DNA from: Candidatus Poribacteria bacterium
GTDB lineage: Bacteria > Poribacteria > WGA-4E > PCPOR2b
DNA length: 64,000 bases
Reading direction: 5' to 3'
Assembly (NCBI GenBank): GCA_965215015.1
Contig: OZ244042.1
Coordinates: 4,896,001 to 4,960,000, forward strand
In this document: positions 1-64,000 of the stretch, piece after piece
Layout of the letters: each line of letters opens with the position of its first letter
How positions within the stretch are numbered: position 1 is the stretch's first letter
The notes under the pieces: generated by a model
Seen by the model: only the letters and a program-made list of their open reading frames with translations
The model's database searches: none
What the model was told of the DNA's origin: nothing
Translations under genes and position numbers: made by a program

Positions 1-347
1 CTATACCCCGAAGGCGTTTGACTTACACGCAGCGTTAATCATGAGAACACTGCCTTACCTTACTTTTTTAGGCACAGGCGGGTCATAGAAGGGGTATTCA
101 AGGCCTTCCCACGTAGATTCACCTGTTCGGAGATAACGAGGCTTGCATCAGTTCAACTTTCGTTTCACCCTGTCACTCTAACCCAACGTTCCCATTTCAA
201 GGGTCTACCTTCCCTTTGAGGGATGCGCTGTTTCCCACTGCTTCCCACCCCGCCGTTTCCAGCGACGCAGTTGTGGTAAGGTTTATAGTGGTAAGTTCAC
301 CAAGCTGGAATTGAACCCGCATTGCACATTGTTACACAAGATCGCAC
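1..347 (-). mobile_element. Group II intron (IIB-like), 5' end/domain I; continues beyond the window's left edge
   Basis: Minus strand begins GTGCGATC at 347. IIB-like domain I motifs are present (GCGGGTTCAATTCCAGC; TGCGTCGCTGGAAACGGCGG...GAAGCA; AGCCTCGTT). Stem-loop at 29-53 displays CATGATT, complementary to the exon end AATCATG (EBS1/IBS1). TATCTCC at 129-135 is complementary to exon GGAGATA (EBS2/IBS2). Confidence 0.85.
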
Positions 348-363
348 CATGATTATCTCCTTA
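348..363 (-). promoter_or_regulatory. RBS plus ATG of the intron-interrupted gene (5' exon)
   Basis: Minus strand reads TAAGGAGATAATCATG directly before the intron's GTGCG. Confidence 0.75.
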
Positions 364-536
364 ATAACCAATGATGTTAGTTTACAACTGTTGATATGCT
401 CTCCGGTCAAAGACCGAGTGTGAAACGTGAAAACCATTTGTTCATCGGTTCACTCGTACATTAATGAACCTTTGAACTCAATATCCTCACTAACTCGCAC
501 CAAAGATTCAATAGTGCTATTTCAGTCGGAATGGGA

Positions 537-1259
537 TTAGTGCTTTCCGGTTAACGGAACAAAACGGACCGGCATCAACTGCCTCGTCATAATTGAACCC
601 GCTTCTGTTTTTTCTACAAGTGTCAAGTTCTGCAACTGGAAACGGCCACCAACCGGAATACACAATTTCCCACCCGGTTTCAGTTGACGTATTAACAGTG
701 GTGGAATATGATCCGGTGCAGCGGTGACGATAATCGCGTCATAAGGTGCATGTTCCTCCCAACCGAAGTAACCATCGCCGATTTTCACCGTCACGTTTTT
801 ATAGTCGAGCCGCTTCAGCCGCTTCTCGGCACTTTCGCCAAGTTCCTTGATAATTTCAATCGTATAGACATGATCGACCAACTCCGCTAAAACCGCCGCT
901 TGATACCCCGAACCGGTGCCCACTTCGAGCACCTTGTACTCTTTTTGAGGGTCAAGCAGTTCCGTCATATACGCAACGATATACGGTTGAGAAATTGTTT
1001 GGTCATACCCAATCGGCAACGGCATATCAATATATGCTTGGGATTTATAACGGTCAGGAACAAATTCATGACGGAGTACACGCCGCATCGCTTCCAAAAC
1101 GGACTCATTCTTAACGCCGATTCGACCATCCGTGATGCCCTTGGCATCAATCTGAGTTTTGACCATCCACTCACGATCGCTGTCGAAATCACCAATGCTA
1201 TGTGGAGGGATAGTGGTTAACAAGAGAAATGTGGTGAGCAGAAAAAAAAACTGTTTCAT
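537..1259 (-). CDS. pcm: Protein-L-isoaspartate(D-aspartate) O-methyltransferase with signal peptide
   Basis: QTISQPYIVA, VLEVGTGSGYQAA and APYDAIIVTAA motifs. Confidence 0.95.
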   Translation of the reverse strand: MKQFFFLLTTFLLLTTIPPHSIGDFDSDREWMVKTQIDAKGITDGRIGVKNESVLEAMRRVLRHEFVPDRYKSQAYIDMPLPIGYDQTISQPYIVAYMTELLDPQKEYKVLEVGTGSGYQAAVLAELVDHVYTIEIIKELGESAEKRLKRLDYKNVTVKIGDGYFGWEEHAPYDAIIVTAAPDHIPPLLIRQLKPGGKLCIPVGGRFQLQNLTLVEKTEAGSIMTRQLMPVRFVPLTGKH

Positions 1260-1295
1260 GATAGCCTCCTTGTTTGTTATAAAGGGTACGCTTTA

Positions 1296-3794
1296 TCAGT
1301 TCCTATCAGAGAAACTAGGGCGTGGGGGACGATCCATTCGGAAATAGACACATCCACCAATGAGATAAATCCCAATCGCCAAAAGAATCACGACGTTAAA
1401 GCCAAGTGCAATCGCCAGACAAGTTGCCAGAATCGCGCTCACGACTGACGCATAACCGTTGATGCTCCACGCCCAAGCTATCAGATGTGGCTGGTGTTTC
1501 TGCAGCCAATCTATACCTAACGAGAAGGGCATTCCCATGAAAAACGCTAAGGGTGCAATCAACCCAATCGATACAGTAATCTTCAGAACATCCGAACTTG
1601 CGAGAAAACGGTGAAAAATTGAGGGCAGTAGTTGCAAGTAAGCGAGCGCGAGGAGCGATAACATGCCGATAGCAAAGACAATCGGCTGTCGGCGCAGCCT
1701 CTTGACCCTCCTCAGTTTCAATGAGAAAAGGCTGCCCAAGCCCGCAAAGAGGAGAAACGCACACAACACAACCGCAACAGCGTACGTCGGATTTGCAAGC
1801 AATAGGAGAAACTTCTGGATGAACGACATCTCGATGAACATAAATCCAACCCCTAAGCTCAGAAAGTAACCGAACACTCGCCAAGTGGTCAAACGCGGGG
1901 TATGATTGGTGGGGAAGGTTGCTGCCCGCTTCAGGAAAAAGAGCGGGAGCAGAATCAAAATCAACCCCGCCAACCCCGCTTGAATCAGCGTTGCAATCAG
2001 AAGTAGATAGCCCCATTCGATAAACGGGATAGCACTTCTGCCAACCGTCCGAACCATCTGAACCAGTGAATCAAAGCGCAGGAATTGAAAGAAATATGGG
2101 CGATTATCAGTCGTGGGGCGGATATCGAAGGGATACCCTTCGTAAAATTGTTCCCGATCGTCAGACAGAATCGCTTGTGCAGCCCAAAAGTAAATCGGCT
2201 CCGCCAGCTGATTGTAACGATTGGCTTCCACCTCCGGCATCTGGGGGTAGTACGCCACATCGAAAGAACGCTCTCGGCAGAAATCCTGAATCGCCGCTCG
2301 GTCAGCAGTGTGGAAGTTTCCTTTTTTTAGCAACAGCGTACCAGTCCGCCAACCACGAATCATCGCCAACTGTTGAGCGGGTACCGCCCCATCAATCTGT
2401 TCTAACGCTTTGACTGTCGTTCCAAATAACCGAATCATGTCCCGCGGCGGAGTTTTCAGCCAACGCGTAATCGAAATAATACCCCCAGGTGTCAGATGTT
2501 GATACAGATCTATGATCGATTCAACTGTATAAAGGTAGCTCTCGCTCAGGGCGTGAGTCCCCGCAGCGGACGCATTGACGGAATCCAACAGTGCAATCTG
2601 AATGAGGTCGTACCGCTTCGTTGTTGCTCTCACAAATCCACGTGCCTCTGCAACGTGGACCTGTACCGGATAGGGTGAATCTGGTGCGTAAATCTGCCCG
2701 GCGAAATCGTTGTGCTGTTCCGCTACTAATTCAAGGACCTGTGGATTTAACTCCACCGCATCAACCGATACCGCGCCGTGATACAGAGCGTTGAGAACAT
2801 CTCCACCGCCACCAGCACCCAAAACCAGCACACGGGGCGGCTCAATCAGGTGATATGCCACTACCGACGTTGTATCCCCAAGATAACCCAACTTTGATAG
2901 GTCACCGCTGAAATCGGTAATCGCTGTCATTGCATCAGCGTCAGTGAATAAGCCTAACTGTGGTTGTACTTCATGCTGCGTATTCAGACTCAACCCCGGC
3001 ACCGCACGGATAAAACTGCTCCGAACCACGTGCAGCACACCGAGAGGACTATGCCGCTCATTCAGAATCTGTGCATCCGGAAAATTCAGTGCACTGCTCA
3101 ACCCTTTGTAGGGTGAAATCCTTATTGATACAGGATTGAACAGAAGATAGCCGATAAACGCAGCCGCAAATCCAGTTATTAGAGCAATACGCCGCCGATG
3201 TCGTACTTTCCAAATTCCCCAGCTGACAATCAGCACCGCACAAAATCCAATCCCTGAGACGAGAGTCAGGTTTTGTGCTGGAGGAATCAGGTACATGGTA
3301 AAAATGACGCCTAACGCCCCGAGACCGGAACCAAAGAGATCAAAAAAGTAGAGTCGATTGACATTGCCCGCGAACTGGAGTAACGCCAAACCGATGCAGG
3401 CTGCACCCCAAAAAAACGGAAACGATAGAATCAGATACAGCACGAAAAGCGACAGCACCTGGCTTGGCTGCCAAACCAGCATCAGTGGGTTGAACGGCAC
3501 ATATTGGTGCAGTATAAAACACCCAACAACACTGATCGAATAGAGCAATCCACAAATTGTGTAGACATTGTGAAAGCGTTGTCCGACTACGTCAGATTTC
3601 GACTGACTCCCCATCAGCCAACGTTGCGTAAGCGAAATCGCTGTCCCGCTGGCACCGAACCCAAGGAGTGCCAAGCTGATAATCATGTGCGCGAAATGGT
3701 GCCATTGCGCTATCGAAAATAAGCGTACCAGCGTAATCTCATAAGCGATGATTGAACCGGCTAGCAGAGCAACGGAGAGGAAATAGGAATTCAT
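1296..3794 (-). CDS. Multi-pass membrane protein with spermidine-synthase-like SAM-dependent domain
   Basis: N- and C-terminal TM bundles; VLVLGAGGGGDV, VDAVELNP, YDLIQIA, PTTDNRPYF, WAWSING. Confidence 0.8.
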   Translation of the reverse strand: MNSYFLSVALLAGSIIAYEITLVRLFSIAQWHHFAHMIISLALLGFGASGTAISLTQRWLMGSQSKSDVVGQRFHNVYTICGLLYSISVVGCFILHQYVPFNPLMLVWQPSQVLSLFVLYLILSFPFFWGAACIGLALLQFAGNVNRLYFFDLFGSGLGALGVIFTMYLIPPAQNLTLVSGIGFCAVLIVSWGIWKVRHRRRIALITGFAAAFIGYLLFNPVSIRISPYKGLSSALNFPDAQILNERHSPLGVLHVVRSSFIRAVPGLSLNTQHEVQPQLGLFTDADAMTAITDFSGDLSKLGYLGDTTSVVAYHLIEPPRVLVLGAGGGGDVLNALYHGAVSVDAVELNPQVLELVAEQHNDFAGQIYAPDSPYPVQVHVAEARGFVRATTKRYDLIQIALLDSVNASAAGTHALSESYLYTVESIIDLYQHLTPGGIISITRWLKTPPRDMIRLFGTTVKALEQIDGAVPAQQLAMIRGWRTGTLLLKKGNFHTADRAAIQDFCRERSFDVAYYPQMPEVEANRYNQLAEPIYFWAAQAILSDDREQFYEGYPFDIRPTTDNRPYFFQFLRFDSLVQMVRTVGRSAIPFIEWGYLLLIATLIQAGLAGLILILLPLFFLKRAATFPTNHTPRLTTWRVFGYFLSLGVGFMFIEMSFIQKFLLLLANPTYAVAVVLCAFLLFAGLGSLFSLKLRRVKRLRRQPIVFAIGMLSLLALAYLQLLPSIFHRFLASSDVLKITVSIGLIAPLAFFMGMPFSLGIDWLQKHQPHLIAWAWSINGYASVVSAILATCLAIALGFNVVILLAIGIYLIGGCVYFRMDRPPRPSFSDRN

Positions 3795-3810
3795 CGTTAC
3801 ATGGACATAC

Positions 3811-4938
3811 CTACGGAATCTCTCGGAGGAGTTGTTTGGTTTTCACCTCAAATCGGGCGCGTGTCGCATGGTGCAGTTGGGGGAACCAGAGATCCGGTGA
3901 AGGTGGGTCGCTTGTCCACTCTGCATCCCCGCTATACAATAGATAGACATCCCAGGCGGTGTCGTTTAGACCGATCACGTCCTTCCAAAGGTTGCCGGTC
4001 GCACTGTTACTATCCCAGAAATGCGTAAATTTTTCGTGAATAAACTCATTGGCGCGCCTCTCTGCCGAAACTCGGTTATCACTATCAAGAATCGGTTGCC
4101 AGATGAGATAAGCCTGCAGCCGCTCAGCCGGAACTCTGTCAAACATCTTTATTATTTCGGAGACCCCCCGACGACATTTCGGTCAGCCAGGGGACAGCAG
4201 GGCCACCACGCGAACATTACCCCTGTCCGATTGGAACTGATGCATCAACTGATCCAAATGAACGAGCTCCGTTACGGGCTGCCGATCACCCCTTAAAACA
4301 TCTCTCTTCTTTTGGGCAGTCTTGCTCATCTGGTTAATCAACGGTTTGCGTTCCGCCTGGTCTAGCGCACCAAGCAGCGTATATTGCCACGCCATCGGAT
4401 CGACGACCTCCATCTGTTGCATGAGCGTTAGCCCATCGAGTGTGCCCCAGCGCTCCGCAACGGTCCCATCGGCAATCCGATAGATGTCGAATCCTGTCAC
4501 TGTTACCTGCTTATCAGTCGGATCAACCTGCATAAAGCTATTCTTATGAGTACCTTGCATCGTGGTACGAGTCACCACCTTATCTCCGTCGACAATCATC
4601 TCTTCAACGGTGAAGCGCAGGTCGGGAAAGGCAAAGCGTAACGCTTTTACCGTCTGTTTGAATCCTTCTATGCCAGATTTACCCCCTGGCCCTATGGGAT
4701 TATGATCAATATATTCGGCGGCAATTAGCGTGTCTATTTGCCCCAGCTTTCCCGTATTAAAGACCTCCTCGTAGATGCGAGAGACGACCGAGTCGGCGCG
4801 AGTGATGGCTCGGTCCGCTGCGGTTCCGGCGGCATGTGCCTCTGCAGCTGGCACGCCAATCAGCGGACAAACTCCAATCAGGAGTGCTCCGACCGTCAAG
4901 AGGTAGGTCAGTTTGGTTACTATTAGCAGTTGTTTCAT
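3811..4938 (-). CDS. Selenoprotein: signal peptide, SnoaL-like ester-cyclase domain and thioredoxin-like UxxC domain (375 aa; Sec at TGA 4183-4185)
   Basis: ORFs 4183-4938 and 3811-4146 are in frame, separated by a single TGA and reading LLSPG-U-PKCRRG. Hairpin TCGGGG-GGT-CTCCGA lies 11 nt after the UGA. Confidence 0.85.
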
Positions 4939-5146
4939 AGTTTAGCTCCTATCTTAATTTTAATATCAGGTTCTCCAATTATACCCATTCGGTGCATAAT
5001 GTCAATAAGAAAATGTAGACTCGACTTTCTTCTTCTTTGAGTCCCGTAGGTCGTGCATCTTGCCCAACCAGACTTATGAACCCATGAACAAATTGTTTTT
5101 ACGTTTCACGCTCTTCGCATACAGTCAATCGCGCGCTAAAATTTCC

Positions 5147-5175
5147 TTGACTTGCCGTTCCACCACCACTATAAT
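5147..5175 (+). promoter_or_regulatory. sigma70-type promoter upstream of the sulfatase
   Basis: TTGACT-17 nt-TATAAT. Confidence 0.65.
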
Positions 5176-5253
5176 CTGCATATCTCTTGCGTGTCATATC
5201 ATCGGATAGGCACGCTTTACGCAATCCACCCATCTCAGACAAGGAGTTGCCGA

Positions 5254-6660
5254 ATGAACACTATTGTCATCTGCTGTGATACGCTTCGAGCAGATGTGGT
5301 AGATCACACTTGGGAAGATTACGTTGATACACCCCACCTCGATCAATTGCGGAAAACCAGCACGGTGTTCAATAATGCTTGGGGAGAAGGCGAGCCAACC
5401 ATCCCGATGCGGCGTGGTTTCTTCACAGGTTTGCGGTCCTACCCGTGGCGTTTCCATATTGATGACCGGGGCTCAGTCCCAAACATATACGGCTGGCACG
5501 CTATCCCTACAGCACAAATCACACTAGCGGAGCACCTGCTACTCAACGGTGTGGCAACGGGGTTGGTTAGCGATGTCTATCATATGTTCAAGCCGACAAT
5601 GAATTTCACACGCGGCTTTATGAGTTACGACTACATTCGTGGACAGGAATCGGACCGAGTGCGGAGCGGCCCCCTTTCCGCCATCAACATGAAACCTTAC
5701 CTGCCCGACGAAATTGCCAATCCGACAGACCGCCCCGGTATAGCACAATACCTGCTAAATATGCAGGATCGACGCGGGGAGGAGGATTACCTTGCCCCGC
5801 GTGTATTTCGCAGTGCGGCGCGGTGGATACAGGACAACCACGAAAATCAACCGTTCTTTCTCTGGATTGATAGCTTCACACCCCACGAATGCTGGGATCC
5901 GCCGATGCACTTTGCTGATCAGTATTTCAAAGCGGATGGCGTCAAGGATTATATCTATCCGCAGATGGTGCAGGATTATAAGGCTTTGACGGACGATGAG
6001 ATTCAACGCACGAAAGCCCTCTACTACGGCTATGTCACATTTGTCGATAAATGGATTGGCTATCTACTGAACGTCCTCACCGACCTGCGCCTGTGGGATG
6101 ATACGGTCATCTGCTTTGTCTCGGATCACGGCACCGAGTTGATGGACCATACCCGGTTCGGAAAGAATCCAGATGCAATGCACCCGTATAACTGTCGGCT
6201 CAATTTCTGGATACACCACCCGAATCCTGCATACCACGGCAAGACGATTGACGCTTTCGTGCAGAATATCGATCTGTTCCCAACACTCCTTTCCATCTTT
6301 GGTCTTGAGGGTGAATCGGTTGATGGCTATAATCTCCTGCCCATCATATCTGACCCACAGAAGGCACCGCGCGATCACGTCATTACTGGTTGGGGATCGA
6401 CCGCTGGGGTGCGCACACCCGAATGGCTCCTCATGCTTGAAACAGTAAACGCGGATGCCAATCCACGTCTATTCCATACAGCCAGTGATCCGAAGGAGAA
6501 GTATAACGTCGCTGCTGGTCACCCTGAAATTGTCAGTCAGTTGCAAGGGAAACTGGAAGATTTAATCGGAGGCTCACTGCCGACTACCTATACCCATCAA
6601 CCAACGATGGAACATAACGCGACGTTTGCTCAGTGGGCGCAAAGTAATCTAGTACGGTGA
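5254..6660 (+). CDS. Sulfatase/alkaline-phosphatase superfamily hydrolase
   Basis: DTLRAD, TIPMRRG at the C/SxPxR position, PFFLWIDSFTPHE, SDHG; AAGGAG RBS before ATG 5254. Confidence 0.85.
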   Translation: MNTIVICCDTLRADVVDHTWEDYVDTPHLDQLRKTSTVFNNAWGEGEPTIPMRRGFFTGLRSYPWRFHIDDRGSVPNIYGWHAIPTAQITLAEHLLLNGVATGLVSDVYHMFKPTMNFTRGFMSYDYIRGQESDRVRSGPLSAINMKPYLPDEIANPTDRPGIAQYLLNMQDRRGEEDYLAPRVFRSAARWIQDNHENQPFFLWIDSFTPHECWDPPMHFADQYFKADGVKDYIYPQMVQDYKALTDDEIQRTKALYYGYVTFVDKWIGYLLNVLTDLRLWDDTVICFVSDHGTELMDHTRFGKNPDAMHPYNCRLNFWIHHPNPAYHGKTIDAFVQNIDLFPTLLSIFGLEGESVDGYNLLPIISDPQKAPRDHVITGWGSTAGVRTPEWLLMLETVNADANPRLFHTASDPKEKYNVAAGHPEIVSQLQGKLEDLIGGSLPTTYTHQPTMEHNATFAQWAQSNLVR

Positions 6661-7367
6661 AACCGATTTCACTCCGATTGTTGGTAGGTCGGGCATCTTG
6701 CCCGCCTCAAAACCCCATTGATGCAATGGGTGTATTAGAGAGTTGATGACTGACAACGCAGCCCCTATGCCTCAGTGCGGTGCTTCGCTTCGCACTGCCG
6801 CCAAGCCTCTTTCCACCTATAGCGGGTGCCGGTCGAGACGGAGAGGCCAGCAAGCTTTGAAGGGGTTGGACGCCCCATTGGATCTGCACCGACGCCACCT
6901 TCGCAATGTCCACTCTCCTAAACCAGTTAGGTAACGTCGCAGCACCCGGGCGGATTTAAGCCGGAGGATAGGTCTGTCCCCATTGGGCAATGGTGCTATA
7001 ACTCCGATACCCAGACATAATCGCAATCACCGAGAGGGCAAGAAGCGTCCCCGGGGGTGCCCTTTCCCTTTTGCATTGCGCGAATCCGGAACTTCTGCTA
7101 AAATAGTTATCAAGTGACATGACTTGAGGGGAACATATTTCACCTCAAAAATTGGAGTCGGTTTTTCAGATGAAGTATAGCAGCTGCCGCGTGAACAGTC
7201 ACGTCGCACTTGTATGAAACACCGCCATATAGACAACATATTGCCCAAAACTAAATGACCCTATGTACTATTTGCACAGAAATATATCAATCCCGATACT
7301 TGTTCTATTTCCGATTGCCAAGAGATAAGGCCAATCTAAAAAGTAGCGTGAAGTGTAGAAAACAATT

Positions 7368-8393
7368 ATGAGGTGTAAAGCCCGAACCCCTTTCATTTTG
7401 CGATGTTTCAGAAACGCTGTTGAAAACAGTCCATACTGCTTAGAACATCAGAATTATCCTCCGATCGGTTGGCGGTATGGCTTACTGACGCTTTCGAGGA
7501 TTGCTACCGGGGTCGCTGGAGTTGCCATTTCGATTATCGGTTTCGCCTGCCTGAGAAACTGTCCGAGCAAAGATTTGAAGGAGAGCGAACAGCAGCTGAA
7601 TGGGCACCCACCATTTGATTACGCCGTGTTGTGTTTAGCGATTTACGAAGCGAAGGAGAAACTTCACATCTCCGCAGAGACGGGTGGAACCACGATTTTT
7701 ATGACGCCAGCAGGGAGTAGCGATGTCTATTTGTCTAAAATAACAGAGCAGGCTGACTGGAGGCAGCTCTCCGCTCCTTCGCGGCGGCATCAACTCCCAG
7801 AGGAGCTAAAGGACGCAACATTTGAGGATGCTAACACAGGTTTTCGGGCGATGTTATACCAGTCAAAGGGCGCGGAGGAAATTGTCGTTGTTTATCAGGG
7901 CGTAAGCAGAACCAATATTATCCGGGACAGCCAGACATGCCTTTCTCAGGGGTTAGGGTTTAGCACAGCAGCGTACCAACAAGCTATGCAACTCGCCAAA
8001 GCGGTGGTGGAAGGGTATGGGGATAAAGTTTTCTTCACAGGTCATTCCATGGGCGGCGGCCTGGCAGCTGCCGCGAGCATAGTAGCAAATCGACCGGCGG
8101 TAACTTTCAACAGCGCAGGGGTGCATCCCGCTACCCTTGAAGAATTTGGCTTAGATAACACAACCATTGACGGAAGACTGAAATCTATTGTGAACTACTA
8201 TGTGCCAGGTGAATGGCTATCTACCCTGCAACGTCCCTGCTTTGTCAAAAGTGCCGCCGGTATACATATTCCATTACCAGATGTCCGAGGTCAAGTGTCT
8301 GTAAATGCAGTACCCGCCAGAAACAAAGGGCGCGGCAAACACTCAATCACGCTGATTATTGCGACGTTGTACCATCTTGCTCAATCCTCGTAA
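7368..8393 (+). CDS. Lipase class 3/DUF2974-like alpha/beta hydrolase with N-terminal TM segment
   Basis: GHSMGGGLAAAA nucleophile elbow, AVTFNSAGV, GFRAMLY. Confidence 0.75.
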   Translation: MRCKARTPFILRCFRNAVENSPYCLEHQNYPPIGWRYGLLTLSRIATGVAGVAISIIGFACLRNCPSKDLKESEQQLNGHPPFDYAVLCLAIYEAKEKLHISAETGGTTIFMTPAGSSDVYLSKITEQADWRQLSAPSRRHQLPEELKDATFEDANTGFRAMLYQSKGAEEIVVVYQGVSRTNIIRDSQTCLSQGLGFSTAAYQQAMQLAKAVVEGYGDKVFFTGHSMGGGLAAAASIVANRPAVTFNSAGVHPATLEEFGLDNTTIDGRLKSIVNYYVPGEWLSTLQRPCFVKSAAGIHIPLPDVRGQVSVNAVPARNKGRGKHSITLIIATLYHLAQSS

Positions 8394-8416
8394 CCTGTGA
8401 AGCAATTGATTTGAAT

Positions 8417-8507
8417 GGCTTATGTTAAGAAAGCGTGCAACAGAAACCAAGCTTTTTAGAAAAACTCGGTTTCTCTTAGCGTTTTGCACTTGCTTTTTCG
8501 ATGGGCT
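8417..8507. mobile_element. Short MITE-like element (relatives at about 19788-19840, 54070-54146, 58584-58672)
   Basis: Imperfect terminal inverted repeats GGCTTATGTTAAGAAAGCGTGCAA / TTGCACTTGCTTTTTCGATGGGC around an internal AGAAACC..TTTT..AAAAACTCGGTTTCT palindrome, repeated in the window. Confidence 0.6.
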
Positions 8508-8562
8508 CTGTAGGTCGGATTTACTAGCCGGACTGCACCAATGAACAAATGGTTTTCACGTT

Positions 8563-10011
8563 TCATTCCCCCGTATTTGCGATGGCGTCTAGATAATCCT
8601 TAACCCGCTGCCGATACCGCACAGGAATTCCATCCCTTTCTATTGCCTCCGCGTAAGCCTGTTTTGCGTTGAGATAGGCTTTACGGCGTTGCATATAAAT
8701 TGGCTCCTCTTCACCGTTTGGAGTCTCTTGGGTTGAGGCTGTGGAGAATTCCTGCGAATCCGATGTCCCCCCCCTCAATTGTAGTGCCTCCGTGGGTTGC
8801 GTTTCTGAACCCATCGCGCCAATCTGTGTCCCCTGCGCCTCTCCCGTTCCAGATTCCTCGCCCGGTCCTCCATCGCTGCCTGCCACCCCTCCCGTTTTAC
8901 GCGCCATTTCGATGCCCGCCAACCCGATATTTTTTCGACTTGCCTTAATCTCCTCCAAAATCCCTTCCATCTGTGCGATGTCTTTTGCCTGCTGGTCAAC
9001 CTCTAACAGTGAACGCGCAATTTTCGCTAGCATCTCAGGACTGACTCCCTCTGTTCCAATCTCGTTCAGTTGGCCCACAAGTTGCCTGGCAGCAGAATTG
9101 CCCTCAAGCCGTTCAGCGAGTTGTTTGAGTAGTGCCTCCAATTCTGCCCGCTGCGCCTCAGTCAATTCTTTCATCTGATCTGCTAGCTTTTGTAGTTCCG
9201 AAGCTATCTCCTCCGCATCTGACCCGCTAAGAAGGTTAGAGTTGTCGCCCAATGTAGAGATAGCTTCGATCGCCTGATCCACCTTATTTTCCACCAGTTG
9301 ATTCTTCTGCGCCTCAACATCCTCACGAAGCTTGCTGAGTTCCTTCTGAGCGGCTGGCACATCGGTACGCTTGTTTCGCAATGTCTTAACGGTCTCCTCA
9401 ACCAGTCTGGAAAGTTCAGTGCTGTCGAGACCGTTAACCGTCTGTTCAAGCCGTGCTGCAGCATCATGAATAGCCGCATGTTCTGAGGCCGTCGGGGGAG
9501 GGAGGATCTCATACATACGGGGGATGAAAAACGAAAGCCCAACGAGCAATATGGGGAGGGGAAGCCATTTGAGCGTAGGCGGGACCGCGTAGGAGACCAT
9601 AGCAGCGGGAAGAATCCCTTGGGACACCCTTGCAGCATCACGAATCTGCAAAATCGCGAAATCCTCTGTGCCTTTCCGACCCATTATTTCAAGGGCAGTG
9701 CCGAGGCGTTCCTTCAGATTGAGGCGTTGATCGACGAGGTATGCCACTGCAAACGCATCTGTTTTCCGTATTAGACTCAAACCCACTGCAATGGCACTCC
9801 CGACGACGATCGGCAGAAAAGCTGCAAATCCAATAGGTATCGGCAACGGAAAAAAACGGTTGGACACAAGCAACAACCCAGCAATGAGAATCCCCCAAAG
9901 GTTAAATATAGCCAGATTCTGGAAGACACCCTCAATCCGTAGTCGGCGTTGGATAGCGGATAGCTTCTTCTGGATAAGCTGTTCGGATTGGTTTTGTATT
10001 CCGTTTTGCAT
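8563..10011 (-). CDS. Membrane-anchored coiled-coil hypothetical protein
   Basis: 482-aa ORF with three TM segments, LKERLGTALE, long coiled coil, Gly-rich linker and IPVRYRQRVKDY tail. Confidence 0.75.
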   Translation of the reverse strand: MQNGIQNQSEQLIQKKLSAIQRRLRIEGVFQNLAIFNLWGILIAGLLLVSNRFFPLPIPIGFAAFLPIVVGSAIAVGLSLIRKTDAFAVAYLVDQRLNLKERLGTALEIMGRKGTEDFAILQIRDAARVSQGILPAAMVSYAVPPTLKWLPLPILLVGLSFFIPRMYEILPPPTASEHAAIHDAAARLEQTVNGLDSTELSRLVEETVKTLRNKRTDVPAAQKELSKLREDVEAQKNQLVENKVDQAIEAISTLGDNSNLLSGSDAEEIASELQKLADQMKELTEAQRAELEALLKQLAERLEGNSAARQLVGQLNEIGTEGVSPEMLAKIARSLLEVDQQAKDIAQMEGILEEIKASRKNIGLAGIEMARKTGGVAGSDGGPGEESGTGEAQGTQIGAMGSETQPTEALQLRGGTSDSQEFSTASTQETPNGEEEPIYMQRRKAYLNAKQAYAEAIERDGIPVRYRQRVKDYLDAIANTGE

Positions 10012-10187
10012 ATTTTATTAGACGAACTAGTCAGCAAAATCGTTCATAAAGAGCTTAGAAATTTTCTAACAACAATTACATGAAAACCAATCGTCTCGGA
10101 TAAACCTATGGAGTAGACACAGCGTCGCAAAAAAACGATAGCTTCGCACCGATTTGTAAAAATATCTTAGCAAAGGATGTATTCAAC

Positions 10188-12152
10188 GTGCAAACCAATC
10201 AACAAATCGAAAACCGCGCCAATCACCTATCACATCTCACGTATCACGTCATATTTTTCATTGCAATGCTAGTCGCTGGAACTATTGGGTGCTCAACGGA
10301 TCAAACTCCCAAGCCCGGTCGCTGGGAAATTGTTCGGCGTGCAGATTGGGAAGCACGATTCTACGATGTGTTCTTCATTGACGAGCAGACTGGATGGACG
10401 GTCGGCAATAATGCAGGAAGCACATTCGCGGAAGAGTTGGATAGCGTGATTGCTCACACAACGGATGGCGGAGTCACATGGCAGCCGCAGCAGAGCGGCG
10501 TTTACCAACCGTTGCGAGCTGTGCGATTTGTGGACAGCCAACTTGGGTGGGTCGTCGGCGAAAATGGTGTCATCCTGCACACAAAAAATGGAGGGGAGAG
10601 GTGGGACCAACAATCAGGGAATACACATAATAACCTATTCGATCTTCACTTTGTCTCAGCACAAGAAGGTTGGATCGCCGGTGATTTTGGGACCGTTTTG
10701 CACACACAGGATGGCGGAGAGACTTGGGTGAATCGATCGGCGGGGATTGGCGATAATTCACTGCGGGGTATATTTTTCCTTAATGCCCGCCAAGGCTGGA
10801 CTGTTAGCCACCAAGGCAATGCCTATTATACACGCGATGGGGGGAAACGCTGGACTTACCAGAAAACGAATGTCCGCTACGAGTTGTCTGATGTCCACTT
10901 TGTGGATGAAAATCGTGGTTGGATCGTCGGGGACAAGCGCGCAGTGCTTACCACACAGGATGGCGGTAGGAGCTGGGAGTATTTAACACGCGGCTCAAAT
11001 AAACGCCATGAAGAACACTACGGTCAGCAGATAAGAACCGGGGATGAACCGCTACACACCTTCCTCCTGTATGCACTCCATTTTACCGATGCTCAGAACG
11101 GCTGGATCGTTGGCGACTTAGGTGCCATTTTGCACACGAACGATGGTGGAAAGACATGGAAGCATCAACGGGGTGGGGCAACACGATTGGTTGGGGCAGA
11201 TGTTGTTTTACTGGGTGTCTATTTTGTCAATCCTCAGCTCGGTTGGGTTGTCGGTGAGTTTGGGACGATTTGGCACACTAAGAACGGTGGGAGAACGTGG
11301 GAACTTCAATCCGCTCCCAGCTATCTGCTCACAGACCTCCATTTTATCAGCGATAAGGTTGGATTTGCAGTGGGTGACCGCGGGGAAATCCTTCGCACAG
11401 ACGACGGCGGGTTACACTGGCAGTCACAAGATAGCGGAACGATGGAGTGTTTTGGGGCAACGCATCTTATCAACGATAAGGTTGGTTGGAGCGTTGCAGA
11501 ATGGGGAACAATTGTCCACACCACCGATGGTGGCAAAACGTGGTCACAGCAAAAGACGGATACGGAGAATGACCTTCTCGGTACCTCCTTCGTTGACTCA
11601 CAGCATGGGTGGGTGATTGGTCACAGTGGAGAGATTTTGCACACCGCGGATGGCGGAAAAACGTGGCAGAAGCAGCGCAGCGGTGTCAACCGTCATCTCT
11701 TTGGGGTCTACTTCATTGACCCTCAAACCGGGTGGGTTGTGGGGCAAGGTGGTGTAATTCTCCACACCCGGAACGGCGGTCAAAAATGGGATTTGCAAGC
11801 CCAGCTCGGAGAAGTCTGGCTATCGGGGGTTTACTTTACGGACCATCTAAACGGCTGGGTTGTTGGGATTGATGGGTTGGTTATCCACACAACCGATGGC
11901 GGACGCACGTGGAAACGTCAAAAGAGCTACGTGGAAAGTTTCCTGAATAGTGTATTCTTCCTCAATGCGAACCTCGGCTGGGCAATCGGTGGTGAAGGCA
12001 TAGTTATCCGTACCCTTGATGGTGGTGAGAACTGGCGTCCCCAAAGATGCGAAAGCCACTATAACCTGAACTCGATTTATATGGTGGATGCTGAAACTGG
12101 CTGGATCGTCGGTGATCTTGGAGTGATGTTGAAGTATGTGGTTGATGATTAG
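10188..12152 (+). CDS. YCF48-like/BNR-repeat beta-propeller lipoprotein
   Basis: More than 10 repeats of GWxVGxxGxILHTxDGGxTW; lipobox-like TIGC. Confidence 0.9.
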   Translation: MQTNQQIENRANHLSHLTYHVIFFIAMLVAGTIGCSTDQTPKPGRWEIVRRADWEARFYDVFFIDEQTGWTVGNNAGSTFAEELDSVIAHTTDGGVTWQPQQSGVYQPLRAVRFVDSQLGWVVGENGVILHTKNGGERWDQQSGNTHNNLFDLHFVSAQEGWIAGDFGTVLHTQDGGETWVNRSAGIGDNSLRGIFFLNARQGWTVSHQGNAYYTRDGGKRWTYQKTNVRYELSDVHFVDENRGWIVGDKRAVLTTQDGGRSWEYLTRGSNKRHEEHYGQQIRTGDEPLHTFLLYALHFTDAQNGWIVGDLGAILHTNDGGKTWKHQRGGATRLVGADVVLLGVYFVNPQLGWVVGEFGTIWHTKNGGRTWELQSAPSYLLTDLHFISDKVGFAVGDRGEILRTDDGGLHWQSQDSGTMECFGATHLINDKVGWSVAEWGTIVHTTDGGKTWSQQKTDTENDLLGTSFVDSQHGWVIGHSGEILHTADGGKTWQKQRSGVNRHLFGVYFIDPQTGWVVGQGGVILHTRNGGQKWDLQAQLGEVWLSGVYFTDHLNGWVVGIDGLVIHTTDGGRTWKRQKSYVESFLNSVFFLNANLGWAIGGEGIVIRTLDGGENWRPQRCESHYNLNSIYMVDAETGWIVGDLGVMLKYVVDD

Positions 12153-12652
12153 ACAATGGGAAATCTATCTTAATCTAAGTGGCTAGCCATTGAAAAACCA
12201 TCGGTTTTCTGTTAAGGGCGAAGTGCCTTGCCTTTCACTCCGGGGGAGCGATATTTCTATAGAACGGCGATAAGGTCAATCCCTGTGGTCCAAAGGAGCG
12301 CAATGTGTATGGCAGGGCGAATCACTCACCAATCTGGCTAAGCCTAACGAGTTGTAGGGAACAACAATCGCTGTTCCCTAGTATCCCTTATGGAGTCTCT
12401 GCTGTAGTAGCCCGATTCATTGGGCGTTGGGAACGGTATCCTGCGGCGATAAATCGCCGAACGACAAGGCTTCAGACGTTCAACTGCGTCAGTCCTAAAA
12501 AAATTGTACTGCATTTGTTAGAATTTCAACCTGTTTTTGTATATTAACGGGGTTTGGCTGACAAGCCCCCAACCTAAAGAATAGGGCCTTGTCAGCATTT
12601 TTTGATAAAACGCCAAACTCCCACCTATCACGTTTCACGCCCTAACAGCCTA

Positions 12653-13435
12653 CTAAACGACTGCCGACAATCCTCCATCGATATTAATCGCAGTCCCCGT
12701 TATATACGAAGCCCGATCCGAAACAAGGAAGGAGACGAGATCTCCAACCTCGGTGGGTTCACCCAAGCGACCGAGCGGATGCTCCGCGCCTCTCGCTTCC
12801 CAATACTCCTCAAGCGTGCCGGGTGAACCATCAGCCTCCCAAGACCGTTCACCCTGTGCGCTCTTAATCGAGGTCAAGCAGACAGTGTTGACAAGAATCT
12901 TGTCGGCGAGCAACTCTTTGGAAAGTGCTTTTGTCATCGCGATACCTGCCGCTCGACTGACGGAGGTTGGGACAGAACCTGCACCCGGCTGTTTGCCGCC
13001 GGGGTGGGTGATATTGATGATGCGCCCCCCACCTGTTGGCCTCATGTGAGGAATAGCCAACCGTGCACATCGCACCGCTCCCATCAGCTTGAGATCGAGA
13101 TCCTCGTACCACTCCGCATCGGTCACCTGTTCAAAATTTCCACCCGCTGACCGACCTGCGTTATTGACCAGAATGTCAATTTTTCCGAACTTATCAACCG
13201 TTTGGTTGATGAGGTTTTCGAGTGTTCCGGGGATCGTCACGTCAGCGGTGACAGCGAGCACCTCACCACCTGTCGCATCACGAATCTCCTGCGCTGCCTG
13301 TTCTAGGACATCCTCACGGCGAGCGCAAATCGCCACCTTTGCGCCCTCTTCGCAGAGGCGTTGGGCGATTCCTTTGCCAATACCTTCACTGCCGCCTGTG
13401 ATGACAGCAACCTTTCCTGCTAATCCCAAATCCAT
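12653..13435 (-). CDS. Short-chain dehydrogenase/reductase
   Basis: TGGSEGIG, NNAG, YITGTAINIDGG. Confidence 0.92.
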   Translation of the reverse strand: MDLGLAGKVAVITGGSEGIGKGIAQRLCEEGAKVAICARREDVLEQAAQEIRDATGGEVLAVTADVTIPGTLENLINQTVDKFGKIDILVNNAGRSAGGNFEQVTDAEWYEDLDLKLMGAVRCARLAIPHMRPTGGGRIINITHPGGKQPGAGSVPTSVSRAAGIAMTKALSKELLADKILVNTVCLTSIKSAQGERSWEADGSPGTLEEYWEARGAEHPLGRLGEPTEVGDLVSFLVSDRASYITGTAINIDGGLSAVV

Positions 13436-13535
13436 GATAAACCTCCTATGATTGAGTTAGGGGTTCGCTGGGTAAATCGTCTGATTTATGTACACTCACC
13501 CCGATGGATGTTAATTGTGATTTTTCTCGTAAATG

Positions 13536-16004
13536 TTAGTTAGCCCAAAGCGGAATTGTTGCCGTTGACGGCGGCAAGCACCGATGTGCATCACACGCCT
13601 GATAGCGAACATCTATGTTCAACGGAAACGCTTTTTCGATTGTTTCACCCGGCTTCAACTTCAATTTCATCTTGACCGTGACGTCTCCTTCATAGACAGA
13701 AATCGGAGTCTCCATCCAATCTGCGTGGAACGGCGTCCCCTTGGGGTATGTGACCGACAAGATTTCGACCGAAGCATCAGGACCGATGGACACAGTTGTA
13801 GGGATCAGCAGATCCCACGAAGAGGGATTAGCGTTGATATGCCACCCTTCAGCGAGTTCAATCTGTATCTCCACATCAAAGACGTTTCCGGGGAAGATAT
13901 CCTCCTTCGAGGGTATGGAAGCTACAAGCCTCAACAGTTCGTCCTCTGAGGGTAAAGCCCGTGGGGCTTTCGGCAGTCCGAAGAGGTTTATTTCACTCAT
14001 TCCCTCTGTGTCCAAACCAAACTGAGATGAACCTCCCCGGTGCCCTGCCCCGACTTTGGTCCAATCCGTCGAAAGGTAGCGATTGGTAGCGAAAAGCATG
14101 TGCATAAGGGCACGGGGAGACTGTTCCATCATGCCCGCGAAACCCTGAAGCGTTTTTTCCGCCTTATCCAGATAATCCTTTTCGCCAACGAGCAGTACGA
14201 GGGTGAGCAGGTTATTGACTGCTACGGCATTCCCCGACGGGAGAGAGGAGTCGTAAGGGTTCTTGGTGCGTACAACCAGATGTTTTTGATTGGCAAGGGT
14301 AAAGTAGAAACCTCCATTTTTATCGTCCCAAAACAGCTGGTTCATCGTATCGGTCAGAAGCCGCGCCTCATTCAACCAAGTATCTTCGCCCGTTGCCCGA
14401 TGCAGCCCTAGCAAACCACGGACAAGGAAGGCATAATCATCGAGGTAGCCGTTATATTTAGCGATGCCATCCCTGTAGGTCCGCATCAGCTGTCCATTGG
14501 ATGCCCGAAGGTATTTCAGGTTAAACCGTGCAGCTTTCTCCGCCACCTCACGGTACTGTTTTTCGCCGAGCACTTCGTAGCCGTAGGCAAACGCATCAAT
14601 CATTAAGCCGTTCCAGCTTGTAATTATTTTCGTATCAAGCAGGGGTTGTTTCCGTTTCTCTCGTGCCACGAGTAGTTTTGTCTTGAGCGGTTTGAGTTCG
14701 CTGTGGAGGTCGGCCTCCGACTTCTTGAGCGATTTTGCGACACTTGAAACGGGAGCAGGAAGGTAGAGAATGTTGGTTCCACCTTCAAAGTTGGGCCCCT
14801 TGTCCACACCGTAAACCCGCATGAAGAGCTTGGCATCCCGTTTCTCAAGAATCTTCTGAATCTGTTCTCTTGTCCAAACGTAGGATTTGCCCTCCTCCGC
14901 ATCTACTTCTGCATCAAGTGCGGAGTAGAAGCCCCCCTCCGTAGAGGTCATCTCGCGAGAAACAAACGTAAAAATTTCCTCAGCGACCCGTCGGTAGCGC
15001 GGATTTTTCGTGAGTTGATAGGTGTGCAAGTAGACTTTCGCGAGTTGAGCGTTGTCATAGAGCATCTTCTCAAAATGGGGTACGAGCCACTGAGCATCAA
15101 CCGAGTAACGGTGAAAACCACCGCCAATCTGATCATACATCCCACCATAGGCCATCTTGTCAAGGGTGTTGGTGACCATTTCAAGCGTCGATTTGGAAGA
15201 ATCTCGTTGATACTCACTCAACAACAGCTCCAGATTTGTAGGGCTAGGAAACTTCGGCGCGCCACCGAAGCCGCCGTAGGTCGCGTCGTATCTCGATTGG
15301 AGTGCTTGCACCGCCGTCGAGATTAGCTTCCGATCCAGCGACGTTTCGCCGATGGAAGCTGGAGCGGCAGCCGTTGCCTGTGTGATAACTTCCGTTATCT
15401 TTTCTGACTGTGCAATGACCTCCGCCTGTTGGTTCATCCACACCTCATGAAGTGCCTTTAGCACTCTTGGAAAGCCGGGGCGCCCCCGACTATCCTCCGG
15501 TGGGAAATAGGTACCTCCGAAAAAAGGGAGAAGCTCCGGCGTTAAAAAAACAGAGTTGGGCCAACCACCCGATCCTGTCATGATTTGGGTGGCAGTCATG
15601 TAAATCTCATCTAAATCTGGGCGTTCTTCCCGATCCACTTTGATGTTAATAAACGACGTATTCATCAGATTGGCTATCTCTGGATTTGAGAATACCTTCC
15701 GCTCCATGACATGACACCAGTAGCAGGTGGAATAACCGATAGAAAGGAAAATCGGTTTGTTCTCAACCTTCGCCCGTTCCAATGCCTCAGGCCCCCACGG
15801 ATACCAATCAACAGGATTATGGGCGTGCAAAAGCAGATAAGGGCTCGTTTCGCGGATGAGGGCATTCGTCCACCTCCATGTCCCATCGGGGTTCTTGAGC
15901 CCTGCTTCGTGCGAGTGTGAATCCTCAGCGGCATGGGCAACGACACCAAAATTGCTCGCAACAACGCAGAAACACGCAAGTGAGAAAATTAAGTTCAATC
16001 GCAT
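13536..16004 (-). CDS. YyaL/SPATA20-like thioredoxin-domain protein (DUF255) with C-terminal DsbD-N-like domain and signal peptide
   Basis: [39 protein letters not shown]; C-terminal GWHINAN...[12 protein letters not shown]. Confidence 0.9.
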
Positions 16005-16098
16005 ACCAACCTTCCCTTATGTTGGCTAGTAGTAGGCATACTCCGTATGCCGTATGGGGAAAATGGGGAAGTTTTTTTATTTTGTTTCTATTGAAGCC

Positions 16099-17238
16099 TC
16101 AGAGATCGAGGATGGAACCATCGACATCGAAGGCGTCCCATTTCCCGCGTGATGGATTTCCAGAAAGCGAGCGGATATAATCTTCGTTCAGTGAAACACC
16201 CCATCCCGGTCCCTGCGGCACTTTCAGATGTCCATCAACCGGCTTCTCTTCAAATCCAACTATGAGGTTCTTCCGCTCTGGATTGTTCCCGTTGGGAACT
16301 TCTTGGATAAGGAAGTTCGGCACGACGGTATCTAAGTGTAGACAAATCACCGTTGATAAAGGACTCAGCGGATTGTGAGGCGCGATTGTGGCGAAAAAGG
16401 CGTCCGCCATCGCTGCAATTTTGAACGCTTCCATGATGCCGCCACAGGTACAGATGTCCGGCTGGACAACATCCACTGCGCCCTTGACGAGATACTCTCG
16501 GAAGGGATAGCGCGTATAGAGTCGCTCGCCGGTAGCGATTGGAACGCCCGCATTCCGACGCAGGGTTGCCATCGCATCAACTGATTCAGGAAGCACCGCC
16601 TCCTCGAAAAAGAGGATGCCGTAAGGTTCTATCCGTTTCGCCATTTCCATTGCATTGACAGGGTTCAGGCGACCGTGGCCATCGATGGCAATCGGGACCG
16701 CGTCGCCTACCGCTTCACGCACCGCTTTGACTATTGCTTCAACTTTTTTACCGTGGGCGAGATTAAAGGCGGGGCCCGTCGGATCAAATGGTGTGAACTT
16801 CAATCCACCCCAACCATCTTCAATGCGTTGGGCAGCCGCTCCCGCCCAGGATTCTGGCGTACTTCCGCCAATCCAGCAGTAGACCTTTACCCGATGCCGA
16901 TACATTCCGCCTATCAATTCGTACACCGGGACGTTTAGGGCTTTGCCTTTGATGTCCCAGAGCGCGTGCTCAATGCCAGATAGTGCACCGATCAGCACCG
17001 GACCGCCCCGCCAAAAAGCGTTGCGATAAATCATCTGCCAGATTTTCTCGACTTGAAATGGGTCTTCGCCTATCAGTACATTTTCAATATCTCGCAATGC
17101 ACCCACCAAGGCACCCTCTTTCCCTGAACAGGACGCTTCACCAATGCCGACGATACCTTCATCGGTATGCAGTTTGACGTAGATATACGCCCGCCCTTGA
17201 AACGGCGCGGGCAGAATTTCGAGTTGCGTAATTTTCAT
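16099..17238 (-). CDS. Mandelate racemase/galactonate dehydratase-like enolase superfamily enzyme
   Basis: WRGGPV, ALWDIKGKAL, DGHGR, ATGERL, APHNP. Confidence 0.9.
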   Translation of the reverse strand: MKITQLEILPAPFQGRAYIYVKLHTDEGIVGIGEASCSGKEGALVGALRDIENVLIGEDPFQVEKIWQMIYRNAFWRGGPVLIGALSGIEHALWDIKGKALNVPVYELIGGMYRHRVKVYCWIGGSTPESWAGAAAQRIEDGWGGLKFTPFDPTGPAFNLAHGKKVEAIVKAVREAVGDAVPIAIDGHGRLNPVNAMEMAKRIEPYGILFFEEAVLPESVDAMATLRRNAGVPIATGERLYTRYPFREYLVKGAVDVVQPDICTCGGIMEAFKIAAMADAFFATIAPHNPLSPLSTVICLHLDTVVPNFLIQEVPNGNNPERKNLIVGFEEKPVDGHLKVPQGPGWGVSLNEDYIRSLSGNPSRGKWDAFDVDGSILDL

Positions 17239-17436
17239 ATCGTTTCAATCCTTTGGAGGCACCATCTTAAAAATTAAATTAACTCAAGTTGCCCTCTAAA
17301 GCCCCAACAGGGCGACATGTGTATAGAATTTTACTTTGACAACTTTGTCAAAACTTCAGTATGATAAGGTGTCCCTACTGCAATGGGACGATTCAAATCT
17401 GATTTAGATTAACATAAAGACAGGCGGAGGTCTCAA

Positions 17437-18141
17437 GTGGTATCAAAGCATCCAGAATATGCGATCAGTTCTCAAATTCTAAGTGAGTATTTGGGGGCAC
17501 TGTTCCTCGTCATGGCAGCGATTTCGCCGATTATTCTTTTCCATCAAGTACTAGAAGTCGGAATCGGCCTAGCGGTTCTGGCTGATGCCCTTGCCGTTGG
17601 GTTTATTCTTTTTGCCCTCATTGAAACATTTGCTCCCATCAGCGGTGCCCATTTCAATCCCGCGGTAAGCCTTGCAATGGTACTTGGGGGTAAAATAGAT
17701 TGGAAACAGGCGTCAATCTATATTTTAACACAGGTCGCCGGTGGATTGACCGGAACCGTCTTTTCGCATCTGATGTTCTATCATAAAATTCCCAAACTGA
17801 TTGCTGTTTCTGAAGTGACGCGGGCAGGAGGGAACTATTTTGCCGAGGTTCTAGGCACCTTTATCCTTGTTCTGGTAATCTTCCTTTTGGTGCACAACCA
17901 ATCAGATAAACTCTCCTTGGTAGTTGGTATGTTGGTTGGGGGACAGTTGATTGCAACATCAAGCACCATGTTCGCCAACCCGCAAGTTACCATTGCACGG
18001 ATGTTCACCTACGCCGCCGCGGGTGTAAAACCCTTCGATGGGGCGGTGTTTATCCTAATGCAGATTATCGGTGCGGTGCTCGCTGCGCTGGTCTTCAGAG
18101 CGGTGAAGAGGAAGGAGAGACCAAAGACACCGGTAGATTAA
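17437..18141 (+). CDS. MIP/aquaporin family channel (AqpS-like)
   Basis: ISGAHFNPAVS and TSSTMFANPQVTIAR; six TM segments. Confidence 0.88.
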   Translation: MVSKHPEYAISSQILSEYLGALFLVMAAISPIILFHQVLEVGIGLAVLADALAVGFILFALIETFAPISGAHFNPAVSLAMVLGGKIDWKQASIYILTQVAGGLTGTVFSHLMFYHKIPKLIAVSEVTRAGGNYFAEVLGTFILVLVIFLLVHNQSDKLSLVVGMLVGGQLIATSSTMFANPQVTIARMFTYAAAGVKPFDGAVFILMQIIGAVLAALVFRAVKRKERPKTPVD

Positions 18142-18145
18142 TAGA

Positions 18146-19342
18146 TTAACTGCCCGCCATATCCGGGGGCCACAGATCTAATGTCGATCCACTGGGGCGT
18201 GGCCCCATCGGTCGAATCGGCAGCTGCTCGTAAGAACAATAAGAGAGATTTGCCAAGTGTGGTGTTTCTAGGCGGCTATGTCCCTGATGCCTTGAACGCA
18301 TAGCTGCATCCAAAACACCGGTCGTCAGCAGCGTCCGCTCAACGGGATATTGGGGAACCCCTGTAAGGAACATCTCTTCGATGTTTAGACTGAGATAACT
18401 AAAATGTGCATGGGCACCCCCGCTTTGCAGACAAAACTGGACGCCTTGAATCTTGCCATTAGTCTGGCCCGCATAGGCGAAGTCATGGGTGTAACCATTC
18501 AGCATCAACACCGCTGCCTTGAACCCATCGCTGTGTTCGATTAGGAAAACGGCGGGGTTCTCGCAATGGTCTTGGGGGTTTCCCTCCAGCTTGTCAGGGA
18601 TTGGCGCGCACGCAGCGGTCGCCAATTCGGGAGACCAACCTCCCTCCTCCCCTGCCTGCCAGACCGCATCCCCTTCCAAGCACTGAACAGCAACCACCCC
18701 GGACTCCCCACCGGTGCGTCGCTCGGTCATGCACTGTAACGTCTCCAAGGCATGGAAACCGTAGGATTCGATGCCGCCATAGCCAATCCCGATTGCGGCT
18801 TCGATTGGGGTGTCAAGGTCATACTCAAGGAACGGATTCCGCCAGCAGGTTGGCAGGGATGAACCCGCCATAAAGGGGACATTGAGCGTCTGGGCACGGT
18901 CATACATCCATTTGGCATCCGTCCAATTATAAGAGAGATGTTTGTCACAGAAAACGGGGACTGAACGCCCGCTCGATGCGAAAACACCACAAATCTGCTC
19001 AAACAGATAACGGCGCGGATACATGTGCTGCTCAAATTCGTTATACGGATAATCGCCATGTTCGCCAATCAGGAGGACACCATCAACCGCAAGTGCATTT
19101 CCACCGAGCGTCAGTGCTTGGCGGATACTCTGATAGATTGGGATGCCGTGTAATTCCGCAAGATCGCGTCCGATATCTCGGGGGTCAATCTGATCCAGAT
19201 AGATTGAAATCAAATCAACACGCGGCTGCCGAAGCCCCTCATCCGTCGGAAATCCCTTCATATACTTTGTGGCGATTACATCTGCGTGAGAGAGTGGATA
19301 GTATGTCGTGATGATAGCTGCAATCTTTTTACGCTCAGACAT
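18146..19342 (-). CDS. Conserved hypothetical oxidoreductase-like protein
   Basis: 398-aa ORF; SHADVI, AVDGVLLIGEHGDYP, YGFHALE, PVERTLLTTG. Confidence 0.7.
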   Translation of the reverse strand: MSERKKIAAIITTYYPLSHADVIATKYMKGFPTDEGLRQPRVDLISIYLDQIDPRDIGRDLAELHGIPIYQSIRQALTLGGNALAVDGVLLIGEHGDYPYNEFEQHMYPRRYLFEQICGVFASSGRSVPVFCDKHLSYNWTDAKWMYDRAQTLNVPFMAGSSLPTCWRNPFLEYDLDTPIEAAIGIGYGGIESYGFHALETLQCMTERRTGGESGVVAVQCLEGDAVWQAGEEGGWSPELATAACAPIPDKLEGNPQDHCENPAVFLIEHSDGFKAAVLMLNGYTHDFAYAGQTNGKIQGVQFCLQSGGAHAHFSYLSLNIEEMFLTGVPQYPVERTLLTTGVLDAAMRSRHQGHSRLETPHLANLSYCSYEQLPIRPMGPRPSGSTLDLWPPDMAGS

Positions 19343-19439
19343 TGCAGTGCCCTTTCATTAAAAAGTGAAATGTTAGATTTACCTGAATCATAGGGAATTG
19401 TGTGCTATTATATCCCAAGAACCAACATGGGAGGCTAAC

Positions 19440-19716
19440 ATGAACAAAGAAACGCTGCAAATCGTAATTATGGTTGCTGGTTTTGCTATCACGATTATCA
19501 CCTGTCTCTTGAAATTTCCGAGTAGGGATTGAGGTGAATAAGCAATTCAATGATATGAACCAAAGGGCTAACGACATAAATCAAAGACTCATCGATTTGA
19601 GTGCTGATGTGAGACATATCTGCTACATGAAAGCCGGATGGGTCAAAGAAAGACGATTAATCTCCTTCCGAATCCCCATCTGCTTCGTTGTCTCATATCC
19701 TCTCACCAAGCGGTGA
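19440..19716 (+). pseudogene. Degraded small TM plus coiled-coil protein gene
   Basis: GGAGG RBS, ATG 19440, hydrophobic MNKETLQIVIMVAGFAITII, then a frameshift into heptad NKQFNDMNQRANDINQRL. Confidence 0.4.
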
Positions 19717-19857
19717 TAGAAGTAAATCCGACTTCTCACACGCTAACCAGTATCATCCCAGTCCACCCAATAGATTGGTTGGTGCGGAGAGAAACCGAGC
19801 TTTTGCCAAAAACTCGGCTTCTGTTACGCGATTTCTTAACCGTTCAGAAATGCTTTA

Positions 19858-20784
19858 TCACCCCTGAACAACTGGATTCCTCAAAACACCAATCTTCTCA
19901 ATTTCAACCTCAACGACATCTCCATCAGTTAATTTCTGATCAGGGTGTCCGACACCTGCGGGCGTACCTGTTGAGATAATATCGCCCGGTTCAAGTGTGA
20001 CCAGCGTTGAGGTAAATTCCACGATTTCCGCACAATTAAAGATCATATGTCCCGTATTGGCATCTTGCTTGGTTTCACCGTTGACGCGACAGGCAATACG
20101 CAAATTGTGCGGGTCCGGAATCTCATCCTTTGTGGTCAGACATGGACCGATTGGCGCAAAGGTGTCGAACCATTTCCCATTGAGCCAATCAAACCATTCA
20201 TCTCCTTCTCGATCTACGCGGCTATCCTTCACTTTTAGCTCGCGTTCAGAAACATCGTTGACCGCAGTGTATCCGGCGACGTAATCGTAGGCTTCATCAG
20301 CGGAGATAAATTGCCCGCGCTTGCCGATGACGATGCCAATCTCTGCTTCCCAGTCGGTAAAGACACCGTTGGGAGGAATGATAATCGGTTGTTCATGGGC
20401 GACTATGGTTGTGGTCGGGGGTTTCATGAAAACACGCGGCGTCGTTTCCAAGCGGCTCAATGCGACGCCGCCACCTTCCTCAATATGCGAGGCATAATTC
20501 CCGGCAAGCAGCAATAGCTTCTTAGGATTGGGAATGGGGGACAGGAGCGGATCTGTACTCCAGACCGCTTTCCCCGGATTTTCCGCTGCCACGTTGATTG
20601 CATGTGTGGCGGCATCAAATGCTCTACCCCCGCCTTCGAGAAATGCAATCATTCCACTCAAAAGTGCAGGCAATGCGTCATCTGTGACCGCCGCTTGATA
20701 AGTAGCTTGCAGGTCTAAGACCTTATCATCAATTGATGCACCCAGTTTGGGACCATCAGAACTCTGGAAACTTACTAATCTCAT
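19858..20784 (-). CDS. Fumarylacetoacetate hydrolase family protein
   Basis: NYASH, DWEAEIG, NDVSER, GKWFDTFAPIGP, LEPGDIISTGTPAGVG. Confidence 0.95.
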   Translation of the reverse strand: MRLVSFQSSDGPKLGASIDDKVLDLQATYQAAVTDDALPALLSGMIAFLEGGGRAFDAATHAINVAAENPGKAVWSTDPLLSPIPNPKKLLLLAGNYASHIEEGGGVALSRLETTPRVFMKPPTTTIVAHEQPIIIPPNGVFTDWEAEIGIVIGKRGQFISADEAYDYVAGYTAVNDVSERELKVKDSRVDREGDEWFDWLNGKWFDTFAPIGPCLTTKDEIPDPHNLRIACRVNGETKQDANTGHMIFNCAEIVEFTSTLVTLEPGDIISTGTPAGVGHPDQKLTDGDVVEVEIEKIGVLRNPVVQG

Positions 20785-21020
20785 GGGATCTCCTTTGGTT
20801 GTTTTTGCGGATTAAAATCACCCACACATCTATCGAAACGACAAACCCAAAACACACCTTCACAGCGAAGGGGCGTGTGGATTGGTTAAAATTCGGTCTG
20901 CTTCCCTCTATTCTCTAACCTATACAGGAAGCGGCTGGAGCATGGGATAAGGAGCAATCTACGCTATTATGACGAGAGGGATTATAGCAGACTCGCTAAT
21001 TCAAGTCAACGACAATATAG

Positions 21021-21049
21021 TTGCAAAGAAACAGCGGCTTTTGTATAAT
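21021..21049 (+). promoter_or_regulatory. sigma70-type promoter
   Basis: TTGCAA-17 nt-TATAAT, about 45 nt before ATG 21094. Confidence 0.55.
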
Positions 21050-21093
21050 AAGCTCAACTGATTATAAACCCATACCATAGAGGGAGGACACAA

Positions 21094-21804
21094 ATGAAGC
21101 TGAATAACGGAATTCAACTGACATGCCTCGGACACGCAACCTTCAAGATTGAATCTGAGGGGCAGATTTTTCTAATAGATCCGTGGGTGACCAATAATCC
21201 ATCATGCCCAGATGCCCTTAAAACATTTGACAAACTCGATGCCATACTCATCACACACGGGCACGCCGATCACATCGGCGACGCTGTTGATTTGGCGAAG
21301 CAGCACTCACCGACCGTTGTGGGGATAATCGAAGTCAGCAATTGGCTCGAAGGTAAAAGCGTCGAAAACACAATTGGGATGAACAAAGGGGGCACCGTTT
21401 CGATCAATGGGCTAAACGCAACCATGGTAACAGCCAACCATAGCAGCAGCTTCACGGAGGACGATGGCACAATCGTCTATCTCGGTGAACCTGCGGGATA
21501 TATCCTCGAATTTTCAAATGGATATAAAATTTACCATGCGGGGGACACCAATGTGTTCGGCGATATGCTGATCATCGGTGAAATCTATCAGCCGGATCTC
21601 GCCCTCTTGCCAATCGGCGACCACTTCACAATGGGGCCCCGTGAGGCAGCTTATGCGGCGCAGCTGCTCAATGTGCCTACTATTGTTCCGATACATTACG
21701 GAACATTTCCAATTCTGACAGGAACACCGGACGCACTGCGCGAGTTAACCAAGGGTCAAACGGTTGAAATCGTCGAACTCCAGCCGGGCGAAACATTAGA
21801 TTGA
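21094..21804 (+). CDS. UPF0173 metal-dependent hydrolase (metallo-beta-lactamase fold)
   Basis: LGHATF, THGHADH, YHAGDT, PIHYGTFP. Confidence 0.93.
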   Translation: MKLNNGIQLTCLGHATFKIESEGQIFLIDPWVTNNPSCPDALKTFDKLDAILITHGHADHIGDAVDLAKQHSPTVVGIIEVSNWLEGKSVENTIGMNKGGTVSINGLNATMVTANHSSSFTEDDGTIVYLGEPAGYILEFSNGYKIYHAGDTNVFGDMLIIGEIYQPDLALLPIGDHFTMGPREAAYAAQLLNVPTIVPIHYGTFPILTGTPDALRELTKGQTVEIVELQPGETLD

Positions 21805-22344
21805 AATATGATGTGTAATCTGCAAGATTAAGACAAGTTGCTAGGGCGTGTTAACATTTGACAACGGGCAGGTTGGGTTGAACGGTAAAGGCAAATCCCT
21901 ATCAAACACAATAGAAGCCGCGCTTTTCAACAACACCCTTTTATTGGATAAATAAAGTGAAACCCAACACCATAACCGTAGGTCGATCATCTTGCCCGGT
22001 CCGATACTGGCATATAGCCTGTCTGTCGAGGTTCATATCTCGATACCCAAATGGCAACAGAAACTAGTTATTGAAAATCCGTCGGAGTCCTTGTAGGGGC
22101 GGGGAAACCCCGCCCGTTAAATGTTCAACCTTCCGGTCCAGAGGAGCGATATGTCTATAGTATCTCGATGTGTCCGATCTCCGCGCTCCAGAGGAGCACA
22201 ATGGGTATAGCAGGGTATAGCAAAGCATGTTTAAGCTCCAGTTGCTCTGAATCCCAATCTTATCGGGGTGGGACGACAGGGAGCAACTTGTGTTAAAATA
22301 ACGGTTACATCTCAATTTGCTAATCTTTAACAGGAGACCTGAAA

Positions 22345-23163
22345 ATGAGAATTGCTTATGCTCGACGCGAAGAGATGGAAGAAATCAGCAGCGTCCATGG
22401 GGGGGCGAAGTCCATCTTATTCAAAAGTCTTTTTGGAAGCGATGACTTTGGAACCCCCTGGCGGTTTATCCATAGCGCGATCCTTCTGCCCGGCGGCGGT
22501 ATCGGGCACCATCGGCACGATACCGCTGAGGAAGTTTTCGTCACGGTCGACAACGCAGCCCAATTTACGCACAACGGTCGCACAGCGGAGATTGTCGGCG
22601 GCGCAGCCGTTCCGTTGCGTCAAGGGGAATCTCACGCCATCTACAATCACACCGCCAAAGAGACGCGATGGTTTAATTTCAATGTTGCAGCAATCGGTAT
22701 ACCCCCGGATTCGACCGATTTCGGTGATGATCGCGCCAATGCACCCTTGGAGTCGATTGATCGCTTGCCTGTCGCTAGACTGGATCGCAATCTGCTGACC
22801 TATGGTTGCGCGCACGAAGGTAAAGGCGAAATCGGTGCCCGGACGCTATGGGAACATCAGGATTTCCGCAACAATTGGGGTTTCGTCAGCCATGCCTTGT
22901 TACCGCCCGGCACGTCCGTCGGCTATCATCGGCACGACCGTATCGAGGAGGCTTACATCATCCTGAATGGCAGCGGCCGGATGACCGTCGACGATGAAAC
23001 AGAGGAGGTCTACGAAGGTGCAGCGATTCCCAATCGGCTTGGGGGATCACACGGGATCCATAATCACACGCAGACGGACCTTGAGATGCTTGTGGTTGCT
23101 GTGTGCCTTGAACGGGGCAAGACTGACGCCACCAATTTCGGGGATGATTTGACGACGCGGTAG
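22345..23163 (+). CDS. Bicupin domain protein
   Basis: Two cupin motifs: GHHRH..EE..SHAIYN and GYHRH..EE..SHGIHN. Confidence 0.85.
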   Translation: MRIAYARREEMEEISSVHGGAKSILFKSLFGSDDFGTPWRFIHSAILLPGGGIGHHRHDTAEEVFVTVDNAAQFTHNGRTAEIVGGAAVPLRQGESHAIYNHTAKETRWFNFNVAAIGIPPDSTDFGDDRANAPLESIDRLPVARLDRNLLTYGCAHEGKGEIGARTLWEHQDFRNNWGFVSHALLPPGTSVGYHRHDRIEEAYIILNGSGRMTVDDETEEVYEGAAIPNRLGGSHGIHNHTQTDLEMLVVAVCLERGKTDATNFGDDLTTR

Positions 23164-23210
23164 CGTACTACCCAAAACGTGAGGCGTGAAAGATAAAGAG
23201 GGGAAAAGCC

Positions 23211-23674
23211 ATGCAGGAGCCTGTTAATCCCAATCTAATCACTCTTCGTGAGGCGATGGACACTAACCCCCTCAATATTTCAAGGTTGGAAGGTGTCGTT
23301 TCATAACTGGAGAAACGGATTGACAATCTTGAACATGAGATGCGCGAGCTGAGAGTTGAGTTGGTAGGTCGCATTGATAAAATTCATGCTGAACTTGGGG
23401 GTCGATCGCCCACTTCTATACAGAACTGAGTGGTCGTGTTGACGGACTCAATAGGGAACTGAGTCAGCGCATCGATCAGAAGAACGTATTAATAGACGTT
23501 TGGATCGACGGAATCGAAGTTGGGCTCAGTAGACGCAGCGACCTACTTGAAGATCGGATGAACAAAATGTCTGATTCAATAGGAAAAATCTATAGATGGA
23601 TGATTGGTTTGATTTTGCCAATTTGGGTAGCAGGCGGGATTGCCCTCATCAAATTTATCTTTTCTGGCGGATAG
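23211..23674 (+). pseudogene. Pseudogene of a coiled-coil protein with C-terminal TM anchor (DUF1640/CCDC90-like)
   Basis: RBS and ATG 23211, in-frame TAA at 23304, frameshift near 23410; roughly 11-residue repeats (ELVGRID, ELSGRVD, ELSQRID); ends YRWMIGLILPIWVAGGIALIKFIF. Confidence 0.65.
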
Positions 23675-23735
23675 ATCGGGGATAGTTCCATCCGTTCGAT
23701 TTGAAACGGCGTTTCACTCAATTGGAAATCTACAA

Positions 23736-24758
23736 ATGGATTCACTGGTTCGAGTTATAGCGAAGGGAAAATTCCGGACTCTTAGGGTATTTACTCACGG
23801 AATACGTCATGTGTTCTATGTTTTCGTCTGGTTCAGTGCCGTAGCGGCGGCAGAAGCCAAATCACTTGCCGATTATCCGAATCAAGTAACGCGGGAGGGC
23901 GAGCTCGTTGTCCTACCTGACCGGGGCACCGTCTATATTGCAACAGACTTTCATACGCAGTGGAGCAATTTTAATAGATGGTTGACACAGACAAGACTGG
24001 TGGAGCGGATTACGGCTGGGGAAGATGTCTACGGTTTGATCCTCGGTGATGTGGTCAATCACAAGCCGGGAGATCCAATCTTTGAACCTGACGGGGATGT
24101 GAAGATTGTTGACCGAATTATGCAACTGCAGCAGCTGTTGGGCGAAGAACGTGTCATCTATCTCCGAGGGAATCACGAACTTGCGTCCGTTGATACGTAT
24201 GCCCTGCTCAAAAAAGCCGGTATGAATGCGGACAACCGCCGGGATATGATTGCTCGGCTTTATCAGACTGTCCACGGTGCTTACTTCAAGCAGTTCAATT
24301 TCATTGAGCGGATGACAGATGAGCATTACGATTACCTGACCAAACTCCCAACGACTGCTATCGGTAAAAACGGAATTGTCGGTGTTCACGCGGGGGCGGC
24401 ACGTTCTGCCAAAAACCTCGCTGCCCTCGCTCGCCCAAGCAAAAAGGTGCTTGACGAACTGCTCTGGGGCCGTCCTGCTATCGTACTGAAGAGCGGATAC
24501 ACCCCGTCTGAAACGGCTGAATTCCTCGAAAGAATCGGAGGTAGGTTGCTGATTGTAGGACACACGCCGCTGGTATCTTTCCCCAAGGATGAGGTCACCG
24601 ATGGCGTGGCACGACTCGGGAGGCATCAACTCATCTTCTCAACCGGTTATGGTGCGCCGCCGGGGGGGCAATCCTACCTTGTCATCGATCTCTCCAAACG
24701 TTACAATGCTGTCACCGAACTGCGATACGGTGCGGAGATTCATCCACTGCGTCCCTAA
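23736..24758 (+). CDS. Calcineurin-like metallophosphoesterase, likely secreted
   Basis: TDFH, LGDVV, RGNHE, VHAG, VGHTP; start codon uncertain. Confidence 0.8.
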   Translation: MDSLVRVIAKGKFRTLRVFTHGIRHVFYVFVWFSAVAAAEAKSLADYPNQVTREGELVVLPDRGTVYIATDFHTQWSNFNRWLTQTRLVERITAGEDVYGLILGDVVNHKPGDPIFEPDGDVKIVDRIMQLQQLLGEERVIYLRGNHELASVDTYALLKKAGMNADNRRDMIARLYQTVHGAYFKQFNFIERMTDEHYDYLTKLPTTAIGKNGIVGVHAGAARSAKNLAALARPSKKVLDELLWGRPAIVLKSGYTPSETAEFLERIGGRLLIVGHTPLVSFPKDEVTDGVARLGRHQLIFSTGYGAPPGGQSYLVIDLSKRYNAVTELRYGAEIHPLRP

Positions 24759-24789
24759 AGACTCAATTCCGTTTCACAAAGGACCATCT

Positions 24790-25695
24790 ATGTCGCGTTT
24801 ATTGCTTTACGTCATGTTACCTGTGCTCATTGCCTGCGCCTTCATCGCCTCCCGATTCGTGAGTTGGGATAGCCTAAAAGGGGAGGACCCCAAGGCTCTC
24901 CAGTTCGTTGTCAAAGGTACCGAATTTTTAGGGCGACAAACAGACCGTGATAACCGCAGCGCAGTCTCCGCCTTCAGTCGTGCGATTGAAATCAGTCCAA
25001 AATACGCAGAAGCTTACATTAAACGTGGACTCGCTTACTATCGTCTGAGCAAATATCGAAAAGCAATTGAGGATTATACGGAGACGCTGAACCTGAATCG
25101 GTATGCAGCCGATGCCTACTACAGTCGTGGGGATGCTCATCGCGCCGTGGGTGATTATCAGCGGGCCCTCACTGATTACACGGCATCGTTGGAAAAAAGA
25201 TGGGCGGGATTTGTAACATGGAAGCGCGCAGAAACCTATCTGGCGATGGGAGATACGCAGCGCGCGCTTGCAGACTACGACGCAGTCATCAAGCGCAAAC
25301 CCGGTGCCGCAGCCTACTACTATCGAGGGCTCGCCTACGCCCAGATGAGTGAAAATCTGCCCGCTCTCAAAGACCTTGACAAGGCAATCGAGATTGAGCC
25401 TGCATTTGCGGAGGCATATCTCCGCCGAGGCGAAACCTATCTTCGACTCAATCAACCGGACGCAGCAGAATCTGACTATCACAAAGTCGTTGCCTTCGCA
25501 ACAGATGAGATTCAACAATGGGGAGAGGACCATCCAACATTGGGTCCGGTCTATTTCCGCAGGGCGGCCGCATATCAACGACTCGGGCATTACGACGATG
25601 CACTCGCCGATTACGAGAAAGTCATCGCGCTTCAACCGGGATCGGAGATTGCACAGAAAGCGGCGGGGAAATTGGATCTGGAGCTCAACGAATGA
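24790..25695 (+). CDS. TPR-repeat protein with N-terminal membrane anchor
   Basis: Repeated AYxxRGxAY...AxxDY motifs; AAGGA RBS before ATG 24790. Confidence 0.88.
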   Translation: MSRLLLYVMLPVLIACAFIASRFVSWDSLKGEDPKALQFVVKGTEFLGRQTDRDNRSAVSAFSRAIEISPKYAEAYIKRGLAYYRLSKYRKAIEDYTETLNLNRYAADAYYSRGDAHRAVGDYQRALTDYTASLEKRWAGFVTWKRAETYLAMGDTQRALADYDAVIKRKPGAAAYYYRGLAYAQMSENLPALKDLDKAIEIEPAFAEAYLRRGETYLRLNQPDAAESDYHKVVAFATDEIQQWGEDHPTLGPVYFRRAAAYQRLGHYDDALADYEKVIALQPGSEIAQKAAGKLDLELNE

Positions 25696-25729
25696 TTCCA
25701 ACCGTCTCGGAAACTCGAGAGATTTCACC

Positions 25730-26155
25730 ATGCCATACAAATACCGCACAACACGCCGAATCGAATTTTCCGACACCGACATGGCGGGCATCGTCCACTT
25801 CGCACGGTTCTTTGTGTTTATGGAATCTGCCGAACACGAATTCCTCCGTTCATTGGGAACGAGCGTCGCCACGGAATGGGAAGGGAACAAAATCGGATGG
25901 CCCCGACTGGCGGCCTCGTGTAAATATCTCAAGCCTATCAAATTTGAAGATGAGTTGGAAATCCATCTGACAGTTACCAAAAAAGGAACCAAATCCCTCA
26001 CCTATCAATTCGTTTTTATGAAGGAGAATGTAGAGGTCGCTAACGGTCAGTTGATGGCGGTGTGTTGCGTCTGTAACCCCGGCGAAAAACTGAGAGCCAT
26101 CCCGATACCGGATTTTATCACGAATCAGATTGAAGTCTCAGAATGTGAAACATAA
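25730..26155 (+). CDS. Acyl-CoA thioesterase (4HBT/YbgC family)
   Basis: FSDTDMAGIVHFARFF motif. Confidence 0.88.
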   Translation: MPYKYRTTRRIEFSDTDMAGIVHFARFFVFMESAEHEFLRSLGTSVATEWEGNKIGWPRLAASCKYLKPIKFEDELEIHLTVTKKGTKSLTYQFVFMKENVEVANGQLMAVCCVCNPGEKLRAIPIPDFITNQIEVSECET

Positions 26156-26198
26156 AACCTATTTGTTTCAATTAATGAACTAATCCACCAATAACCCA

Positions 26199-26873
26199 AT
26201 GAACTCTCTCAAGGTATCCGATATCTATAAAAACTTTGGGGTTGAAGCGCAACCGATTGAAGTGCTTCGGGGCATTTCGTTTGAAATGGCGCAGGGCGAA
26301 TCCCTTGCCATCACCGGTCCCTCTGGCTCTGGGAAAAGTACACTGCTGCACCTAATCGGCACATTAGACCGACCTTCATCGGGAAAGATTGAAATAAATG
26401 GCGAAGACCCGTTTGGGCTGCCAGAACCACAACTCGCCAGATTTCGGAATCAGGGGGTCGGCTTTGTCTTTCAAGACCACCATCTATTGCCACAGTATTC
26501 GGTCTGGGAAAACGTGCTAGTTCCCACTATGGCTTTCAAGAACCTCGATGGGGAGGCCGAAAAGCGTGCGGGGGAACTCCTCGAACGGGTCGGGCTTGAC
26601 CACCGTTTGAGTCATCGCCCCGCGGAGCTTTCCGGCGGGGAGCGGCAACGCGTGGCGGTGGCACGTGCCCTTATCAACCAACCCAGCCTCCTCCTCTGTG
26701 ATGAACCCACAGGTAACCTCGATCGCTCCACCGCGGATGAGGTATCTTCCCTGTTATTTGAACTTCACCAAGCCGAGCAGAACATTCTGATTGTGGTAAC
26801 CCACAATCTTGAACTCGCGTCGCGCTTTGGGCGCCGTTTTGAACTGGAGGCGGGCGGATGCACCGAAGTTTAA
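26199..26873 (+). CDS. ABC transporter ATP-binding protein (LolD/MacB-like)
   Basis: [26 protein letters not shown]. Confidence 0.95.
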
Positions 26874-29800
26874 TCTATTTTTGGCGAATTCAGCTCGCGC
26901 TGTTGCTGGGTGTTGCGGTGGCAACGGCGGTGCTGACTGGTGCGCTGCTCGTCGGGGATTCCGTCCGGGGTAGCTTGCACAATCTCACTTTAGATCGATT
27001 GGGGCGCATCGATTATGCGCTCGTATCAGAGCGATTTTTTCGTGAGGACTTAGCAACGAATTTATCGCGCCAATTGGAGGGTGAAACACAATTTCATCAG
27101 GAAACGGTGCCGGCGATTTTGTTGAGCGGTACTGCGGTCAATGCCACAACCAAGGCTCGCGCCTCTCGTGTCCAGATTCAGGGCATCGATGAACGATTTA
27201 CAAGTTTGTGGGAGGAGGCTTCCGGTCAGTCCGCTCCCCCTTTGGAAAGACAGCCGGGGGAGCTCTTTCCATCAGTCCATATCAACCAATCCCTTCAAAA
27301 TGAATTAGATATAAAAGTTGGTGAGCAACTCCTCCTCTCCTTTGAAAAACACAGTGAGGTCCATCGCGAATTTTTGCTCGGTCACCGGGATTCATCGGAT
27401 GTCCTTCAAACCCTGCGACTCACCGTCACGAAAATCCTTCCAGACCGTGGCATCGGCAGCTTTGGGTTGCGTCCCAATCAAAGCCGCCCGCTAAACGCTT
27501 ATGTTTCGCTTGCCATCTTGCAAAAAGCCCTCGGAACTGGAGCGAAGGTCAACACAATTTTCGCATCTGCTGCATCTCCCGACCTATCCAATCTTACGAC
27601 AACTGATGCTCTTCCCGCCTTACAAAATAGATTACATCAGCTTTTGAAATTAGAGGACCTCGGCTTGAAGCTGCGCCACGTATCTTCCGAATCCATCGGG
27701 GGAGTGGGGTATCTTTCCCTTGAAAGCACGCAATTTCTGCTCAAGCAGGATATCATTGAGGTTGCCCAAGCGGTCGCGATTGAGCGGCGGACACTGTCTC
27801 TACCAATCCTGACCTACTTAGCCAACACCATTACCGCCAACGGGCGAACGATTCCGTATTCAACAATTACGGGATTAGATACGCAGCGTGCCTTTTCCCT
27901 TGAATTAATCGATGGCTCACCGGCACCTCCGCTTGCGGATGACGAAATCCTCCTCAACGAATGGGCTGCCATAGATTTGGGTGCAAAGGTTGGAGATCAA
28001 ATTGATGTGAGTTATTATATTGTGGGTCCCAGAGAAAAGTTGTTGACACGAGGCGCGCAATTCCGCTTGAAGGGGGTTATTGCGATGGAAGGTCTAGCCG
28101 CCGATCGGGGACTGACGCCAGAATTTCCGGGGATTCACAAGGCGGATGATATGTCCGAATGGAACGCCCCCTTTCCGATCGATCTTAGCCAGATTCGTCC
28201 CAAGGATGAGGTGTACTGGGATCTCTTCCGGGCGACCCCCAAAGCGTTTGTGTCAGACGGAGCAGCGCAACAGTTGTGGCGTAGCCGGTTCGGAGATTTA
28301 ACTGCTATTCAGATTAGGACAGTTTTTGGTGTTGACCTTCAAACAACCCAAACCAACTTTCAAAGGCGGTTGCTGGAAAAAATCCGCCCAGAACAGGTCG
28401 GTTTGGTGTTTCGGTCCGTCAAAGCAGACGGTTTAGAAGCCGCTACAGGGGCGACGGATTTTAGCACACTTTTTATCGGATTCAGCCTGTTTCTCATTAT
28501 ATCCGCTGCCCTTTTGGTGGGATTGCTTTTCAGACTAGGTGTCGAACAACGGGCGAGCGAAATCGGTATTCTGCTGGCTGCGGGGTATCCCATCTCGACC
28601 GTCCGTCGACGTTTTATGAAGGAGGGCGGATTAATCGCTGGAATCGGCTGCTTGATTGGACTGGGAGGAGGAATCATTTACGCGTGGCTGCTGATGACTG
28701 GGCTACGCACCTGGTGGTTAGCGGCGGTGGGGACGCCTTTCCTGACTTTACATGTCAGTCCATTAAGTTTGGTGCTAGGATATCTGATCGCCCTTGTCGT
28801 GGTCCTATTTTCGATCGGTTGGACTGTTCGGCGGTTCGGCAAAGTCCCTATTCTAACGCTGATCGCGGGCGGGTCAGGGATTGATGGATTCTCCAATCAG
28901 CGTTCAAGTGGCGGCATTCCGAACCGAATCCTTGCCCTTGCCAGCTTGGGGCTTGCCCTTGCCTTGACGATATTCGCCCTCGTCTCCGCCACCGCTTCGA
29001 CTGGACTCTTTTTCGGAAGCGGAGTGCTGTTACTCATCGCGGGACTGGCTTTCTTCTCTATCTGGGTCCGATTAGGTAGAGGAAGGATGGATCAACCGAA
29101 GGTCGCCGTAGCGACACAGATGGGAATTAAAAATAGCGGACGCCATCCGGGGCGCAGTATGCTGTGTGCGGCGTTGGTTGGCAGTGCCTGCTTTGTCATC
29201 GTTGCGGTGGGGGCGAACCGCCATGTTGAGCGGGAACAGGGGAGCACACCACAAAAGGAATCCGGCACCGGCGGATTCGCTTTGGTGGCTGAATCCGACA
29301 TCCCATTGCATCATAATCTTAATTCTAGGGAAGGCCGATTTGAGTTGGGATTTTCCGAATCTGACTCGGACCTTACGACTGGCACCCTAATTTTCCCCTT
29401 CCGCCTCCTGCCGGGAGAAGATGCAAGCTGCCTTAATCTCTATCGTCCCCAAAAACCTCGAATTTTAGGGGCTGCCAAGGATTTTACTGATCGGGACGGA
29501 TTCCAATTTCACACGACAACAGCAGCGAAAGAAAATCCGTGGGAGTTACTGCAAGACGAGCTGGAACCGGGCGTTATTCCCGCCATCGGGGATTATAACT
29601 CCGTCCAGTGGATTTTACACCTTGGGCTTGGCGATGAGCTGAGTATCCAAGACGAACAGGGAGACCAATTAAAACTTCGTTTGGTCGGAATTTTACAGCG
29701 CAGTATCTTTCAGAGTGAACTGTTGATTTCCGAAGCCAATTTCAAGAAACACTTCCCAAGCCGAAGTGGATATGCATATTTCTTAATTCAGACCCCTTCA

Positions 29801-30316
29801 ACCTCCGACCCGGTGATCTCCGCCGAAAGCGCAGAACGCATTGGGCACACACTGGAAAATACGTTGGAAGATTATGGCTTGGATGTCACGTCAACGACTG
29901 AAAAATTAGCCAGCTACCAAGCCGTTGAAAATACCTACCTTTCTACCTTCCAAACACTCGGCGGCCTCGGACTACTTCTCGGTACACTCGGTCTGGGGAT
30001 CGTTTTGTTGAGAAACATCATCGAACGAAGTGGGGAGTTAGCGACCCTGCGCGCCTTCGGTTTTCGGAGAGCGACGCTGTCGCTGATGCTCCTATCGGAA
30101 AATGGATTTCTCCTATTAATTGGGATTCTGATTGGCACCGTTTCCGCTCTCATCGCAGTGACGCCGCACCTGACAACCCCAGGGGTTCTAGCACCTTGGC
30201 TTTCACTGATGATAACGTTGGTTTCCGTATTTCTAGTTGGAATGGTTGCCAGTGCGATCGCTGTCTACTTTGCCCTGCGAAGACCGTTGCTGCCAACACT
30301 CAAACACGACGCTTGA
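26858..30316 (+). CDS. Large FtsX/MacB-like ABC permease
   Basis: Two FtsX-like TM modules (EQRASEIGILLAAG, ERSGELATLRAFG); overlaps the ATPase gene. Confidence 0.88.
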   Translation: MHRSLIYFWRIQLALLLGVAVATAVLTGALLVGDSVRGSLHNLTLDRLGRIDYALVSERFFREDLATNLSRQLEGETQFHQETVPAILLSGTAVNATTKARASRVQIQGIDERFTSLWEEASGQSAPPLERQPGELFPSVHINQSLQNELDIKVGEQLLLSFEKHSEVHREFLLGHRDSSDVLQTLRLTVTKILPDRGIGSFGLRPNQSRPLNAYVSLAILQKALGTGAKVNTIFASAASPDLSNLTTTDALPALQNRLHQLLKLEDLGLKLRHVSSESIGGVGYLSLESTQFLLKQDIIEVAQAVAIERRTLSLPILTYLANTITANGRTIPYSTITGLDTQRAFSLELIDGSPAPPLADDEILLNEWAAIDLGAKVGDQIDVSYYIVGPREKLLTRGAQFRLKGVIAMEGLAADRGLTPEFPGIHKADDMSEWNAPFPIDLSQIRPKDEVYWDLFRATPKAFVSDGAAQQLWRSRFGDLTAIQIRTVFGVDLQTTQTNFQRRLLEKIRPEQVGLVFRSVKADGLEAATGATDFSTLFIGFSLFLIISAALLVGLLFRLGVEQRASEIGILLAAGYPISTVRRRFMKEGGLIAGIGCLIGLGGGIIYAWLLMTGLRTWWLAAVGTPFLTLHVSPLSLVLGYLIALVVVLFSIGWTVRRFGKVPILTLIAGGSGIDGFSNQRSSGGIPNRILALASLGLALALTIFALVSATASTGLFFGSGVLLLIAGLAFFSIWVRLGRGRMDQPKVAVATQMGIKNSGRHPGRSMLCAALVGSACFVIVAVGANRHVEREQGSTPQKESGTGGFALVAESDIPLHHNLNSREGRFELGFSESDSDLTTGTLIFPFRLLPGEDASCLNLYRPQKPRILGAAKDFTDRDGFQFHTTTAAKENPWELLQDELEPGVIPAIGDYNSVQWILHLGLGDELSIQDEQGDQLKLRLVGILQRSIFQSELLISEANFKKHFPSRSGYAYFLIQTPSTSDPVISAESAERIGHTLENTLEDYGLDVTSTTEKLASYQAVENTYLSTFQTLGGLGLLLGTLGLGIVLLRNIIERSGELATLRAFGFRRATLSLMLLSENGFLLLIGILIGTVSALIAVTPHLTTPGVLAPWLSLMITLVSVFLVGMVASAIAVYFALRRPLLPTLKHDA

Positions 30317-30327
30317 TTCGCGGGCAG

Positions 30328-31074
30328 TTACGCTTCTTGAATAACATCGGGCCTTTGACCAATAGAGGGCGGCATCAACATCCGCTTCTGCTGCTCCGTC
30401 AGGTCATCAAACTCGTCCAGATCATAGTAATTTTGCGACCACGCCGAGTGTCCGGGGCTATACTTATAGAGCAGTGAACGCCGCTCATGTTTAGCGCGCC
30501 ACGGCATCGTCCCGTGGATGAGTGCCTCCGTGAAGAACAGCGCATCGCCAGCTTCGACTGCCGGTTGGACCACATAGGGTGCGGGACGTTCAAAACCGCG
30601 GATATCGTCAGGCAGACTTGATAGAAAATTGGTCTTATGGCTGCCCGGAACACACGCAAAGCCGCCATCGCCCGCTGCCGCATCTGTTAGAAAGTACGTA
30701 ATAACGCTCAACCCATTACGCATCACCCCGTCCCAGTATTTGTACCAGTGATCGCCAACCACTTCGGGGCCCCCGTGCAACCTGCCGCTTTGACCTCCCT
30801 CGGTCATAAAGATGCAATAGTCATGATCGAGTCGGACCTTGGGACCCATTAATTCAATCAGGTAGGGCAGCACTTTGGGGTGATCCATCAATCTTTTGAA
30901 CGGTTCTCCCCAACACGAAACTCGACTGGCACGGCGGTAGCGCGTATCATCGCCTTCGGGAGGGAAGACACGATCAGCAATTTCATTCATCTCCTCAACT
31001 TCATCGGTGGACAACACATTTTTAATAATTAGATAGCCTTCGAGGTCGAAGCTAAATTTTTCTTCACCGGTCAT
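30328..31074 (-). CDS. Phytanoyl-CoA dioxygenase (PhyH) family protein
   Basis: GYLIIKNVLS, GGFACVPGSH, AGDALFFTEALIHG. Confidence 0.9.
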   Translation of the reverse strand: MTGEEKFSFDLEGYLIIKNVLSTDEVEEMNEIADRVFPPEGDDTRYRRASRVSCWGEPFKRLMDHPKVLPYLIELMGPKVRLDHDYCIFMTEGGQSGRLHGGPEVVGDHWYKYWDGVMRNGLSVITYFLTDAAAGDGGFACVPGSHKTNFLSSLPDDIRGFERPAPYVVQPAVEAGDALFFTEALIHGTMPWRAKHERRSLLYKYSPGHSAWSQNYYDLDEFDDLTEQQKRMLMPPSIGQRPDVIQEA

Positions 31075-31341
31075 GGTGTGGCTCCTTACGCGAAGTGTAA
31101 TATGTCAATAATAACACACGGATTTTTAGGGTTGCGGTATGTATTACAAAGATCGGTTATGGTATAATAACCAAATTGCTAGGAGTAGGCATACGCCGTA
31201 TGCCGTAGTCTCAAAAGTTTATTACATTGTCCCAATGAACTAACATAGCCCTAGCGGGACGAACGGTCTATAGCATTTGATGAGTCTAACACAAAAAGAC
31301 ATTTCTGTGAAGGCGTTTTTTTTAAAGAAAGGATTCCAAAC

Positions 31342-34260
31342 ATGTACCGAAGCAAACAGATTTTATCCCAACTCTCCATTTATGGCTTAATTTTCAGCTT
31401 GATTGCTTCCACCAGCTGGGCTGGCTATAAACGTATCAACGAACCGAATCCAGCCGACCCAATGGCAGTCGAAATTTATCAGTTGGACAACGGCTTGACT
31501 GTCTATCTCACCGAAAATCATGAAGAGCCGCGATTCTATGCGGAGATTTCAGTCCGTGCCGGGAGCAAGCATGACCCCTCAGACGCAACCGGCATCGCTC
31601 ACTATCTGGAGCACATGCTCTTTAAGGGCACTCAGAATTTCGGGACCCTCAATTACGAAAAAGAGAAGCCGCATTTGGATAGGATCACAGATCTCTATGA
31701 ACAACATTTCCACGAAACCGATCCAGAAAAACGGAAAGAAATCTATGCCGCCATTAACGAAACCGCACAACTCGCCACCCAATACGGCATCCCCAATGAA
31801 CTCGATAAGCTGTACAAAGCAATGGGCGGGCGTGGGGTGAACGCACATACATGGGTGGAGGAAACCGTGTATAAGGTCGATCTGCCCGCTAACCGCCTGA
31901 AACAGTGGGCGGTTATTGAATCAGATCGCTTCATTGATCCGGTGTTCCGCCTCTTCCAGACTGAACTGGAAACCGTGTATGAAGAAAAGAACCGGTCGAT
32001 GGACAGTAAGGGTCGCATCATCAGTGAAGCGGTTAGGCGCCTGCTTTATAAGAGTCACCCGTATGGGCAACAGACGACCCTCGGTTCAATCGAACATCTG
32101 AAAAACCCATCTCTGAAGCAGATGTACCAGTTCTACCATACCTACTATGTGCCCAATAACATGGCAATCCACATCTCCGGCGACATCAATAGCGAGGAGA
32201 CTATCGGTATTATCGACGAGCATTTTTCGCGGTGGGAACCGGAAGCACTTCCTGAAGCGAAAACGTGGAGGGAAGAACCACTTCAAGGCGCCGAGCGTGT
32301 AACGGTCAAATATCAGGCTGAGGAGTATGTACTGCTTGCATTTCGCACAGCGAGCCGCAATCATCGTGATGCAGAAGCCTTGAAACTGCTCGACATGACC
32401 CTAGATAACGCAACCGCCGGACTAATCAACCTGAACCTCAATCAGGGGCAAAAAGTCCGCGAGGCTGGCTCCTATCCCTATCTTGACAACGATTACGGAG
32501 CACAATATCTGTGGGGTATTCCTAAGGAAGGACAATCTCTTGCAGAGGTTGAGGGGCTCCTCCTAGAACAGATTGAGCTCATCAAAAAAGGTGAGTTTGA
32601 AGAATGGATTATTCCAGCGGTTGTGACCGACTTTAAGAAATCTCAGAAGGCAGATTTGGAGTCGAATCGTGCGCGGGTGAGTATCATGCGCGATTCGTTC
32701 TTAGCCTATCAAGATTGGGAGACCACTGCCGGGGAAATCTCACGCCTGGAAAAGTTGACCAAACAGGACATTGTTACTGTAGCTAACCGATATTTTGGCG
32801 ATAACTATGTCGCAGGCTATCGGGTGGATGAACAGCACGAAGTCCCCTCCATTGAAAAGCCTACCCTTGATATAATTGCGATTGATGCCACACGGCAATC
32901 CGATTTCGCTAAGGGAGTCCTGGAGATGTCTGTGGAAGAGATTGAGCCTGTCTTTGTCGATGCGGCCACAGACTATCGGATCGCCGACTATCACGAAGGA
33001 GTCAAACTCTACTACGCTCAAAATCCTATCAACGACCTTTTTGCCTTCACGATTTCCATTGATGTCGGCATCCGCCACAATAATAAATTGGCTATTGCCG
33101 CGCAACTGCTCGATAAATCCGGCACCCCGAAATACAGCAGCGAAGATTTGAAGAAGGAGTGGTATAAATTGGGCACCGATTTCAACCTCAACGTTGGAAA
33201 CAATGAAACGACTATTTCTATTTCGGGGCTTGACGAAAACTTCAGTGCGTCTTTGGCGTTGCTTATGGAGTACCTGAAGCAGCCTACCACCGAGGCTGTA
33301 ACGCTCGAAGAACTAATCAAAATTATCTTGGCGAATCGGGAGGATGCCAAGAAAAATTACCGCAGTATTCGAGGGGCCTTGGTAAATTACAATCGTCATG
33401 AGGAGGATTCGCGCTATCTGCGGTTGTTACCCAGTGAAGCTGTCAAGAAGCTAACGGTGACAGAACTCCACGAAGTCATTCAAGGGCTCTTGAGCTACAG
33501 ACACACTATCAGCTATACCGGTTCAATCCCGCTTGATGAAATACGAGCGGCCCTCAAAGCGCATCATCCTATCTCAGGGGCTTTGGTCGCACCCCCACCT
33601 TACTATTTCCTCAGAACGCGTATTCCTGAAAAGACCGAGATACTGTTCTTCCATAAAGAATTGGCGCAATCGCAGGTGGACATTGAATTTGGGGGTGAAG
33701 ATTACAACGAAGCGAACAATCCCGCCATCCAGCTCTATAACGCTTACTTTGCAGGAGGAATGTCTGGTATCGTCTTCCAAGAGCTACGCGAAGCACGGGC
33801 ACTTGCCTATTCCACATTTGCCAGATATGCAACGGGCAGCCGCAAGGGTGAGCAAAATCTGATGTGGGGATATATCGCGTGCCAAGCGGACAAAACGCCG
33901 GAGGCAGTGAAAGCCCTCATCAATCTTATTGATAACCTGCCAGAATCGCCTGAGCGATTCGATGAGGCGCGCCAATCCAGAATCAATCGGTATCGCACGG
34001 CAAAAATCGGTTTCCGAGAGGTGATTGGTGCCGTGCGTTCTTGGGAACGCTTGGAGGTCCCAGTTGATCCGCGAAAGACACGCTATGAATCGATCCGGAC
34101 GTCGAATATGGACCTAATGCTCCAATTCCATAAAGCGCACATTCAAGACAATCCAAAGCTCATTTCTATCGTTGGAGATCGGAACAAGATGGACATGGAA
34201 AGGCTGGCGACGGTTGGTCAGGTGATAGAAATCGGCTTGGAGGATATCTTCGTCGATTGA
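31342..34260 (+). CDS. M16 (insulinase) family zinc peptidase, secreted
   Basis: GIAHYLEHMLFKG (HxxEH), signal peptide, FQELREARALAYS. Confidence 0.93.
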   Translation: MYRSKQILSQLSIYGLIFSLIASTSWAGYKRINEPNPADPMAVEIYQLDNGLTVYLTENHEEPRFYAEISVRAGSKHDPSDATGIAHYLEHMLFKGTQNFGTLNYEKEKPHLDRITDLYEQHFHETDPEKRKEIYAAINETAQLATQYGIPNELDKLYKAMGGRGVNAHTWVEETVYKVDLPANRLKQWAVIESDRFIDPVFRLFQTELETVYEEKNRSMDSKGRIISEAVRRLLYKSHPYGQQTTLGSIEHLKNPSLKQMYQFYHTYYVPNNMAIHISGDINSEETIGIIDEHFSRWEPEALPEAKTWREEPLQGAERVTVKYQAEEYVLLAFRTASRNHRDAEALKLLDMTLDNATAGLINLNLNQGQKVREAGSYPYLDNDYGAQYLWGIPKEGQSLAEVEGLLLEQIELIKKGEFEEWIIPAVVTDFKKSQKADLESNRARVSIMRDSFLAYQDWETTAGEISRLEKLTKQDIVTVANRYFGDNYVAGYRVDEQHEVPSIEKPTLDIIAIDATRQSDFAKGVLEMSVEEIEPVFVDAATDYRIADYHEGVKLYYAQNPINDLFAFTISIDVGIRHNNKLAIAAQLLDKSGTPKYSSEDLKKEWYKLGTDFNLNVGNNETTISISGLDENFSASLALLMEYLKQPTTEAVTLEELIKIILANREDAKKNYRSIRGALVNYNRHEEDSRYLRLLPSEAVKKLTVTELHEVIQGLLSYRHTISYTGSIPLDEIRAALKAHHPISGALVAPPPYYFLRTRIPEKTEILFFHKELAQSQVDIEFGGEDYNEANNPAIQLYNAYFAGGMSGIVFQELREARALAYSTFARYATGSRKGEQNLMWGYIACQADKTPEAVKALINLIDNLPESPERFDEARQSRINRYRTAKIGFREVIGAVRSWERLEVPVDPRKTRYESIRTSNMDLMLQFHKAHIQDNPKLISIVGDRNKMDMERLATVGQVIEIGLEDIFVD

Positions 34261-34302
34261 AGTCTGTTGATCGGATTTCTAAGCCGAACACGACTTGATA
34301 CT

Positions 34303-34594
34303 GTGAACAACACATACCTTGTCATTATACTAACCGCACTGATTGGCGAACTTGTCCTTCGTCGTTGCGCGTTATTTGTGCGTCAATCAATCGTGATGGA
34401 ACCTGGCAGTGTCCAAGCTGCGATCCACAGTTGGATAAAGACCGCAACGCGACGGTTAATATCCATAGGGTGTGGGAGTATGTCAACACACTTATCGCAC
34501 CGATGTTTAACAAGTTTACACAGTCATCCGCCGGTGCTTCAGCGTATCGCAGTATTACGTCAATTCGGCAGCGGGTTGCGCGCATCTTCAGACT
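34303..34594 (+). pseudogene. Collapsed M48/Ste24-like peptidase remnant containing a TnpB zinc-ribbon fragment
   Basis: Fragments NNTYLVIILTALIGELVL, LIAPMFNKF and SHPPVLQRI flank WQCPSCDPQLDKDRNATVNI. Confidence 0.6.
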
Positions 34595-34613
34595 GATTTT
34601 TTTATTAACACCA

Positions 34614-35666
34614 TCAAACCTTCCAGCTCAACGGCACGGACAGTTCTTGTGCAAGCACATCTAAGTCCGCTGCCAACTGGGACGGAATTGGAATGCCATC
34701 CCTGAGATACTCAGCTCGGCGGCGATAACTGCCCTCGCCGGGCCACTGCGCCTCGCCCTGCTCTTTCGCCGCCGGTGCGGATTTTAGGTGGGCTTTGAGC
34801 ACCTCAGTCCTTTCCTTTAACCAGTCTCCGTGAGGCCGGATAGCGATGAAAAGCTTCGAGGAGCCTCCCGATGTATCCGTCGGGTGCCCCTCCGTCCCTA
34901 GTTCGTAGCAGAGCAAGCCACCCGCTAGGCCCGCTGTCAGGAGCTCAATCATGAACGCTAGCCCGGAGCCCTTATGTTCACCCATCGGCAGAAAGCGTTG
35001 GGATTCGACAATCGCCTCCGGATCTGTTGTCGGCTTTCCCTCGGTGTCTAAACCCCATCCAAAGGGAACACGTTGGCCCGCCTCGGCGGCTTCCCGGACC
35101 CGACCAATGGCAGTCTGCGTCATTGCGAGGTCCAACACAACCGGCTCGCCCCCATCCTCCACGGGTACACCGATAGCCATCGGGTTATTCCCTAGAGACG
35201 CCACAGAAGTTCCCCACGCAGGAAAGTTAATGATAGCGTTTGTAAACACCAACCCAATCATGCCGACACGCGCCGCCCGTGCTGCATAGCTATATCCACG
35301 CCCCCAGTGTGCCACACCGCGGATAACCGCCGCACCGATGCCGTAGGTTTCGGCACGTTCTATTGCCATATCCATCCCGACAGCAGAGACATAACGTCCA
35401 ATGCCTCGGTCCGTCTCCGCGAGTACCGAAGCCGGATACTCTGCAAGAACTTTCACTTCCGGGGCTGGGTTCGTCAATCCGGTTTGGATGTTTTCAACCA
35501 TCACCGGCAGCAATCTCACGCCGTGTGAATGCACGCCACAAAGGTCGACCTCCGTGCCAATCTCTGCCTCTACTTCCGCTACATGTAATGGCGTACCAAC
35601 AGCCATCAGCGTCTCTTTGAAAAATTGTATCAGTTCAGGCTGCTCGATTCGCTTTGAATCTACCAT
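34614..35666 (-). CDS. Ldh_2 family (malate/L-lactate/ureidoglycolate-like) oxidoreductase
   Basis: GVHSHG, HWGRG, LGNNPMAIG, HKGSGLA. Confidence 0.9.
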   Translation of the reverse strand: MVDSKRIEQPELIQFFKETLMAVGTPLHVAEVEAEIGTEVDLCGVHSHGVRLLPVMVENIQTGLTNPAPEVKVLAEYPASVLAETDRGIGRYVSAVGMDMAIERAETYGIGAAVIRGVAHWGRGYSYAARAARVGMIGLVFTNAIINFPAWGTSVASLGNNPMAIGVPVEDGGEPVVLDLAMTQTAIGRVREAAEAGQRVPFGWGLDTEGKPTTDPEAIVESQRFLPMGEHKGSGLAFMIELLTAGLAGGLLCYELGTEGHPTDTSGGSSKLFIAIRPHGDWLKERTEVLKAHLKSAPAAKEQGEAQWPGEGSYRRRAEYLRDGIPIPSQLAADLDVLAQELSVPLSWKV

Positions 35667-36026
35667 TATCGAATACCTCGACTTAGAAAATAATCCATGT
35701 TTGAATGAAAAAGAGTTGGTTTCCCATCAACTCAATTAATGCTATAATTGACATGAAGGCCCTGAATAATAGTAGGGAATAAGTAGTTACTGACTTCCCG
35801 TTTTCCTCTTCATCAGGGCAGGTACCGATTTCGTTTCTTCGTCTCTCCCGATGAAACCGTGAATCCATGATATGGTAGGCATCCCCTTTGGAAGGCAACC
35901 GAATCGGGACTTGCGGGGGCTTAGGGGTGCGACGTTGCGTTAAATTCAGAGAAAAGCCCCTATCTACTCATTGCGTAATAGTATTGACCTGCGTGAGACT
36001 TGAGGAATGTAAAAGGAGAACCGATT

Positions 36027-36764
36027 ATGGCATCTTTTGACGAACTCGATTTCAAACTTCGCACCTTCATGCAACTCTATCGCTATCGACGTTACGACTC
36101 AACGCCGCACACCCCATTACAACGACCATTAGCAGAGTGTCGAGTTGCCTTAGTCACGACCGCAGGTCTACATACAGCGTCTCAGGAACCGTTCGATGAT
36201 CACTTCAAAGGCGGCGATTATTCCTATCGGGACATTCCCAACACCGTTGATGTACAAGGGTTGACAATCGCGCACAGAAGCACAGCATACGATCAGACCG
36301 GCAGCTTTACAGATCGAAATCTGGTGTTTCCGCTCGATCGCTTTCGAGAGCTAGAACAGACGGGCAAAATCGGGCAGCTCAACGATCGACATTTCAGCTT
36401 TATGGGGTCACAAACTGCTCCGGGGAGGTTAATTAAACGCACTGCCCCGGAGGTTGGGCGGCACCTCAAATCGGATGGCGTGGAGGTCGCCTTTCTGACC
36501 CCCGTCTGACCGCTATGTAATCAGTCCGTTGGGCTGATCCAGCGTGCAATCGAGGCGGTTGGTATCTCAACCGTTTCGATTACTTTAGTTCGGAGTATTG
36601 CTGAGCAGGTCAAGCCGCCCCGAGCCCTTGCTGTGCCATATTGCTTCGGCTACCCACTTGGGGAGCCGAACAACCCAACCCTGCACCATAAGATCATCTC
36701 AGCTGCGCTCGCTCTTTTACAGGATAGTCAACCTCTCCCCATTCTAGAGACGTTTACCCTTTAA
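36027..36764 (+). CDS. Selenoprotein of the PrdB/GrdB (D-proline/glycine reductase B) family; Sec at TGA 36507-36509; 245 aa
   Basis: VALVTTAG, DRNLVFPLDRF, FSFMG. Read-through gives LTPV-U-PLCNQSVGLIQRAIEAVGISTV...KPPRAL..FGYPLGEP to TAA 36762-36764. Hairpin ATCAGTCC-GTT-GGGCTGAT lies 10 nt after the UGA. Confidence 0.92.
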
Positions 36765-36997
36765 TCACTTTAACAGATTTACTATGAATGAACTCCATCA
36801 ACCGATGCTACGGAAAATCAACAAAGAAAAGTTCATTCGTACATTAGGGCTAACGCAGTTGAACCCTCGAAGCCTTGTAGATCTATACTCATATCCCCAC
36901 ACCGAAACGTCAATTTCAGCGAGGGCAGGCTCTGCACCCTTATGACAGATTCGGTGTGAACACCTTTCAACGCCCGCCCGATGAATCGGGCGGTGAC

Positions 36998-37510
36998 AGT
37001 GAATCCCAAAGTAGTAGGGGCATTCCGCCGTACCATCCCCCCGCTAAACACCCTGTGGGTTGTCCGTCAATTCCTGGCGCATTGAACCTACCCCCCTCAA
37101 TCCCCCCGCAAGCAGGGGGAAGAGATACCGTATGGGTATTTGGCACTTCTTTTCCCCTCACCGCTTGCGGGGAGGGGCTAGGGGTGGGGTTCTTAGGGGG
37201 GTTCTTGCGGTTACGGCATACGGAGTATGCCTACTGCTGTCGGTTTTACCCCCCCCCGTCTTTGAGTGAATCCCAAAGTAGTAGGGGCCCTCCGCCGTAC
37301 CATCCCCCCGCTAAACACCCTGTGGGTTGTCCGTCAACTCCTGGTGCCTTGAGCCTACCCCCCTCAATCCCCCCGCAAGCGGGGGGAAGAGATATCGTAT
37401 GGGTATTTGGGACTTCTTTTCCCCTCCCTGCTTGCGGGGAGGGGCTAGGGGTGGGGTTCTTGCGGTTACGGCATACGGAGTATGCCTACTGCTGTCGGTT
37501 TTACCCCCCG
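36998..37510. repeat. Direct tandem duplication (period about 267 bp) of a composite palindromic repeat
   Basis: AGTGAATCCCAAAGTAGTAGGGG...TTTTACCCCC occurs twice; contains CCCCCGCAAGC(A/G)GGGGG and TACGGCATACGGAGTATGCCTAC palindromes found elsewhere in the window. Confidence 0.85.
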
Positions 37511-37770
37511 CCTTTGATTGGAGAGTGTATCAACAGTTGCAAACTCGCATCATTTAGTTAGTATATTTTTCACCTAGAGAATGATCAATCAGTGTTTCTT
37601 ATTATAACATAGGAAGCTGACAAGGAGAACGAAAACCGTAATGCGATTGCCCTGAACCTATCCCCCAAAGTTGTTGACAAAAAGAGAATCAAGATGTTAT
37701 CATTGCTAATATGTAATCTATCTCAATACGATCGACGCACCCCAAAATATCGCGATTAGAGGAGATGTGA

Positions 37771-40152
37771 GTGAAACACCTGAGATTTTTCCTAGCCGTA
37801 TCATTGCCCCTCGGCATTCTCGCTGCCATATCCATATCTGTCGATGCACGCCCACTAGACCCAGGGTTACATAGTGCCATTCGGTCCGCCCGAAAATATA
37901 TCAATCCCAAGTCAAGTTACGTCCCCAGCGAAATTGAAAAGTGTTTTACAGACACCTTCAACACCCTCGCCCGAAACTGGGATCGGCTGCCAGCAATCTA
38001 TCAGCGCGAGTTTCAGGGGATTTTCCTGCGCCCGGGGCAGCCCGGTAGCCCCTACAGTTCCGTCAATTTGCCAAAGAAGTTCGATACCCTCCACTTTCGA
38101 TTCCACTACACGACTGTCGGCCCGCACGCGCCACCGCTTGAAGATGTCAATCCAATGAACGGGGTGCCGGATTACGTTGATATGTGTGCCGAGGCACATG
38201 AAAAATCCTTCCATGTCGAGGTTGACCTGATGGGCTTTAAGCGACCCTTTGACGATTTTTGGGTCGCAGAAAACGGCGGCAATCATAAATACGATGTATA
38301 CCTATTTCAGTTTCCGGCACTCGGTTTTACAACAACTGATTGGTATAATGGGCGGGTACGCCCGACCGTCGCGACTTTTGGCCCCTATTTTGCCCTAAAT
38401 ACCCGTTTGTACGACTATTTTGGCAAGTTAGAGGGTATCCGATACATGGAAACAACCGCTGCCCATGAATTACTGCACGGGATTCAGTTTGCCTACAACG
38501 CACGGATGCCGGGTTGGTTTATGGAGGCTTCAGCGACATGGATTGAGTCGAAAGTATACGATGGTGGACGGGTGGACGACCTCGACGATATCCCAGATCC
38601 TGACGAAATGGGTGAGACCGATGCCTATGACTATTACACCAGACAGCTTGGCATTTTTTTAGATCAGCCTGACATTGCTCTCGACAGTCGCGTCGGTTTG
38701 CACGAATATGCAGCGGTAATCTGGGTGTTTTACATGGCAGAGCGATTCGATGTCGATATTGTCCGGCAGTTTTATGGGGATGCAACCAGAGGCTCTTACC
38801 GCGAATTTGGTAACTTTTTCAATGTCTTTGCCGACCATGGTACAACGCTAGTTGAAGCGTTTAAGACATTTACCGAGTGGAACTACTTTACTCATAGCCG
38901 TGATGATGGGAAACACTATTTCAATGGGCATCGTTTCCCGCCGGTCGCCATTCATCCGCACGATGTACATAACGCCTATCCTGTTCGCGTTGATTTCGAT
39001 TCAGAGGCGATGCCAGAGCACTTCTCGGCACGCTATATTGTTTTTGAGCCTATCCCCGGCGTTGTGATGAATGAATTCGCAATCAAAGTTGATGGCGCCG
39101 ACATCGCCCCAATTGACATGAGTTCCCTCAGTCTTACAGACCGAAACCCAATTCAGGAAGAATTGAATCGACTCAATAATTTTGGCTTGCGCGGTTGGGG
39201 TGCAAAGTTTATCGTTGAAAAGCGGGACGGAACGCACGAAGTCCGAGAAGCGTTCACTTACCAGCGTTCTCAGGAAGGGCAAATCACATTCAACGATTTC
39301 GGGGGTGATATTAAGAAGATTACGCTCATCCTGATTAATGTGCATCCGGATGTCGAGCAGGTCATTATCCCCGGCGGAGACTATTTTGGCGGTGCTGTAA
39401 GCTATATGGCAGGGCGTCCACCCGCCGGGACCCTTTCGACCCCCACCGTCTCCCAGGAGGACGACGCTAGCGTGCGTGTACAGTGGCAGCTTGAAAATTT
39501 GAGCGATATTCGTGAGGTGGTTATCGTCCGAAAGCGATATACATCGTTGATTGAAACCGATGACCCGCAGCCATTCCAGACCGCCGCGGAAGTGCTGAAC
39601 GCAGCAGATCGGGATGACAATGGCATTCCCAACGATGACATCAACATCGTCGGACGGGTCAACGCAACGGACACACACTTTCAAGACACGACGATATTTC
39701 AAGATATTGATGTAGAGGATAACCGTTTCGATCCACAGGATACCCGCTACTTTTATGCTGTTGTGCCCGTTGATGCGATTGGCATCATGGGCACGCCGAG
39801 CATTGACCCAAACGGTATCACCCCTGTCTTTAACCCGTTAGCTATCCCCGCCGCTCCGATGCAGACTCGGCTACTCCAAAGTTACCCAAATCCGTTCAAT
39901 CCAGAGGTTTGGATCCCTTACGAGTTAGGAGCGGATGCCTCCGTATCAGTTGAAATCTACAATATATCAGGGCAGTTGGTACGGACATTGCCAATCGGTA
40001 TGAGAAAGCGTGGACAGTATATCGCTAAGGATAAAGCCGTCTACTGGGATGGGCGTACCCAGTTGGGAGAGCGAGCTGCCAGCGGTGTCTACTTCTATGT
40101 GCTGAAAGCTGGCGATTATGTCTCCATGCGGAAGATGGCGATTCTGAAGTAG
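37771..40152 (+). CDS. Secreted putative metalloprotease (MXAN_6640-like, HExxH) with C-terminal FlgD-Ig/T9SS-like domain
   Basis: Signal peptide, NGVPDYVD, TAAHELLHGIQFAY, WFMEASATW; C-terminal QSYPNPFNPEVWIPY...ASGVYFY. Confidence 0.82.
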   Translation: MKHLRFFLAVSLPLGILAAISISVDARPLDPGLHSAIRSARKYINPKSSYVPSEIEKCFTDTFNTLARNWDRLPAIYQREFQGIFLRPGQPGSPYSSVNLPKKFDTLHFRFHYTTVGPHAPPLEDVNPMNGVPDYVDMCAEAHEKSFHVEVDLMGFKRPFDDFWVAENGGNHKYDVYLFQFPALGFTTTDWYNGRVRPTVATFGPYFALNTRLYDYFGKLEGIRYMETTAAHELLHGIQFAYNARMPGWFMEASATWIESKVYDGGRVDDLDDIPDPDEMGETDAYDYYTRQLGIFLDQPDIALDSRVGLHEYAAVIWVFYMAERFDVDIVRQFYGDATRGSYREFGNFFNVFADHGTTLVEAFKTFTEWNYFTHSRDDGKHYFNGHRFPPVAIHPHDVHNAYPVRVDFDSEAMPEHFSARYIVFEPIPGVVMNEFAIKVDGADIAPIDMSSLSLTDRNPIQEELNRLNNFGLRGWGAKFIVEKRDGTHEVREAFTYQRSQEGQITFNDFGGDIKKITLILINVHPDVEQVIIPGGDYFGGAVSYMAGRPPAGTLSTPTVSQEDDASVRVQWQLENLSDIREVVIVRKRYTSLIETDDPQPFQTAAEVLNAADRDDNGIPNDDINIVGRVNATDTHFQDTTIFQDIDVEDNRFDPQDTRYFYAVVPVDAIGIMGTPSIDPNGITPVFNPLAIPAAPMQTRLLQSYPNPFNPEVWIPYELGADASVSVEIYNISGQLVRTLPIGMRKRGQYIAKDKAVYWDGRTQLGERAASGVYFYVLKAGDYVSMRKMAILK

Positions 40153-40480
40153 AGGCGTAAAACGCAACGCAATGAGTAGATAGGGACTTTTTTCTGAATT
40201 TATCGCAACGTCGCAAAGGTGCCTGCCTCTAGGCCCCCGCAAGCACAAGGGGAGGGGGGGCCACGAAGCACCGCAGATAGGACCGATTCCCGCTTGTAGT
40301 AGCGCAATTCATTGCGCGTAACAGGGCCACGAGACACCACAAATAGAACCGATTCGCTGAGATTGGACAAGATTCGCGGACGTCTTAAAAAATGGCTTGG
40401 CTCGCTTGCGTTTTATTAAAAGCCAGTAACTACTTATTCCCAAACATAATTGCATTCCTTGGCACTAGAGGATCTTTCAA

Positions 40481-41413
40481 GTGATAAAAAATACGATTAT
40501 TGTATCTATTTTCTCTTTTGTTTTGCTTTCTAACCTTGGTTGTGGCGAGGAGGGTTTAATCGACCCACACGGCGAAGTAGAATTTTCGCCTCGTGCTAGT
40601 GAAGGATTTCAAGCTTCCGACTTCCCCACAAACAACGGATCCGCCTGGACCTATCTTAATGTCGGATTGGGACTGTATAACCCTGGAAATGAAAGCATAC
40701 AGGACCTACTAGAGGAAACCTTTACAATTAGGATTGAAGGCATACGGGATATTAGCGGGTTCACTCACCGTCGGGCAACCGTCAGTGAAATCAGAGCTGT
40801 CGTTCTCACAGAGCGCGGAGCGGAAGAAAGATTCTTTCAAGAAGTGGTCGATCATCTTACAGCGAATGCGCTTTATTATCGCATCAACTCCGATTTTTTC
40901 CCTTTCAGGTTGCCAATTTCTTCAACCTACTTCTTAAAAACACCGCAAGCCTATACCGAATCAGCGTTTGATGTTTATGATAACTCTTTGCCGCCTCAGA
41001 AACATTTCCCGCCGCGTCTGCTTTGGGATTTTCCCCTGCAGATCGGAAAAGAGTGGACTGTCTTTGAAACCAAAACGTCATCAACACATCGGGTAATCCG
41101 CCGTGTTGTCAATGCGAATGTCTCAGTAACGGTTCCCGCCGGGAGTTACAATGAGGCTTACCTGGTTGAGGAGGAAATTGTCGGTTTGTCGCGACTGCCA
41201 GCGTTAAAATTATCTGACGATTTCCAGACACTCACGCCGGATAACTACGAACCCGCGAAATATTGGGTGGTTCCGAATGTCGGCGTTGTTAAATATCAGT
41301 ATACCTATCTATTGCCCGATAGGGAATTAGAGAATGGAGAGGTCTTCAATCTGCTTCTGTCTGGAGATTTTGAGTTGATCCAGTTTGAACTCCCCGACGA
41401 CAATTCACGTTAG
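40481..41413 (+). CDS. Hypothetical lipoprotein
   Basis: Lipobox-like NLGC; VTVPAGSY and YWVVPNVGVVK motifs. Confidence 0.7.
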   Translation: MIKNTIIVSIFSFVLLSNLGCGEEGLIDPHGEVEFSPRASEGFQASDFPTNNGSAWTYLNVGLGLYNPGNESIQDLLEETFTIRIEGIRDISGFTHRRATVSEIRAVVLTERGAEERFFQEVVDHLTANALYYRINSDFFPFRLPISSTYFLKTPQAYTESAFDVYDNSLPPQKHFPPRLLWDFPLQIGKEWTVFETKTSSTHRVIRRVVNANVSVTVPAGSYNEAYLVEEEIVGLSRLPALKLSDDFQTLTPDNYEPAKYWVVPNVGVVKYQYTYLLPDRELENGEVFNLLLSGDFELIQFELPDDNSR

Positions 41414-41546
41414 TTTACGTTTACCCATTCGCTCATTTAAAGAATGGGTACAACAGAAGCCATAGAGGCTTGCCTCTCCACCTGCTTGCGGGGGGGGTTG
41501 GGGGGTAAGGGGCACTTCTCCTTCGTATCTTGCACTTTCTTTTAAC

Positions 41547-42377
41547 ATGAGCCTACCCATTATGCAGCCATTACAATTCATTAAAAAGAAGATTAAGCAA
41601 TTATTTTACGTCCTCTATCAGAAACGCCTTCAGCGGGAGGCGAGCCAATGGCAAATCCCTTATCATATCGGAATTATCTTGGACGGGAACCGCCGGTACG
41701 CGAAAACGGAAGGCTTTTTTGATGTCGCTAAACGGCAGTACGGACACTCCGAAGGAGGGGATAAGCTAGAGGAAGTCCTCCATTGGTGCGACGAATTGGG
41801 CGTCAAGATTGTCTCAATCTGGATCTGTTCCCTTGATAACTTCGTCAATCGCGAAGAGGAGGAAGTGGCGGAAATCTTCAATGTCATTGAAACAAAGATG
41901 CGATCGCTGCTCACCATCGAAGGACTCCACACCAATCAGATTAAGGTACGTCCCATGGGAGAACTGGAGTTACTGCCGCCAAGTCTCCAAGAAGCTATTC
42001 GCGATGTGGAGGAAGCGACAAAAAACTACGATAAATTTATCCTCAACGTCGCTGTGGCTTACGGTGGACGCGAGGAAATCGTCGAAGCGTTTCGGCGTTA
42101 CCTAAAATCGGAATTGAGGGAAGGCAAAGCACCGGACCAGATAGCATCGGAACTGAGTGCGGATAAGATTACCACACATCTCTACACCTCCAATCTCCCC
42201 GACCCAGATCTGATTATCCGAACCAGCGGCGAGATTCGACTCAGCGGCTTCATGCTCTGGCAAAGTGCGTATTCAGAATACTACTTCTGTGATACCTATT
42301 GGCCCGGTTTCAGGAAAATCGACTTCCTGCGGGCTATCCGGGACTATAGCCACCGGGAACGACGGTTCGGAAGATAG
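41547..42377 (+). CDS. uppS: cis-isoprenyl diphosphate synthase (UppS family)
   Basis: HIGIILDGNRRYA, AYGGREEI, PDLIIRTSGEIRLSGF; true start may be ATG 41562. Confidence 0.92.
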   Translation: MSLPIMQPLQFIKKKIKQLFYVLYQKRLQREASQWQIPYHIGIILDGNRRYAKTEGFFDVAKRQYGHSEGGDKLEEVLHWCDELGVKIVSIWICSLDNFVNREEEEVAEIFNVIETKMRSLLTIEGLHTNQIKVRPMGELELLPPSLQEAIRDVEEATKNYDKFILNVAVAYGGREEIVEAFRRYLKSELREGKAPDQIASELSADKITTHLYTSNLPDPDLIIRTSGEIRLSGFMLWQSAYSEYYFCDTYWPGFRKIDFLRAIRDYSHRERRFGR

Positions 42378-42618
42378 GCGACACGCACATACGAAAGAAA
42401 AACATCCCCCCAAGCGGAAGGAAGGGATAGCAACCAGGGGAGAGGCAATCTTAATTAGGTTCGTAGTAGCGCAATTCATTGCGCGTGAGAGATGGCAACC
42501 AGGGGAGAGCCACCCTTAATTGGGTTTGTAGTAGCGCAATTCATTGCGCGTCAGGGAGGGCAACCGGTGGGAGAGGCAAGACCCTATTGTCTCATGAAAC
42601 ATTACGCCCAGCACCCCC

Positions 42619-43569
42619 TCAGTGCGGTAATAAGGTGGCTTTCATCTCCCCCCAGTACTGTGGGAGCAGCCCCGGTTGAGAAGGGACAGACAGACGTGGA
42701 TTCCATTCCCGCCCCGGAACATCCGCACCCGGATTATCGGTCAACTGTATCAGCTGCTTGTCAACCAAACCGAAACGGTAGATATTCCATACCCCATCCG
42801 TTTGACCAGAAAAGAGTATCGAATCCCCATCAGCAGAGAACATTGCAACATCAAAAGCCATCCGTGGAACCGGCACTCTCACCGTCTTGAACACCTTCTG
42901 CCGTCCTGCTGGGTGCAGTGTAGCAATCACCGGGAACGAACTGTTGACACTCCAATCAACGGCTTCCGTGTATAAAATCCGATTTCCCCCCGGTGACCAG
43001 TCTCCCAAAAACATCCCTGTATTCGGTTTCCGTTCAGAAACCTTCCACTGGCCTGTGCCATCTATACGGATAACATCAATATCTACACCTGATTCAAAGA
43101 GAATCCATTCCCCATCCGGCGACCATCTCGGTTTTGAGGCAAACGGTAAGTCTGTTATCTGCTTAACATTGCTACCATCGGCATCCATTATGAACAGATT
43201 AACCATCTGGTCTTCGTTGCGGTTGTGATTACTACGAAACACAATCTGATTTCCGTCAGGAGACCAGTCAGGATAACCATCAATTGCCGGCCGCCGGGTG
43301 AGATTGCGCTGATTGCTACCATCGGCATCCATTACATATACCTCCCAATTTCCATCGCGTTTGCTATCGAACGCAATTTGTCGTCCGTTAGGGGACCAGA
43401 CAGGGACGGCATCACTCGCTTCGTTAAAGGTCAGTCGTGTCTGGTTGGTTCCGTCCGAGTTCATGGTGTAGATCTCGGCGTTGCCATCTCGCTTGGAGTA
43501 AAACACAATTTTGCCCTGAAGGGAGCTCGTGGCAAGCCACAGACAAGCCACGAGCAAAGAAACGCGCAT
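42619..43569 (-). CDS. Secreted TolB-like (PD40) beta-propeller, copy A1
   Basis: Signal peptide; PxWSPxGxxIxF repeats; LLPQYWGEMK tail. Confidence 0.88.
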   Translation of the reverse strand: MRVSLLVACLWLATSSLQGKIVFYSKRDGNAEIYTMNSDGTNQTRLTFNEASDAVPVWSPNGRQIAFDSKRDGNWEVYVMDADGSNQRNLTRRPAIDGYPDWSPDGNQIVFRSNHNRNEDQMVNLFIMDADGSNVKQITDLPFASKPRWSPDGEWILFESGVDIDVIRIDGTGQWKVSERKPNTGMFLGDWSPGGNRILYTEAVDWSVNSSFPVIATLHPAGRQKVFKTVRVPVPRMAFDVAMFSADGDSILFSGQTDGVWNIYRFGLVDKQLIQLTDNPGADVPGREWNPRLSVPSQPGLLPQYWGEMKATLLPH

Positions 43570-43824
43570 AAGACCTCCTTTAATCTATTTCAAAGAAATT
43601 ATCCCTTAATTGGGTTCGTAGTAGTGCAATTCATTGCACGTCAGGGAGGGCAACAGGGGGGGGAGAGGCAAGGCCCTATGGCTTGTGTTGCACTCATTCT
43701 TTACATGAGCGAAAACGGTATCCCGTCCCGATGCCGTTGTTTCATGAAACATTACGGCACCGGGACGGGATATTGCTACGAGCATCATAACTGGGACCCT
43801 GTTGCATTACGGCACATCTACCCC

Positions 43825-44775
43825 TCAGTGCGGTAATAAGGCAGATTTAATCTCCCCCCAATGCTTTGGAGCCAACCCCTGCGGTGAAACCGGCAAGCGC
43901 GGATTCCATTCGTGGGGAGAACTATCTTTGGCAGGAGAATCGGTCAACTGAAGGAGTTGACGGTCTCGGAGACGGAAACGGTAGACATCCCAGTTCCCCC
44001 CTTCCTTTCTACCGGCAAAGAGGATCGACTTCCCATCGGCACCCCAATCGGCGGCAGTCGAATCCATCTTCGGTATTGGCACCGGCTCACGTTTTTCCGG
44101 CCACAACGTCGCAATAATTATGGTTGAGTTTTTCACCGAGTCGTTGATGGAAGCCTTATACAGAATCTGTGTGCCATCCGGAGACCACCCGCCCAAAAAC
44201 ATCCCTGCCTCGGGAATAGGTTTGCTCACCCGCCGCCGTTTGGTGCCGTCGGCGTTTATCACATAAATTTGCCTCCGTTGATCTATTATTCCTCCAAAGG
44301 CGATTCTCTCCCCGTTAGGAGACCACTTCGGGGCGACGGCAAACTCTAGCTGTGTAACCTGTCTCACGTTACCGCCATCGGCATCCATCACAAAAATATT
44401 GAGATCGTGAGCATCACCGCTGTCCCGATCGCTCGTGAAGGCAATCTGTGAACCATCGGGCGACCAGTCAGGCGAGCTATCAAATGCCGGGTGCTGAGTC
44501 AGGTTCGTCTGGTTACCCCCATCGGCATCCATGACATAAAGCTCCTGGTTGCCATCCCGTTCGCTGCAAAAGACGATTTGCCGCCCGTTGGGGGACCAGG
44601 CGGGCGCAAAATCACCACCCGTCTGGTTATGCGTTAATCGTGTTTCACCTTTCCCGTCAGAACGCATCATGTAGATTTCAGTACGTCCATCCCGATGCGA
44701 ATGAAACACGATTTTACCTTGGGCGTTGCTTACGCTTAGCCAGAGACTGAGGGATATCGTTAAGAAACGCATCAT
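43825..44775 (-). CDS. Secreted TolB-like beta-propeller, divergent copy B
   Basis: PAWSPNGRQIVF and PDWSPDGSQIAF repeats; HWGEIKSALLPH tail. Confidence 0.88.
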   Translation of the reverse strand: MMRFLTISLSLWLSVSNAQGKIVFHSHRDGRTEIYMMRSDGKGETRLTHNQTGGDFAPAWSPNGRQIVFCSERDGNQELYVMDADGGNQTNLTQHPAFDSSPDWSPDGSQIAFTSDRDSGDAHDLNIFVMDADGGNVRQVTQLEFAVAPKWSPNGERIAFGGIIDQRRQIYVINADGTKRRRVSKPIPEAGMFLGGWSPDGTQILYKASINDSVKNSTIIIATLWPEKREPVPIPKMDSTAADWGADGKSILFAGRKEGGNWDVYRFRLRDRQLLQLTDSPAKDSSPHEWNPRLPVSPQGLAPKHWGEIKSALLPH

Positions 44776-45183
44776 TCCTCCTCTATTGTATTCTAAATGG
44801 GTGCTCTACTTCCACTTTTAGTTGATGAAGTAAGCTTTCCGCGGAAGCTTCGCGAATCCAAAAAAGTAGGCGCATATACGAAAGAAAAACATCAACCGAT
44901 TAACAGCGCAAGAAACGATGGGTCATGTGAAAAGAAAGTGCAAAGCACGAAGAGAAGGCCCCCTTCGTACCCCCTAACCCTCCGCAAGCGATGGGAAATT
45001 TGCAAGCTTGGGGAGAGCCACCCTTAATTGGGTTCGTAGTAGCGCAATTCATTGCGCGTCAGGGAGGGCAACCGGTGGGAGAGGCAAGCCCCTATGGCTG
45101 CTGTTGCACTCATTCTTTCCATGAGCGAAAACGGTATCCCGTCCCGATGCCGTTGTCTCATGAAACATTACGGCACAGCTCCC

Positions 45184-46134
45184 TCAGTGCGGTAATAAGG
45201 GGGCTTTAATCTCCCCCCAGTACTGTGGGAGCAGCCCCTGTTGCGAAGGGACAGACAGACGGGGATTCCATTCCCGCCCCGGAACATCCGCACCCGGATT
45301 ATCGGTCAACTGTATCAGCTGCTTGTCAACCAACCCGAAACGGTAGATATTCCATACCCCATCCGTTTGACCAGAAAAGAGTATAGATTCCCCATCAGCC
45401 GAGAACATTGCGACCTTAAAAGGCCTCCGTGGAACCGGCACTCTCACCGTCTTGAACACCTTCTGCCGGCCTGCTGGGTGCAGTGTAGCCATCACCGGGA
45501 ACGAACTGTTGACACTCCAATCAACGGCTTCCGTATATAAAATCCGATTTCCACCCGGTGACCAGTCTCCCAAAAACATCCCTGTATTCGGTTTCCGTTC
45601 AGAAACCTTCCACTGTCCTGTGCCATCTATACGGATAACATCAACATCTACCCCTGATTCAAAGAGAATCCATTCCCCATCCGGCGACCATCTCGGTTTT
45701 GAGGCAAACGGTAAGTGGGTTATCTGCTTAACATTGCTACCATTGGCATCCATTATGAAAAGATTAATCATCTGGTCTTCGTTACCGTTGTGATTGCTAT
45801 CAAACACAATCTGATTTCCGTCAGGAGACCAGTCAGGATAAACATCAATTGCCGGCCGACGGGTGAGATTGCGCTGATTGCCACCATCGGCATCCATTAC
45901 ATATACCTCAGCGTTCCCATCTCGATAACTATGGAACGCAATCTGGCGACCGTTAGGGGACCAAACGGGGGTGGAATCCCTCGCCTCGTTAAAGGTCAGT
46001 CGTGTCTGGTTGGTTCCGTCCGAGTTCATGGTGTAGATCTCGGCGTTGCCATCTCGCTTGGAGTAAAACACAATTTTGCCCCAAAGGGGGCTCGTGACCA
46101 GCCAAAGGCTCGCCACGAGCAAAGAAAGGCGCAT
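45184..46134 (-). CDS. Secreted TolB-like beta-propeller, copy A2
   Basis: 316 aa, near-identical to A1/A3/A4/A5. Confidence 0.88.
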   Translation of the reverse strand: MRLSLLVASLWLVTSPLWGKIVFYSKRDGNAEIYTMNSDGTNQTRLTFNEARDSTPVWSPNGRQIAFHSYRDGNAEVYVMDADGGNQRNLTRRPAIDVYPDWSPDGNQIVFDSNHNGNEDQMINLFIMDANGSNVKQITHLPFASKPRWSPDGEWILFESGVDVDVIRIDGTGQWKVSERKPNTGMFLGDWSPGGNRILYTEAVDWSVNSSFPVMATLHPAGRQKVFKTVRVPVPRRPFKVAMFSADGESILFSGQTDGVWNIYRFGLVDKQLIQLTDNPGADVPGREWNPRLSVPSQQGLLPQYWGEIKAPLLPH

Positions 46135-46332
46135 AAAACCTCCTTCAGTCTATTTCAAAGAAATTATCCATTAATTGGGTGCGTAGTAGCGCGATTCATT
46201 GCGCGTCAGGGAGGGCAACCGGTGGGAGAGGCAAGCCCCTATGGCTGCTGTTGCACTCATTCTTTCCATGAGCGAAAACGGTATCCCGGCCCGATGCCGT
46301 TGTCTCATGAAACATTACGGCCCAGTGCCCCC

Positions 46333-47283
46333 TCAGTGCGGTAATAAGGGGGCTTTCATCTCCCCCCAGTACTGTGGGAGCAGCCCCTGTTGAGAAGGGA
46401 CAGACAGACGTGGATTCCATTCATGGGGACCGGCATCCGCCCCCGGATTATCGGTCAACTGTATCAGCTGCTTGTCAACCAACCCGAAACGGTAGATATT
46501 CCATACCCCATCCGTTTGACCAGAAAAGAGTATCGAATCCCCATCAGCCGAGAACATTGCGACCTTAAAAGGCCTCCGTGGAACCGGCACTCTCACCGTC
46601 TTGAACACCTTCTGCCGGCCTGCTGGGTGCAGTGTAGCAATCACCGGGAACGAACTGTTGACATGCCAATCAACGGCTTCCGTGTATAAAATCCGATTTC
46701 CCCCCGGCGACCAGTCTCCCAAAAACATCCCTGTATTCGGTTTTCGTTCAGAAACCTTCCACTGGCCTGTGCCGTCTATACGGATAACATCAATATCTAC
46801 CCCTGATTCAAAGAGAATCCACTCCCCATCCGGCGACCATCTCGGTTTTGAAGCGAACGGTAAGTCTGTTATCTGCTTAACATTGCTACCATCGGCATCC
46901 ATTATGAAAAGATTAAGCATCTGGTCTTCGTTGCGGTTGTGATTGCTATCAAATACAATCTGATTTCCGTCAGGAGACCAGTCAGGATAAACATCAATTG
47001 CCGGCCGCCGGGTGAGATTGCGCTGATTGCCACCATCGGCATCCATTACATATACCTCAGCGTTCCCATCTCGATAACTATGGAACGCAATCTGTCGTCC
47101 GTTAGGGGACCAAACAGGGGTGGAATCCCTCGCCTCGTTAAAGGTCAGTCGTGTCTGGTTGGTTCCGTCCGAGTTCATGGTGTAGATCTCGGCGTTGCCA
47201 TCTCGCTTGGAGTAAAACACAATTTTGCCCCAAAGGGGGCTCGTGGCAAGCCACAGACAAGCCACGAGCAAGGAAAGGCGCAT
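46333..47283 (-). CDS. Secreted TolB-like beta-propeller, copy A3
   Basis: 316 aa, near-identical to the other A copies. Confidence 0.88.
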   Translation of the reverse strand: MRLSLLVACLWLATSPLWGKIVFYSKRDGNAEIYTMNSDGTNQTRLTFNEARDSTPVWSPNGRQIAFHSYRDGNAEVYVMDADGGNQRNLTRRPAIDVYPDWSPDGNQIVFDSNHNRNEDQMLNLFIMDADGSNVKQITDLPFASKPRWSPDGEWILFESGVDIDVIRIDGTGQWKVSERKPNTGMFLGDWSPGGNRILYTEAVDWHVNSSFPVIATLHPAGRQKVFKTVRVPVPRRPFKVAMFSADGDSILFSGQTDGVWNIYRFGLVDKQLIQLTDNPGADAGPHEWNPRLSVPSQQGLLPQYWGEMKAPLLPH

Positions 47284-47324
47284 AAGACCTCCTTTAGTCT
47301 ATTTCAAAGAAATTATCCATTTCA

Positions 47325-47383
47325 AAGGAATTATCCCTAGTATTCATTCTGACCTCAGGGACAGGATCCTCGGCGATACCGAT
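47325..47383 (-). pseudogene. Duplicate of the 3' end of the secreted-protein gene 50870-51373
   Basis: Matches 50882-50941 (ATTATCCCTAGTATTCATTCTGACCTCAGGGACAGGATCCTCGGCGATACCGAT). Confidence 0.85.
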
Positions 47384-47387
47384 AAGG

Positions 47388-47482
47388 GGCTTCATGCTCC
47401 GGCAAAGTGCGTACTCAGAATACTATTTTTGCGATACCTATTGGCCCTGCTTCAGAAAGATTGACTTCCTCCGAGCAATCCG
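47388..47482 (+). pseudogene. Displaced fragment of the uppS 3' end
   Basis: Aligns to 42246-42340 with 13 mismatches in 95 nt; translates [31 protein letters not shown]. Confidence 0.9.
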
Positions 47483-47528
47483 TCGGCGTGGAGTTATCCC
47501 ACCTTTATAGGCAGAGTGCGTAGCGTCC

Positions 47529-48509
47529 TTAGGGTCGCAATACTTCAGATCTAATCTCCCCCCAGAACAGAGAGAGTGACTGCCGGGGCCTGACAGACAA
47601 TCGAGGATTCCATTCATGGGGACCGGCATCCGGCCCCGGATTATCGGTCAACTGTATCAATTTCCGGTCGGTCAGATGAAAACGATAGATATTCGAGTCG
47701 TTATTTCTCTTCCCCGAAAAAAGGATGGACTTCCCATCCCCAGCGAAGGTAGTAGTTTGGAATGGCAGCCGTGGCACCGGCACCCGGTACCATCGTTTCA
47801 CCTTCCTTCGGCCGACTAAGTTCAACGTGGCAATGACCGCAAAGGAATTCTTAAGGTTGGAGTCAACCGTCTCCTTATACAGGATCCGTTTCCCATCGGG
47901 AGACCACCCGCCCAAATGCATCCGCGTGTAAGGTCGCGGTTTTGACACCTTGAAACGACCGGTGCCATTGGCGTTGATGACAAAAATCTCCCGGCCATTC
48001 CCTATAACCCCTTCAAAAGCCATCCGTTTCCCATCCGGCGACCATTTGGGTGTTGAAGCAAATTCTAAGTCTGTAATCTGCTTGATGTTGCTCCCATCGG
48101 CGTCCATCACGAAAATGTTGAAATTTTCGTTCCGAGTGCTAGTAAACGCAATCTGTGAACTGTTGGGATGCCAATCTGCATAATTATCCAGGCCGGGATA
48201 ATGGGTCAACCTCCGTTGGTTTCCCCCATCCGCGTCCATCACATAAATCTCCGCGTTTGACTCCCCTCCATGCTTATGCGGGTCCTTATGATCATCGCGG
48301 AAGCTATGGAACGCAATCTGTCGTCCGTTGGGGGACCAGACAGGGGCAACATCTGTGGCTTCGTTAAACGTAAGTCGCACCTGACCGTTACCACTGGAAT
48401 CCATCATGTAGATTTCGTAATTTCCAGCCTGCTTGGAATAAAACACAATTTTGCCCCAAAGGGGGCCCGTGGCAAGCCACAGACAAGCCACGAGCAAGGA
48501 AAGGCGCAT
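47529..48509 (-). CDS. Secreted TolB-like beta-propeller, divergent copy C
   Basis: A-type signal peptide with divergent core; FWGEIR tail. Confidence 0.88.
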   Translation of the reverse strand: MRLSLLVACLWLATGPLWGKIVFYSKQAGNYEIYMMDSSGNGQVRLTFNEATDVAPVWSPNGRQIAFHSFRDDHKDPHKHGGESNAEIYVMDADGGNQRRLTHYPGLDNYADWHPNSSQIAFTSTRNENFNIFVMDADGSNIKQITDLEFASTPKWSPDGKRMAFEGVIGNGREIFVINANGTGRFKVSKPRPYTRMHLGGWSPDGKRILYKETVDSNLKNSFAVIATLNLVGRRKVKRWYRVPVPRLPFQTTTFAGDGKSILFSGKRNNDSNIYRFHLTDRKLIQLTDNPGPDAGPHEWNPRLSVRPRQSLSLFWGEIRSEVLRP

Positions 48510-48705
48510 AAGACCTCCTTTAGTCTATGTGAAAGAAATTATCCATTAATTGGGTGCGTAGTAGCGCAATTCATTGCGCGTCAGGGAGGGCAACCGGGGG
48601 GAGAGGCAAGCCCCTATGGCTGCTGTCGCACTCATTCTTTCCATGAGCGAAAGCGGTATCCCGGCCCGATGCTGTTGTCTCATGAAACATTACGGCACAG
48701 CTCCC

Positions 48706-49656
48706 TCAGTGCGGTAATAAGGGGGCTTTAATCTCCCCCCAGTACTGTGGGAGCAGCCCCTGTTGCGAAGGGACAGACAGACGGGGATTCCATTCCCGTC
48801 CCGGAACATCCGCCCCCGGATTATCGGTCAACTGTATCAGCTGCTTGTCAACCAACCCGAAACGGTAGATATTCCATACCCCATCCGTTTGACCAGAAAA
48901 GAGTATCGAATCCCCATCAGCAGAGAACATTGCAACATCAAAAGTCATCCGTGGAACCGGCACTCTCACCGTCTTGAATACCTTCTGCCGGCCTGCTGGG
49001 TGCAGTGTAGCAATGACCGGGAACGAACTGTTGACATGCCAATCAACGGCTTCCGTGTATAAAATCCGATTTCCACCCGGTGACCAGTCTCCGAGAAACA
49101 TCCCTGTATTCGGTTTCCGTTCAGAAACCTTCCACTGCCCTGTGCCATCTATACGGATAACATCAATATCTATCCCTGATTCAAAGAGAATCCACTCCCC
49201 ATCCGGCGACCATCTCGGTTTTGAGGCAAAGGGTAAGTGGGTTATCTGCTTAACATTGCTACCATCGGCATCCATTATGAAAAGATTAATCATCTGGTCT
49301 TCGTTACGGTTGTGATTGCTATCAAACACAATCTGATTTCCGTCAGGAGACCAGTCAGGATAACCATCAATTGCCGGCCGCCGGGTGAGATTGCGTTGAT
49401 TGCCACCATCGGCATCCATTACATATACCTCAGCGTTCCCATCTCGATAACTATGGAACGCAATCTGGCGACCGTTAGGGGACCAAACGGGGGTGGAATC
49501 CCTCGCCTCGTTAAAGGTCAGTCGTGTCTGGTTGGTTCCGTCCGAGTTCATGGTGTAGATCTCGGCGTTGCCATCTCGCTTGGAGTAAAACACAATTTTG
49601 CCCCAAAGGGGGCTCGTGGCAAGCCACAGACAAGCCACGAGCAAGGAAAGGCGCAT
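48706..49656 (-). CDS. Secreted TolB-like beta-propeller, copy A4
   Basis: 316 aa, near-identical to the other A copies. Confidence 0.88.
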   Translation of the reverse strand: MRLSLLVACLWLATSPLWGKIVFYSKRDGNAEIYTMNSDGTNQTRLTFNEARDSTPVWSPNGRQIAFHSYRDGNAEVYVMDADGGNQRNLTRRPAIDGYPDWSPDGNQIVFDSNHNRNEDQMINLFIMDADGSNVKQITHLPFASKPRWSPDGEWILFESGIDIDVIRIDGTGQWKVSERKPNTGMFLGDWSPGGNRILYTEAVDWHVNSSFPVIATLHPAGRQKVFKTVRVPVPRMTFDVAMFSADGDSILFSGQTDGVWNIYRFGLVDKQLIQLTDNPGADVPGREWNPRLSVPSQQGLLPQYWGEIKAPLLPH

Positions 49657-49908
49657 AAGACCTCCTTTAATCTATGTGAAAGAGATTATCCATTAATTGG
49701 GTTCGTAGTAGCGCAATTCATTGCGCGTCAGGGAGGGCAACCGGGGGGAGAGGCAGTCCCCTATGGCTTCTATTGCACTCATTCTTTACATGAGCGAAAA
49801 CGGCATCCCGTCCCGATGCCGTTGTTCCATGAAACATTACGGCACCGGGACATGATGCTGCTACGAGCCTCATAACTGGGCCCGGTTGCATTACGGCCCA
49901 GCGACCCC

Positions 49909-50859
49909 TCAGTGCGGTAATAAGGGGGCTTTCATCTCCCCCCAGTACTGTGGGAGCAGTCCCTGTTGAGGGGGGACGGACAGACGGGGATTCCATTCCC
50001 GCCCCGGAACATCCGCCCCCGGATTATCGGTCAACTGTATCAGCTGCTTGTCGACCAACCCGAAACGGTAGATATTCCATACCCCATCCGTTTGACCAGA
50101 AAAGAGTATCGAATCCCCATCAGCAGAGAACATTGCAACATCAAAAGCCATCCGTGGAACCGGCACTCTCACCGTCTTGAACACCTTCTGCCGGCCTGCT
50201 GGGTGCAGTGTAGCAATCACCGGGAACGAACTGTTGACACTCCAATCAACGGCTTCCGTATATAAAATCTGATTTCCACCCGGTGACCAGTCTCCCAGAA
50301 ACATCCCTGTATTCGGTTTCCGTTCAGAAACCTTCCACTGTCCTGTGCCATCTATGCGGATAACATCAATATCTACCCCTGATTCAAAGAGAATCCACTC
50401 CCCATCCGGCGACCATCTCGGTTTTGAGGCAAAGGGTAAGTCTGTTATCTGCTTAACATTGCTACCATCGGCATCCATTATGAACAGATTAACCATCTGG
50501 TCTTCGTTACGGTTGTGATTGCTATCAAACACAATCTGATTTCCGTCAGGAGACCAGTCAGGATAACCATCAATTGCCGGCCGACGGGTGAGATTGCGCT
50601 GATTGCTACCATCGGCATCCATTACATATACCTCCCAATTTCCATCGCGTTTGCTATCGAACGCAATTTGTCGTCCGTTAGGGGACCAAACAGGGGCGGC
50701 ATCACTCGCTTCGTTAAAGGTCAGTCGTGTCTGGTTGGTTCCGTCGGAGTTCATGGTGTAGATCTCGGCGTTGCCATCTCGCTTGGAGTAAAACACAATT
50801 TTGCCCCAAAGGGGGCTCGTGGCAAGCCACAGACAAGCCACGAGCAAAGAAAGGCGCAT
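49909..50859 (-). CDS. Secreted TolB-like beta-propeller, copy A5 (promoter-proximal)
   Basis: 316 aa; AAGGAGG RBS 10 nt after the upstream gene's stop. Confidence 0.88.
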   Translation of the reverse strand: MRLSLLVACLWLATSPLWGKIVFYSKRDGNAEIYTMNSDGTNQTRLTFNEASDAAPVWSPNGRQIAFDSKRDGNWEVYVMDADGSNQRNLTRRPAIDGYPDWSPDGNQIVFDSNHNRNEDQMVNLFIMDADGSNVKQITDLPFASKPRWSPDGEWILFESGVDIDVIRIDGTGQWKVSERKPNTGMFLGDWSPGGNQILYTEAVDWSVNSSFPVIATLHPAGRQKVFKTVRVPVPRMAFDVAMFSADGDSILFSGQTDGVWNIYRFGLVDKQLIQLTDNPGADVPGREWNPRLSVPPQQGLLPQYWGEMKAPLLPH

Positions 50860-50869
50860 AGGACCTCCT

Positions 50870-51373
50870 TTAGTTTATGCGAAAGAAATTATCCCTAGTA
50901 TTCATTCTGACCTCAGGGACAGGATCCTCGGCGATACCGATGAGATTGATTCGGGTGTAAGCATCAATATAAAAACGACCCCTTGGCAGTTCTCTAATAT
51001 CAGCTTCATGTGTTTTCTCTATGAAGGCACTCGAGTCATTATTTATACCCCACTCAGGGACTGTGACTATTTCGGTAGTGCCTTCAGGCGGTTTTTTCTT
51101 CACAATCATTTCTTCACTCGGCTGAAGTCGCATCACTCGATGAGTAAACTCGTAAGTTAGGTCAACTGCCTCATCGCTATCATTTTCGACGAAAAACTGG
51201 TGATAGCTATAGGTATGGGTCGCAGATTTATAGAGGTTACTGACGGTTACATCCCAGTATACCTCTTCGTTGTACCCATCAGTTGTTTCCAAGGCATAAA
51301 CCCCTACCACGGAAATCAATAGAACCGTCATAGCGATAAAAAGCGTTGATTTGCATCTTTGTGAAGTCAACAT
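50870..51373 (-). CDS. Small secreted hypothetical protein (about 167 aa, beta-rich)
   Basis: GAGGAGG RBS before ATG 51373; signal peptide LFIAMTVLLISVVGVYA. Confidence 0.75.
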   Translation of the reverse strand: MLTSQRCKSTLFIAMTVLLISVVGVYALETTDGYNEEVYWDVTVSNLYKSATHTYSYHQFFVENDSDEAVDLTYEFTHRVMRLQPSEEMIVKKKPPEGTTEIVTVPEWGINNDSSAFIEKTHEADIRELPRGRFYIDAYTRINLIGIAEDPVPEVRMNTRDNFFRIN

Positions 51374-51524
51374 GAGAACTCCTCCTCTGATTGGTAAGGA
51401 ATGCTTTGGCATCCCATTGGGTGAGAACCGTCAACTCTGAGTTGATTCACATATCCGATGAATATGTGGTTCTCTTTTTCACCAAGTATTCACGGTGTTG
51501 CCAACTTGGTTTCACCCTTTACGA

Positions 51525-51541
51525 AGCAAGACCCATGCCAA
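51525..51541 (-). promoter_or_regulatory. sigma54 (-24/-12) promoter
   Basis: Minus strand TTGGCATGGGTCTTGCT with canonical GG-N10-GC spacing, downstream of a bEBP gene. Confidence 0.8.
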
Positions 51542-51619
51542 CATCCTAAATTATGCCCCCGCTTCAGACATGATGCGGGTTTGAGAGGAGGCCTGCCACC
51601 GGCTCTCGTGTGGCAAAAC

Positions 51620-51717
51620 GGGCGGAAAATCGCACACAAAATTGCACATCATCCTACATCACCCTAACTATAGACTAAAGATAATGGGTGTGCGGTTGAT
51701 GTGCGAAAAATCGCACA
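51620..51717. promoter_or_regulatory. Candidate upstream activator sequences for the bEBP
   Basis: Palindrome TGTGCGA-AAAA-TCGCACA at 51700-51717 plus related half-sites AAATCGCACA and AATTGCACA at about 51627-51648. Confidence 0.6.
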
Positions 51718-51764
51718 CTTCGGATGCTGCTAGTCAAAGCTATAATAAAACTATCCTGTTTCTG

Positions 51765-52715
51765 TCATCGGATGCCATATTTTTTTAACCGGCGGGATAA
51801 AGCATGTCGGCTCAATCCAAGTTGCTGGGCGGTTTTAGTAATGTTACCTTGATTCGCCGCCAAGGCGCGACGAATCTGCTCCTGCTCGGCAAGCATTTCC
51901 TCGACCGGGGCTGGTAACGGCCTCGCTGTGCCAATCCCTGTTCGTGAAAAAGAAAACATCTCAACGTCAGGAAAGTGAAAATGGAGGTGTTTGGGTTGAA
52001 TCGCCCCCCCTTCACTTACAATAAACGCATGCTCAATCATGTTCCTCAATTCACGCACATTGCCCGGGAAGGCGTATTCCTTCAAAGCCTCGGCAGCTTT
52101 AGGAGTCAATGGCGGGGTTGATACTCCCATTTGAGTCGCAACCGCACTCAGTTGGTATTTAGCAAGGAGCAGAATATCCTCTTTCCTTTCGCGTAGGGGT
52201 GCAATCTCAATCAAAATTCCAGCCAAGCGAAAGTAGAGGTCTGCCCGAAATAGTCCTGCCTCGACCTTAGCCTTGAGGTCCGCATTGGTGGCCGCTATTG
52301 TCCGAATATCTACCTTTTTACTCTGCGTTGCACCGATTGGTGTGATGACACTATTGTTCAGTGCCCGTAGGAGTTTAACCTGGGTTTCGATTGGCATGTC
52401 ACCGACCTCGTCGAGAAAGAGTGTCCCCTTGTCAGCACGTTCAAAGCAGCCTATCTGATCCGCTATTGCTCCAGTGAATGCACCACGGACATGGCCGAAG
52501 AAGATGGACTCTGCCAGTTCAAAAGGAATCGCACCACAATTGACGTCCACAAATGGTGCCGATGCCCGGGGCCCTCTAGCACGAATGGATCGGGCAACCA
52601 GTTCTTTACCGACGCCGGTTTCCCCGGTAATTAAAACCGAAGTACTGTCGTTGTTGCGGAGTTGGCGAATGGTTGTCTGAATGGCTCGCATAGTATCACT
52701 GTCACCAAGTAACAT
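51765..52715 (-). CDS. sigma54-dependent enhancer-binding protein (AAA+ and Fis HTH, no N-terminal sensor domain)
   Basis: GETGVGKELVA, GAFTGA, LFLDEVG, FRADLYFRL, PGNVREL, C-terminal HTH; in-frame TGA 4 codons upstream of the ATG. Confidence 0.92.
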   Translation of the reverse strand: MLLGDSDTMRAIQTTIRQLRNNDSTSVLITGETGVGKELVARSIRARGPRASAPFVDVNCGAIPFELAESIFFGHVRGAFTGAIADQIGCFERADKGTLFLDEVGDMPIETQVKLLRALNNSVITPIGATQSKKVDIRTIAATNADLKAKVEAGLFRADLYFRLAGILIEIAPLRERKEDILLLAKYQLSAVATQMGVSTPPLTPKAAEALKEYAFPGNVRELRNMIEHAFIVSEGGAIQPKHLHFHFPDVEMFSFSRTGIGTARPLPAPVEEMLAEQEQIRRALAANQGNITKTAQQLGLSRHALSRRLKKYGIR

Positions 52716-53214
52716 AAAATAATCTCACTTTCTATTTTATTGAAAACCAGTTCTATATCCTAAAAGGGTACAAGAAAAGGTAGTCACCTTGCAAGTCAAA
52801 ATTCGCCCGCAAGTGTGCTACCAATACGAAAACAACTTGAATCATGTTAAGAAATCGTGCAATGGTACGTAGGTTGGATTGAATGGAAATCCATGGAAAA
52901 TTACACGCAGAAAAGGCACTTTGGAAGATTCATATCATTGGTTCAGTATGGACGTCTCCGATGATTAAACCTAAACATTAACTTTTGGATAGTAGCTTTC
53001 TTAACTGGTAGGAGTTACGCCCTTGAGTTGGTAGTCGCGCAATTCAACCCGCGTCTTTAAGGGAGTCGGCATACGCCGTATGCCGTAAGCCCCCTTCCCC
53101 CCTCCGCTTGTAAATTCCCCCCGCTTGCGGGGGGCTAGGGGGGTTCTTTCTTAGAGGGCAGAGCGTGCCTACTACTGTAGAATGAACTCGGTGTATCGAC
53201 ACACGCCAAGAAGC

Positions 53215-53997
53215 CTACCGGCGATGTGCAATTTCGATGAGCGTATCACCGACAATTTTGTAGCGGTGAGAATCTAGACGCTCAACATCCGCCCGTTTGG
53301 ATTTCGCATCAACCGCTTTTTCTTCCCACATCTCTGTGATAAATTCGTACGGTGGATCGATAGTAAACGGTTCGATTTTCCCAATTTTTTCCATCGCCAT
53401 CCGACCACCTACCTGCAAGAGTTTTCTGGCTTTCACGGGCGCCAGCGACAACGCACTGGTCTGCGAGAGCCCCTTCTTCGTCGTGACCGACACGATGTTC
53501 GGCACGTACCGTTGAGTCTCAGCAATTGCGGTATCGTCCCCACTGATGAATACCGTTGGGATACCGAATGAGCCTGCGACTGCGGCGTTAAACCCAATTT
53601 CCCCTACCAACTCCCCATTAAGCCAGCAGTTGGCAATTGTGCGCGAGCTCCAGCTATGACAGAGGACCCCGCGTTCCGTGTTGCCCATCGAATGATGTCC
53701 GTAAAGAAAAAACGCGTCAAACGACCCATTCAACCCCCAAGGTGCTGAAATTGGACGGCCAATGATCATCTGTACCTCCGGGTGCATCAGTTCATAGTCA
53801 ATTCCCCCAGGCCCATGACCGTCTAAGAACCAGACCTCCTGCGCCCCACCCTCCAATACACCATCAACGAGCGCATTCACCTCCAATGTTGAGAGCCGTT
53901 TCGCTTGCTCATAGTACTTTGCATCGCTATAGGTCTGCTGGTGAAAGTCAACGACACCGGCAGCACCTTCCAAGTCACCGAGTATAAATATTCGCAT
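53215..53997 (-). CDS. M55 family D-aminopeptidase (DppA-like)
   Basis: DLEG, DGHG, YGHH, VLCHS, GEIGFNA, SGDD. Confidence 0.9.
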   Translation of the reverse strand: MRIFILGDLEGAAGVVDFHQQTYSDAKYYEQAKRLSTLEVNALVDGVLEGGAQEVWFLDGHGPGGIDYELMHPEVQMIIGRPISAPWGLNGSFDAFFLYGHHSMGNTERGVLCHSWSSRTIANCWLNGELVGEIGFNAAVAGSFGIPTVFISGDDTAIAETQRYVPNIVSVTTKKGLSQTSALSLAPVKARKLLQVGGRMAMEKIGKIEPFTIDPPYEFITEMWEEKAVDAKSKRADVERLDSHRYKIVGDTLIEIAHRR

Positions 53998-54448
53998 GTC
54001 CCCCTCCTTTTAATCCCAAAAATTCCTTGACAACTGACTGTATCTGTTTCATAATAGATTTGTGACGCAATCGTGCAACAGGAACCGATTTTTCAAGAAA
54101 AAACTCGGGGTCTCTTCGTATTTTGCACTCTCTTTTTACATGAGCCACTTGTAAAATGCCTACAAAGAGAGTTGGGCGATTACAGGCCCGTAAGGCGTTG
54201 TGGTAAATTTACAATTGGCTATTATACCCTTGTGCGTTGATTTGTCAATCTTTTTGCTGGACCTAGGACTTACGCAGTTGAATGCGTAAAGCCAATTCCC
54301 GATACGTTATCGGGGCGGGAAAAACCAAACCTCCTCTAACTCCCCGCCAGGGGGGGAGAACTATACGAACGCCCGACTACGTAACTCCTATGGACCTTAA
54401 AAGAGCTATTCTGAACCGATTTGCAGATTGTATTATGGAGGCTAGATT

Positions 54449-55240
54449 ATGGGTTTCAAACTTGGTTATAGCACGTTACGTTGGCAGACACCTGACCTCG
54501 AACCGCTTCTGGTAGAACTCAAGGAGGCCGGATGGGATGGATGGGAGATGCGCCAATCCTTCGATTGGGTGGGAACCCCAAAGCGGGTCCGACAGATTTG
54601 CGATAATGTCGGTATGCCTGTCGTCGTTGTCACCGCACGAGGCCTCCCGATTGATAAGGATTGGGAGCAGATGGAGATGAACAAACGGCGGATGGACTTC
54701 GCCGCCGAAGTCGGTGCAGACTGTTTCATGTTCATGGGAGCGGGCAAACCGCAAGACCGTCCTGTCAATGACGACGACATCGCCGCACTGGCAGATGTTT
54801 CGGAGGAATGGGCGGAATACGCCGATCAGTACCATCTGGAGATATGCTACCACATTCATACTAACACAACGATTGACTCGATTGCGGACTGGGCGAAGTA
54901 TATGAGTCTGCTCAGAAAGTGCAAGCTGTGCATTGACGTTTCGCACTCAGCGTTGTGGGGGTATGACCCTGTCGAATCGATAAAACGCTACAAAGATCAG
55001 TTAATCTACGTTCATCTACAAGACTACGCGAACTACTCCGGCGGCGACGGCGAGTCCTATGACGTCAATTGGGTTGATGTCGGTAGTGGAACGGTGATGG
55101 ACTTTCCAAAAATTATGAAAACCTTGGAAGAGATTGGATATGATCGCTGGGTAACAGCCTGCCCCGGTCAAATCGAGGATAGATCGGATCAAGATCGGAT
55201 GAGAGTAAACCGGGAATATCTCCAGCAGTTGGGGTATTAA
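54449..55240 (+). CDS. Sugar phosphate isomerase/epimerase (TIM barrel, IolE-like)
   Basis: YHIHT, IDVSH, YVHLQD, VGSG..DF. Confidence 0.82.
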   Translation: MGFKLGYSTLRWQTPDLEPLLVELKEAGWDGWEMRQSFDWVGTPKRVRQICDNVGMPVVVVTARGLPIDKDWEQMEMNKRRMDFAAEVGADCFMFMGAGKPQDRPVNDDDIAALADVSEEWAEYADQYHLEICYHIHTNTTIDSIADWAKYMSLLRKCKLCIDVSHSALWGYDPVESIKRYKDQLIYVHLQDYANYSGGDGESYDVNWVDVGSGTVMDFPKIMKTLEEIGYDRWVTACPGQIEDRSDQDRMRVNREYLQQLGY

Positions 55241-55246
55241 GCATAA

Positions 55247-55630
55247 GCCTCATGTTCAAAGAAAGTGCCCCTTCGTACCCCCCAAGCCCCCCTGCAAGCG
55301 GAAGGAGGGAGCACAACCGGGGGAGAAGTCAGCTTAATTAGGTTCGTAGTAGCGCGATTCATTGCGCGTCAGGGAGCACAACCGGGGGAGCGGCAATCTT
55401 AATTGGGTTCGTAGTAGCGCAATTCATTGCGCGTCAGGGAGCACAACCGGGGGAGAGACACCCTTAATTAGGTTCGTAGTAGCGCAATTCATTGCGCGTC
55501 AGGGAGGGCAAACAAGGGAGAAGTCAGCTTAATTAGGTTCGTAGTAGCGCAATTTATTGCGCGTCAGGGAGCACAACCAAGGGAGAGGCAAGGCCCTATG
55601 GCTGCTGTCGCACTCATTCTTTCCATGAGC
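55247..55630. mobile_element. MITE-like element with four 65-bp REP-containing tandem units
   Basis: GTAGTAGCGCAATTCATTGCGC-type motif at 55346, 55411, 55476 and 55541; ends CTCATGTTCAAAGAAAGTG and CACTCATTCTTTCCATGAG. Confidence 0.75.
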
Positions 55631-55733
55631 GATCAGGGATTGATGCCAGCCAGTCTCCGGTAAAATTCAACCTGCTTCTTCGTTATGCCTAGACCTAGGC
55701 ATCTCCTCCAATACTACCCAGAGGTGAGAAACC

Positions 55734-57221
55734 GTGTCACTAGTTATGGGAATTGACCTCGGCACCTCAAGTGCTAAAACGGTTTTGATGGATGAAACAG
55801 GCAGTGTTGTGTCTATGGCGAGCGCAGACTACCCGTTGTTGACGCCACACCCCGGTTGGGCGGAGCAAAATCCCGATGATTGGTGGAACGCATTGTGCCA
55901 CACAAGCCGTCAAGTGATTGGAGGACTCAAGACACACCATCCCGCTTATTCAATCCACGACATAACAGGTGTATCGCTTTCGGGGCAGATGAACAGTGCG
56001 ATTCTCGTGGATGCCCAAGGCAATCCAATTCGTCGTGCGATTGCTTGGCTGGATGGACGTTCAAAGCGGGAGTGCGACGAAGCCAATCAACGGGCAGGCG
56101 CCCTGTTTCGCAACCGGGTGCTGCAAGTGCTTAACCCCGTCAACACCTTGGGAAAAATTCTCTGGCTACGCGAGAACGAGCCGGCCCTTTATAACGATGC
56201 CTGCTATGCCCTTATTCAGAAAGATTGGATACGATTTCGACTGACCGGCAGCTTTGCATCGGATGTTTCAGATGCCTCAGTATCGGCGGCTGGGGACATC
56301 TACACGCGGGATTGGTGCGATGAACTTTTAGATGTACTAAAAGTTCGTCGCGATCTTTTTCCACCCGTTGTTGAATCCACTAGGGTAGTTGGCAAAATCA
56401 CAGCAGCGGCATCAGAAGAAACGGGCCTGGCAGCAGGTACGCCCGTATGTGCCGGCGCGGGTGATATGGCGTGTATGGCAGTGGGCGGCGGTGTCATCAA
56501 ACCGGGAGTCGTCAACGTCGGAATCGGTACGGCAGGTCACGCCTTGGCTTTTGCCGAGACCATCAGCGATGCAGGGTATAATCAGCTCTGGCCCATCTGT
56601 CACGCAGTGCCCGGAAAATACTTTTGGCTCGGCTGCACATACACCGGCGGGCGGAGCTTGGCATGGGTGCGTGACCAATTTGGCGGACGTTTCGAGGACT
56701 TGACAACACAGGCTGAAAGCGTACCCGTAGGCAGTGACGGACTATTTTTTATGCCTTGGTTTCAGGGAGCCGCGACGCCAAATCCCGATCCCCACGCCCG
56801 GGCCGGCTGGATCGGCTTGACGTTGCATCACACAAAGGGACATATAATCCGATCGGTAATGGAAGGGGTCGCCTTTGATCTACGACACTCGCTCAAATGC
56901 TTCAAACGGTTGGGTTCCCCAATTGACGAACTCCGCATCGGCGAAGGCGGGACGAAATCCGCACTCTGGAGTGCAATTCAAGCTGATATTTTCGGTCAAG
57001 ACGTGCGGATAATGGAAACGCGTGAGATTTCCGCTATCGGTGCGGCAATAATTGCAGGGATTGGCGTTGGCATGTTTTCCGACTTTGAGACCGCCTGTGA
57101 AAAGGCGATTGTATTGGGCGAGAGGGTCAAGTGTAATCCCGATCGGGTCCAACAATATGAGATCGGCTATCGGCGATACTGTGAATTGTATCCGAGACTC
57201 AAAGATTGGTTTCGCCAGTAA
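55734..57221 (+). CDS. xylB: FGGY carbohydrate kinase, xylulokinase-like
   Basis: GIDLGTSSAK, WAEQNPDDWW, SGQM, SDAS, EGVAF. Confidence 0.8.
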   Translation: MSLVMGIDLGTSSAKTVLMDETGSVVSMASADYPLLTPHPGWAEQNPDDWWNALCHTSRQVIGGLKTHHPAYSIHDITGVSLSGQMNSAILVDAQGNPIRRAIAWLDGRSKRECDEANQRAGALFRNRVLQVLNPVNTLGKILWLRENEPALYNDACYALIQKDWIRFRLTGSFASDVSDASVSAAGDIYTRDWCDELLDVLKVRRDLFPPVVESTRVVGKITAAASEETGLAAGTPVCAGAGDMACMAVGGGVIKPGVVNVGIGTAGHALAFAETISDAGYNQLWPICHAVPGKYFWLGCTYTGGRSLAWVRDQFGGRFEDLTTQAESVPVGSDGLFFMPWFQGAATPNPDPHARAGWIGLTLHHTKGHIIRSVMEGVAFDLRHSLKCFKRLGSPIDELRIGEGGTKSALWSAIQADIFGQDVRIMETREISAIGAAIIAGIGVGMFSDFETACEKAIVLGERVKCNPDRVQQYEIGYRRYCELYPRLKDWFRQ

Positions 57222-57368
57222 CAATCCTTCAAGGAGTGCTCAGACCCTTTAGGGTTCCGATGCAGGAATATGATGAGGGCTAGGATTTTCCAATTCTGAC
57301 CAAGCAGAAAACAATCTCTAAGTGGATTAAACAGCAAATCAATAAACCATGAGAGGAGAGATAACGCG

Positions 57369-58370
57369 ATGAAGATTACCCAGATCGAAGCGATACCGGT
57401 CAAGGTTCCATATCATGAGGGCATCAACGAAATGATGGTCGAGCGGAGCCTGTACCAAGGGAACACCGTCTATAAGGTCCACACTGACGCGGGAATCGTG
57501 GGCATCGGTGAAGCGGAAGGGCAGCCTAACGAGGAACTCCAACAGTACATCGGCAGGGACCCATTTGAATTCACAAATGGACTGATGCCAACACCGTTGC
57601 AGCAGGCGGCCTACGACATCATGGGAAAAGCACTCGGCGTACCGACCTATCAACTGATTGGCGAAAAGGTTCAGGATAAGGTGGCAATTGGATACTGGTC
57701 GATCGATATGCCGCCCGCAGAGTGGGCGGAGGAAGCCAAGCGCGCCTATTCACTCGGATACCGACTTCACAAAATTAAAGCGCGTCCATGGCATGATATC
57801 ATCGAGCAGGTCCAAGCAATCTCTGAAGTGGTTCCGTCCGATTACAAGCTCCGAGTTGACCCCAACGACTCATTTGAGACGCCTGCCAGGTCTATTGAGG
57901 TGGCGAAGCAGCTTCGAGACTACAATATTGAGGCGTTTGAAACGCCGATTCCCCAAAGCAATATCGACGGATACTTGGAAATTCGACGCGGCTGTGATAT
58001 GCCAATTACGATACACTTCGGCAACCCTGACCCCGTCGAAGCGATCAAGGCGGGCATGAACGACTCCTTCATCATTGCCTACCCGGACTCACGCGCTGCA
58101 AACGCCAAGCGTGAAGCCGCTATTTCTGAGTCTGCACATTTGCCGCTCTGGATTCAGATTGTCGGGATGGGAATAACAACCACCTATCTGATCCATCTCG
58201 CTGCTACTATGCCTAACGCCACCATGCCATCGATTACGCTGAATTGTCTGCGGGCGTTTGACCTCGTCACGCCGGCAGTCCAGATGGAAGATGGTTACGC
58301 AACCGTACCCGATACGCCGGGGTTGGGAATTGAACTCGATGAGGACCTTCTAGATAACTGTCGTGTGTAA
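57369..58370 (+). CDS. Mandelate racemase/muconate lactonizing enzyme family protein
   Basis: YDIMGKALGVP, HKIK, RVDPN, PGLGIELD. Confidence 0.87.
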   Translation: MKITQIEAIPVKVPYHEGINEMMVERSLYQGNTVYKVHTDAGIVGIGEAEGQPNEELQQYIGRDPFEFTNGLMPTPLQQAAYDIMGKALGVPTYQLIGEKVQDKVAIGYWSIDMPPAEWAEEAKRAYSLGYRLHKIKARPWHDIIEQVQAISEVVPSDYKLRVDPNDSFETPARSIEVAKQLRDYNIEAFETPIPQSNIDGYLEIRRGCDMPITIHFGNPDPVEAIKAGMNDSFIIAYPDSRAANAKREAAISESAHLPLWIQIVGMGITTTYLIHLAATMPNATMPSITLNCLRAFDLVTPAVQMEDGYATVPDTPGLGIELDEDLLDNCRV

Positions 58371-58721
58371 ATTGTTATCGCAATGAGTAAATACGGGCTT
58401 TTCTCTAAATTTAACACAAAGCCGCGTCCCTTTACCCCCTCAATCCCGAATACCCACACGGTTCTTTTCGCCCTGCTTGCGCTCTTTCCCCTCCGCTTGC
58501 GGGGGGGGTTAGGGGGGGTAGGGGGTTAGCGTTTATAAGCCAGTAACTACTTAGCCCCATTTTTATATCGTATCTTAATAACACCTCATATTAGGAAATC
58601 GTTCAACAGAACCCGAGTTTTTGGCGAAAATTCGGGTTCTCTTTGCGTTTTACACTTTCTTTTTGATAAGCCTCATGGATTGGGGCTCCTAGCCCGACTG
58701 TGTCAATGAACAAATGAACCC

Positions 58722-59249
58722 ATGAACAAATGGTTTTCACGTTTCACATGGCCCGCATCACTTATCCTCAGTCTGCTACTCCTTAGCTGTGGCGGAGGGG
58801 TTAAACTGATTAATTTTCCCCAAAGCAGCATCGCACTTAACCTGTCGAAAGAACAACAGGAGAGCGTTGAGCCCAAGATTGCGCTCATCCGCGACATCAT
58901 TGAGGATTACGAGTTTGAACGAGATGAAGTGGAGGCTCAATATCGCAGTTACTACAGTCGGGCCAGCTTGCCTCGGATGAGCCGATATGAGACCGGGCGT
59001 ATAGACAGGGGTGCCCGGCTTGAATGGCATGAACTGAGAATGAAACTCAGAAGTTTTGTCGCGCAACGTCGGCAATATGCCAAAGAAATATCTGGCCTCA
59101 TTAATGAAATCAAAACCGATCTGACCCCTGACCAGCGTGTCGCGTTTGGAAATATAGAACTGCCGGAGCTCCGACTACCGGAGGTGCTCAGAAGGCGTTC
59201 CCATGATGACTTTGGAATGCGATTGAGAGGAATGCCATTCAACTTCTGA
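58722..59249 (+). CDS. Hypothetical lipoprotein (helical)
   Basis: LLLSC lipobox; LTPDQR motif. Confidence 0.65.
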   Translation: MNKWFSRFTWPASLILSLLLLSCGGGVKLINFPQSSIALNLSKEQQESVEPKIALIRDIIEDYEFERDEVEAQYRSYYSRASLPRMSRYETGRIDRGARLEWHELRMKLRSFVAQRRQYAKEISGLINEIKTDLTPDQRVAFGNIELPELRLPEVLRRRSHDDFGMRLRGMPFNF

Positions 59250-59285
59250 AGCCTTGCTTAACTTAAAAAGGAGACGTTTCAAACA

Positions 59286-60131
59286 ATGAAACTTTCACTC
59301 TCGGTCCGGGTAGCAGAAGCTCCCGGCTCTAAAGAAGAGACCATCCGATCCTTTGATGAAATTGCCGCGCTCGCCGATCAACTCGGCTATCACGCTGTCT
59401 GCATGAGAGCATCGCAGGCGGGGATACAGACACCACTCCAGCAAATCACCGCTATCCGCCAGAAAACCCGCCAGCTTAACCTCGCCGTGTCGATGGTCAC
59501 GGGAGATTTCCCGATCCCAATCAACAACGACCAAGGGCCCGATGCCCTACGGAACATCACGCCTTATTTGGATCTGACCGATTTATTGGGTGCCAATCTG
59601 ATTCGGATTGCAATGAAAAAAGAGGAGGACATCATTTGGGCGAAGCGAGCGGCCGACGAAGCTCGCGAACGAGGCATCCGACTCGCACATCAGTCACATA
59701 CGCGCAGCCTGTTTGAAACGATAGATGGCTCAATCGATATCCTCAAGCGGGTGGGAAGACAAAACTTCGGCATCATCTACGAGCCAGCGAATCTAGACCT
59801 CTGTGGACAGGATTACGGACCCGACACGCTCAAGCGTTTTTCACCTTACCTGTTTAACGTTTACCTCCAAAACCATATCCGGTGTCCCGATGGAAAGACA
59901 CATCTCGAGACGTGGATTCGCGGGGATGTCCCTCACGATCCGATTCGTTTGCAGGATGAGGGTGGAATTGACTTTTCAAATGTGTTTGAAGGGTTGGGGG
60001 AAATTGGCTACAACGGTTATGTGACAGTGCATCAGGCATTCACCGAAATCATGGAGCCAGAGGATGCCGCGCAGCAGAGCTATGACTATTTGACCCAGCT
60101 AGCAGCTTTTGAGACGAGGACGGTAGGTTAA
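59286..60131 (+). CDS. Sugar phosphate isomerase/epimerase (TIM barrel)
   Basis: HQSH..LFET, YEPANL, GGIDF...GYNGYVTVH. Confidence 0.82.
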   Translation: MKLSLSVRVAEAPGSKEETIRSFDEIAALADQLGYHAVCMRASQAGIQTPLQQITAIRQKTRQLNLAVSMVTGDFPIPINNDQGPDALRNITPYLDLTDLLGANLIRIAMKKEEDIIWAKRAADEARERGIRLAHQSHTRSLFETIDGSIDILKRVGRQNFGIIYEPANLDLCGQDYGPDTLKRFSPYLFNVYLQNHIRCPDGKTHLETWIRGDVPHDPIRLQDEGGIDFSNVFEGLGEIGYNGYVTVHQAFTEIMEPEDAAQQSYDYLTQLAAFETRTVG

Positions 60132-60137
60132 AACTAC

Positions 60138-60679
60138 GGCTCATATTAAAAGAAAGTGCAAAGCACGAAGAGAAGTGCCCCTTCGTACCCCCCAAGGCCC
60201 CCTAACCCCCCGCAAGCGAGGAGAGGGATGGCAACCAGGGGAGCGGCAATCTTAATTGGGTTTGTAGTAGCGCAATTCATCGCGCGTGAGAGAGGGCAAC
60301 CAGGGGAGAGCCACCCTTAATTGGGTTTGTAGTAGCGCAATTTATTGCGCGTCAGGGAGGACAACCGGGGGAGCGGCAATCTTAATTATGTTCGTAGTAG
60401 CGCAATTCATGGCGCGTCAGGAATGACAACCAGGGGAGAGACAATCTTAATTAAGTTTGTAGTAGTGCAATTCATGGCGCGTCAGGGAGGACAACCGGGG
60501 GAGCGACAAGCTTAATTGGGTTTGTAGTAGCGCAATTCATGGCGCGTCAGGGATGACAACCAGGGGAGAGACAATCTTAATTAAGTTTGTAGTAGTGCAA
60601 TTCATGGCGCGTCAGGAATGACAACCAGGGGAAGAGGCAAGGCCCTATGGCCTCTGTTACACCCATTCTTTATATGGGC
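60138..60679. mobile_element. MITE-like element with six 65-bp REP-containing tandem units
   Basis: GTAGTAG at 60264, 60329, 60394, 60459, 60524 and 60589; imperfect TIRs GGCTCATATTAAAAGAAAGTGCAA / TTACACCCATTCTTTATATGGGC. Confidence 0.75.
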
Positions 60680-60955
60680 GAAAACTATTCTCTTTTTCTT
60701 TTTTTTAGGAGTTACGTATTTCAGTTGGGAACACCGATTGGTGTTCCCAACGGGATCCTTGATGGTGCACCCGCTGTAGCTGCCCGATTCAGCCGGCATT
60801 GGAAATTGTGCTCTGCGGCGATAAATCACCGAACTACAGCGGTTTGAATGAACCCATAAACAAATGGTTTTCACGCTTCACACCTGGTCTTTGACCGGAA
60901 AATGTATCAACAGTTGTAAACTCGTACCATTGGTTTTGTAGATTGGAGTGAATAT

Positions 60956-61471
60956 ATGACCGATTTTTCCAAATTTATTCGACATATTCCCGATTTTCCA
61001 CAGCCGGGCATCGTTTTCAAAGATATTACTCCGCTGCTCCAAGATCCACACGCCTTCCGCAATGTGGTGAATACGATGGCGGTCTACTACGAACAGAAAA
61101 ATGTTGATGTGATAGTCGGAATTGATGCACGCGGCTTTATCTTCGGGAGTGCACTTGCCTATCGTTTAGGCGTTAGCTTTGTTCCTATTCGCAAGAGCGG
61201 CAAACTCCCCTACCGTACACATGAAGCCAGTTATGAACTGGAGTATGGGACAGATACCCTCGCAATCCATCAGGATGCCTGTACTCCGGGAAGCCGTGTC
61301 CTCATCTGCGATGACGTGATTGCAACAGGGGGTACAGTTGCTGCTTCGATTAACCTCGTTGAGAAACTTGGCAGTGAAGTCGCCGGAATTGCAGTCCTTA
61401 TCGAACTTACTTTCCTCAATGGACGCGAAAAATTTCCGGATCACGATATTTTTTCTCTAATTGAATTTTGA
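60956..61471 (+). CDS. apt: Adenine phosphoribosyltransferase
   Basis: PDFPQPGIVFKDITPLL, RKSGKLP, LEYG, DDVIATGGT. Confidence 0.97.
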   Translation: MTDFSKFIRHIPDFPQPGIVFKDITPLLQDPHAFRNVVNTMAVYYEQKNVDVIVGIDARGFIFGSALAYRLGVSFVPIRKSGKLPYRTHEASYELEYGTDTLAIHQDACTPGSRVLICDDVIATGGTVAASINLVEKLGSEVAGIAVLIELTFLNGREKFPDHDIFSLIEF

Positions 61472-61489
61472 CCCTCGATATGCTATACT
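61461..61489 (+). promoter_or_regulatory. sigma70 promoter for tRNA-Arg/secDF
   Basis: TTGAAT-17 nt-TATACT with extended -10 TG. Confidence 0.55.
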
Positions 61490-61512
61490 ATTCAATTGTT
61501 GTTAGTCGAGCT

Positions 61513-61588
61513 GCGCCTGTAGCTCAGGGGATAGAGCAGGGGCTTCCTAAGCCTCGTGTCGGGGGTTCAAATCCTCCCAGGCGCACCA
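61513..61588 (+). tRNA. tRNA-Arg (CCT)
   Basis: Acceptor GCGCCTG/CAGGCGC, D-arm AGCTCAGGGGATAGAGC, anticodon loop TTCCTAA, GGTTCAAATCC, encoded CCA. Confidence 0.96.
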
Positions 61589-61611
61589 TTTTTTACCTCT
61601 AGGAGAAATGA

Positions 61612-64000
61612 ATGTACAGCGTTAGTGTGTGGAAACTTATTTTAATCATTGTGGTACTCGTATTTTCAGCATTGTACCTCATCCCGACCCCGGAGAATCT
61701 CTACAATCCCCTATACGGGAATCTCGCACTTTGGATGCAAGAGCGACTCCCCAAATTTGAAGCGACCGATGAAAATTCGTTAAAGGTCAGCCTGCAAGCC
61801 GTCGAATACCCGGAAGGCATCAACTTGCAGGATGCAACAACGGAGCTCAAGGAAATTTTGGCGAGAAGGTTGGAAGCTAACGGATTTCAGGAGGCGGTGG
61901 ATTATCAATTTGATACAACAGAAAAACGAGATTTCCTCGTCAATTTCTTATCTCCAAAGAGCAAAGCCGATTTGGAAAGGGTTTTGGCGAATCTACACCT
62001 GTATGGAAGCGTTCCGACAATCGTCCGTCGCTTAATACCGGATAATCGCTTGAAGCTCGGGCTCGATCTCAGAGGCGGCGTTCACCTTGCCCTTGAAGTC
62101 GATCTTGAGGAGTCAAAAGTCGAGCTATTGACGGCACGCGCTTCATCAATTCCTGAACGGTTGCGGACTGAAAAGATTCATTGCAGGGAGGCAGAACCTG
62201 TCTTAGAGCAAAATGCGTTGAACGTTGTTGTGGGTATCCCGAAACGGCTTTCAGATCCAAACGAGCAGGCGGAATATCTAAAAAAAGCACAGGATAATCT
62301 CCAAGATTTAGAGTTCTTTGATGCGCCGCAAGAAATTAATAGAACCAGCACGGAGGTCACTTACCAGATTCGCTTGGATGAGTCCGGATTGGAGCAGTAC
62401 AGCGAGCAAGCAATTGACCAAGTTATGGTGGTACTACGAAACCGCATCGATGCGTTCGGGGTTGCTGAACCGTCGATTCGACGCGAAGCCAATCGCCCCC
62501 GAATCATCGTAGAGTTGCCCGGAGCGAAGGACTCGTCAAAACCTCTCCAAATTGTCAAAACGATGGGACGGTTGGAATTTAAGTTGGTAGAGAAAAGTCC
62601 CACCGGCGCGGTTGCATGGACCGGATCGGCGAATACTCCGCCGCCCGATGATATTCCCGAAGGCACCGAAATCCGATACCACAACGACGATGGAACGGCT
62701 CTGGCGAATAGCTGGTATGTTGTGCAGAGCCCAGTCCTACTGAGCGGCGATCGAATTAAGAATGCGCGTGAAACTCAAGGCAGTACCAGCTTTGAGATTG
62801 TCGTGTCTATGAGTTTTGACTCCCAAGGTAGGCGGAAATTCGGTGAACTGACCACCAACCACGTCAACGAACTTTTAGCCATTCTGCTTGATGGCAAAGT
62901 TCAATCTGCTCCCCGAATCAATGAACCTATTCTCGGGGGAAATGCTCAGATATCTGGAGACTTTACCTTTGAGGAAGCCCAATATCTGGCGAACATCCTC
63001 AAAGCGGGGGCGTTCCCCGTCGGTGTCAAAATCGCTGAAGAGCGAACCGTCGGGCCAACCCTCGGTCAAGAAGCAATTGACGACGGTATTCGTGCCGCAG
63101 CTATTGGCATGGGAGCTGTTCTAATCTTCATGCTAATCTACTATCGCTTTTCGGGTATCGTTGCAATTATTGCACTAGCATTTAATATGCTAATTATCCT
63201 GGGCGCACTTGCCGGATTTGGTGCCGCTTTGACGCTGCCCGGACTCGCGGGGCTGGTCTTGACTATCGGGATGGCAGTTGATGCGAATGTGCTTATTTTT
63301 GAGCGTATTCGTGAAGAGTTACGCTCCGGCAAAACTGTATGGTCTGCAATTCAAACCGGCTATCAGAAAGCTTTTTGGACAATCCTCGATGCCAACGTAA
63401 CGACGTTAGCTGTCGCAGCGGTGCTTTACCATTTCGGAACAGGTCCCATCAAAGGGTTTGCTATCACATTGGGAATCGGTATCTTTGCCAGTATGTTTAC
63501 TGCCATTGTTGTCACACGAGAGATTTACGGCTGGGTGCTTGGCGGTCGAAACATCGAGAAACTCAGTATCGGACGGGAGGTCATCAGAAACACAACCATC
63601 GGTTTTCTTGGAAAAAGCCAGATGGGATTTATTGTATCTGTAATCCTCATTATTATCGGCGTTGTTTCGCTCGTTCTGCATAATGGACCGAATTTTGGGA
63701 TTGATTTTCGCGGCGGTGTCAAAATCTACGCCAAATTTAATAGCGAGGTTACCCGATCCCAACTCTCCGCTAAACTGACGGAACTCGGCTATGAGCGTTC
63801 AAAAATCCAAGTGGATGCAGCGAAGCAGGAAGCCTCAATTGACATCGGCTACCGCAAGGAATTTGAAAGCCAGAAAGTCATTGTGCCGTTGACCGCTGAT
63901 CCTGGGGACGCGACCGCGAGGAGTGTTCAGGTCAGTGCCGCACAGAAGAGAGTGGGTGTGTTCCAACCCGGAGATTTCATTCAATTGATTGAAGGGGAAC
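61612..64000 (+). CDS. secDF: Protein translocase SecD-SecF fusion (truncated by window end)
   Basis: AGGAG RBS; LKLGLDLRGG, RNRIDAFGVAEP, IGMAVDANVLIFERIREE, DANVTT, then SecF-type NFGIDFRGG. Confidence 0.92.
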   Translation, partial: MYSVSVWKLILIIVVLVFSALYLIPTPENLYNPLYGNLALWMQERLPKFEATDENSLKVSLQAVEYPEGINLQDATTELKEILARRLEANGFQEAVDYQFDTTEKRDFLVNFLSPKSKADLERVLANLHLYGSVPTIVRRLIPDNRLKLGLDLRGGVHLALEVDLEESKVELLTARASSIPERLRTEKIHCREAEPVLEQNALNVVVGIPKRLSDPNEQAEYLKKAQDNLQDLEFFDAPQEINRTSTEVTYQIRLDESGLEQYSEQAIDQVMVVLRNRIDAFGVAEPSIRREANRPRIIVELPGAKDSSKPLQIVKTMGRLEFKLVEKSPTGAVAWTGSANTPPPDDIPEGTEIRYHNDDGTALANSWYVVQSPVLLSGDRIKNARETQGSTSFEIVVSMSFDSQGRRKFGELTTNHVNELLAILLDGKVQSAPRINEPILGGNAQISGDFTFEEAQYLANILKAGAFPVGVKIAEERTVGPTLGQEAIDDGIRAAAIGMGAVLIFMLIYYRFSGIVAIIALAFNMLIILGALAGFGAALTLPGLAGLVLTIGMAVDANVLIFERIREELRSGKTVWSAIQTGYQKAFWTILDANVTTLAVAAVLYHFGTGPIKGFAITLGIGIFASMFTAIVVTREIYGWVLGGRNIEKLSIGREVIRNTTIGFLGKSQMGFIVSVILIIIGVVSLVLHNGPNFGIDFRGGVKIYAKFNSEVTRSQLSAKLTELGYERSKIQVDAAKQEASIDIGYRKEFESQKVIVPLTADPGDATARSVQVSAAQKRVGVFQPGDFIQLIEGE

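What the first reader, a model, noticed from the sequence alone, without database searches (positions are those of the whole stretch)
1..363. Group II intron whose target site is a translation-initiation signal (Shine-Dalgarno plus ATG)
Seen: the intron 5' end (GTGCG, minus strand) directly follows ...AAGGAGATAATCATG. The EBS1 loop (stem 29-36/46-53) displays CAUGAUU, complementary to AAUCAUG. The segment after the IIB-type AGCCTCGT motif (129-135) reads UAUCUCC, complementary to GGAGAUA, so EBS2 would be an anti-SD mimic. Established: IIB introns use EBS1/EBS2 pairing, and bacterial intron lineages inserting next to start/stop codons (Avi.groEL type) have been described. Inference: splicing would join RBS+ATG to the downstream exon, making host-gene translation splicing-dependent, and many gene starts would be potential targets.
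Basis: partly seen in the sequence, partly recalled or inferred. Interest (0 to 1): 0.75.

Follow-up and report, generated by a model that had tools for sequence, protein, structure and literature searches.

The report
Self-splicing intron right after a start codon
A 745-base group II intron with no protein gene of its own sits exactly between the ATG start codon and the second codon of a peptidase gene and base-pairs with that gene's ribosome-binding site, so the enzyme can probably be made only after the RNA has spliced itself.

Summary
On the minus strand a complete, ORF-less 745-nt group II intron (IIB-type) starts at window 347 and ends 398 nt beyond the window's left edge. DV/DVI score 64 bits. 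The 5' exon ends AAGGAGAUAAUCAUG. The 3' exon continues in frame into an M3 oligoendopeptidase (pepF-like) gene. All 27 intron-less orthologues examined start [G/A/T]TG|AGC/AGT/AAC/AAA at this point, so the intron lies precisely between codon 1 and codon 2. EBS2 (UAUCUCC), EBS1 (CAUGAUU) and a candidate EBS3 (U) pair with SD, spacer+AUG and the first 3'-exon base. These assignments covary with the exons across relatives. The genome holds no reverse transcriptase or maturase, yet the ribozyme keeps 164 of 173 consensus pairs and pepF is under strong purifying selection. IEP-independent splicing is therefore inferred, not shown. Relatives in the same bacterial family (record titles: Candidatus Poribacteria) show SD-like IBS2 in 15 of 38 site classes (random 7.7%). 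Nine further sites lie from 3 nt before to 17 nt after a start codon. The intron lacks the subdomain Ia that defines the known proteobacterial start/stop-codon IIB1 clade. Verdict: a new variant of a known kind.

The parts
1..347 (-). First 347 nt of the 745-nt ORF-less group II intron, covering DI as far as the EBS3 region. The rest (end of DI, DII-DVI, 3' splice site) lies 398 nt beyond the window's left edge (L009 5000-4603).
   Evidence: Consensus structure from 12 relatives has 173 pairs, 92 with compensatory changes. This copy keeps 164 of 173.
343..347 (-). 5' splice-site consensus GUGCG
   Evidence: Aligned with the 5' ends of relatives.
348..350 (-). ATG start codon of the pepF-like gene, last three bases of the 5' exon and part of IBS1
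   Evidence: All 27 intron-less orthologues examined have their start codon here.
348..354 (-). IBS1 AAUCAUG (spacer plus AUG)
   Evidence: Exact complement of the EBS1 loop. EBS1 and IBS1 covary in relatives.
354..360 (-). IBS2 GGAGAUA, which holds the Shine-Dalgarno core GGAG 6 nt upstream of ATG
   Evidence: Exact complement of EBS2. Duplex with EBS2 is -12.3 kcal/mol against -9.2 with the genome's own 16S 3' tail.
129..135 (-). EBS2 UAUCUCC, in an internal loop of DI after the AAGCCUCGU motif
   Evidence: Covaries with IBS2 in relatives, for example UUAGG/CCUAA against UUGGG/CCCAA.
37..43 (-). EBS1 CAUGAUU in the 9-nt terminal loop of hairpin 53-46/36-29
   Evidence: stem columns 337-341/351-355 carry compensatory changes.
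3..3 (-). Candidate EBS3 (U in GGGGUAUAGUCA), pairing with A, the first base of the 3' exon
   Evidence: The homologous base pairs with the first 3'-exon base in 23 of 28 relatives. All 4 copies with U are followed by A.
154..304 (-). DI core matching Rfam RF02012 (group-II-D1D4-7)
   Evidence: 31.8 bits, E 8.1e-5, below the gathering score of 34.
361..508 (.). Dispersed repeat of about 150 nt, inserted between the pcm stop codon and the SD. It is absent at this place in relatives.
   Evidence: 41 matches in the genome to window 1-600, nearly all within 361-508. Several relatives read ...aaatagcattattgaGGAG directly.
537..1259 (-). Upstream gene, protein-L-isoaspartate O-methyltransferase (pcm). 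No terminator-like site lies between it and the intron.
   Evidence: PF01135, E 8.5e-69. 0 terminator-like sites in window 1-1400.

Best explanation
This is a structurally intact, ORF-less group II intron of the IIB (chloroplast-like, IIB1-type) kind. It is inserted in the sense strand exactly between the ATG start codon and codon 2 of an M3-family oligoendopeptidase (pepF-like) gene. It reached this site by reverse splicing guided by three pairings: EBS2 UAUCUCC with the Shine-Dalgarno segment GGAGAUA, EBS1 CAUGAUU with AAUCAUG (spacer plus start codon), and EBS3 U with the first base of codon 2. In the pre-mRNA the same pairings hold the 5' exon on the ribozyme, so they cover the SD and the AUG. 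Splicing then joins SD-AUG to the reading frame, so PepF synthesis depends on splicing. No in-frame start codon lies in the last 11 open codons of the intron. The genome encodes no reverse transcriptase or maturase, so the intron is now immobile and must splice by itself or with host factors. It belongs to a group II intron family that has proliferated in one bacterial family, labelled Candidatus Poribacteria in record titles. One clade of that family often has an SD-like IBS2 and lands within a few bases of start codons. Shown: anatomy, exact site, reading frame, pairings and their covariation, absence of an IEP, selection on pepF. Inferred: that splicing occurs, that it needs no maturase, that SD/AUG masking affects translation.
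For: DV/DVI RF00029 scores 64 bits; the intron is 745 nt, runs GUGCG...UAC, and has a bulged A 7 nt before its 3' end. It is the only full copy in the genome. The ligated exons read M|SSENTNGLPTWDLSDLY; the product matches TIGR02290 M3_fam_3 at 626.7 bits (cut-off 561.7) from residue 10. All 27 intron-less orthologues examined (28 of 29 family genomes matched, G000 included) show GGAG-6 nt-start|A.. at the same point. The consensus structure has 173 pairs, 92 with compensatory changes; this copy keeps 164 of 173 while only about 66-69% identical to full-length relatives. EBS1, EBS2 and EBS3 covary with the exons. No IEP was found: RVT_1 0 matches, GIIM 0 matches, tblastn with a relative's IEP best E 0.54. 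pepF pairwise dN/dS against 19 congeners is 0.034-0.066 (median among the others 0.044); the rough terminal-branch value is 0.08 and all are 595 codons long. The frame is open only 11 codons into the intron with no start codon there. A relative's IEP matches 6me0_C at E 1.5e-91, twice the bit score of the next hit; I recall 6me0_C as the T. elongatus T.el4h maturase. Clade pattern: an SD 4-mer lies at -16..-5 in 15 of 38 site classes of family f1, 2 of 32 in other families and 7.7% of random positions. Nine other start-proximal sites were found, five of them in Pfam-confirmed genes.
Against: No RNA evidence exists. No listed public run is RNA, so splicing is unobserved. Bacterial IIB introns normally need their maturase in vivo, and none is present. 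A TTG 13 codons into the 3' exon, with no SD before it, could in principle start a shortened protein. Low dN/dS is also compatible with a recent insertion. Two related start-codon introns (L190, L191) are decayed, and their host gene appears to be served by a promoter and an SD+ATG inside the intron remnant, so splicing is not the only way such genes survive. The SD-rich clade has only SH-aLRT 88 support, and 17 of its 37 rows are not at SD-like sites. Site classes are related by descent, so the enrichment is not a set of independent trials.
Confidence: 0.7

Rival explanations
1. The intron is real but no longer spliced. It is a dead-end insertion that silences pepF, or leaves a protein shortened by 13 residues that starts at the internal TTG. 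The gene looks intact only because the insertion is recent.
For: The genome has no RT or maturase. The only other intron trace in the genome is a decayed remnant. An in-frame TTG lies 36 nt into the 3' exon. Related start-codon introns L190 and L191 have decayed.
Against: The ribozyme keeps 164 of 173 consensus pairs, an intact DV/DVI, GUGCG and the full run of 13 contiguous EBS/IBS base pairs plus EBS3-IBS3, although it is 31% or more diverged from every full-length relative found. pepF shows no relaxation: terminal dN/dS is about 0.08, within the congeners' range of 0.037-0.096 apart from one at 0.31. No SD precedes the TTG, and the skipped LPTWD residues are conserved in most of the 27 orthologues examined.
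Confidence: 0.17
2. The start-codon position is incidental. This is an ordinary retargetable IIB1 intron whose EBS sequences drifted to match one site. The SD-like IBS2 in relatives is inherited EBS2 sequence with no functional link to ribosome-binding sites.
For: The sister clade (16 rows) targets AACCYAAGUUGCUAG and CAAYCUGAAGUGCG, which are unrelated to SD. T. elongatus introns likewise diverged into EBS families (passages). Some SD-like IBS2 sites lie inside coding regions (L194, L202, L198).
Against: 15 of 38 site classes carry an SD 4-mer, against 7.7% at random and 2 of 32 in other families. At least ten sites in seven genomes lie from 3 nt before a start codon to 17 nt after its first base. 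EBS2 UAUCUCC recurs in separate branches (L009, L108, L134) while EBS1 differs.
Confidence: 0.3
3. It is an ORF-less member of the described specialised IIB1 clade (Avi.groEL / EcKTE56.groEL type) that colonises start and stop codons.
For: It is the same broad subgroup (IIB1/CL1-like by the IEP of relatives). It shows the same behaviour of sitting at an initiation codon (for the clade's description).
Against: That clade is described as proteobacterial, and every member carries a 300-700 nt subdomain Ia near the 5' end of DI. Here the DI basal stem closes at intron nt 6-12, and the conserved DI core begins 72-77 nt from the 5' end in nearly all of the 117 copies with a mapped 5' end. The host is labelled Candidatus Poribacteria in record titles.
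Confidence: 0.07

Closest known systems
Specialised IIB1 clade at start/stop codons of proteobacterial genes (Avi.groEL, EcKTE56.groEL; Michel et al. 2007, as described in Gomes et al. 2025, PMC12584367, Introduction and Discussion read)
   Same: IIB1-type ribozyme. Inserted within or next to initiation or termination codons of conserved genes. Splicing restores the gene.
   Different: No subdomain Ia. ORF-less, with no IEP anywhere in the genome. A different phylum. Here the SD itself is IBS2. I could not see whether that is true of the proteobacterial clade, because the 2007 paper is not held.
Thermosynechococcus elongatus TeI3/TeI4 CL/IIB1 introns (Mohr et al. 2010, PMC2882425, passages read)
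   Same: The IEP of the relatives here is most similar to 6me0_C, which I recall as the T. elongatus T.el4h protein. An ORF-less derivative family has proliferated and diverged into lineages with different EBS sequences. Some copies sit in essential genes and in a tRNA gene.
   Different: In T. elongatus the ORF-less copies coexist with IEP-encoding copies that mobilise and splice them. This genome has none. No SD or start-codon preference is mentioned in the passages I read.
C.te.I1 of Clostridium tetani (as described in Zimmerly and Semper 2015, PMC4424553, passages read)
   Same: An ORF-less bacterial group II intron in a genome without any IEP gene. The review calls it the sole known exception and proposes that it splices without protein factors.
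   Different: C.te.I1 lies between surface-layer protein ORFs and splices alternatively (abstract of PMC3919590, seen in a search listing only). It is not at an SD/start codon. I did not check its class.
Trichodesmium erythraeum dnaN ORF-less introns (as cited in Gomes et al. 2025, Introduction)
   Same: ORF-less group II introns interrupt a housekeeping gene, so host expression depends on splicing.
   Different: Their splicing depends on the IEP of a related intron in the same genome. They are not at the start codon.

Membership tests
Group II intron (Rfam RF00029 DV/DVI; six-domain ribozyme) | Domain V with the AGC triad and a 2-nt bulge, followed by DVI with a bulged branch A | tested here: met
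   RF00029 scores 64 bits (cut-off 40), model positions 1-77 of 77, at L009 4679-4603. The sequence is visible.
Group II intron (Rfam RF00029 DV/DVI; six-domain ribozyme) | 5' GUGYG and 3' AY boundaries | tested here: met
   GUGCG at window 347-343; the 3' end is ...CUUAC.
Group II intron (Rfam RF00029 DV/DVI; six-domain ribozyme) | Conserved secondary structure DI-DVI supported by covariation | tested here: met
   173 consensus pairs, 92 with compensatory changes in 12 sequences. This copy forms 164 of 173.
Subgroup IIB (as opposed to IIA or IIC) | Both EBS1 and EBS2 are present with contiguous IBS2-IBS1. The 3' exon is recognised by an EBS3 located away from EBS1. | tested here: met
   EBS2 lies in an internal loop, EBS1 in a terminal loop, and IBS2/IBS1 are contiguous. 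The candidate EBS3 pairs in 23 of 28 copies. That this layout defines IIB is recalled knowledge, not a tool result.
IIB1 / CL1 lineage | IEP phylogenetically of the chloroplast-like class | tested here: inconclusive
   This intron has no IEP. The IEP of a related copy (L052) matches 6me0_C at E 1.5e-91, against E 1.9e-45 or weaker for the other group II RT structures; I recall 6me0_C as T. elongatus T.el4h. No reference set of classed IEPs was available for a tree.
Start/stop-codon IIB1 clade (Avi.groEL type) | Insertion within or immediately next to an initiation or termination codon of a conserved gene | tested here: met
   The intron lies between the ATG and codon 2 of pepF.
Start/stop-codon IIB1 clade (Avi.groEL type) | [quoted passage not shown] | tested here: not met
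   DI spans about 435 nt. The basal stem is columns 8-14/426-432, followed at once by the next helix. The conserved core starts 74 nt from the 5' end.
Start/stop-codon IIB1 clade (Avi.groEL type) | Monophyly with Avi.groEL by ribozyme or IEP sequence | not tested
   No Avi.groEL or EcKTE56.groEL sequence was fetched. The primary paper is not held.
Mobile (retrohoming-competent) group II intron | Encodes, or has access in the same genome to, an RT/maturase | tested here: not met
   0 RVT_1 matches, 0 GIIM matches, tblastn best E 0.54 in a single-contig genome 98% complete.

The most novel reading that the evidence does not exclude
A clade of IIB1-type introns in Candidatus Poribacteria uses EBS2 as an anti-Shine-Dalgarno mimic. 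Because the IBS2-IBS1 geometry is fixed at about 13 nt, these introns land within a few bases of start codons. There the EBS-IBS pairing hides the SD and AUG from ribosomes until splicing frees them. At least this copy splices in vivo with no reverse transcriptase or maturase in the genome.
Probability: 0.35. Interest if true: 0.8.

Novelty: new variant of a known kind. Interest (0 to 1): 0.62.

Why it matters
Bacterial group II introns are said to avoid protein-coding genes, partly because ribosomes that follow the polymerase disturb ribozyme folding. An intron placed exactly at the start codon, holding the ribosome-binding site in its own exon-binding sites, would avoid that conflict. It would also make translation initiation depend on RNA catalysis, a built-in switch that can be tested with simple reporters. 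It would be a further case of an independent ORF-less intron in a bacterial genome with no maturase. A 2015 review lists only one such case. That bears on how introns became splicing-only elements in organelles and, by extension, in eukaryotes. The relatives also show the later fates of such introns: decay into a 5' UTR carrying its own promoter and a new start codon.

Tried and rejected
**RNA evidence.** The look-up of sequencing runs listed no RNA holder. The four holders are contig sets from one study. Read laying showed no intron-less joint. This says nothing about expression.

**Cross-phylum scan.** I scanned genome contigs for the DI motif plus EBS2 as an 18-mer with 3 degenerate letters. 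It returned 70 loci, and by my arithmetic about 140 chance matches were expected. Only 2 of the 70 had intron context, and both were copies already in hand. Five others that I inspected were protein-coding chance matches. The scan therefore gave no relatives outside the phylum, and absence elsewhere is not shown.

**IEP remnants.** tblastn found no IEP remnants inside the intron.

**Second intron in the genome (L010).** It is only a 5' piece of about 50 nt, a possible 3' end, and a separate DV/DVI fragment 4.5 kb away. Its 5' exon resembles the hyuB start region of two congeners (GAGAAACCG-ATG against GAGAAACCGTG), but homology is weak and I do not count it as a verified start-codon site.

**L189 and L192.** Each has an SD with the start codon at the junction, ending the 5' exon in L189 and opening the 3' exon in L192. 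Their 3' exons stop after 21 and 17 codons, so they are listed as unverified.

**L196.** Its ORF (73 aa) has no Pfam match.

**Local signals.** The promoter and terminator scan of window 1-1400 gave only weak promoter-like hits, 5 against 2.2 expected, and no terminator.

**Closed or missing sources.** Michel et al. 2007 is not held. Supplements of the papers I used were not opened and could hold intron target lists that bear on novelty.

**Literature.** Searches for an SD-targeting EBS2, or for Poribacteria introns, found nothing beyond the clade described in PMC12584367.
Full report
**1. What is at the coordinates.** Read on the minus strand, window 362-343 is AAGGAGATAATCATG|GTGCG.
- The hairpin 53-46/36-29 has the loop CUCAUGAUU. 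The segment after AAGCCUCGU is UAUCUCC (135-129).
- These are exact complements of the last 7 exon bases (AAUCAUG) and of the 7 bases before them (GGAGAUA, sharing one A).
- The window holds only the first 347 nt of the element. Rfam at gathering threshold therefore found only a tRNA in the whole window.
- A permissive search gave RF02012 (group-II-D1D4-7) at 31.8 bits, E 8.1e-5, just under its cut-off of 34.

**2. The rest of the intron.** The window is G000:C1:4896001-4960000 of a single-contig 5.94-Mb genome.
- In the left flank (L009), RF00029 matches DV/DVI at 64 bits over the whole model, ending at L009 4603.
- The intron is 745 nt, runs GUGCG...CUACCUAUACUUAC, has a bulged A 7 nt from its end, and holds no ORF of 80 aa or more.
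- It is the only full copy in the genome. BLAST and RF00029 find just one other trace, 35-nt pieces of a 5' end and of a DV about 4.6 kb apart in L010.
- Contigs of four public runs from one study bridge exon, intron and exon with no differences. They may be the assembly's own data.

**3. The exact site.**
- The 3' exon reads AGT AGT GAA AAT ACA AAC GGT TTA CCG ACA TGG GAT TTG TCG..., in frame with the ATG. This gives M|SSENTNGLPTWDLSDLYDG..., a 596-codon M3 oligoendopeptidase (TIGR02290 at 626.7 bits, profile starting at residue 10; Pfam Peptidase_M3 and Peptidase_M3_N).
- A search of the 29 genomes of the same family found the gene in 28, G000 included.
- In all 27 other genomes it is uninterrupted and begins GGAG-6 nt-[GTG in 25, ATG in 1, TTG in 1]|AGC/AGT/AAC/AAA.
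- The intron therefore lies exactly between codon 1 and codon 2.
- The relatives' sites (GGAGAAUACUGUG) differ from this genome's (GGAGAUAAUCAUG) at about 5 of 13 IBS positions. The intron matches its own host's version perfectly.
- The frame stays open only 11 codons back into the intron, with no start codon there. The only alternative start is a TTG 13 codons into the exon, without an SD.

**4. Structure and exon-binding sites.**
- Twelve ORF-less relatives (66-69% identical over the full length for those that align end to end) give a consensus of 173 pairs, 92 with compensatory changes. This copy forms 164 of the 173.
- EBS1 lies in a terminal loop and EBS2 in an internal loop.
- The assignments are confirmed by covariation with the 5' exons of relatives:

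| Copies | EBS2 / EBS1 | 5' exon end |
|---|---|---|
| 19 junctions | UUAGG or UUGGG / CUAGCA | AACCUAAGUUGCUAG or AACCCAAG... |
| L014, L015, L018 | AGUUUG / CGCACUU | CAAxCUxAAGUGCG |
| L046 (called; its DI missed the census pattern) | AGAUUG / CGUACUU | CAAUCUGAAGUGCG |
| L053, L022, L114, L128 | ACUCC / GUAGGCA (GUAGGUA in L128) | GGAGUxUGCCUAC |
| L052 | CCUUU / GUUACC | AAAGGAAGGUAAC |

- A candidate EBS3, the middle base of GGGGUAxAGUCA, pairs with the first 3'-exon base in 23 of 28 copies. All 4 copies with U, this one included, are followed by A.
- By ViennaRNA duplexfold, 5' exon:EBS2 is -12.3 kcal/mol and 5' exon:EBS1 is -7.3. The same exon with the genome's own 16S 3' tail (...GGAUCACCUCCUUU) is -9.2.

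**5. Class.**
- ORF-carrying relatives encode 579-598 aa proteins with RVT_N, RVT_1, GIIM and HNH domains (TIGR04416 at 355.9 bits).
- One of them matches PDB chain 6me0_C at E 1.5e-91 over its whole length. The other group II RT structures score E 1.9e-45 or weaker. I recall 6me0_C as the T. elongatus T.el4h maturase, so the T. elongatus link rests on recall.
- Gomes et al. 2025 call the T. elongatus introns IIB1/CL1.
- DI is about 435 nt with no large 5'-subterminal insertion. The conserved DI core begins 72-77 nt from the 5' end in nearly all of the 117 copies with a mapped 5' end.

**6. No maturase.**
- The genome (98% complete, one contig) has 0 RVT_1 and 0 GIIM matches, with positive controls firing. 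tblastn with a relative's IEP gives nothing better than E 0.54.
- In the family, 8 of 29 genomes have GIIM.
- pepF nevertheless shows pairwise dN/dS of 0.034-0.066 against 19 congeners (median among the others 0.044). A rough three-taxon terminal-branch value is 0.08, within the congeners' range of 0.037-0.096 apart from one at 0.31. All 20 genes in the genus are 595 codons long.
- An intact ribozyme, perfect pairings and a constrained host gene argue that the intron is removed from the RNA without an IEP. This is inference. No RNA run was available.
- A 2015 review states that ORF-less bacterial introns nearly always coexist with a related IEP, C.te.I1 being the sole known exception (passages).

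**7. Relatives and their sites.**
- The intron DNA matches 73 of 176 genomes of the phylum. A DI-core pattern matches 57 of 176 genomes, with 0 hits for the reversed control.
- I fetched the flanks of most matches. I called 5' ends for 117 copies; 115 with at least 20 nt of 5' exon collapse to 70 site classes. The collapse is imperfect: it merged L009 with L108, L130 with an unrelated class and L131 with L102, and it mis-set L112.
- An SD core 4-mer (GGAG, GAGG or AGGA) lies at -16..-5 in 15 of 38 classes from family f1. The figures are 2 of 32 classes from other families and 7.7% of 200,000 random positions of this genome.
- On a quick ML tree of 60 DI sequences, all 20 SD-labelled f1 rows fall in one 37-row clade (SH-aLRT 88). 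None fall in its 16-row sister clade. This intron is an unresolved early branch of the SD-rich clade. Support is modest, and the rows are kin rather than independent.

**8. Start-proximal sites (junctions; Pfam).** Counting the A of the start codon as +1:

| Locus (genome) | Junction | Position | Host gene |
|---|---|---|---|
| L009 (G000) | | after +3 | pepF-like |
| L190/L191 (G049/G048, same site) | ACGGAGGUUAUAAUG\|GCU | after +3 | SelA/aminotransferase-V-like |
| L189 (G032) | AAGGAGAAAACAAUG\|AUU, same EBS2 UAUCUCC | after +3 | ORF stops after 21 codons |
| L055 (G042) | AAAGGAAGGAUAUGG\|AC | after +4 | Nramp-like |
| L196 (G031) | inside the AUG | after +1 | 73-aa ORF, no Pfam match |
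| L192 (G031) | | directly before the AUG | ORF stops after 17 codons |
| L195 (G055) | | 1 nt before | SDR |
| L052 (G056) | | 3 nt before | PhyH |
| L198 (G054) | | after +17 | zinc ADH |

- The common element is an SD-like IBS2. Because IBS2 and IBS1 are contiguous, the insertion point falls about 13 nt after the first G of GGAG, which is at or around the start codon.
- Other copies with SD-like IBS2 lie inside genes (L194, L202), and many copies target unrelated sequences. The preference is therefore partial.
- For this particular intron the genome offers no other perfect 14-nt target and one unoccupied perfect 13-mer, at an apparent gene start.

**9. A warning from relatives.**
- L190 and L191 carry decayed versions. 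L190 lacks most of DI, and L191 starts GGGCG. Yet their host gene has dN/dS of 0.059 between the two species.
- Both remnants contain TTGACA-17 nt-TATAAT, and within DVI they carry AAAGGAG-9 nt-ATG ACC TAT CCA AAC| in frame with the exon. This suggests the remnant now serves as promoter, 5' UTR and new start.
- No such in-frame start exists in the intron studied here (section 3).

**10. Comparison with what is known.**
- Gomes et al. 2025 (Introduction and Discussion read) describe a monophyletic IIB1 family in proteobacteria inserted in or next to initiation or termination codons, citing Michel et al. 2007 (not held). All its members carry a 300-700 nt subdomain Ia. How they find these codons is said to be unknown.
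- The intron here behaves likewise but fails that defining feature, is ORF-less, and comes from another phylum. Two loci that carry the same intron copies as G-handle loci are titled Candidatus Poribacteria.
- My searches of the held library found no description of an EBS2 that pairs with the SD, nor of Poribacteria introns. Subscription papers and supplements were not visible.

**11. Verdict.** The observation and the main interpretation stand. This is a real, intact, ORF-less IIB-type intron placed between the start codon and codon 2 of pepF, with the SD and AUG as its IBS2 and IBS1. Splicing-dependent translation and IEP-independent splicing are well-motivated inferences. An SD-directed sublineage is supported but not proven. 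I file it as a new variant of a known kind.

Noticed in passing
window 361-508 (another copy at about window 60846-60935, minus strand): A dispersed repeat of about 150 nt. The genome gave 41 matches to window 1-600, almost all within 361-508. Here it is inserted between the pcm stop and the pepF SD, where several relatives read ...attattgaGGAG directly. Short-read contigs break inside it.
   Followed up: partly
L010 (G000:C1:4709001-4718500), positions 2229-2410 and 6769-6853: Remnant of a second intron. A 5' piece of about 50 nt follows AAAGGAGAAACCGTG, and about 110 nt later comes a duplicated fragment of the hyuB 5' end. A separate DV/DVI (RF00029, 46.7 bits) lies 215 nt upstream of the present hyuB ATG. 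The 5' ends of hyuB and of a 1057-aa ORF are duplicated between them.
   Followed up: partly
L190 1-1243 and L191 1-1875 (G049, G048): Decayed introns at the same site after the ATG of a SelA-like gene. Both hold an internal TTGACA-17-TATAAT. Inside DVI they carry an SD plus ATG in frame with the exon, adding 5 extra codons. The host gene has dN/dS of 0.059. This looks like an intron remnant reused as promoter and 5' UTR.
   Followed up: partly
L141, L146, L150, L154, L165, L173, L187, L153 (genomes of family f4): Intron 5' ends lie 7-12 nt after a sigma-70-type -10 box TATAAT, which in most of the eight is preceded at 17-18 nt by a TTGACA-like -35 box. These introns would start almost at the 5' end of their own transcripts. 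L157, L170, L171 and L177 show a TACACT/TATAAT/TACAAT-type box 11-15 nt upstream.
   Followed up: no
L028, L140, L151, L179; compare window 61513-61585: Related introns in other genomes are inserted in the D-loop of a tRNA gene, after GCGCCUGUAGCUCAG(G/U)GGA(U/C/UU)AG. For L028 and L151 this equals the first 22 bases of the uninterrupted tRNA in this window. L178 sits after a tRNA 3' part.
   Followed up: no
G051, G052, G047, G048, G049 (single-contig genomes): These genomes hold ORF-less or degenerate intron copies (G051 has 6 DI-pattern matches) but have no GIIM match. Intron copies without a resident maturase are therefore common in this genus.
   Followed up: partly
L118/L121 (G054:C1:2980747-2981600); L144 and L161: Twintron-like arrangements, with a second intron 5' end directly inside DI of another copy. 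In L118 it lies just after the EBS2 region. In L144 and L161 it lies just after the GUGGGAAGCA core.
   Followed up: no
G000:C1 about 3555035-3555047 (+): An unoccupied perfect 13-nt IBS2+IBS1 match (GGAGATAATCATG) at what looks like another gene start. It is followed by G rather than the A that the candidate EBS3 would pair with.
   Followed up: no

Follow-up and report, generated by a model that had tools for sequence, protein, structure and literature searches.

A putative sigma-54-controlled operon encoding a tandem array of exported TolB-like propeller proteins in a Candidatus Poribacteria chromosome

Organization of the locus

The window analysed here is a 64,000-nt stretch (contig OZ244042.1, positions 4,896,001 to 4,960,000) of the closed, single-contig 5.94-Mb chromosome of a Candidatus Poribacteria, a bacterium of the sponge-symbiont type; coordinates below are those of the window. 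The array is flanked by two conserved genes: uppS (undecaprenyl diphosphate synthase; 41547..42377, plus strand; Pfam Prenyltransf, E 7.8e-75), which is 93-95% identical across five syntenic species, and a dppA-like D-aminopeptidase gene (Peptidase_M55; 53215..53997, minus strand). On the minus strand between them lie, in order, the gene of a sensor-less sigma-54 activator (bEBP), two palindromes, a -24/-12 promoter, a leader, a small gene (S) and seven propeller genes running from A7 to A1, the last of which is convergent with uppS. All the elements listed by an earlier sequence-only reading (activator, palindrome, promoter, S and seven propellers) were found at or near the positions it gave. 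Its remark that no integrase or reverse transcriptase is recognisable was borne out: the ORF list of the uppS-dppA interval and its translations hold no toxin, integrase/recombinase or reverse-transcriptase ORF and no secretion-system or Rhs/CDI genes, and tol and pal are likewise absent from it.

The count of seven copies comes from the single-contig assembly, the repeat contigs of other studies being too short to span the array. The unique pieces of the array and the A5/A4 junction were found again in contigs of three studies, in which the near-identical repeats are fragmented into short contigs. The junction (47354-47804 or further) is matched there with 0 differences, and A2 is matched by a 1342-nt contig of run X1 with 0 differences and by a near-identical contig of X6. 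In X1, unitig depth is 642-1345 in the shared parts and 342-454 in the unique ones, a 2-4-fold excess in depth, which is not copy number.

Activator, promoter and leader

The activator gene (51765..52715, minus strand) encodes 316 residues comprising an AAA+ domain, a lid and a Fis-type HTH (Pfam Sigma54_activat at residues 3-169, E 6.5e-61; AAA_lid_14; HTH_8), and its translation contains GAFTGA and, as Walker A motif, GETGVGKE. It has no N-terminal sensor domain, and an upstream tblastn search gave no receiver-domain remnant. PspF and HrpR/HrpS are sensor-less bEBPs, which combine an AAA+ domain carrying GAFTGA with an HTH at the C-terminus but lack a regulatory domain at the N-terminus. The protein described here has the same architecture but is not a PspF ortholog, scoring below threshold against pspF models (240 bits, cut-off 444), and it differs from all of these regulators in being transcribed in the direction of its target and in having exported propellers as predicted targets. 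Its full-length orthologs (70-78% identity) adjoin leader/S/propeller loci in at least nine other genomes of the genus.

The distal palindrome, TGTGCG-N6-CGCACA (51700..51717, minus strand), is a putative upstream activator site that precedes the -24 element by about 170 nt; the proximal one (51619..51636, minus strand), which precedes it by about 90 nt, is an imperfect copy, TGTGCG-N6-CGCCCG. Orthologous loci retain the distal palindrome; in genomes G004, G014 and G009 its two half-sites have changed symmetrically, to TGTCCG/CGGACA. The sigma-54 promoter, identified as a motif match (TGGCAT-N5-TTGCT; 51525..51540, minus strand), has GGCA and TT bases that are invariant across 13 aligned loci; the 5.94-Mb chromosome has 62 matches to the strict pattern, four of them 120-128 nt upstream of (long) S ORFs, and it also carries rpoN. 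Orthologous loci of other species have kept promoter, leader and palindromes, which together with the position of those four matches speaks against chance. The idea of a regulated unit fits this succession of activator, upstream sites, sigma-54 promoter, S and propellers, in which the activator would control the promoter. Other arrays of the propeller family lack a sigma-54 promoter, two of them having a sigma-70-type factor gene upstream instead, and sigma-54 control is therefore not a trait of the family.

The 5' leader, about 140 nt long (51374..51514, minus strand, its start placed by promoter geometry), is predicted to form three hairpins. Its MFE is -46.1 kcal/mol (z -2.96), and 94% of cells are paired in the consensus fold of the 13 aligned loci; compensatory change is seen at four pairs, compared with 1.3 in shuffles, a thin covariation for a fold derived from the same sequences. 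No Rfam family matches the leader. The DNA of promoter and leader is 79-87% identical to that of loci of other species, and between the same species S reaches at most 47% and the propellers at most 65% identity; promoter and leader are thus more strongly conserved across species than the genes downstream.

The small first gene

S (50870..51373, minus strand), the first gene of the operon, encodes a signal-anchored (or secreted) beta-sandwich protein of 167 residues whose start codon is preceded by a GGAGG ribosome-binding site. A 180-aa ORF reaching 51412 was rejected as an artefact of the conserved leader, the GGAGG site fitting the 167-aa start. S has no Pfam or NCBIfam match; its model (pLDDT 84) consists of a helix at residues 5-25 followed by a beta-sandwich, for which the structure search returned only generic ApaG/Ig-like fold matches. 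The association of S with propellers is strict: of its 15 profile matches within the genome, 14 immediately precede a propeller gene, at a distance of -13 to +30 nt, and in other genomes a propeller match directly follows 21 of the 25 S matches. S accounts for 95 representative clusters among 1.84 billion.

Propellers and their C-terminal tag

All seven propeller ORFs, on the minus strand, are intact. A7 (49909..50859) starts 10 nt after S and belongs to a clade of near copies together with A6 (48706..49656), A4 (46333..47283), A3 (45184..46134) and A1 (42619..43569), which is 97% identical to A7. A3, A4, A6 and A7 are 91-97% identical to A1. The divergent paralogs A5 (47529..48509, 326 aa) and A2 (43825..44775, 316 aa), assigned by translation, tree and synteny, are 53-61% identical to the near copies. 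The five near copies form one clade with support of 100/100, and A5 and A2 are placed elsewhere: A5 groups with paralogs at 908-917 kb of the genome, and sequences in the syntenic interval of G004 and G009 match it at 67-72%; A2 belongs to the other major clade of the family and has an 81% match in the G014 interval. The proposed set of five 316-aa near-copies and two divergent genes stands as to the seven intact genes; A2 is also 316 aa long, however, so that six genes encode 316 residues and one 326. Each of the seven has a start codon and, as had been claimed, a ribosome-binding site of its own, and the initiation region TAAAGGAGGTCTT-ATG is common to all but A2, which has GAGGAGGA. The claim that the proteins are exported agrees with their N-terminal hydrophobic leaders, the signal peptides being assigned by eye, and with the helices in the models, from which export appears probable.

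PD40 (PF07676) was found in all three propellers scanned (A1, A2 and A5; E 1e-28 to 1e-33). The best PDB match of the A1 model (pLDDT 86.5) is TolB, with a TM of 0.74 and an rmsd of about 3 Å over about 283 columns. The propellers share the six-bladed PD40 fold of the C-terminal beta-propeller of TolB from the Tol-Pal system (PDB 1c5k, 2hqs, 2ivz), which is exported by an N-terminal leader, as they would be. Unlike TolB, they have no TolB N-terminal domain, are only 17% identical to it and score 146-182 bits against TIGR02800, whose cut-off is 343; they also have no tol-pal neighbours, number 31 paralogs, are paired with S and carry an extra conserved, disordered C-terminal tag.

In A1 this tag occupies residues 291-316 (42622..42699, minus strand; ...PRLSVP..G.LP..WGE[IM]K...), and is predicted to be disordered (pLDDT 34 in the A1 model). 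The same tail, of about 20-25 residues, ends all seven propellers, and all 31 paralogs conserve it. In 69 ORFs, where 6.8 would be expected, the core WGx[ILMV][KR] is found at most 10 residues from the C-terminus, and the tag is also present on exported Kelch and Laminin_G_3 (LamG) proteins. Because it is common to Kelch and LamG proteins, it probably directs a shared export, anchoring or docking step. Whole-protein scans gave no match of the tag to NCBIfam sorting-domain models. It resembles the T9SS CTD (TIGR04183) and PEP-CTERM in being a conserved extreme C-terminal element on unrelated exported proteins, but it is short, predicted to be disordered and devoid of a transmembrane segment or basic tail, and its sorting role is putative.

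Spacers and history of the array

The spacers between propellers (196, 198, 245, 252, 255 and 408 nt) consist of repeated sequence. A 65-nt REP-like unit of repeat family D15 is present in 2.4 tandem copies between A1 and uppS (42426..42579) and singly in the spacers at 43592-43677, 45010-45095, 46157-46242, 48532-48617 and 49679-49764; its core has 122 copies genome-wide. The conserved 200-250 bp repeat spacer described earlier is thus indeed repeated, but it is partly a genome-wide REP-like unit and partly ordinary duplicated flank, and its length range is wider.

An S 3' remnant with a ribosome-binding site precedes every unit but A2. The one upstream of A4 (47284..47386, minus strand; 82% identical to 50826-50944) corresponds to S residues 157-180 at 83% identity and forms one side of a junction whose other side is a uppS 3'-end fragment (47385..47482, family D18), 86% identical to 42243-42340. 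This junction of S and uppS fragments shows that the array grew by tandem duplication, one event having copied the whole stretch between a point within S and a point within uppS. A single paralog was later multiplied to five copies, among which gene conversion took place, as shown by A5-type sequence at A4 residues 284-287 and by mosaic site patterns among the near copies. The near copies differ at 9-27 residues, so that calling them diversified overstates the case; 15 variable residues lie in strands and 20 elsewhere, with no concentration in loops, and dN/dS is 0.14-0.33. The five near copies are thus under purifying selection, which has kept every copy functional. The array resembles other tandem paralog arrays shaped by unequal crossing-over and gene conversion in its flank-fragment junction, common unit boundaries, mosaic sites and variable copy number; the mechanism is ordinary, and what is unusual is the family size and the regulated context.

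Distribution of the family

The array is one of 12 loci in the genome, which together carry 31 full-length paralogs, and the family forms further tandem arrays elsewhere in this chromosome as well as in other closed genomes. In a sample of 41 genomes (19 other genomes of the same genus and 21 from other genera; propeller threshold E<=1e-60), propellers were matched in 19/19 and S in 12/19 of the former and each in 0/21 of the latter, and both families appear to be restricted to the genus within this sample. Comparison of copy number across the uppS-dppA interval upholds the notion of an expandable locus: in five other species (G002, G004, G009, G014 and G015) the syntenic interval holds 0-2 propellers (in ascending order 0, 1, 1, 2 and 2), against 7 here.

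At the level of domains, WD40 was found to be enriched in Poribacteria (PMC3909097), and a TolB-like propeller entry (PMC5735121) and PD40 (PMC9531527) in sponge microbiomes. The propellers belong to the same class of exported binders, from the same phylum, as the 'eukaryote-like' repeat proteins (WD40, PD40, TolB-like, Kelch, LamG-type) of sponge symbionts. These reports, whose supplementary tables may list the present genes, count domains and give no description of the pairing of S with propellers, of the sigma-54 promoter with its leader, of the activator or of the tag.

Interpretation

We consider it rather probable that the locus is a regulated operon that provides an expandable repertoire of tagged exported binding proteins at a copy-number hot spot, the mechanism being inferred from its parts. 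The sensor-less activator would bind the two palindromes and drive the sigma-54 promoter; the transcript would begin with the conserved leader in its predicted fold and would then code for S, as a small beta-sandwich protein anchored in the membrane, and for the TolB-type PD40 propellers behind it, each with a predicted Sec-type leader and a short, presumably disordered C-terminal tag.

Alternatively, the operon may belong to an envelope-maintenance or stress regulon, in which periplasmic TolB-like proteins bind envelope components, a PspF-like activator responds to stress and amplification serves dosage only. The closest fold is indeed that of TolB, the activator is built like PspF and matches the pspF models below threshold, the leader is of the Sec type only, S is membrane-anchored and the locus adjoins a gene for the cell-wall lipid carrier. 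We nevertheless regard this as unlikely: the TolB N-terminal domain is absent and the TIGR02800 score is far below cut-off, tol and pal are missing from the interval, 31 copies are far beyond the need of envelope housekeeping, and a tag common to Kelch and LamG lectin-like proteins points to outward-facing binders.

The array had also been presented as a new system akin to orphan-immunity or antigenic-variation arrays, and this did not hold for a locus that is one of 12 in a 31-member family. Programmed variation, whereby a cassette bank recombines to change an expressed surface protein, would account for the signs of gene conversion and the differing copy number among species, and the intergenic repeats could promote recombination. 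It is nonetheless quite improbable: none of the copies is a silent cassette, since each brings a start codon, a ribosome-binding site and a leader, the few differences are not loop-focused and dN/dS is low, the interval has no ORF for a recombinase or a reverse transcriptase, and contigs from three studies show the same A2 and the same A5/A4 junction.

Still harder to credit is a defence array with the propellers as orphan immunity proteins or toxin or phage decoys and S as their cognate effector. A small leading gene before a row of paralogs resembles an orphan-immunity layout, but PADLOC scans of S and of three propellers gave 0 hits, searches of S against Pfam, NCBIfam and known structures turned up neither a domain nor a fold of toxin type, the interval holds no toxin signature and no secretion-system or Rhs/CDI genes, and immunity proteins are usually cytoplasmic, whereas S and the propellers carry export leaders. 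Least probable of all is the concatenation of strain variants of one or two genes by the assembler: near-identical units of 1.15-1.2 kb are hard to assemble and are fragmented in short-read contigs, but the chromosome is one contig, the units have distinct flanks and spacers and a unique junction, the unique pieces recur in three studies, tandem arrays of the family are present elsewhere in this chromosome and in further closed genomes, and the X1 depth is a weak hint in the same direction.

We conclude that the array is an amplified locus of a family that grows by ordinary duplication and not a new variation system. Beyond the sequence-only reading, the analysis adds a conserved promoter and leader, the strict S-propeller pairing and a C-terminal tag common to Kelch and LamG proteins. 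For a regulated operon of tagged exported binders, the likely benefit is the dosage and, to a modest extent, the variety of a binder at the surface or in the periplasm through which the symbiont makes contact with its surroundings.

Organization of the locus

Judged from its sequence, the locus appears to be a regulated and recently amplified part of a propeller family that is lineage-specific, tagged, and exported; it does not represent a novel class of variation or immunity system. The original observation is confirmed, and the interpretation first attached to it is partly supported. The sequence-only reading had placed a gene for a 167-aa protein and seven intact TolB-like genes on the minus strand at 42400-52715, and this was borne out. 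The sigma-54 activator gene (51765-52715, minus strand, 316 aa, assigned by Pfam) is separated by a 391-nt intergenic region from the gene for S, the small signal-anchored or secreted protein, whose ORF comprises 167 aa when counted from the start codon that has a ribosome-binding site (50870-51373). The ORFs of the propellers follow in the order of transcription as A7 (49909-50859), A6 (48706-49656), A5 (47529-48509), A4 (46333-47283), A3 (45184-46134), A2 (43825-44775), and A1 (42619-43569), all on the minus strand and all seven intact. The near copies A1, A3, A4, A6, and A7 are 91-97% identical to A1, and A2 and A5 are 53-61% identical to the near copies. The claimed division into five 316-aa near copies and two divergent genes therefore stands, except that the divergent A2 is also 316 aa long, making six genes of this length, and A5 encodes 326 aa. 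Plus-strand ORFs of 203-212 aa (43225-43836, 45715-46344, and 49237-49875) lie antisense to the propeller genes and are repeated with them; they were rejected as genes and are most likely shadow frames of the repeated propeller genes.

Parts of the stretch occur in 14 public sequencing runs from nine studies, all stored as contigs; none of 16 listed runs is recorded as RNA. In contigs of three runs from three studies (X1, X5, and X6), A2 and the region of the A5/A4 junction are covered with no differences; in X6, A2 also shows a few differences and one spacer lacks 42 nt. Public runs split the near-identical parts of the array into short contigs, as would be expected of repeats, and the count of seven genes is that of the single-contig assembly. 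In X1, which may itself be the sample of origin, the depth of shared contigs (642-1345) compared with that of unique ones (342-454) gives a weak hint of multiple copies, since depth is not copy number.

History of the array

The DNA between A5 and A4 preserves a trace of how the array grew. Positions 47385-47482 match the 3' part of uppS (42243-42340) with 86% identity, and the abutting positions 47250-47386 are 82% identical to the S 3' end together with the start of A7 (50826-50944). Such a junction is as expected from tandem duplication of a segment reaching from inside uppS to inside S, which is how the array expanded. In all units but A2, the start codon is preceded by ~20 nt retained from the 3' end of S and by one and the same ribosome-binding site. 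A maximum-likelihood tree of the 31 paralogs unites the five near copies in a single clade (100/100) and places A5 with three paralogs located at 908-917 kb of the genome and A2 in the other major clade. The near copies differ from each other by 32-64 nucleotides and 9-27 residues, with dS of 0.09-0.18 and dN/dS of 0.14-0.33. Their site patterns change partners along the gene and residues 284-287 of A4 are of the A5 type, which indicates gene conversion.

A conserved repeat spacer had also been claimed. Repeats are indeed present between the genes, but they are not dedicated to the array, because each repeat is made up of duplicated flank and a single 65-nt unit, and the 30-nt core of this unit is present 122 times genome-wide (at most 3 mismatches), distributed over 74 clusters and often tandemly repeated. 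The unit, which is intergenic and holds a hairpin (GCGCAAT..ATTGCGC), looks like a REP-like element family. Tandem arrays of it are located in the window at 55306-55592 (4.4 copies), 60224-60640 (6.4 copies), and 42426-42579 (2.4 copies); the core recurs with periods of 65, 79, 127, and 150 nt, an array with the 79-nt period, which may be of another kind (e.g., CRISPR-like), being located at 5334939-5335492 of the genome.

A variable cargo site

The proposed comparison across relatives was made for the interval between uppS and dppA. Five other members of the genus retain its flanks with 68-97% protein identity (93-95% for uppS), namely genes for a 793-aa protein, a 310-aa protein, and uppS on one side and the activator, the dppA-like peptidase, and two more genes on the other. 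The 793-aa protein (37771-40152 in the window) has a C-terminal FlgD_ig domain and is 86-88% conserved in the syntenic flank of the other species. Between uppS and the activator there are 0-2 propellers in these species vs 7 in the window: one A5-like propeller (67%) in the genome G004, two A2-like ones (81% and 61%) in G014, one in G002, an A5-like (72%) and an A2-like one (42%) in G009, and just a 93-aa remnant in G015. Small exported or lipoprotein-like genes are in place in the G015 and G002 intervals. The interval is thus a site whose cargo varies while its activator is conserved, with A5 and A2 as its old residents and the five-copy clade specific, within the sample, to the lineage of the window's genome.

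A family of lipoprotein-like exported proteins of ~170-230 aa with the motif YPEVPDDYPFP..W was observed both in the activator-controlled interval of G015 and G002 and within the 904-919 kb locus of the window's genome. Its members are found at 7679-9239 of the extracted locus L001 (910678-912238 of the genome), at 5015-6773 of L134, and at 6345-8097 of L130. This distribution suggests that changing sets of exported cargo are driven by the same regulators.

A propeller family and its gene pair

The window's genome, a single 5.94-Mb contig, contains 31 full-length propeller paralogs at 12 loci (found by tblastn and blastp), many of which are tandem rows of 2-6 genes; the paralogs are 46-67% identical to A1, A2, or A5 of the window. 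Of the 15 frames that a profile of S matched in this genome, 14 immediately precede a propeller gene of the same strand, separated from it by -13 to +30 nt, and the remaining one lies ahead of a more distant PD40 gene. At E<=1e-60, propellers were found in all 19 other genomes of the genus that were searched (1-16 matches each) and in none of 21 genomes from other genera of the same family or order. S was matched in 12 of the 19 and likewise in none of the 21. Outside the window's genome, which has the largest set of S and propeller genes in the sample, comparison of the two match tables places 21 of 25 S matches directly before a listed propeller match. The pairing counts together with the genus-restricted distribution argue that S and at least one propeller make up a fixed pair of genes in one narrow lineage.

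Among 1.84 billion clusters, an exhaustive profile search returned 95 representatives of S-like clusters and a word-based search returned 8; S alone, used as a query against the contig library, found no relative. In the representative library, a 3155-aa protein (P0027) has seven stretches that match the N-terminal half of the S profile, and its only Pfam match, DUF317, is weak and uninformative.

Folds, export, and the C-terminal tag

PD40 repeats (PF07676, E 1e-28 to 1e-33) are present in all three propellers scanned (A1, A2, and A5). The propellers share with TolB the six-bladed PD40 beta-propeller fold (Foldseek TM 0.73-0.74 to TolB structures). The TolB model TIGR02800 gives 146, 182, and 153 bits for A1, A2, and A5, respectively, short of its cut-off of 343, and its matches span only TolB profile positions ~203-406. 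The N-terminal alpha/beta domain of TolB is absent: in the A1 model (pLDDT 86.5), a short N-terminal helix is directly followed by the propeller, from residue 20 to ~290, and then by a disordered tail (294-316). The best PDB matches of this model are TolB propellers (TM 0.74, query-normalised, rmsd ~3 A, 17% identity), followed by propellers of S9 peptidases. The genomic context also differs, the neighbours being uppS, the activator, and the dppA-like peptidase instead of a tol-pal cluster.

S has no match in Pfam or NCBIfam. Its model (pLDDT 84) consists of a helix at residues 5-25 and a beta-sandwich that matches only generic sandwiches (ApaG, intracellular proteinase inhibitor, and accessory domains of glycosidases; TM <=0.38), and a search of the ESM Atlas with its ectodomain gave no usable match. 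From the N-terminal leaders in the models and sequences, we infer that both S and the propellers are exported. Co-folding of a mature propeller with the S ectodomain scored 0.07 against a mark of 0.32, a value that speaks neither for nor against a complex.

A conserved tail (...EWNPRL.V.P.g..P..WGEIK...) terminates all 31 paralogs and is disordered in the A1 model. In 69 ORFs of 90 aa or longer, the pattern WGx[ILMV][KR] lies no more than 10 residues from the C-terminus, vs ~6.8 such ORFs expected under uniform placement, and 50 of the 69 lie beyond the propeller family. Ten selected from these 50 were searched against Pfam, giving five Laminin_G_3 proteins, three Kelch propellers, one other PD40 protein, and one without a match. 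None of the NCBIfam sorting-domain models matches A1, A2, or A5 at E<=0.01. The tag thus differs from T9SS CTD and PEP-CTERM signals in having no model match and, unlike a signal made of a transmembrane segment and a basic tail, its ending ...WGE[IM]K.{3,6} has no hydrophobic stretch. The simplest inference from the sequences is that the tag may serve a common export, anchoring, or docking step.

Regulation

The activator had been described as a bEBP without a sensor, and its domains agree with that description: Pfam places the sigma-54 interaction domain (Sigma54_activat, PF00158, E 6.5e-61) from residue 3 on, followed by AAA_lid_14 and HTH_8 (E 2.3e-11), with GAFTGA read in the translation and no sensor domain. 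Full-length orthologs (70-78% identical over residues 1-316) adjoin leader/S/propeller loci in many members of the genus. The possibility that the protein is a truncated NtrC-type regulator was rejected since the orthologs match the full length and there is no remnant of a receiver domain upstream. The palindrome and the -24/-12 promoter were likewise both read in the intergenic region, the former as TGTGCG-N6-CGCACA at 51717-51700 with an imperfect second copy at 51636-51619, and the latter as TGGCAT-N5-TTGCT at 51540-51525 on the minus strand. The genome contains rpoN (PF04552 matches of 201 and 88 bits). Upstream of the promoter, paralogous loci diverge; orthologous loci of other species keep both palindromes, with symmetric change in both half-sites (TGTGCG/CGCACA to TGTCCG/CGGACA), as well as a conserved block immediately before -24. 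Because of the adjacency and the conserved sites, the activator likely drives the promoter at 51540-51525.

The genome contains 62 matches to a strict promoter pattern, and four of the sites are located 120-128 nt upstream of the long form of S ORFs. From the promoter to the S start codon, the DNA of these four loci is much more similar than the sequences of their S proteins. A 165-nt block of promoter and leader, the latter being the ~140-nt conserved stretch that leads to S, is present with 79-87% identity in 10 of 15 other genomes of the genus searched and in none of nine genomes from other genera; between species that have the block, identity reaches no more than 47% for S and 65% for the propellers. 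A consensus of 13 aligned loci is predicted to form three hairpins, and the window's leader folds with -46.1 kcal/mol (z -2.96). In the alignment, 94% of cells pair, and compensatory change is seen at 4 pairs vs 1.3 in shuffles (reached by 5 of 500 shuffles); since the structure was derived from the same sequences, this covariation is only suggestive of a structured leader. With cmscan of 42300-53000 at E<=1, Rfam has no family for the leader or the spacers, the only match being a chance miRNA at 43712-43779 (30.5 bits vs 98). Two candidates concerning the leader were discarded: the 'MPKHS...' N-terminal extension of a 180-aa S ORF, which is the conserved leader read as protein, and CsrA as a binder of the leader's GGA motifs, the CsrA gene (PF02599) not being found in the genome.

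Control by sigma-54 is not universal in the propeller family. No convincing site emerged when the regions preceding the other arrays and each internal gene were scanned loosely for sigma-54 promoters, and at the paralogous 904-919 kb locus a histidine kinase is found together with an activator that contains a receiver. Simple scans of the window's array returned repeated weak matches to a sigma-70 promoter pattern within coding sequence and 7 terminator-like sites vs 11 expected, results that speak neither for nor against starts or ends of transcription in the spacers.

Several related arrangements were observed elsewhere. In L006 (2553-3182) and L007 (2254-2787), the gene for a sigma-70 region-4 (ECF-like) factor is located directly upstream of the S-propeller genes and replaces the sigma-54 promoter; the reading frame of the S copy in L007 contains a TGA, and this copy may be defective. 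The larger paralogous locus L001 (903000-921000 of the genome) has, after its histidine kinase and receiver-AAA-HTH activator, two copies of the sigma-54 promoter-leader-S cassette and six propellers of two alternating types, as well as an extra promoter-only copy (907393-907480) ahead of a divergent S-like gene and a 3188-aa ORF downstream. After a second sensor-less activator paralog (5403332-5404381, 349 aa, 53-57% identical), its strand encodes a 708-aa ORF and small ORFs that begin with hydrophobic leaders. At 5669358-5669449, a copy of the promoter and the first leader hairpin lies upstream of a 125-aa signal-anchored ORF with no propeller after it.

Variation and immunity readings

The sequence-only reading likened the array to antigenic-variation and orphan-immunity systems, and neither likeness is supported. 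In the case of antigenic variation, silent donor copies were not found in the array, all seven propeller genes having a start codon, a ribosome-binding site, and a leader. Diversifying change focused on a binding surface does not fit the low dN/dS of the near copies or the placement of their variable residues, 15 of 35 in strands and 20 elsewhere, i.e., with no focus on loops; the entropy of the family is 1.17 in strands and 1.25 in loops. The stated lack of a recognisable integrase or reverse transcriptase is correct: all ORFs of 42400-54000 are accounted for, and neither these nor a toxin is among them. As for orphan immunity, PADLOC returned no match for S or the three propellers scanned, the activator resembles RtcR-type models only in their generic AAA-HTH part, and the fold of S is generic.

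Significance

Domain-level enrichment has been reported in the literature on sponge symbiosis, for WD40 in Poribacteria (PMC3909097) and for a TolB-like propeller entry (PMC5735121) and PD40 (PMC9531527) in sponge microbiomes, and WD40 expression was linked to Tol domains (PMC5735121, citing another paper). The accessible portions of these three papers do not describe the operon, S, the leader, or the tag, and their supplementary tables may list the genes.

What makes the locus worth pursuing is the conserved promoter-leader cassette, the pairing of S with propellers, and the common tag. It is conceivable, if rather unlikely, that the promoter-leader cassette, S, and the tagged propellers together constitute an undescribed surface-display or secretion module, its S and propeller family being seen only in this genus of Poribacteria. 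In such a module, the ~20-residue C-terminal tag would be a new sorting or docking signal common to binders of the PD40, Kelch, and LamG types, S would act on the membrane side as the partner that passes the propellers on, and the leader, through its structure, would superimpose a second, post-transcriptional layer of control on the sensor-less sigma-54 activator.

Sponge symbionts are rich in exported repeat proteins, and the regulation, export, and expansion of these proteins are poorly understood because Poribacteria are uncultured. The locus offers a concrete testable unit, with an activator, its putative binding sites, a promoter, and a leader, an obligate small partner, and a tag found across unrelated binder families. 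It also offers a clean natural example of family growth, through duplication of a whole array and then five-fold amplification under purifying selection. If the surface-display reading is true, the uppS-dppA hot spot would be a site for tuning the dose and variety of host-facing binders.

What the first reader, a model, noticed from the sequence alone, without database searches (positions are those of the whole stretch)
42619..50859. The five A copies are combinatorial mosaics of sequence blocks
Seen: polymorphic blocks give incompatible groupings. SDAxP..FDSKRDGNW (A1,A5) vs RDSTP..FHSYRDGNA (A2,A3,A4); IDVY and RRPFKV (A2,A3); DWHVN (A3,A4); ITHLP and GEIK (A2,A4); DAGPHEW shared by A3 and the divergent copy C. 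C also carries the A-type 5' UTR and signal peptide, and B shares the LLPH-stop end. Inference: frequent gene conversion or unequal crossing-over shuffles blade segments. Many changes fall just before the PxWSP motifs, where propeller top-face residues usually lie.
Basis: partly seen in the sequence, partly recalled or inferred. Interest (0 to 1): 0.7.

Follow-up and report, generated by a model that had tools for sequence, protein, structure and literature searches.

The report
Block-swapping tandem propeller gene copies
Five near-identical neighbouring copies of a likely secreted propeller-protein gene in a probable sponge-symbiont bacterium have swapped short DNA blocks with each other and likely with imported relatives, an ordinary fate of duplicated genes, though here most amino-acid changes sit on the predicted binding face.

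Summary
Observation confirmed. It is unlikely to be an assembly artefact: the genome is one contig, an independent run matches the copies, and another run holds block junctions absent from this genome. 19 of 26 variable residues of the six-bladed TolB-like propeller map by topology to the top face, but pN/pS there is 0.46 (about 1 at the most variable sites), so positive selection is not shown. 'Combinatorial' is overstated: A1 and A5 share all 8 blocks. Copy C is followed by a 98-bp foreign uppS fragment, which points to import from a sister species. The array follows a sensor-less sigma54 activator and an Ig-like head gene, in a slot empty in 11 of 18 congeners. Mosaicism is this genome's norm: 4 of 5 testable multicopy families show it, including a dispersed non-propeller gene. 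No reverse transcriptase or nearby recombinase was found. This scan reported the same pattern at another array of this genome. Verdict: a new example of recombining tandem paralogues, like S. aureus lpl; ligand unknown.

The parts
42619..43569 (-). A1, PD40 (TolB-like) six-bladed propeller with predicted signal peptide, 316 aa
43825..44775 (-). B, divergent propeller paralogue (53% aa to A1) with the same last 15 nt and an A-type downstream spacer
45184..46134 (-). A2 propeller copy
46333..47283 (-). A3 propeller copy
46399..46466 (-). Tract of A3 shared with C (64 of 68 nt to 47592-47659), holds the DAGPHE block
47324..47386 (-). Duplicated 3' tail of the head gene (61 of 63 nt to 50882-50944) in front of A3
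47385..47482 (+). 98-bp uppS fragment, 86% to the genome's own uppS, 12 of 14 differences at third codon positions; inferred foreign allele
47529..48509 (-). C, divergent propeller (58% aa to A1) with an A-type leader; body closer to congeners' genes at the same slot
48706..49656 (-). A4 propeller copy
49909..50859 (-). A5 propeller copy, first of the array
50607..50710 (-). Largest exchanged block (gene nt 150-253) in A5; same allele in A1 at 43317-43420
50870..51373 (-). Head gene, 167 aa, N-terminal hydrophobic helix plus predicted Ig-like beta-sandwich, no Pfam or NCBIfam family
51525..51541 (-). sigma54-type -24/-12 promoter motif (consensus match only)
51765..52715 (-). sigma54 activator, AAA+ and Fis-type HTH only, no N-terminal sensor domain
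46135..46332 (-). Typical A-type spacer built from dispersed intergenic repeat units; similar spacers at 43570-43824, 44990-45183, 48510-48705, 49657-49908
42430..42575 (.). 2.2 tandem copies of the 65-bp intergenic unit at the downstream end of the array
41547..42377 (+). uppS-type isoprenyl transferase, conserved left flank of the variable slot
53215..53997 (-). DppA-like D-aminopeptidase, conserved right flank of the slot

Best explanation
The five A genes are tandem copies of a likely secreted six-bladed TolB-like propeller that have exchanged short in-register DNA blocks, likely by ordinary RecA-type gene conversion and unequal crossing-over, while selection likely keeps the propeller core fixed and leaves the predicted top-face loops free to vary. 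Shown: the mosaic pattern, its clustering along the gene, strong constraint off the top face (pN/pS 0.07), tracts shared with C, and junctions in another run that this genome lacks. Inferred: a head gene plus propeller unit sits under a sigma54 promoter in the uppS-dppA slot; it was amplified with help from the repeat-built spacers; C came with a piece of a sister species' uppS by homology at the A-type leader and an illegitimate joint at the other end; old alleles from sister lineages feed the pool that is then shuffled. The proteins likely work as periplasmic or surface binding modules whose partner sits on the top face; the partner is unknown.
For: PHI p = 5e-5, synonymous-only p 2e-4 to 6e-4; 0 of 150 clonal simulations reached p <= 0.0034; incompatibility is 0.07 under 50 nt and 0.30-0.68 beyond. 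Six incompatible site pairs lie within 31 nt. Run X5: all 7 listed pieces inside the gene have the difference count of a G000 copy; run X6: 4 of 8 listed pieces fit no copy, one joining A3's DAGPHE block to A5's 3' alleles within 30 nt. P0006 and P0007 are further combinations. Model pLDDT 87, TolB top hit TM 0.74. Top face 19 of 101 positions variable against 7 of 171. Both A alleles occur in six outgroup proteins at 16 of 35 variable sites. Foreign-looking uppS fragment. Two recA, mutS and mutL present, no RVT_1 match. 4 of 5 testable clusters of four or more copies are PHI-positive.
Against: One genome cannot separate conversion, crossing-over and import. The PHI signal rests on two blocks. 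MutS and MutL are present, which by established knowledge should hinder exchange with 68%-identical C; the shared tracts are short and sit in conserved stretches. Raw reads were not available and Logan contigs can merge paths over spans longer than 31 nt. Top-face assignment is from strand topology, with boundaries set by me, not from coordinates. No RNA run was listed, so expression is untested.
Confidence: 0.75

Rival explanations
1. Same mechanics, but the array is a selected repertoire: diversifying or balancing selection on the top face keeps alternative binding specificities (host, phage or competitor ligands), and recombination is maintained because it produces them.
For: Position 98 varies in 7 of 8 independent recent clusters of this family and position 112 in 6 of 8. 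Non-synonymous changes favour the top face over synonymous-only ones (19:7 against 13:27, p = 0.001). All seven copies are intact with a ribosome-binding site. Alleles are shared with sister lineages.
Against: pN/pS is 0.24 overall, 0.46 on the top face, 0.115/0.093 at 35 independently defined hot sites, and 0.94 pooled over 8 clusters: not above 1. A dispersed non-propeller gene is as mosaic. Most congener arrays sampled hold diverged copies, 60-84% nt, with only two pairs at 93-96%.
Confidence: 0.35
2. The mosaics are assembly or polishing chimeras of collapsed repeats or mixed strains.
For: No raw reads could be laid; CheckM-type contamination 3.9%; run X1 depths suggest more than one strain (about 340 against 450-470).
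Against: Single 5,943,281-base contig without N, which implies long reads (inference). X5 contigs match A4 nt 643-926 and A5 nt 294-561 with 0 differences. Six incompatible pairs fit inside one 31-mer.
Confidence: 0.04
3. A programmed antigenic-variation system: A5, behind the promoter, is the expression site and the downstream copies are silent donors, as in vlsE/vls or pilE/pilS.
For: One sigma54 motif ahead of the array; segmental, in-register blocks; a terminator-like hairpin at 44942-44973 before B and A1.
Against: All copies are full length with leader and ribosome-binding site; mosaicism is strongest among A2, A3 and A4, not in A5; silent pilS copies lack promoters and ribosome-binding sites (PMC4534519, passages).
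Confidence: 0.07
4. Recurrent point mutation at tolerant sites (homoplasy) without recombination.
For: Clonal simulations can give as many incompatible pairs; 19 scattered sites alone give no PHI signal.
Against: Runs of linked synonymous and non-synonymous differences (17 sites in 104 nt; 6 in 26 nt), the 64 of 68 nt tract shared by A3 and C, and the synonymous-only PHI result.
Confidence: 0.03

Closest known systems
Staphylococcus aureus lpl tandem paralogue cluster (Tsuru and Kobayashi 2008, PMC2568036; abstract and first part of the Discussion read)
   Same: Tandem, intact, surface-directed paralogues reshuffled by homologous recombination; one-end-homologous, one-end-illegitimate events are mentioned.
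   Different: lpl crossovers fall in one central conserved region and swap halves, with small conversion tracts minor; here many short blocks along the gene are exchanged, and a foreign flank points to import between species.
Wolbachia WSP loop shuffling (Baldo et al. 2010, PMC2843615; abstract read)
   Same: Symbiont protein whose exposed loops are recombined on a conserved scaffold.
   Different: WSP is one outer-membrane barrel gene recombining between strains, with diversifying selection reported; here paralogues in one operon, and no omega above 1 shown.
Podospora HNWD WD40 repeats (PMC2873952; abstract read) and highly repetitive prokaryotic WD40 proteins (PMC5587647; passages read)
   Same: Propeller scaffold, concerted evolution, variation at predicted interaction hotspots.
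   Different: Those shuffle near-identical blades inside one gene; here whole genes exchange equivalent positions, the repeats are PD40, and there is no NTPase or effector domain.
TolB beta-propeller (PDB 2w8b, 2hqs, 4jml)
   Same: Six-bladed PD40 fold, TM 0.74; solved TolB complexes with Pal and colicin peptides are among the hits.
   Different: 17% identity, below the TIGR02800 cut-off (227 against 343 bits), propeller only, 31 paralogues, no tol-pal neighbours.
Silent-cassette gene conversion (Borrelia vlsE, Neisseria pilE/pilS; PMC4534519, passages read)
   Same: Segmental in-register mosaics.
   Different: No promoterless or truncated donor propellers; no evidence of one-way flow.

Membership tests
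Tandem paralogue array evolving by interlocus recombination (lpl-like) | Head-to-tail paralogues of high identity | tested here: met
   Five copies at 93-97% nt among seven genes
Tandem paralogue array evolving by interlocus recombination (lpl-like) | Incongruent history along the gene | tested here: met
   PHI p = 5e-5; simulations 0 of 150
Tandem paralogue array evolving by interlocus recombination (lpl-like) | Arrangement or block combination differs between strains | tested here: met
   X6 pieces 9, 10, 15, 16 fit no G000 copy; P0006, P0007; short-read contigs only, no whole second array
Tandem paralogue array evolving by interlocus recombination (lpl-like) | RecA dependence | not testable with these tools
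   Two recA genes are present; dependence needs genetics
Silent-cassette antigenic variation (vls, pilS) | Truncated or promoterless donor cassettes lacking leader and ribosome-binding site | tested here: not met
   All seven ORFs intact with leader and AAGGAGG-type site; only the head gene has a tail fragment
Silent-cassette antigenic variation (vls, pilS) | Single expression site, one-way transfer | not testable with these tools
   No RNA holder listed
Diversity-generating retroelement | Reverse transcriptase | tested here: not met
   No PF00078 match in G000, 98% complete; control rang in 3 of 14
Diversity-generating retroelement | Changes confined to template adenines in a C-terminal variable repeat | tested here: not met
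   Differences involve all bases and span the gene
Shufflon or integron-type site-specific system | Adjacent recombinase or integrase | tested here: not met
   None among the array's neighbours or 30 further window ORFs scanned, 5 of which had no Pfam hit
Shufflon or integron-type site-specific system | Fixed recombination sites, inversions | tested here: inconclusive
   All genes co-oriented; 3 inverted pairs, none flanking genes; no formal breakpoint-motif search
TolB (Tol-Pal) | Six-bladed PD40 propeller | tested here: met
TolB (Tol-Pal) | Full-length equivalog score and tol-pal context | tested here: not met
   227 bits against cut-off 343; neighbours are uppS, head gene, activator, dppA
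Positively selected recognition repertoire (HNWD or WSP-like) | omega above 1 at binding-face sites | tested here: inconclusive
   pN/pS 0.9-1.2 at 35 hot sites, simple pairwise counts, few sequences

The most novel reading that the evidence does not exclude
A genus-wide Poribacteria 'head plus propeller' module works as a recombining binding repertoire: sigma54-driven arrays of intact secreted propellers whose top-face pocket residues (98, 112, 52-55, 68-75, 237-240, 284-287) are kept polymorphic by selection, reshuffled between copies and restocked by import from sister species at a fixed chromosomal slot, giving a sponge symbiont adjustable recognition without silent cassettes, reverse transcriptase or a dedicated recombinase.
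Probability: 0.22. Interest if true: 0.65.

Novelty: new member of a known kind. Interest (0 to 1): 0.33.

Why it matters
WD40 and PD40 proteins are reported as abundant or enriched in sponge symbionts and are proposed to act in host interaction (PMC3909097 and PMC9531527, passages read), but their partners are unknown. This array gives a natural allelic series on one scaffold, with a short list of candidate specificity residues that recur across independent clusters, so a binding test is easy to design. As a mechanism it is ordinary paralogue recombination. I found no paper on these arrays in five searches; supplements were not read.

Tried and rejected
Complex prediction of propeller (19-294) with the head protein (27-167): no verdict, score 0.00, not evidence either way. 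Atlas search of the head protein gave no answer. No RNA holder listed. The search for related loci in metagenome contigs gave only distant relatives, 32-51% identity, no second copy of the array. No Logan contig spans the array. Long-range exchange: A2/A3/A4 share 43 of 45 nt with two paralogues near 0.91 Mb, but 13 of 434 diverged pairs reach 43 or more and the stretch is a conserved repeat, so this is suggestive only. The raw incompatible share was rejected as a test. Positive selection was looked for and not shown. The head protein's fold matches (best Z 8.9, rmsd 3.7, 118 aligned, MspA rim domain; many Ig-like sandwiches at Z 6-8) name no function. Sigma70-like hits in the array are repeats of the same coding sites and were not used. 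The IS-like 8-copy cluster was PHI-negative with 8 informative sites. The search of earlier findings by sequence returned nothing.
Full report
What is there. The minus strand from 52715 to 42619 reads: a sigma54 activator with AAA+ and HTH domains only, a -24/-12 motif at 51525-51541, a 167-aa head gene, then seven PD40 propeller genes in the order A5, A4, C, A3, A2, B, A1. The window lies in a single 5,943,281-base contig without N. The best named relative of the family, at 62% identity and E 5e-124 against at most 9e-49 for the other 78 loci, is a Candidatus Poribacteria record; that identity is the level seen in same-genus genomes. The sponge habitat is my inference from the phylum (PMC3909097, passages).

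Observation. The five A copies are 951 nt, ungapped, and 32-64 nt apart. Of 45 informative sites, 386 of 990 pairs are incompatible; the best tree explains 24 of 42 two-state sites; Rm is 11; PHI gives p = 5e-5 at three window sizes and 2e-4 to 6e-4 on 23 synonymous-only sites. In 150 clonal simulations with hot sites (somewhat fewer informative sites, mean 24) the incompatible share averaged 0.30 and reached 0.52, so that share alone proves nothing, but no simulation reached p <= 0.0034. The signal holds without block 150-253 and is lost when block 710-735 is also removed. Two of 30 triplet tests pass Bonferroni. A1 and A5 agree at all eight blocks; the three-way conflict is among A2, A3 and A4.

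Not an artefact, and probably ongoing. Thirteen listed runs of eight studies hold part of the stretch, all as short-read contigs. In run X5 all seven listed pieces inside the gene carry the difference count of one G000 copy, including A4 nt 643-926 and A5 nt 294-561. In run X6, whose flank differs from G000 at 21 of about 1,890 bases, four of eight listed pieces fit no G000 copy. One 172-nt piece at depth 26 joins A3's DAGPHE block to A5's alleles at nt 873-900; sites 860-889 fit in one 31-mer, so this joint is not a path choice. A 299-nt piece joins the A1/A5 block to I123 and D140. The piece tables were cut (78 more pieces not shown). Cluster members P0006 and P0007, from 2.6-2.8 kb contigs, are further combinations with a few new alleles; they could be chimeric. 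In X6 the C pieces have depth 5-6 against 21-23 for the flanks and B, a hint that C is absent from part of that population.

Where the changes fall. The AlphaFold2 model (first row P0005, which is A1; mean pLDDT 87) is a six-bladed propeller with a low-confidence tail after residue 295; TolB is the top structural match, TM 0.74, 17% identity. Using strand topology, with the top face defined by me as the d-a loops with the start of strand a and the b-c loops, 19 of 26 variable mature positions are on top (19 of 101 against 7 of 171, p = 1e-4; against bottom loops p = 0.004), while synonymous-only codons split 13:27. The variable positions are also the variable ones among 116 more distant family members (entropy 2.0 against 1.1 bits, p = 4e-6). 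pN/pS is 0.24 overall, 0.46 on top, 0.07 elsewhere. At 35 top-face sites picked by outside entropy it is 0.115/0.093 in A and 0.94 pooled over eight recent clusters of the genome; position 98 varies in seven clusters and 112 in six. This fits a free or diversifying binding face; it does not show positive selection.

Where the blocks come from. The largest block differs at 15-18% against 3-5% for the rest of the gene, and both A alleles occur among six outgroup proteins at 16 of 35 variable sites, so much of the variation is likely old or imported. C has an A-type first 50 nt (98%) and shares 64 of 68 nt with A3, but its body is closer to genes at the same slot in congeners. The C-A3 spacer is a scar: 98 bp of uppS, 86% identical to the genome's own copy and 85-90% to 18 congeners', with 12 of 14 differences at third positions, joined to the last 63 bp of the head gene. 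I infer that C arrived with the uppS of a sister species in which a C-like gene abuts uppS, the layout seen in G004. The other spacers are built from dispersed intergenic repeat units, which would supply extra homology for amplification (inference).

Context. The family has 31 members in 12 regions of this genome, one broken by a stop, and matches at E <= 1e-60 in 19 of 19 same-genus genomes and 0 of 21 others searched. A head-like gene or remnant precedes the first propeller in 10 of the 12 regions, judged by eye and alignment, and 5 of 20 strict sigma54 motifs of the genome lie 650-690 nt before a propeller. The head protein is predicted to be an Ig-like sandwich behind a hydrophobic helix. 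The uppS-dppA slot has no propeller or activator in 11 of 18 congeners and holds an activator gene or piece with zero to four propellers in seven. Congener arrays sampled are mostly diverged, so recent amplification is a trait of this lineage.

Control. Of 37 clusters of similar ORFs in the genome, five have four or more copies and enough sites; four are PHI-positive at p = 5e-4: this array, two other propeller arrays, and a dispersed 2.8-kb gene whose start resembles DUF1156 DNA methylases (label recalled, not from a call). Mosaicism is therefore general for multicopy genes here. The genome has two recA, mutS, mutL and two sigma54 matches, and no RVT_1 match.

Comparison and verdict. It works like the S. 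aureus lpl cluster (PMC2568036) with WSP- or HNWD-like concentration of change on an exposed face (PMC2843615, PMC2873952, PMC5587647). It fails the tests for silent-cassette systems, DGRs and TolB proper. Five literature searches found no paper on these arrays; supplements were not read. This scan noted the same pattern at the 2.91-Mb array, which I confirmed by PHI. Best reading, 0.75: ordinary homologous recombination plus occasional import, filtered by purifying selection on the core. A selected binding repertoire is compatible and untested. New member of a known kind; interest 0.33.

Noticed in passing
window 55306-55578, 60224-60632, 42430-42575: Tandem arrays of a 65-bp intergenic unit (4.2, 6.3 and 2.2 copies); part of the unit has 36 good matches in the genome and one sits in each A-type spacer.
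   Followed up: partly
L130:1124-1597 (G000 about 1.1026 Mb): In-frame fusion of the N-terminal half of a sigma54 activator to the C-terminal end of a head gene, directly before a propeller gene; looks like an internal deletion of the same module.
   Followed up: no
L133:3923-4249 and 5582-5812; L136 spacers: Head-gene tail fragments precede later propeller copies in other arrays, as at window 47324-47386.
   Followed up: partly
G000 177504, 1614597, 2661352, 3782151: Four dispersed copies of a 2.8-kb gene, 89-93% identical and strongly mosaic (165 informative sites, PHI p = 5e-4); resembles a DUF1156 methylase by recall.
   Followed up: partly
G000 5341486-5346790: A four-copy array of a second PD40 propeller subfamily, also mosaic.
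   Followed up: partly
G000 2269144 and 4242169: Two full-length recA genes, and two sigma54 DNA-binding-domain matches at 872123 and 2521280.
   Followed up: no
L129:7179-8739: Three tandem 168-178 aa paralogues of unknown family between propeller sub-operons.
   Followed up: no
window 49909-49980 and other family members: All propellers end in a low-confidence tail of the type PRLSVxxQGLLPxxWGEIK; other secreted proteins of the genome end similarly, possibly a sorting signal.
   Followed up: no
window 37771-40152: 793-aa protein with a C-terminal FlgD/Por-secretion-tail-like domain and an HELLH motif suggesting a metalloprotease.
   Followed up: no
G000 5790220-5791209 (L139): Propeller paralogue with a TGA at codon 2.
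   Followed up: no
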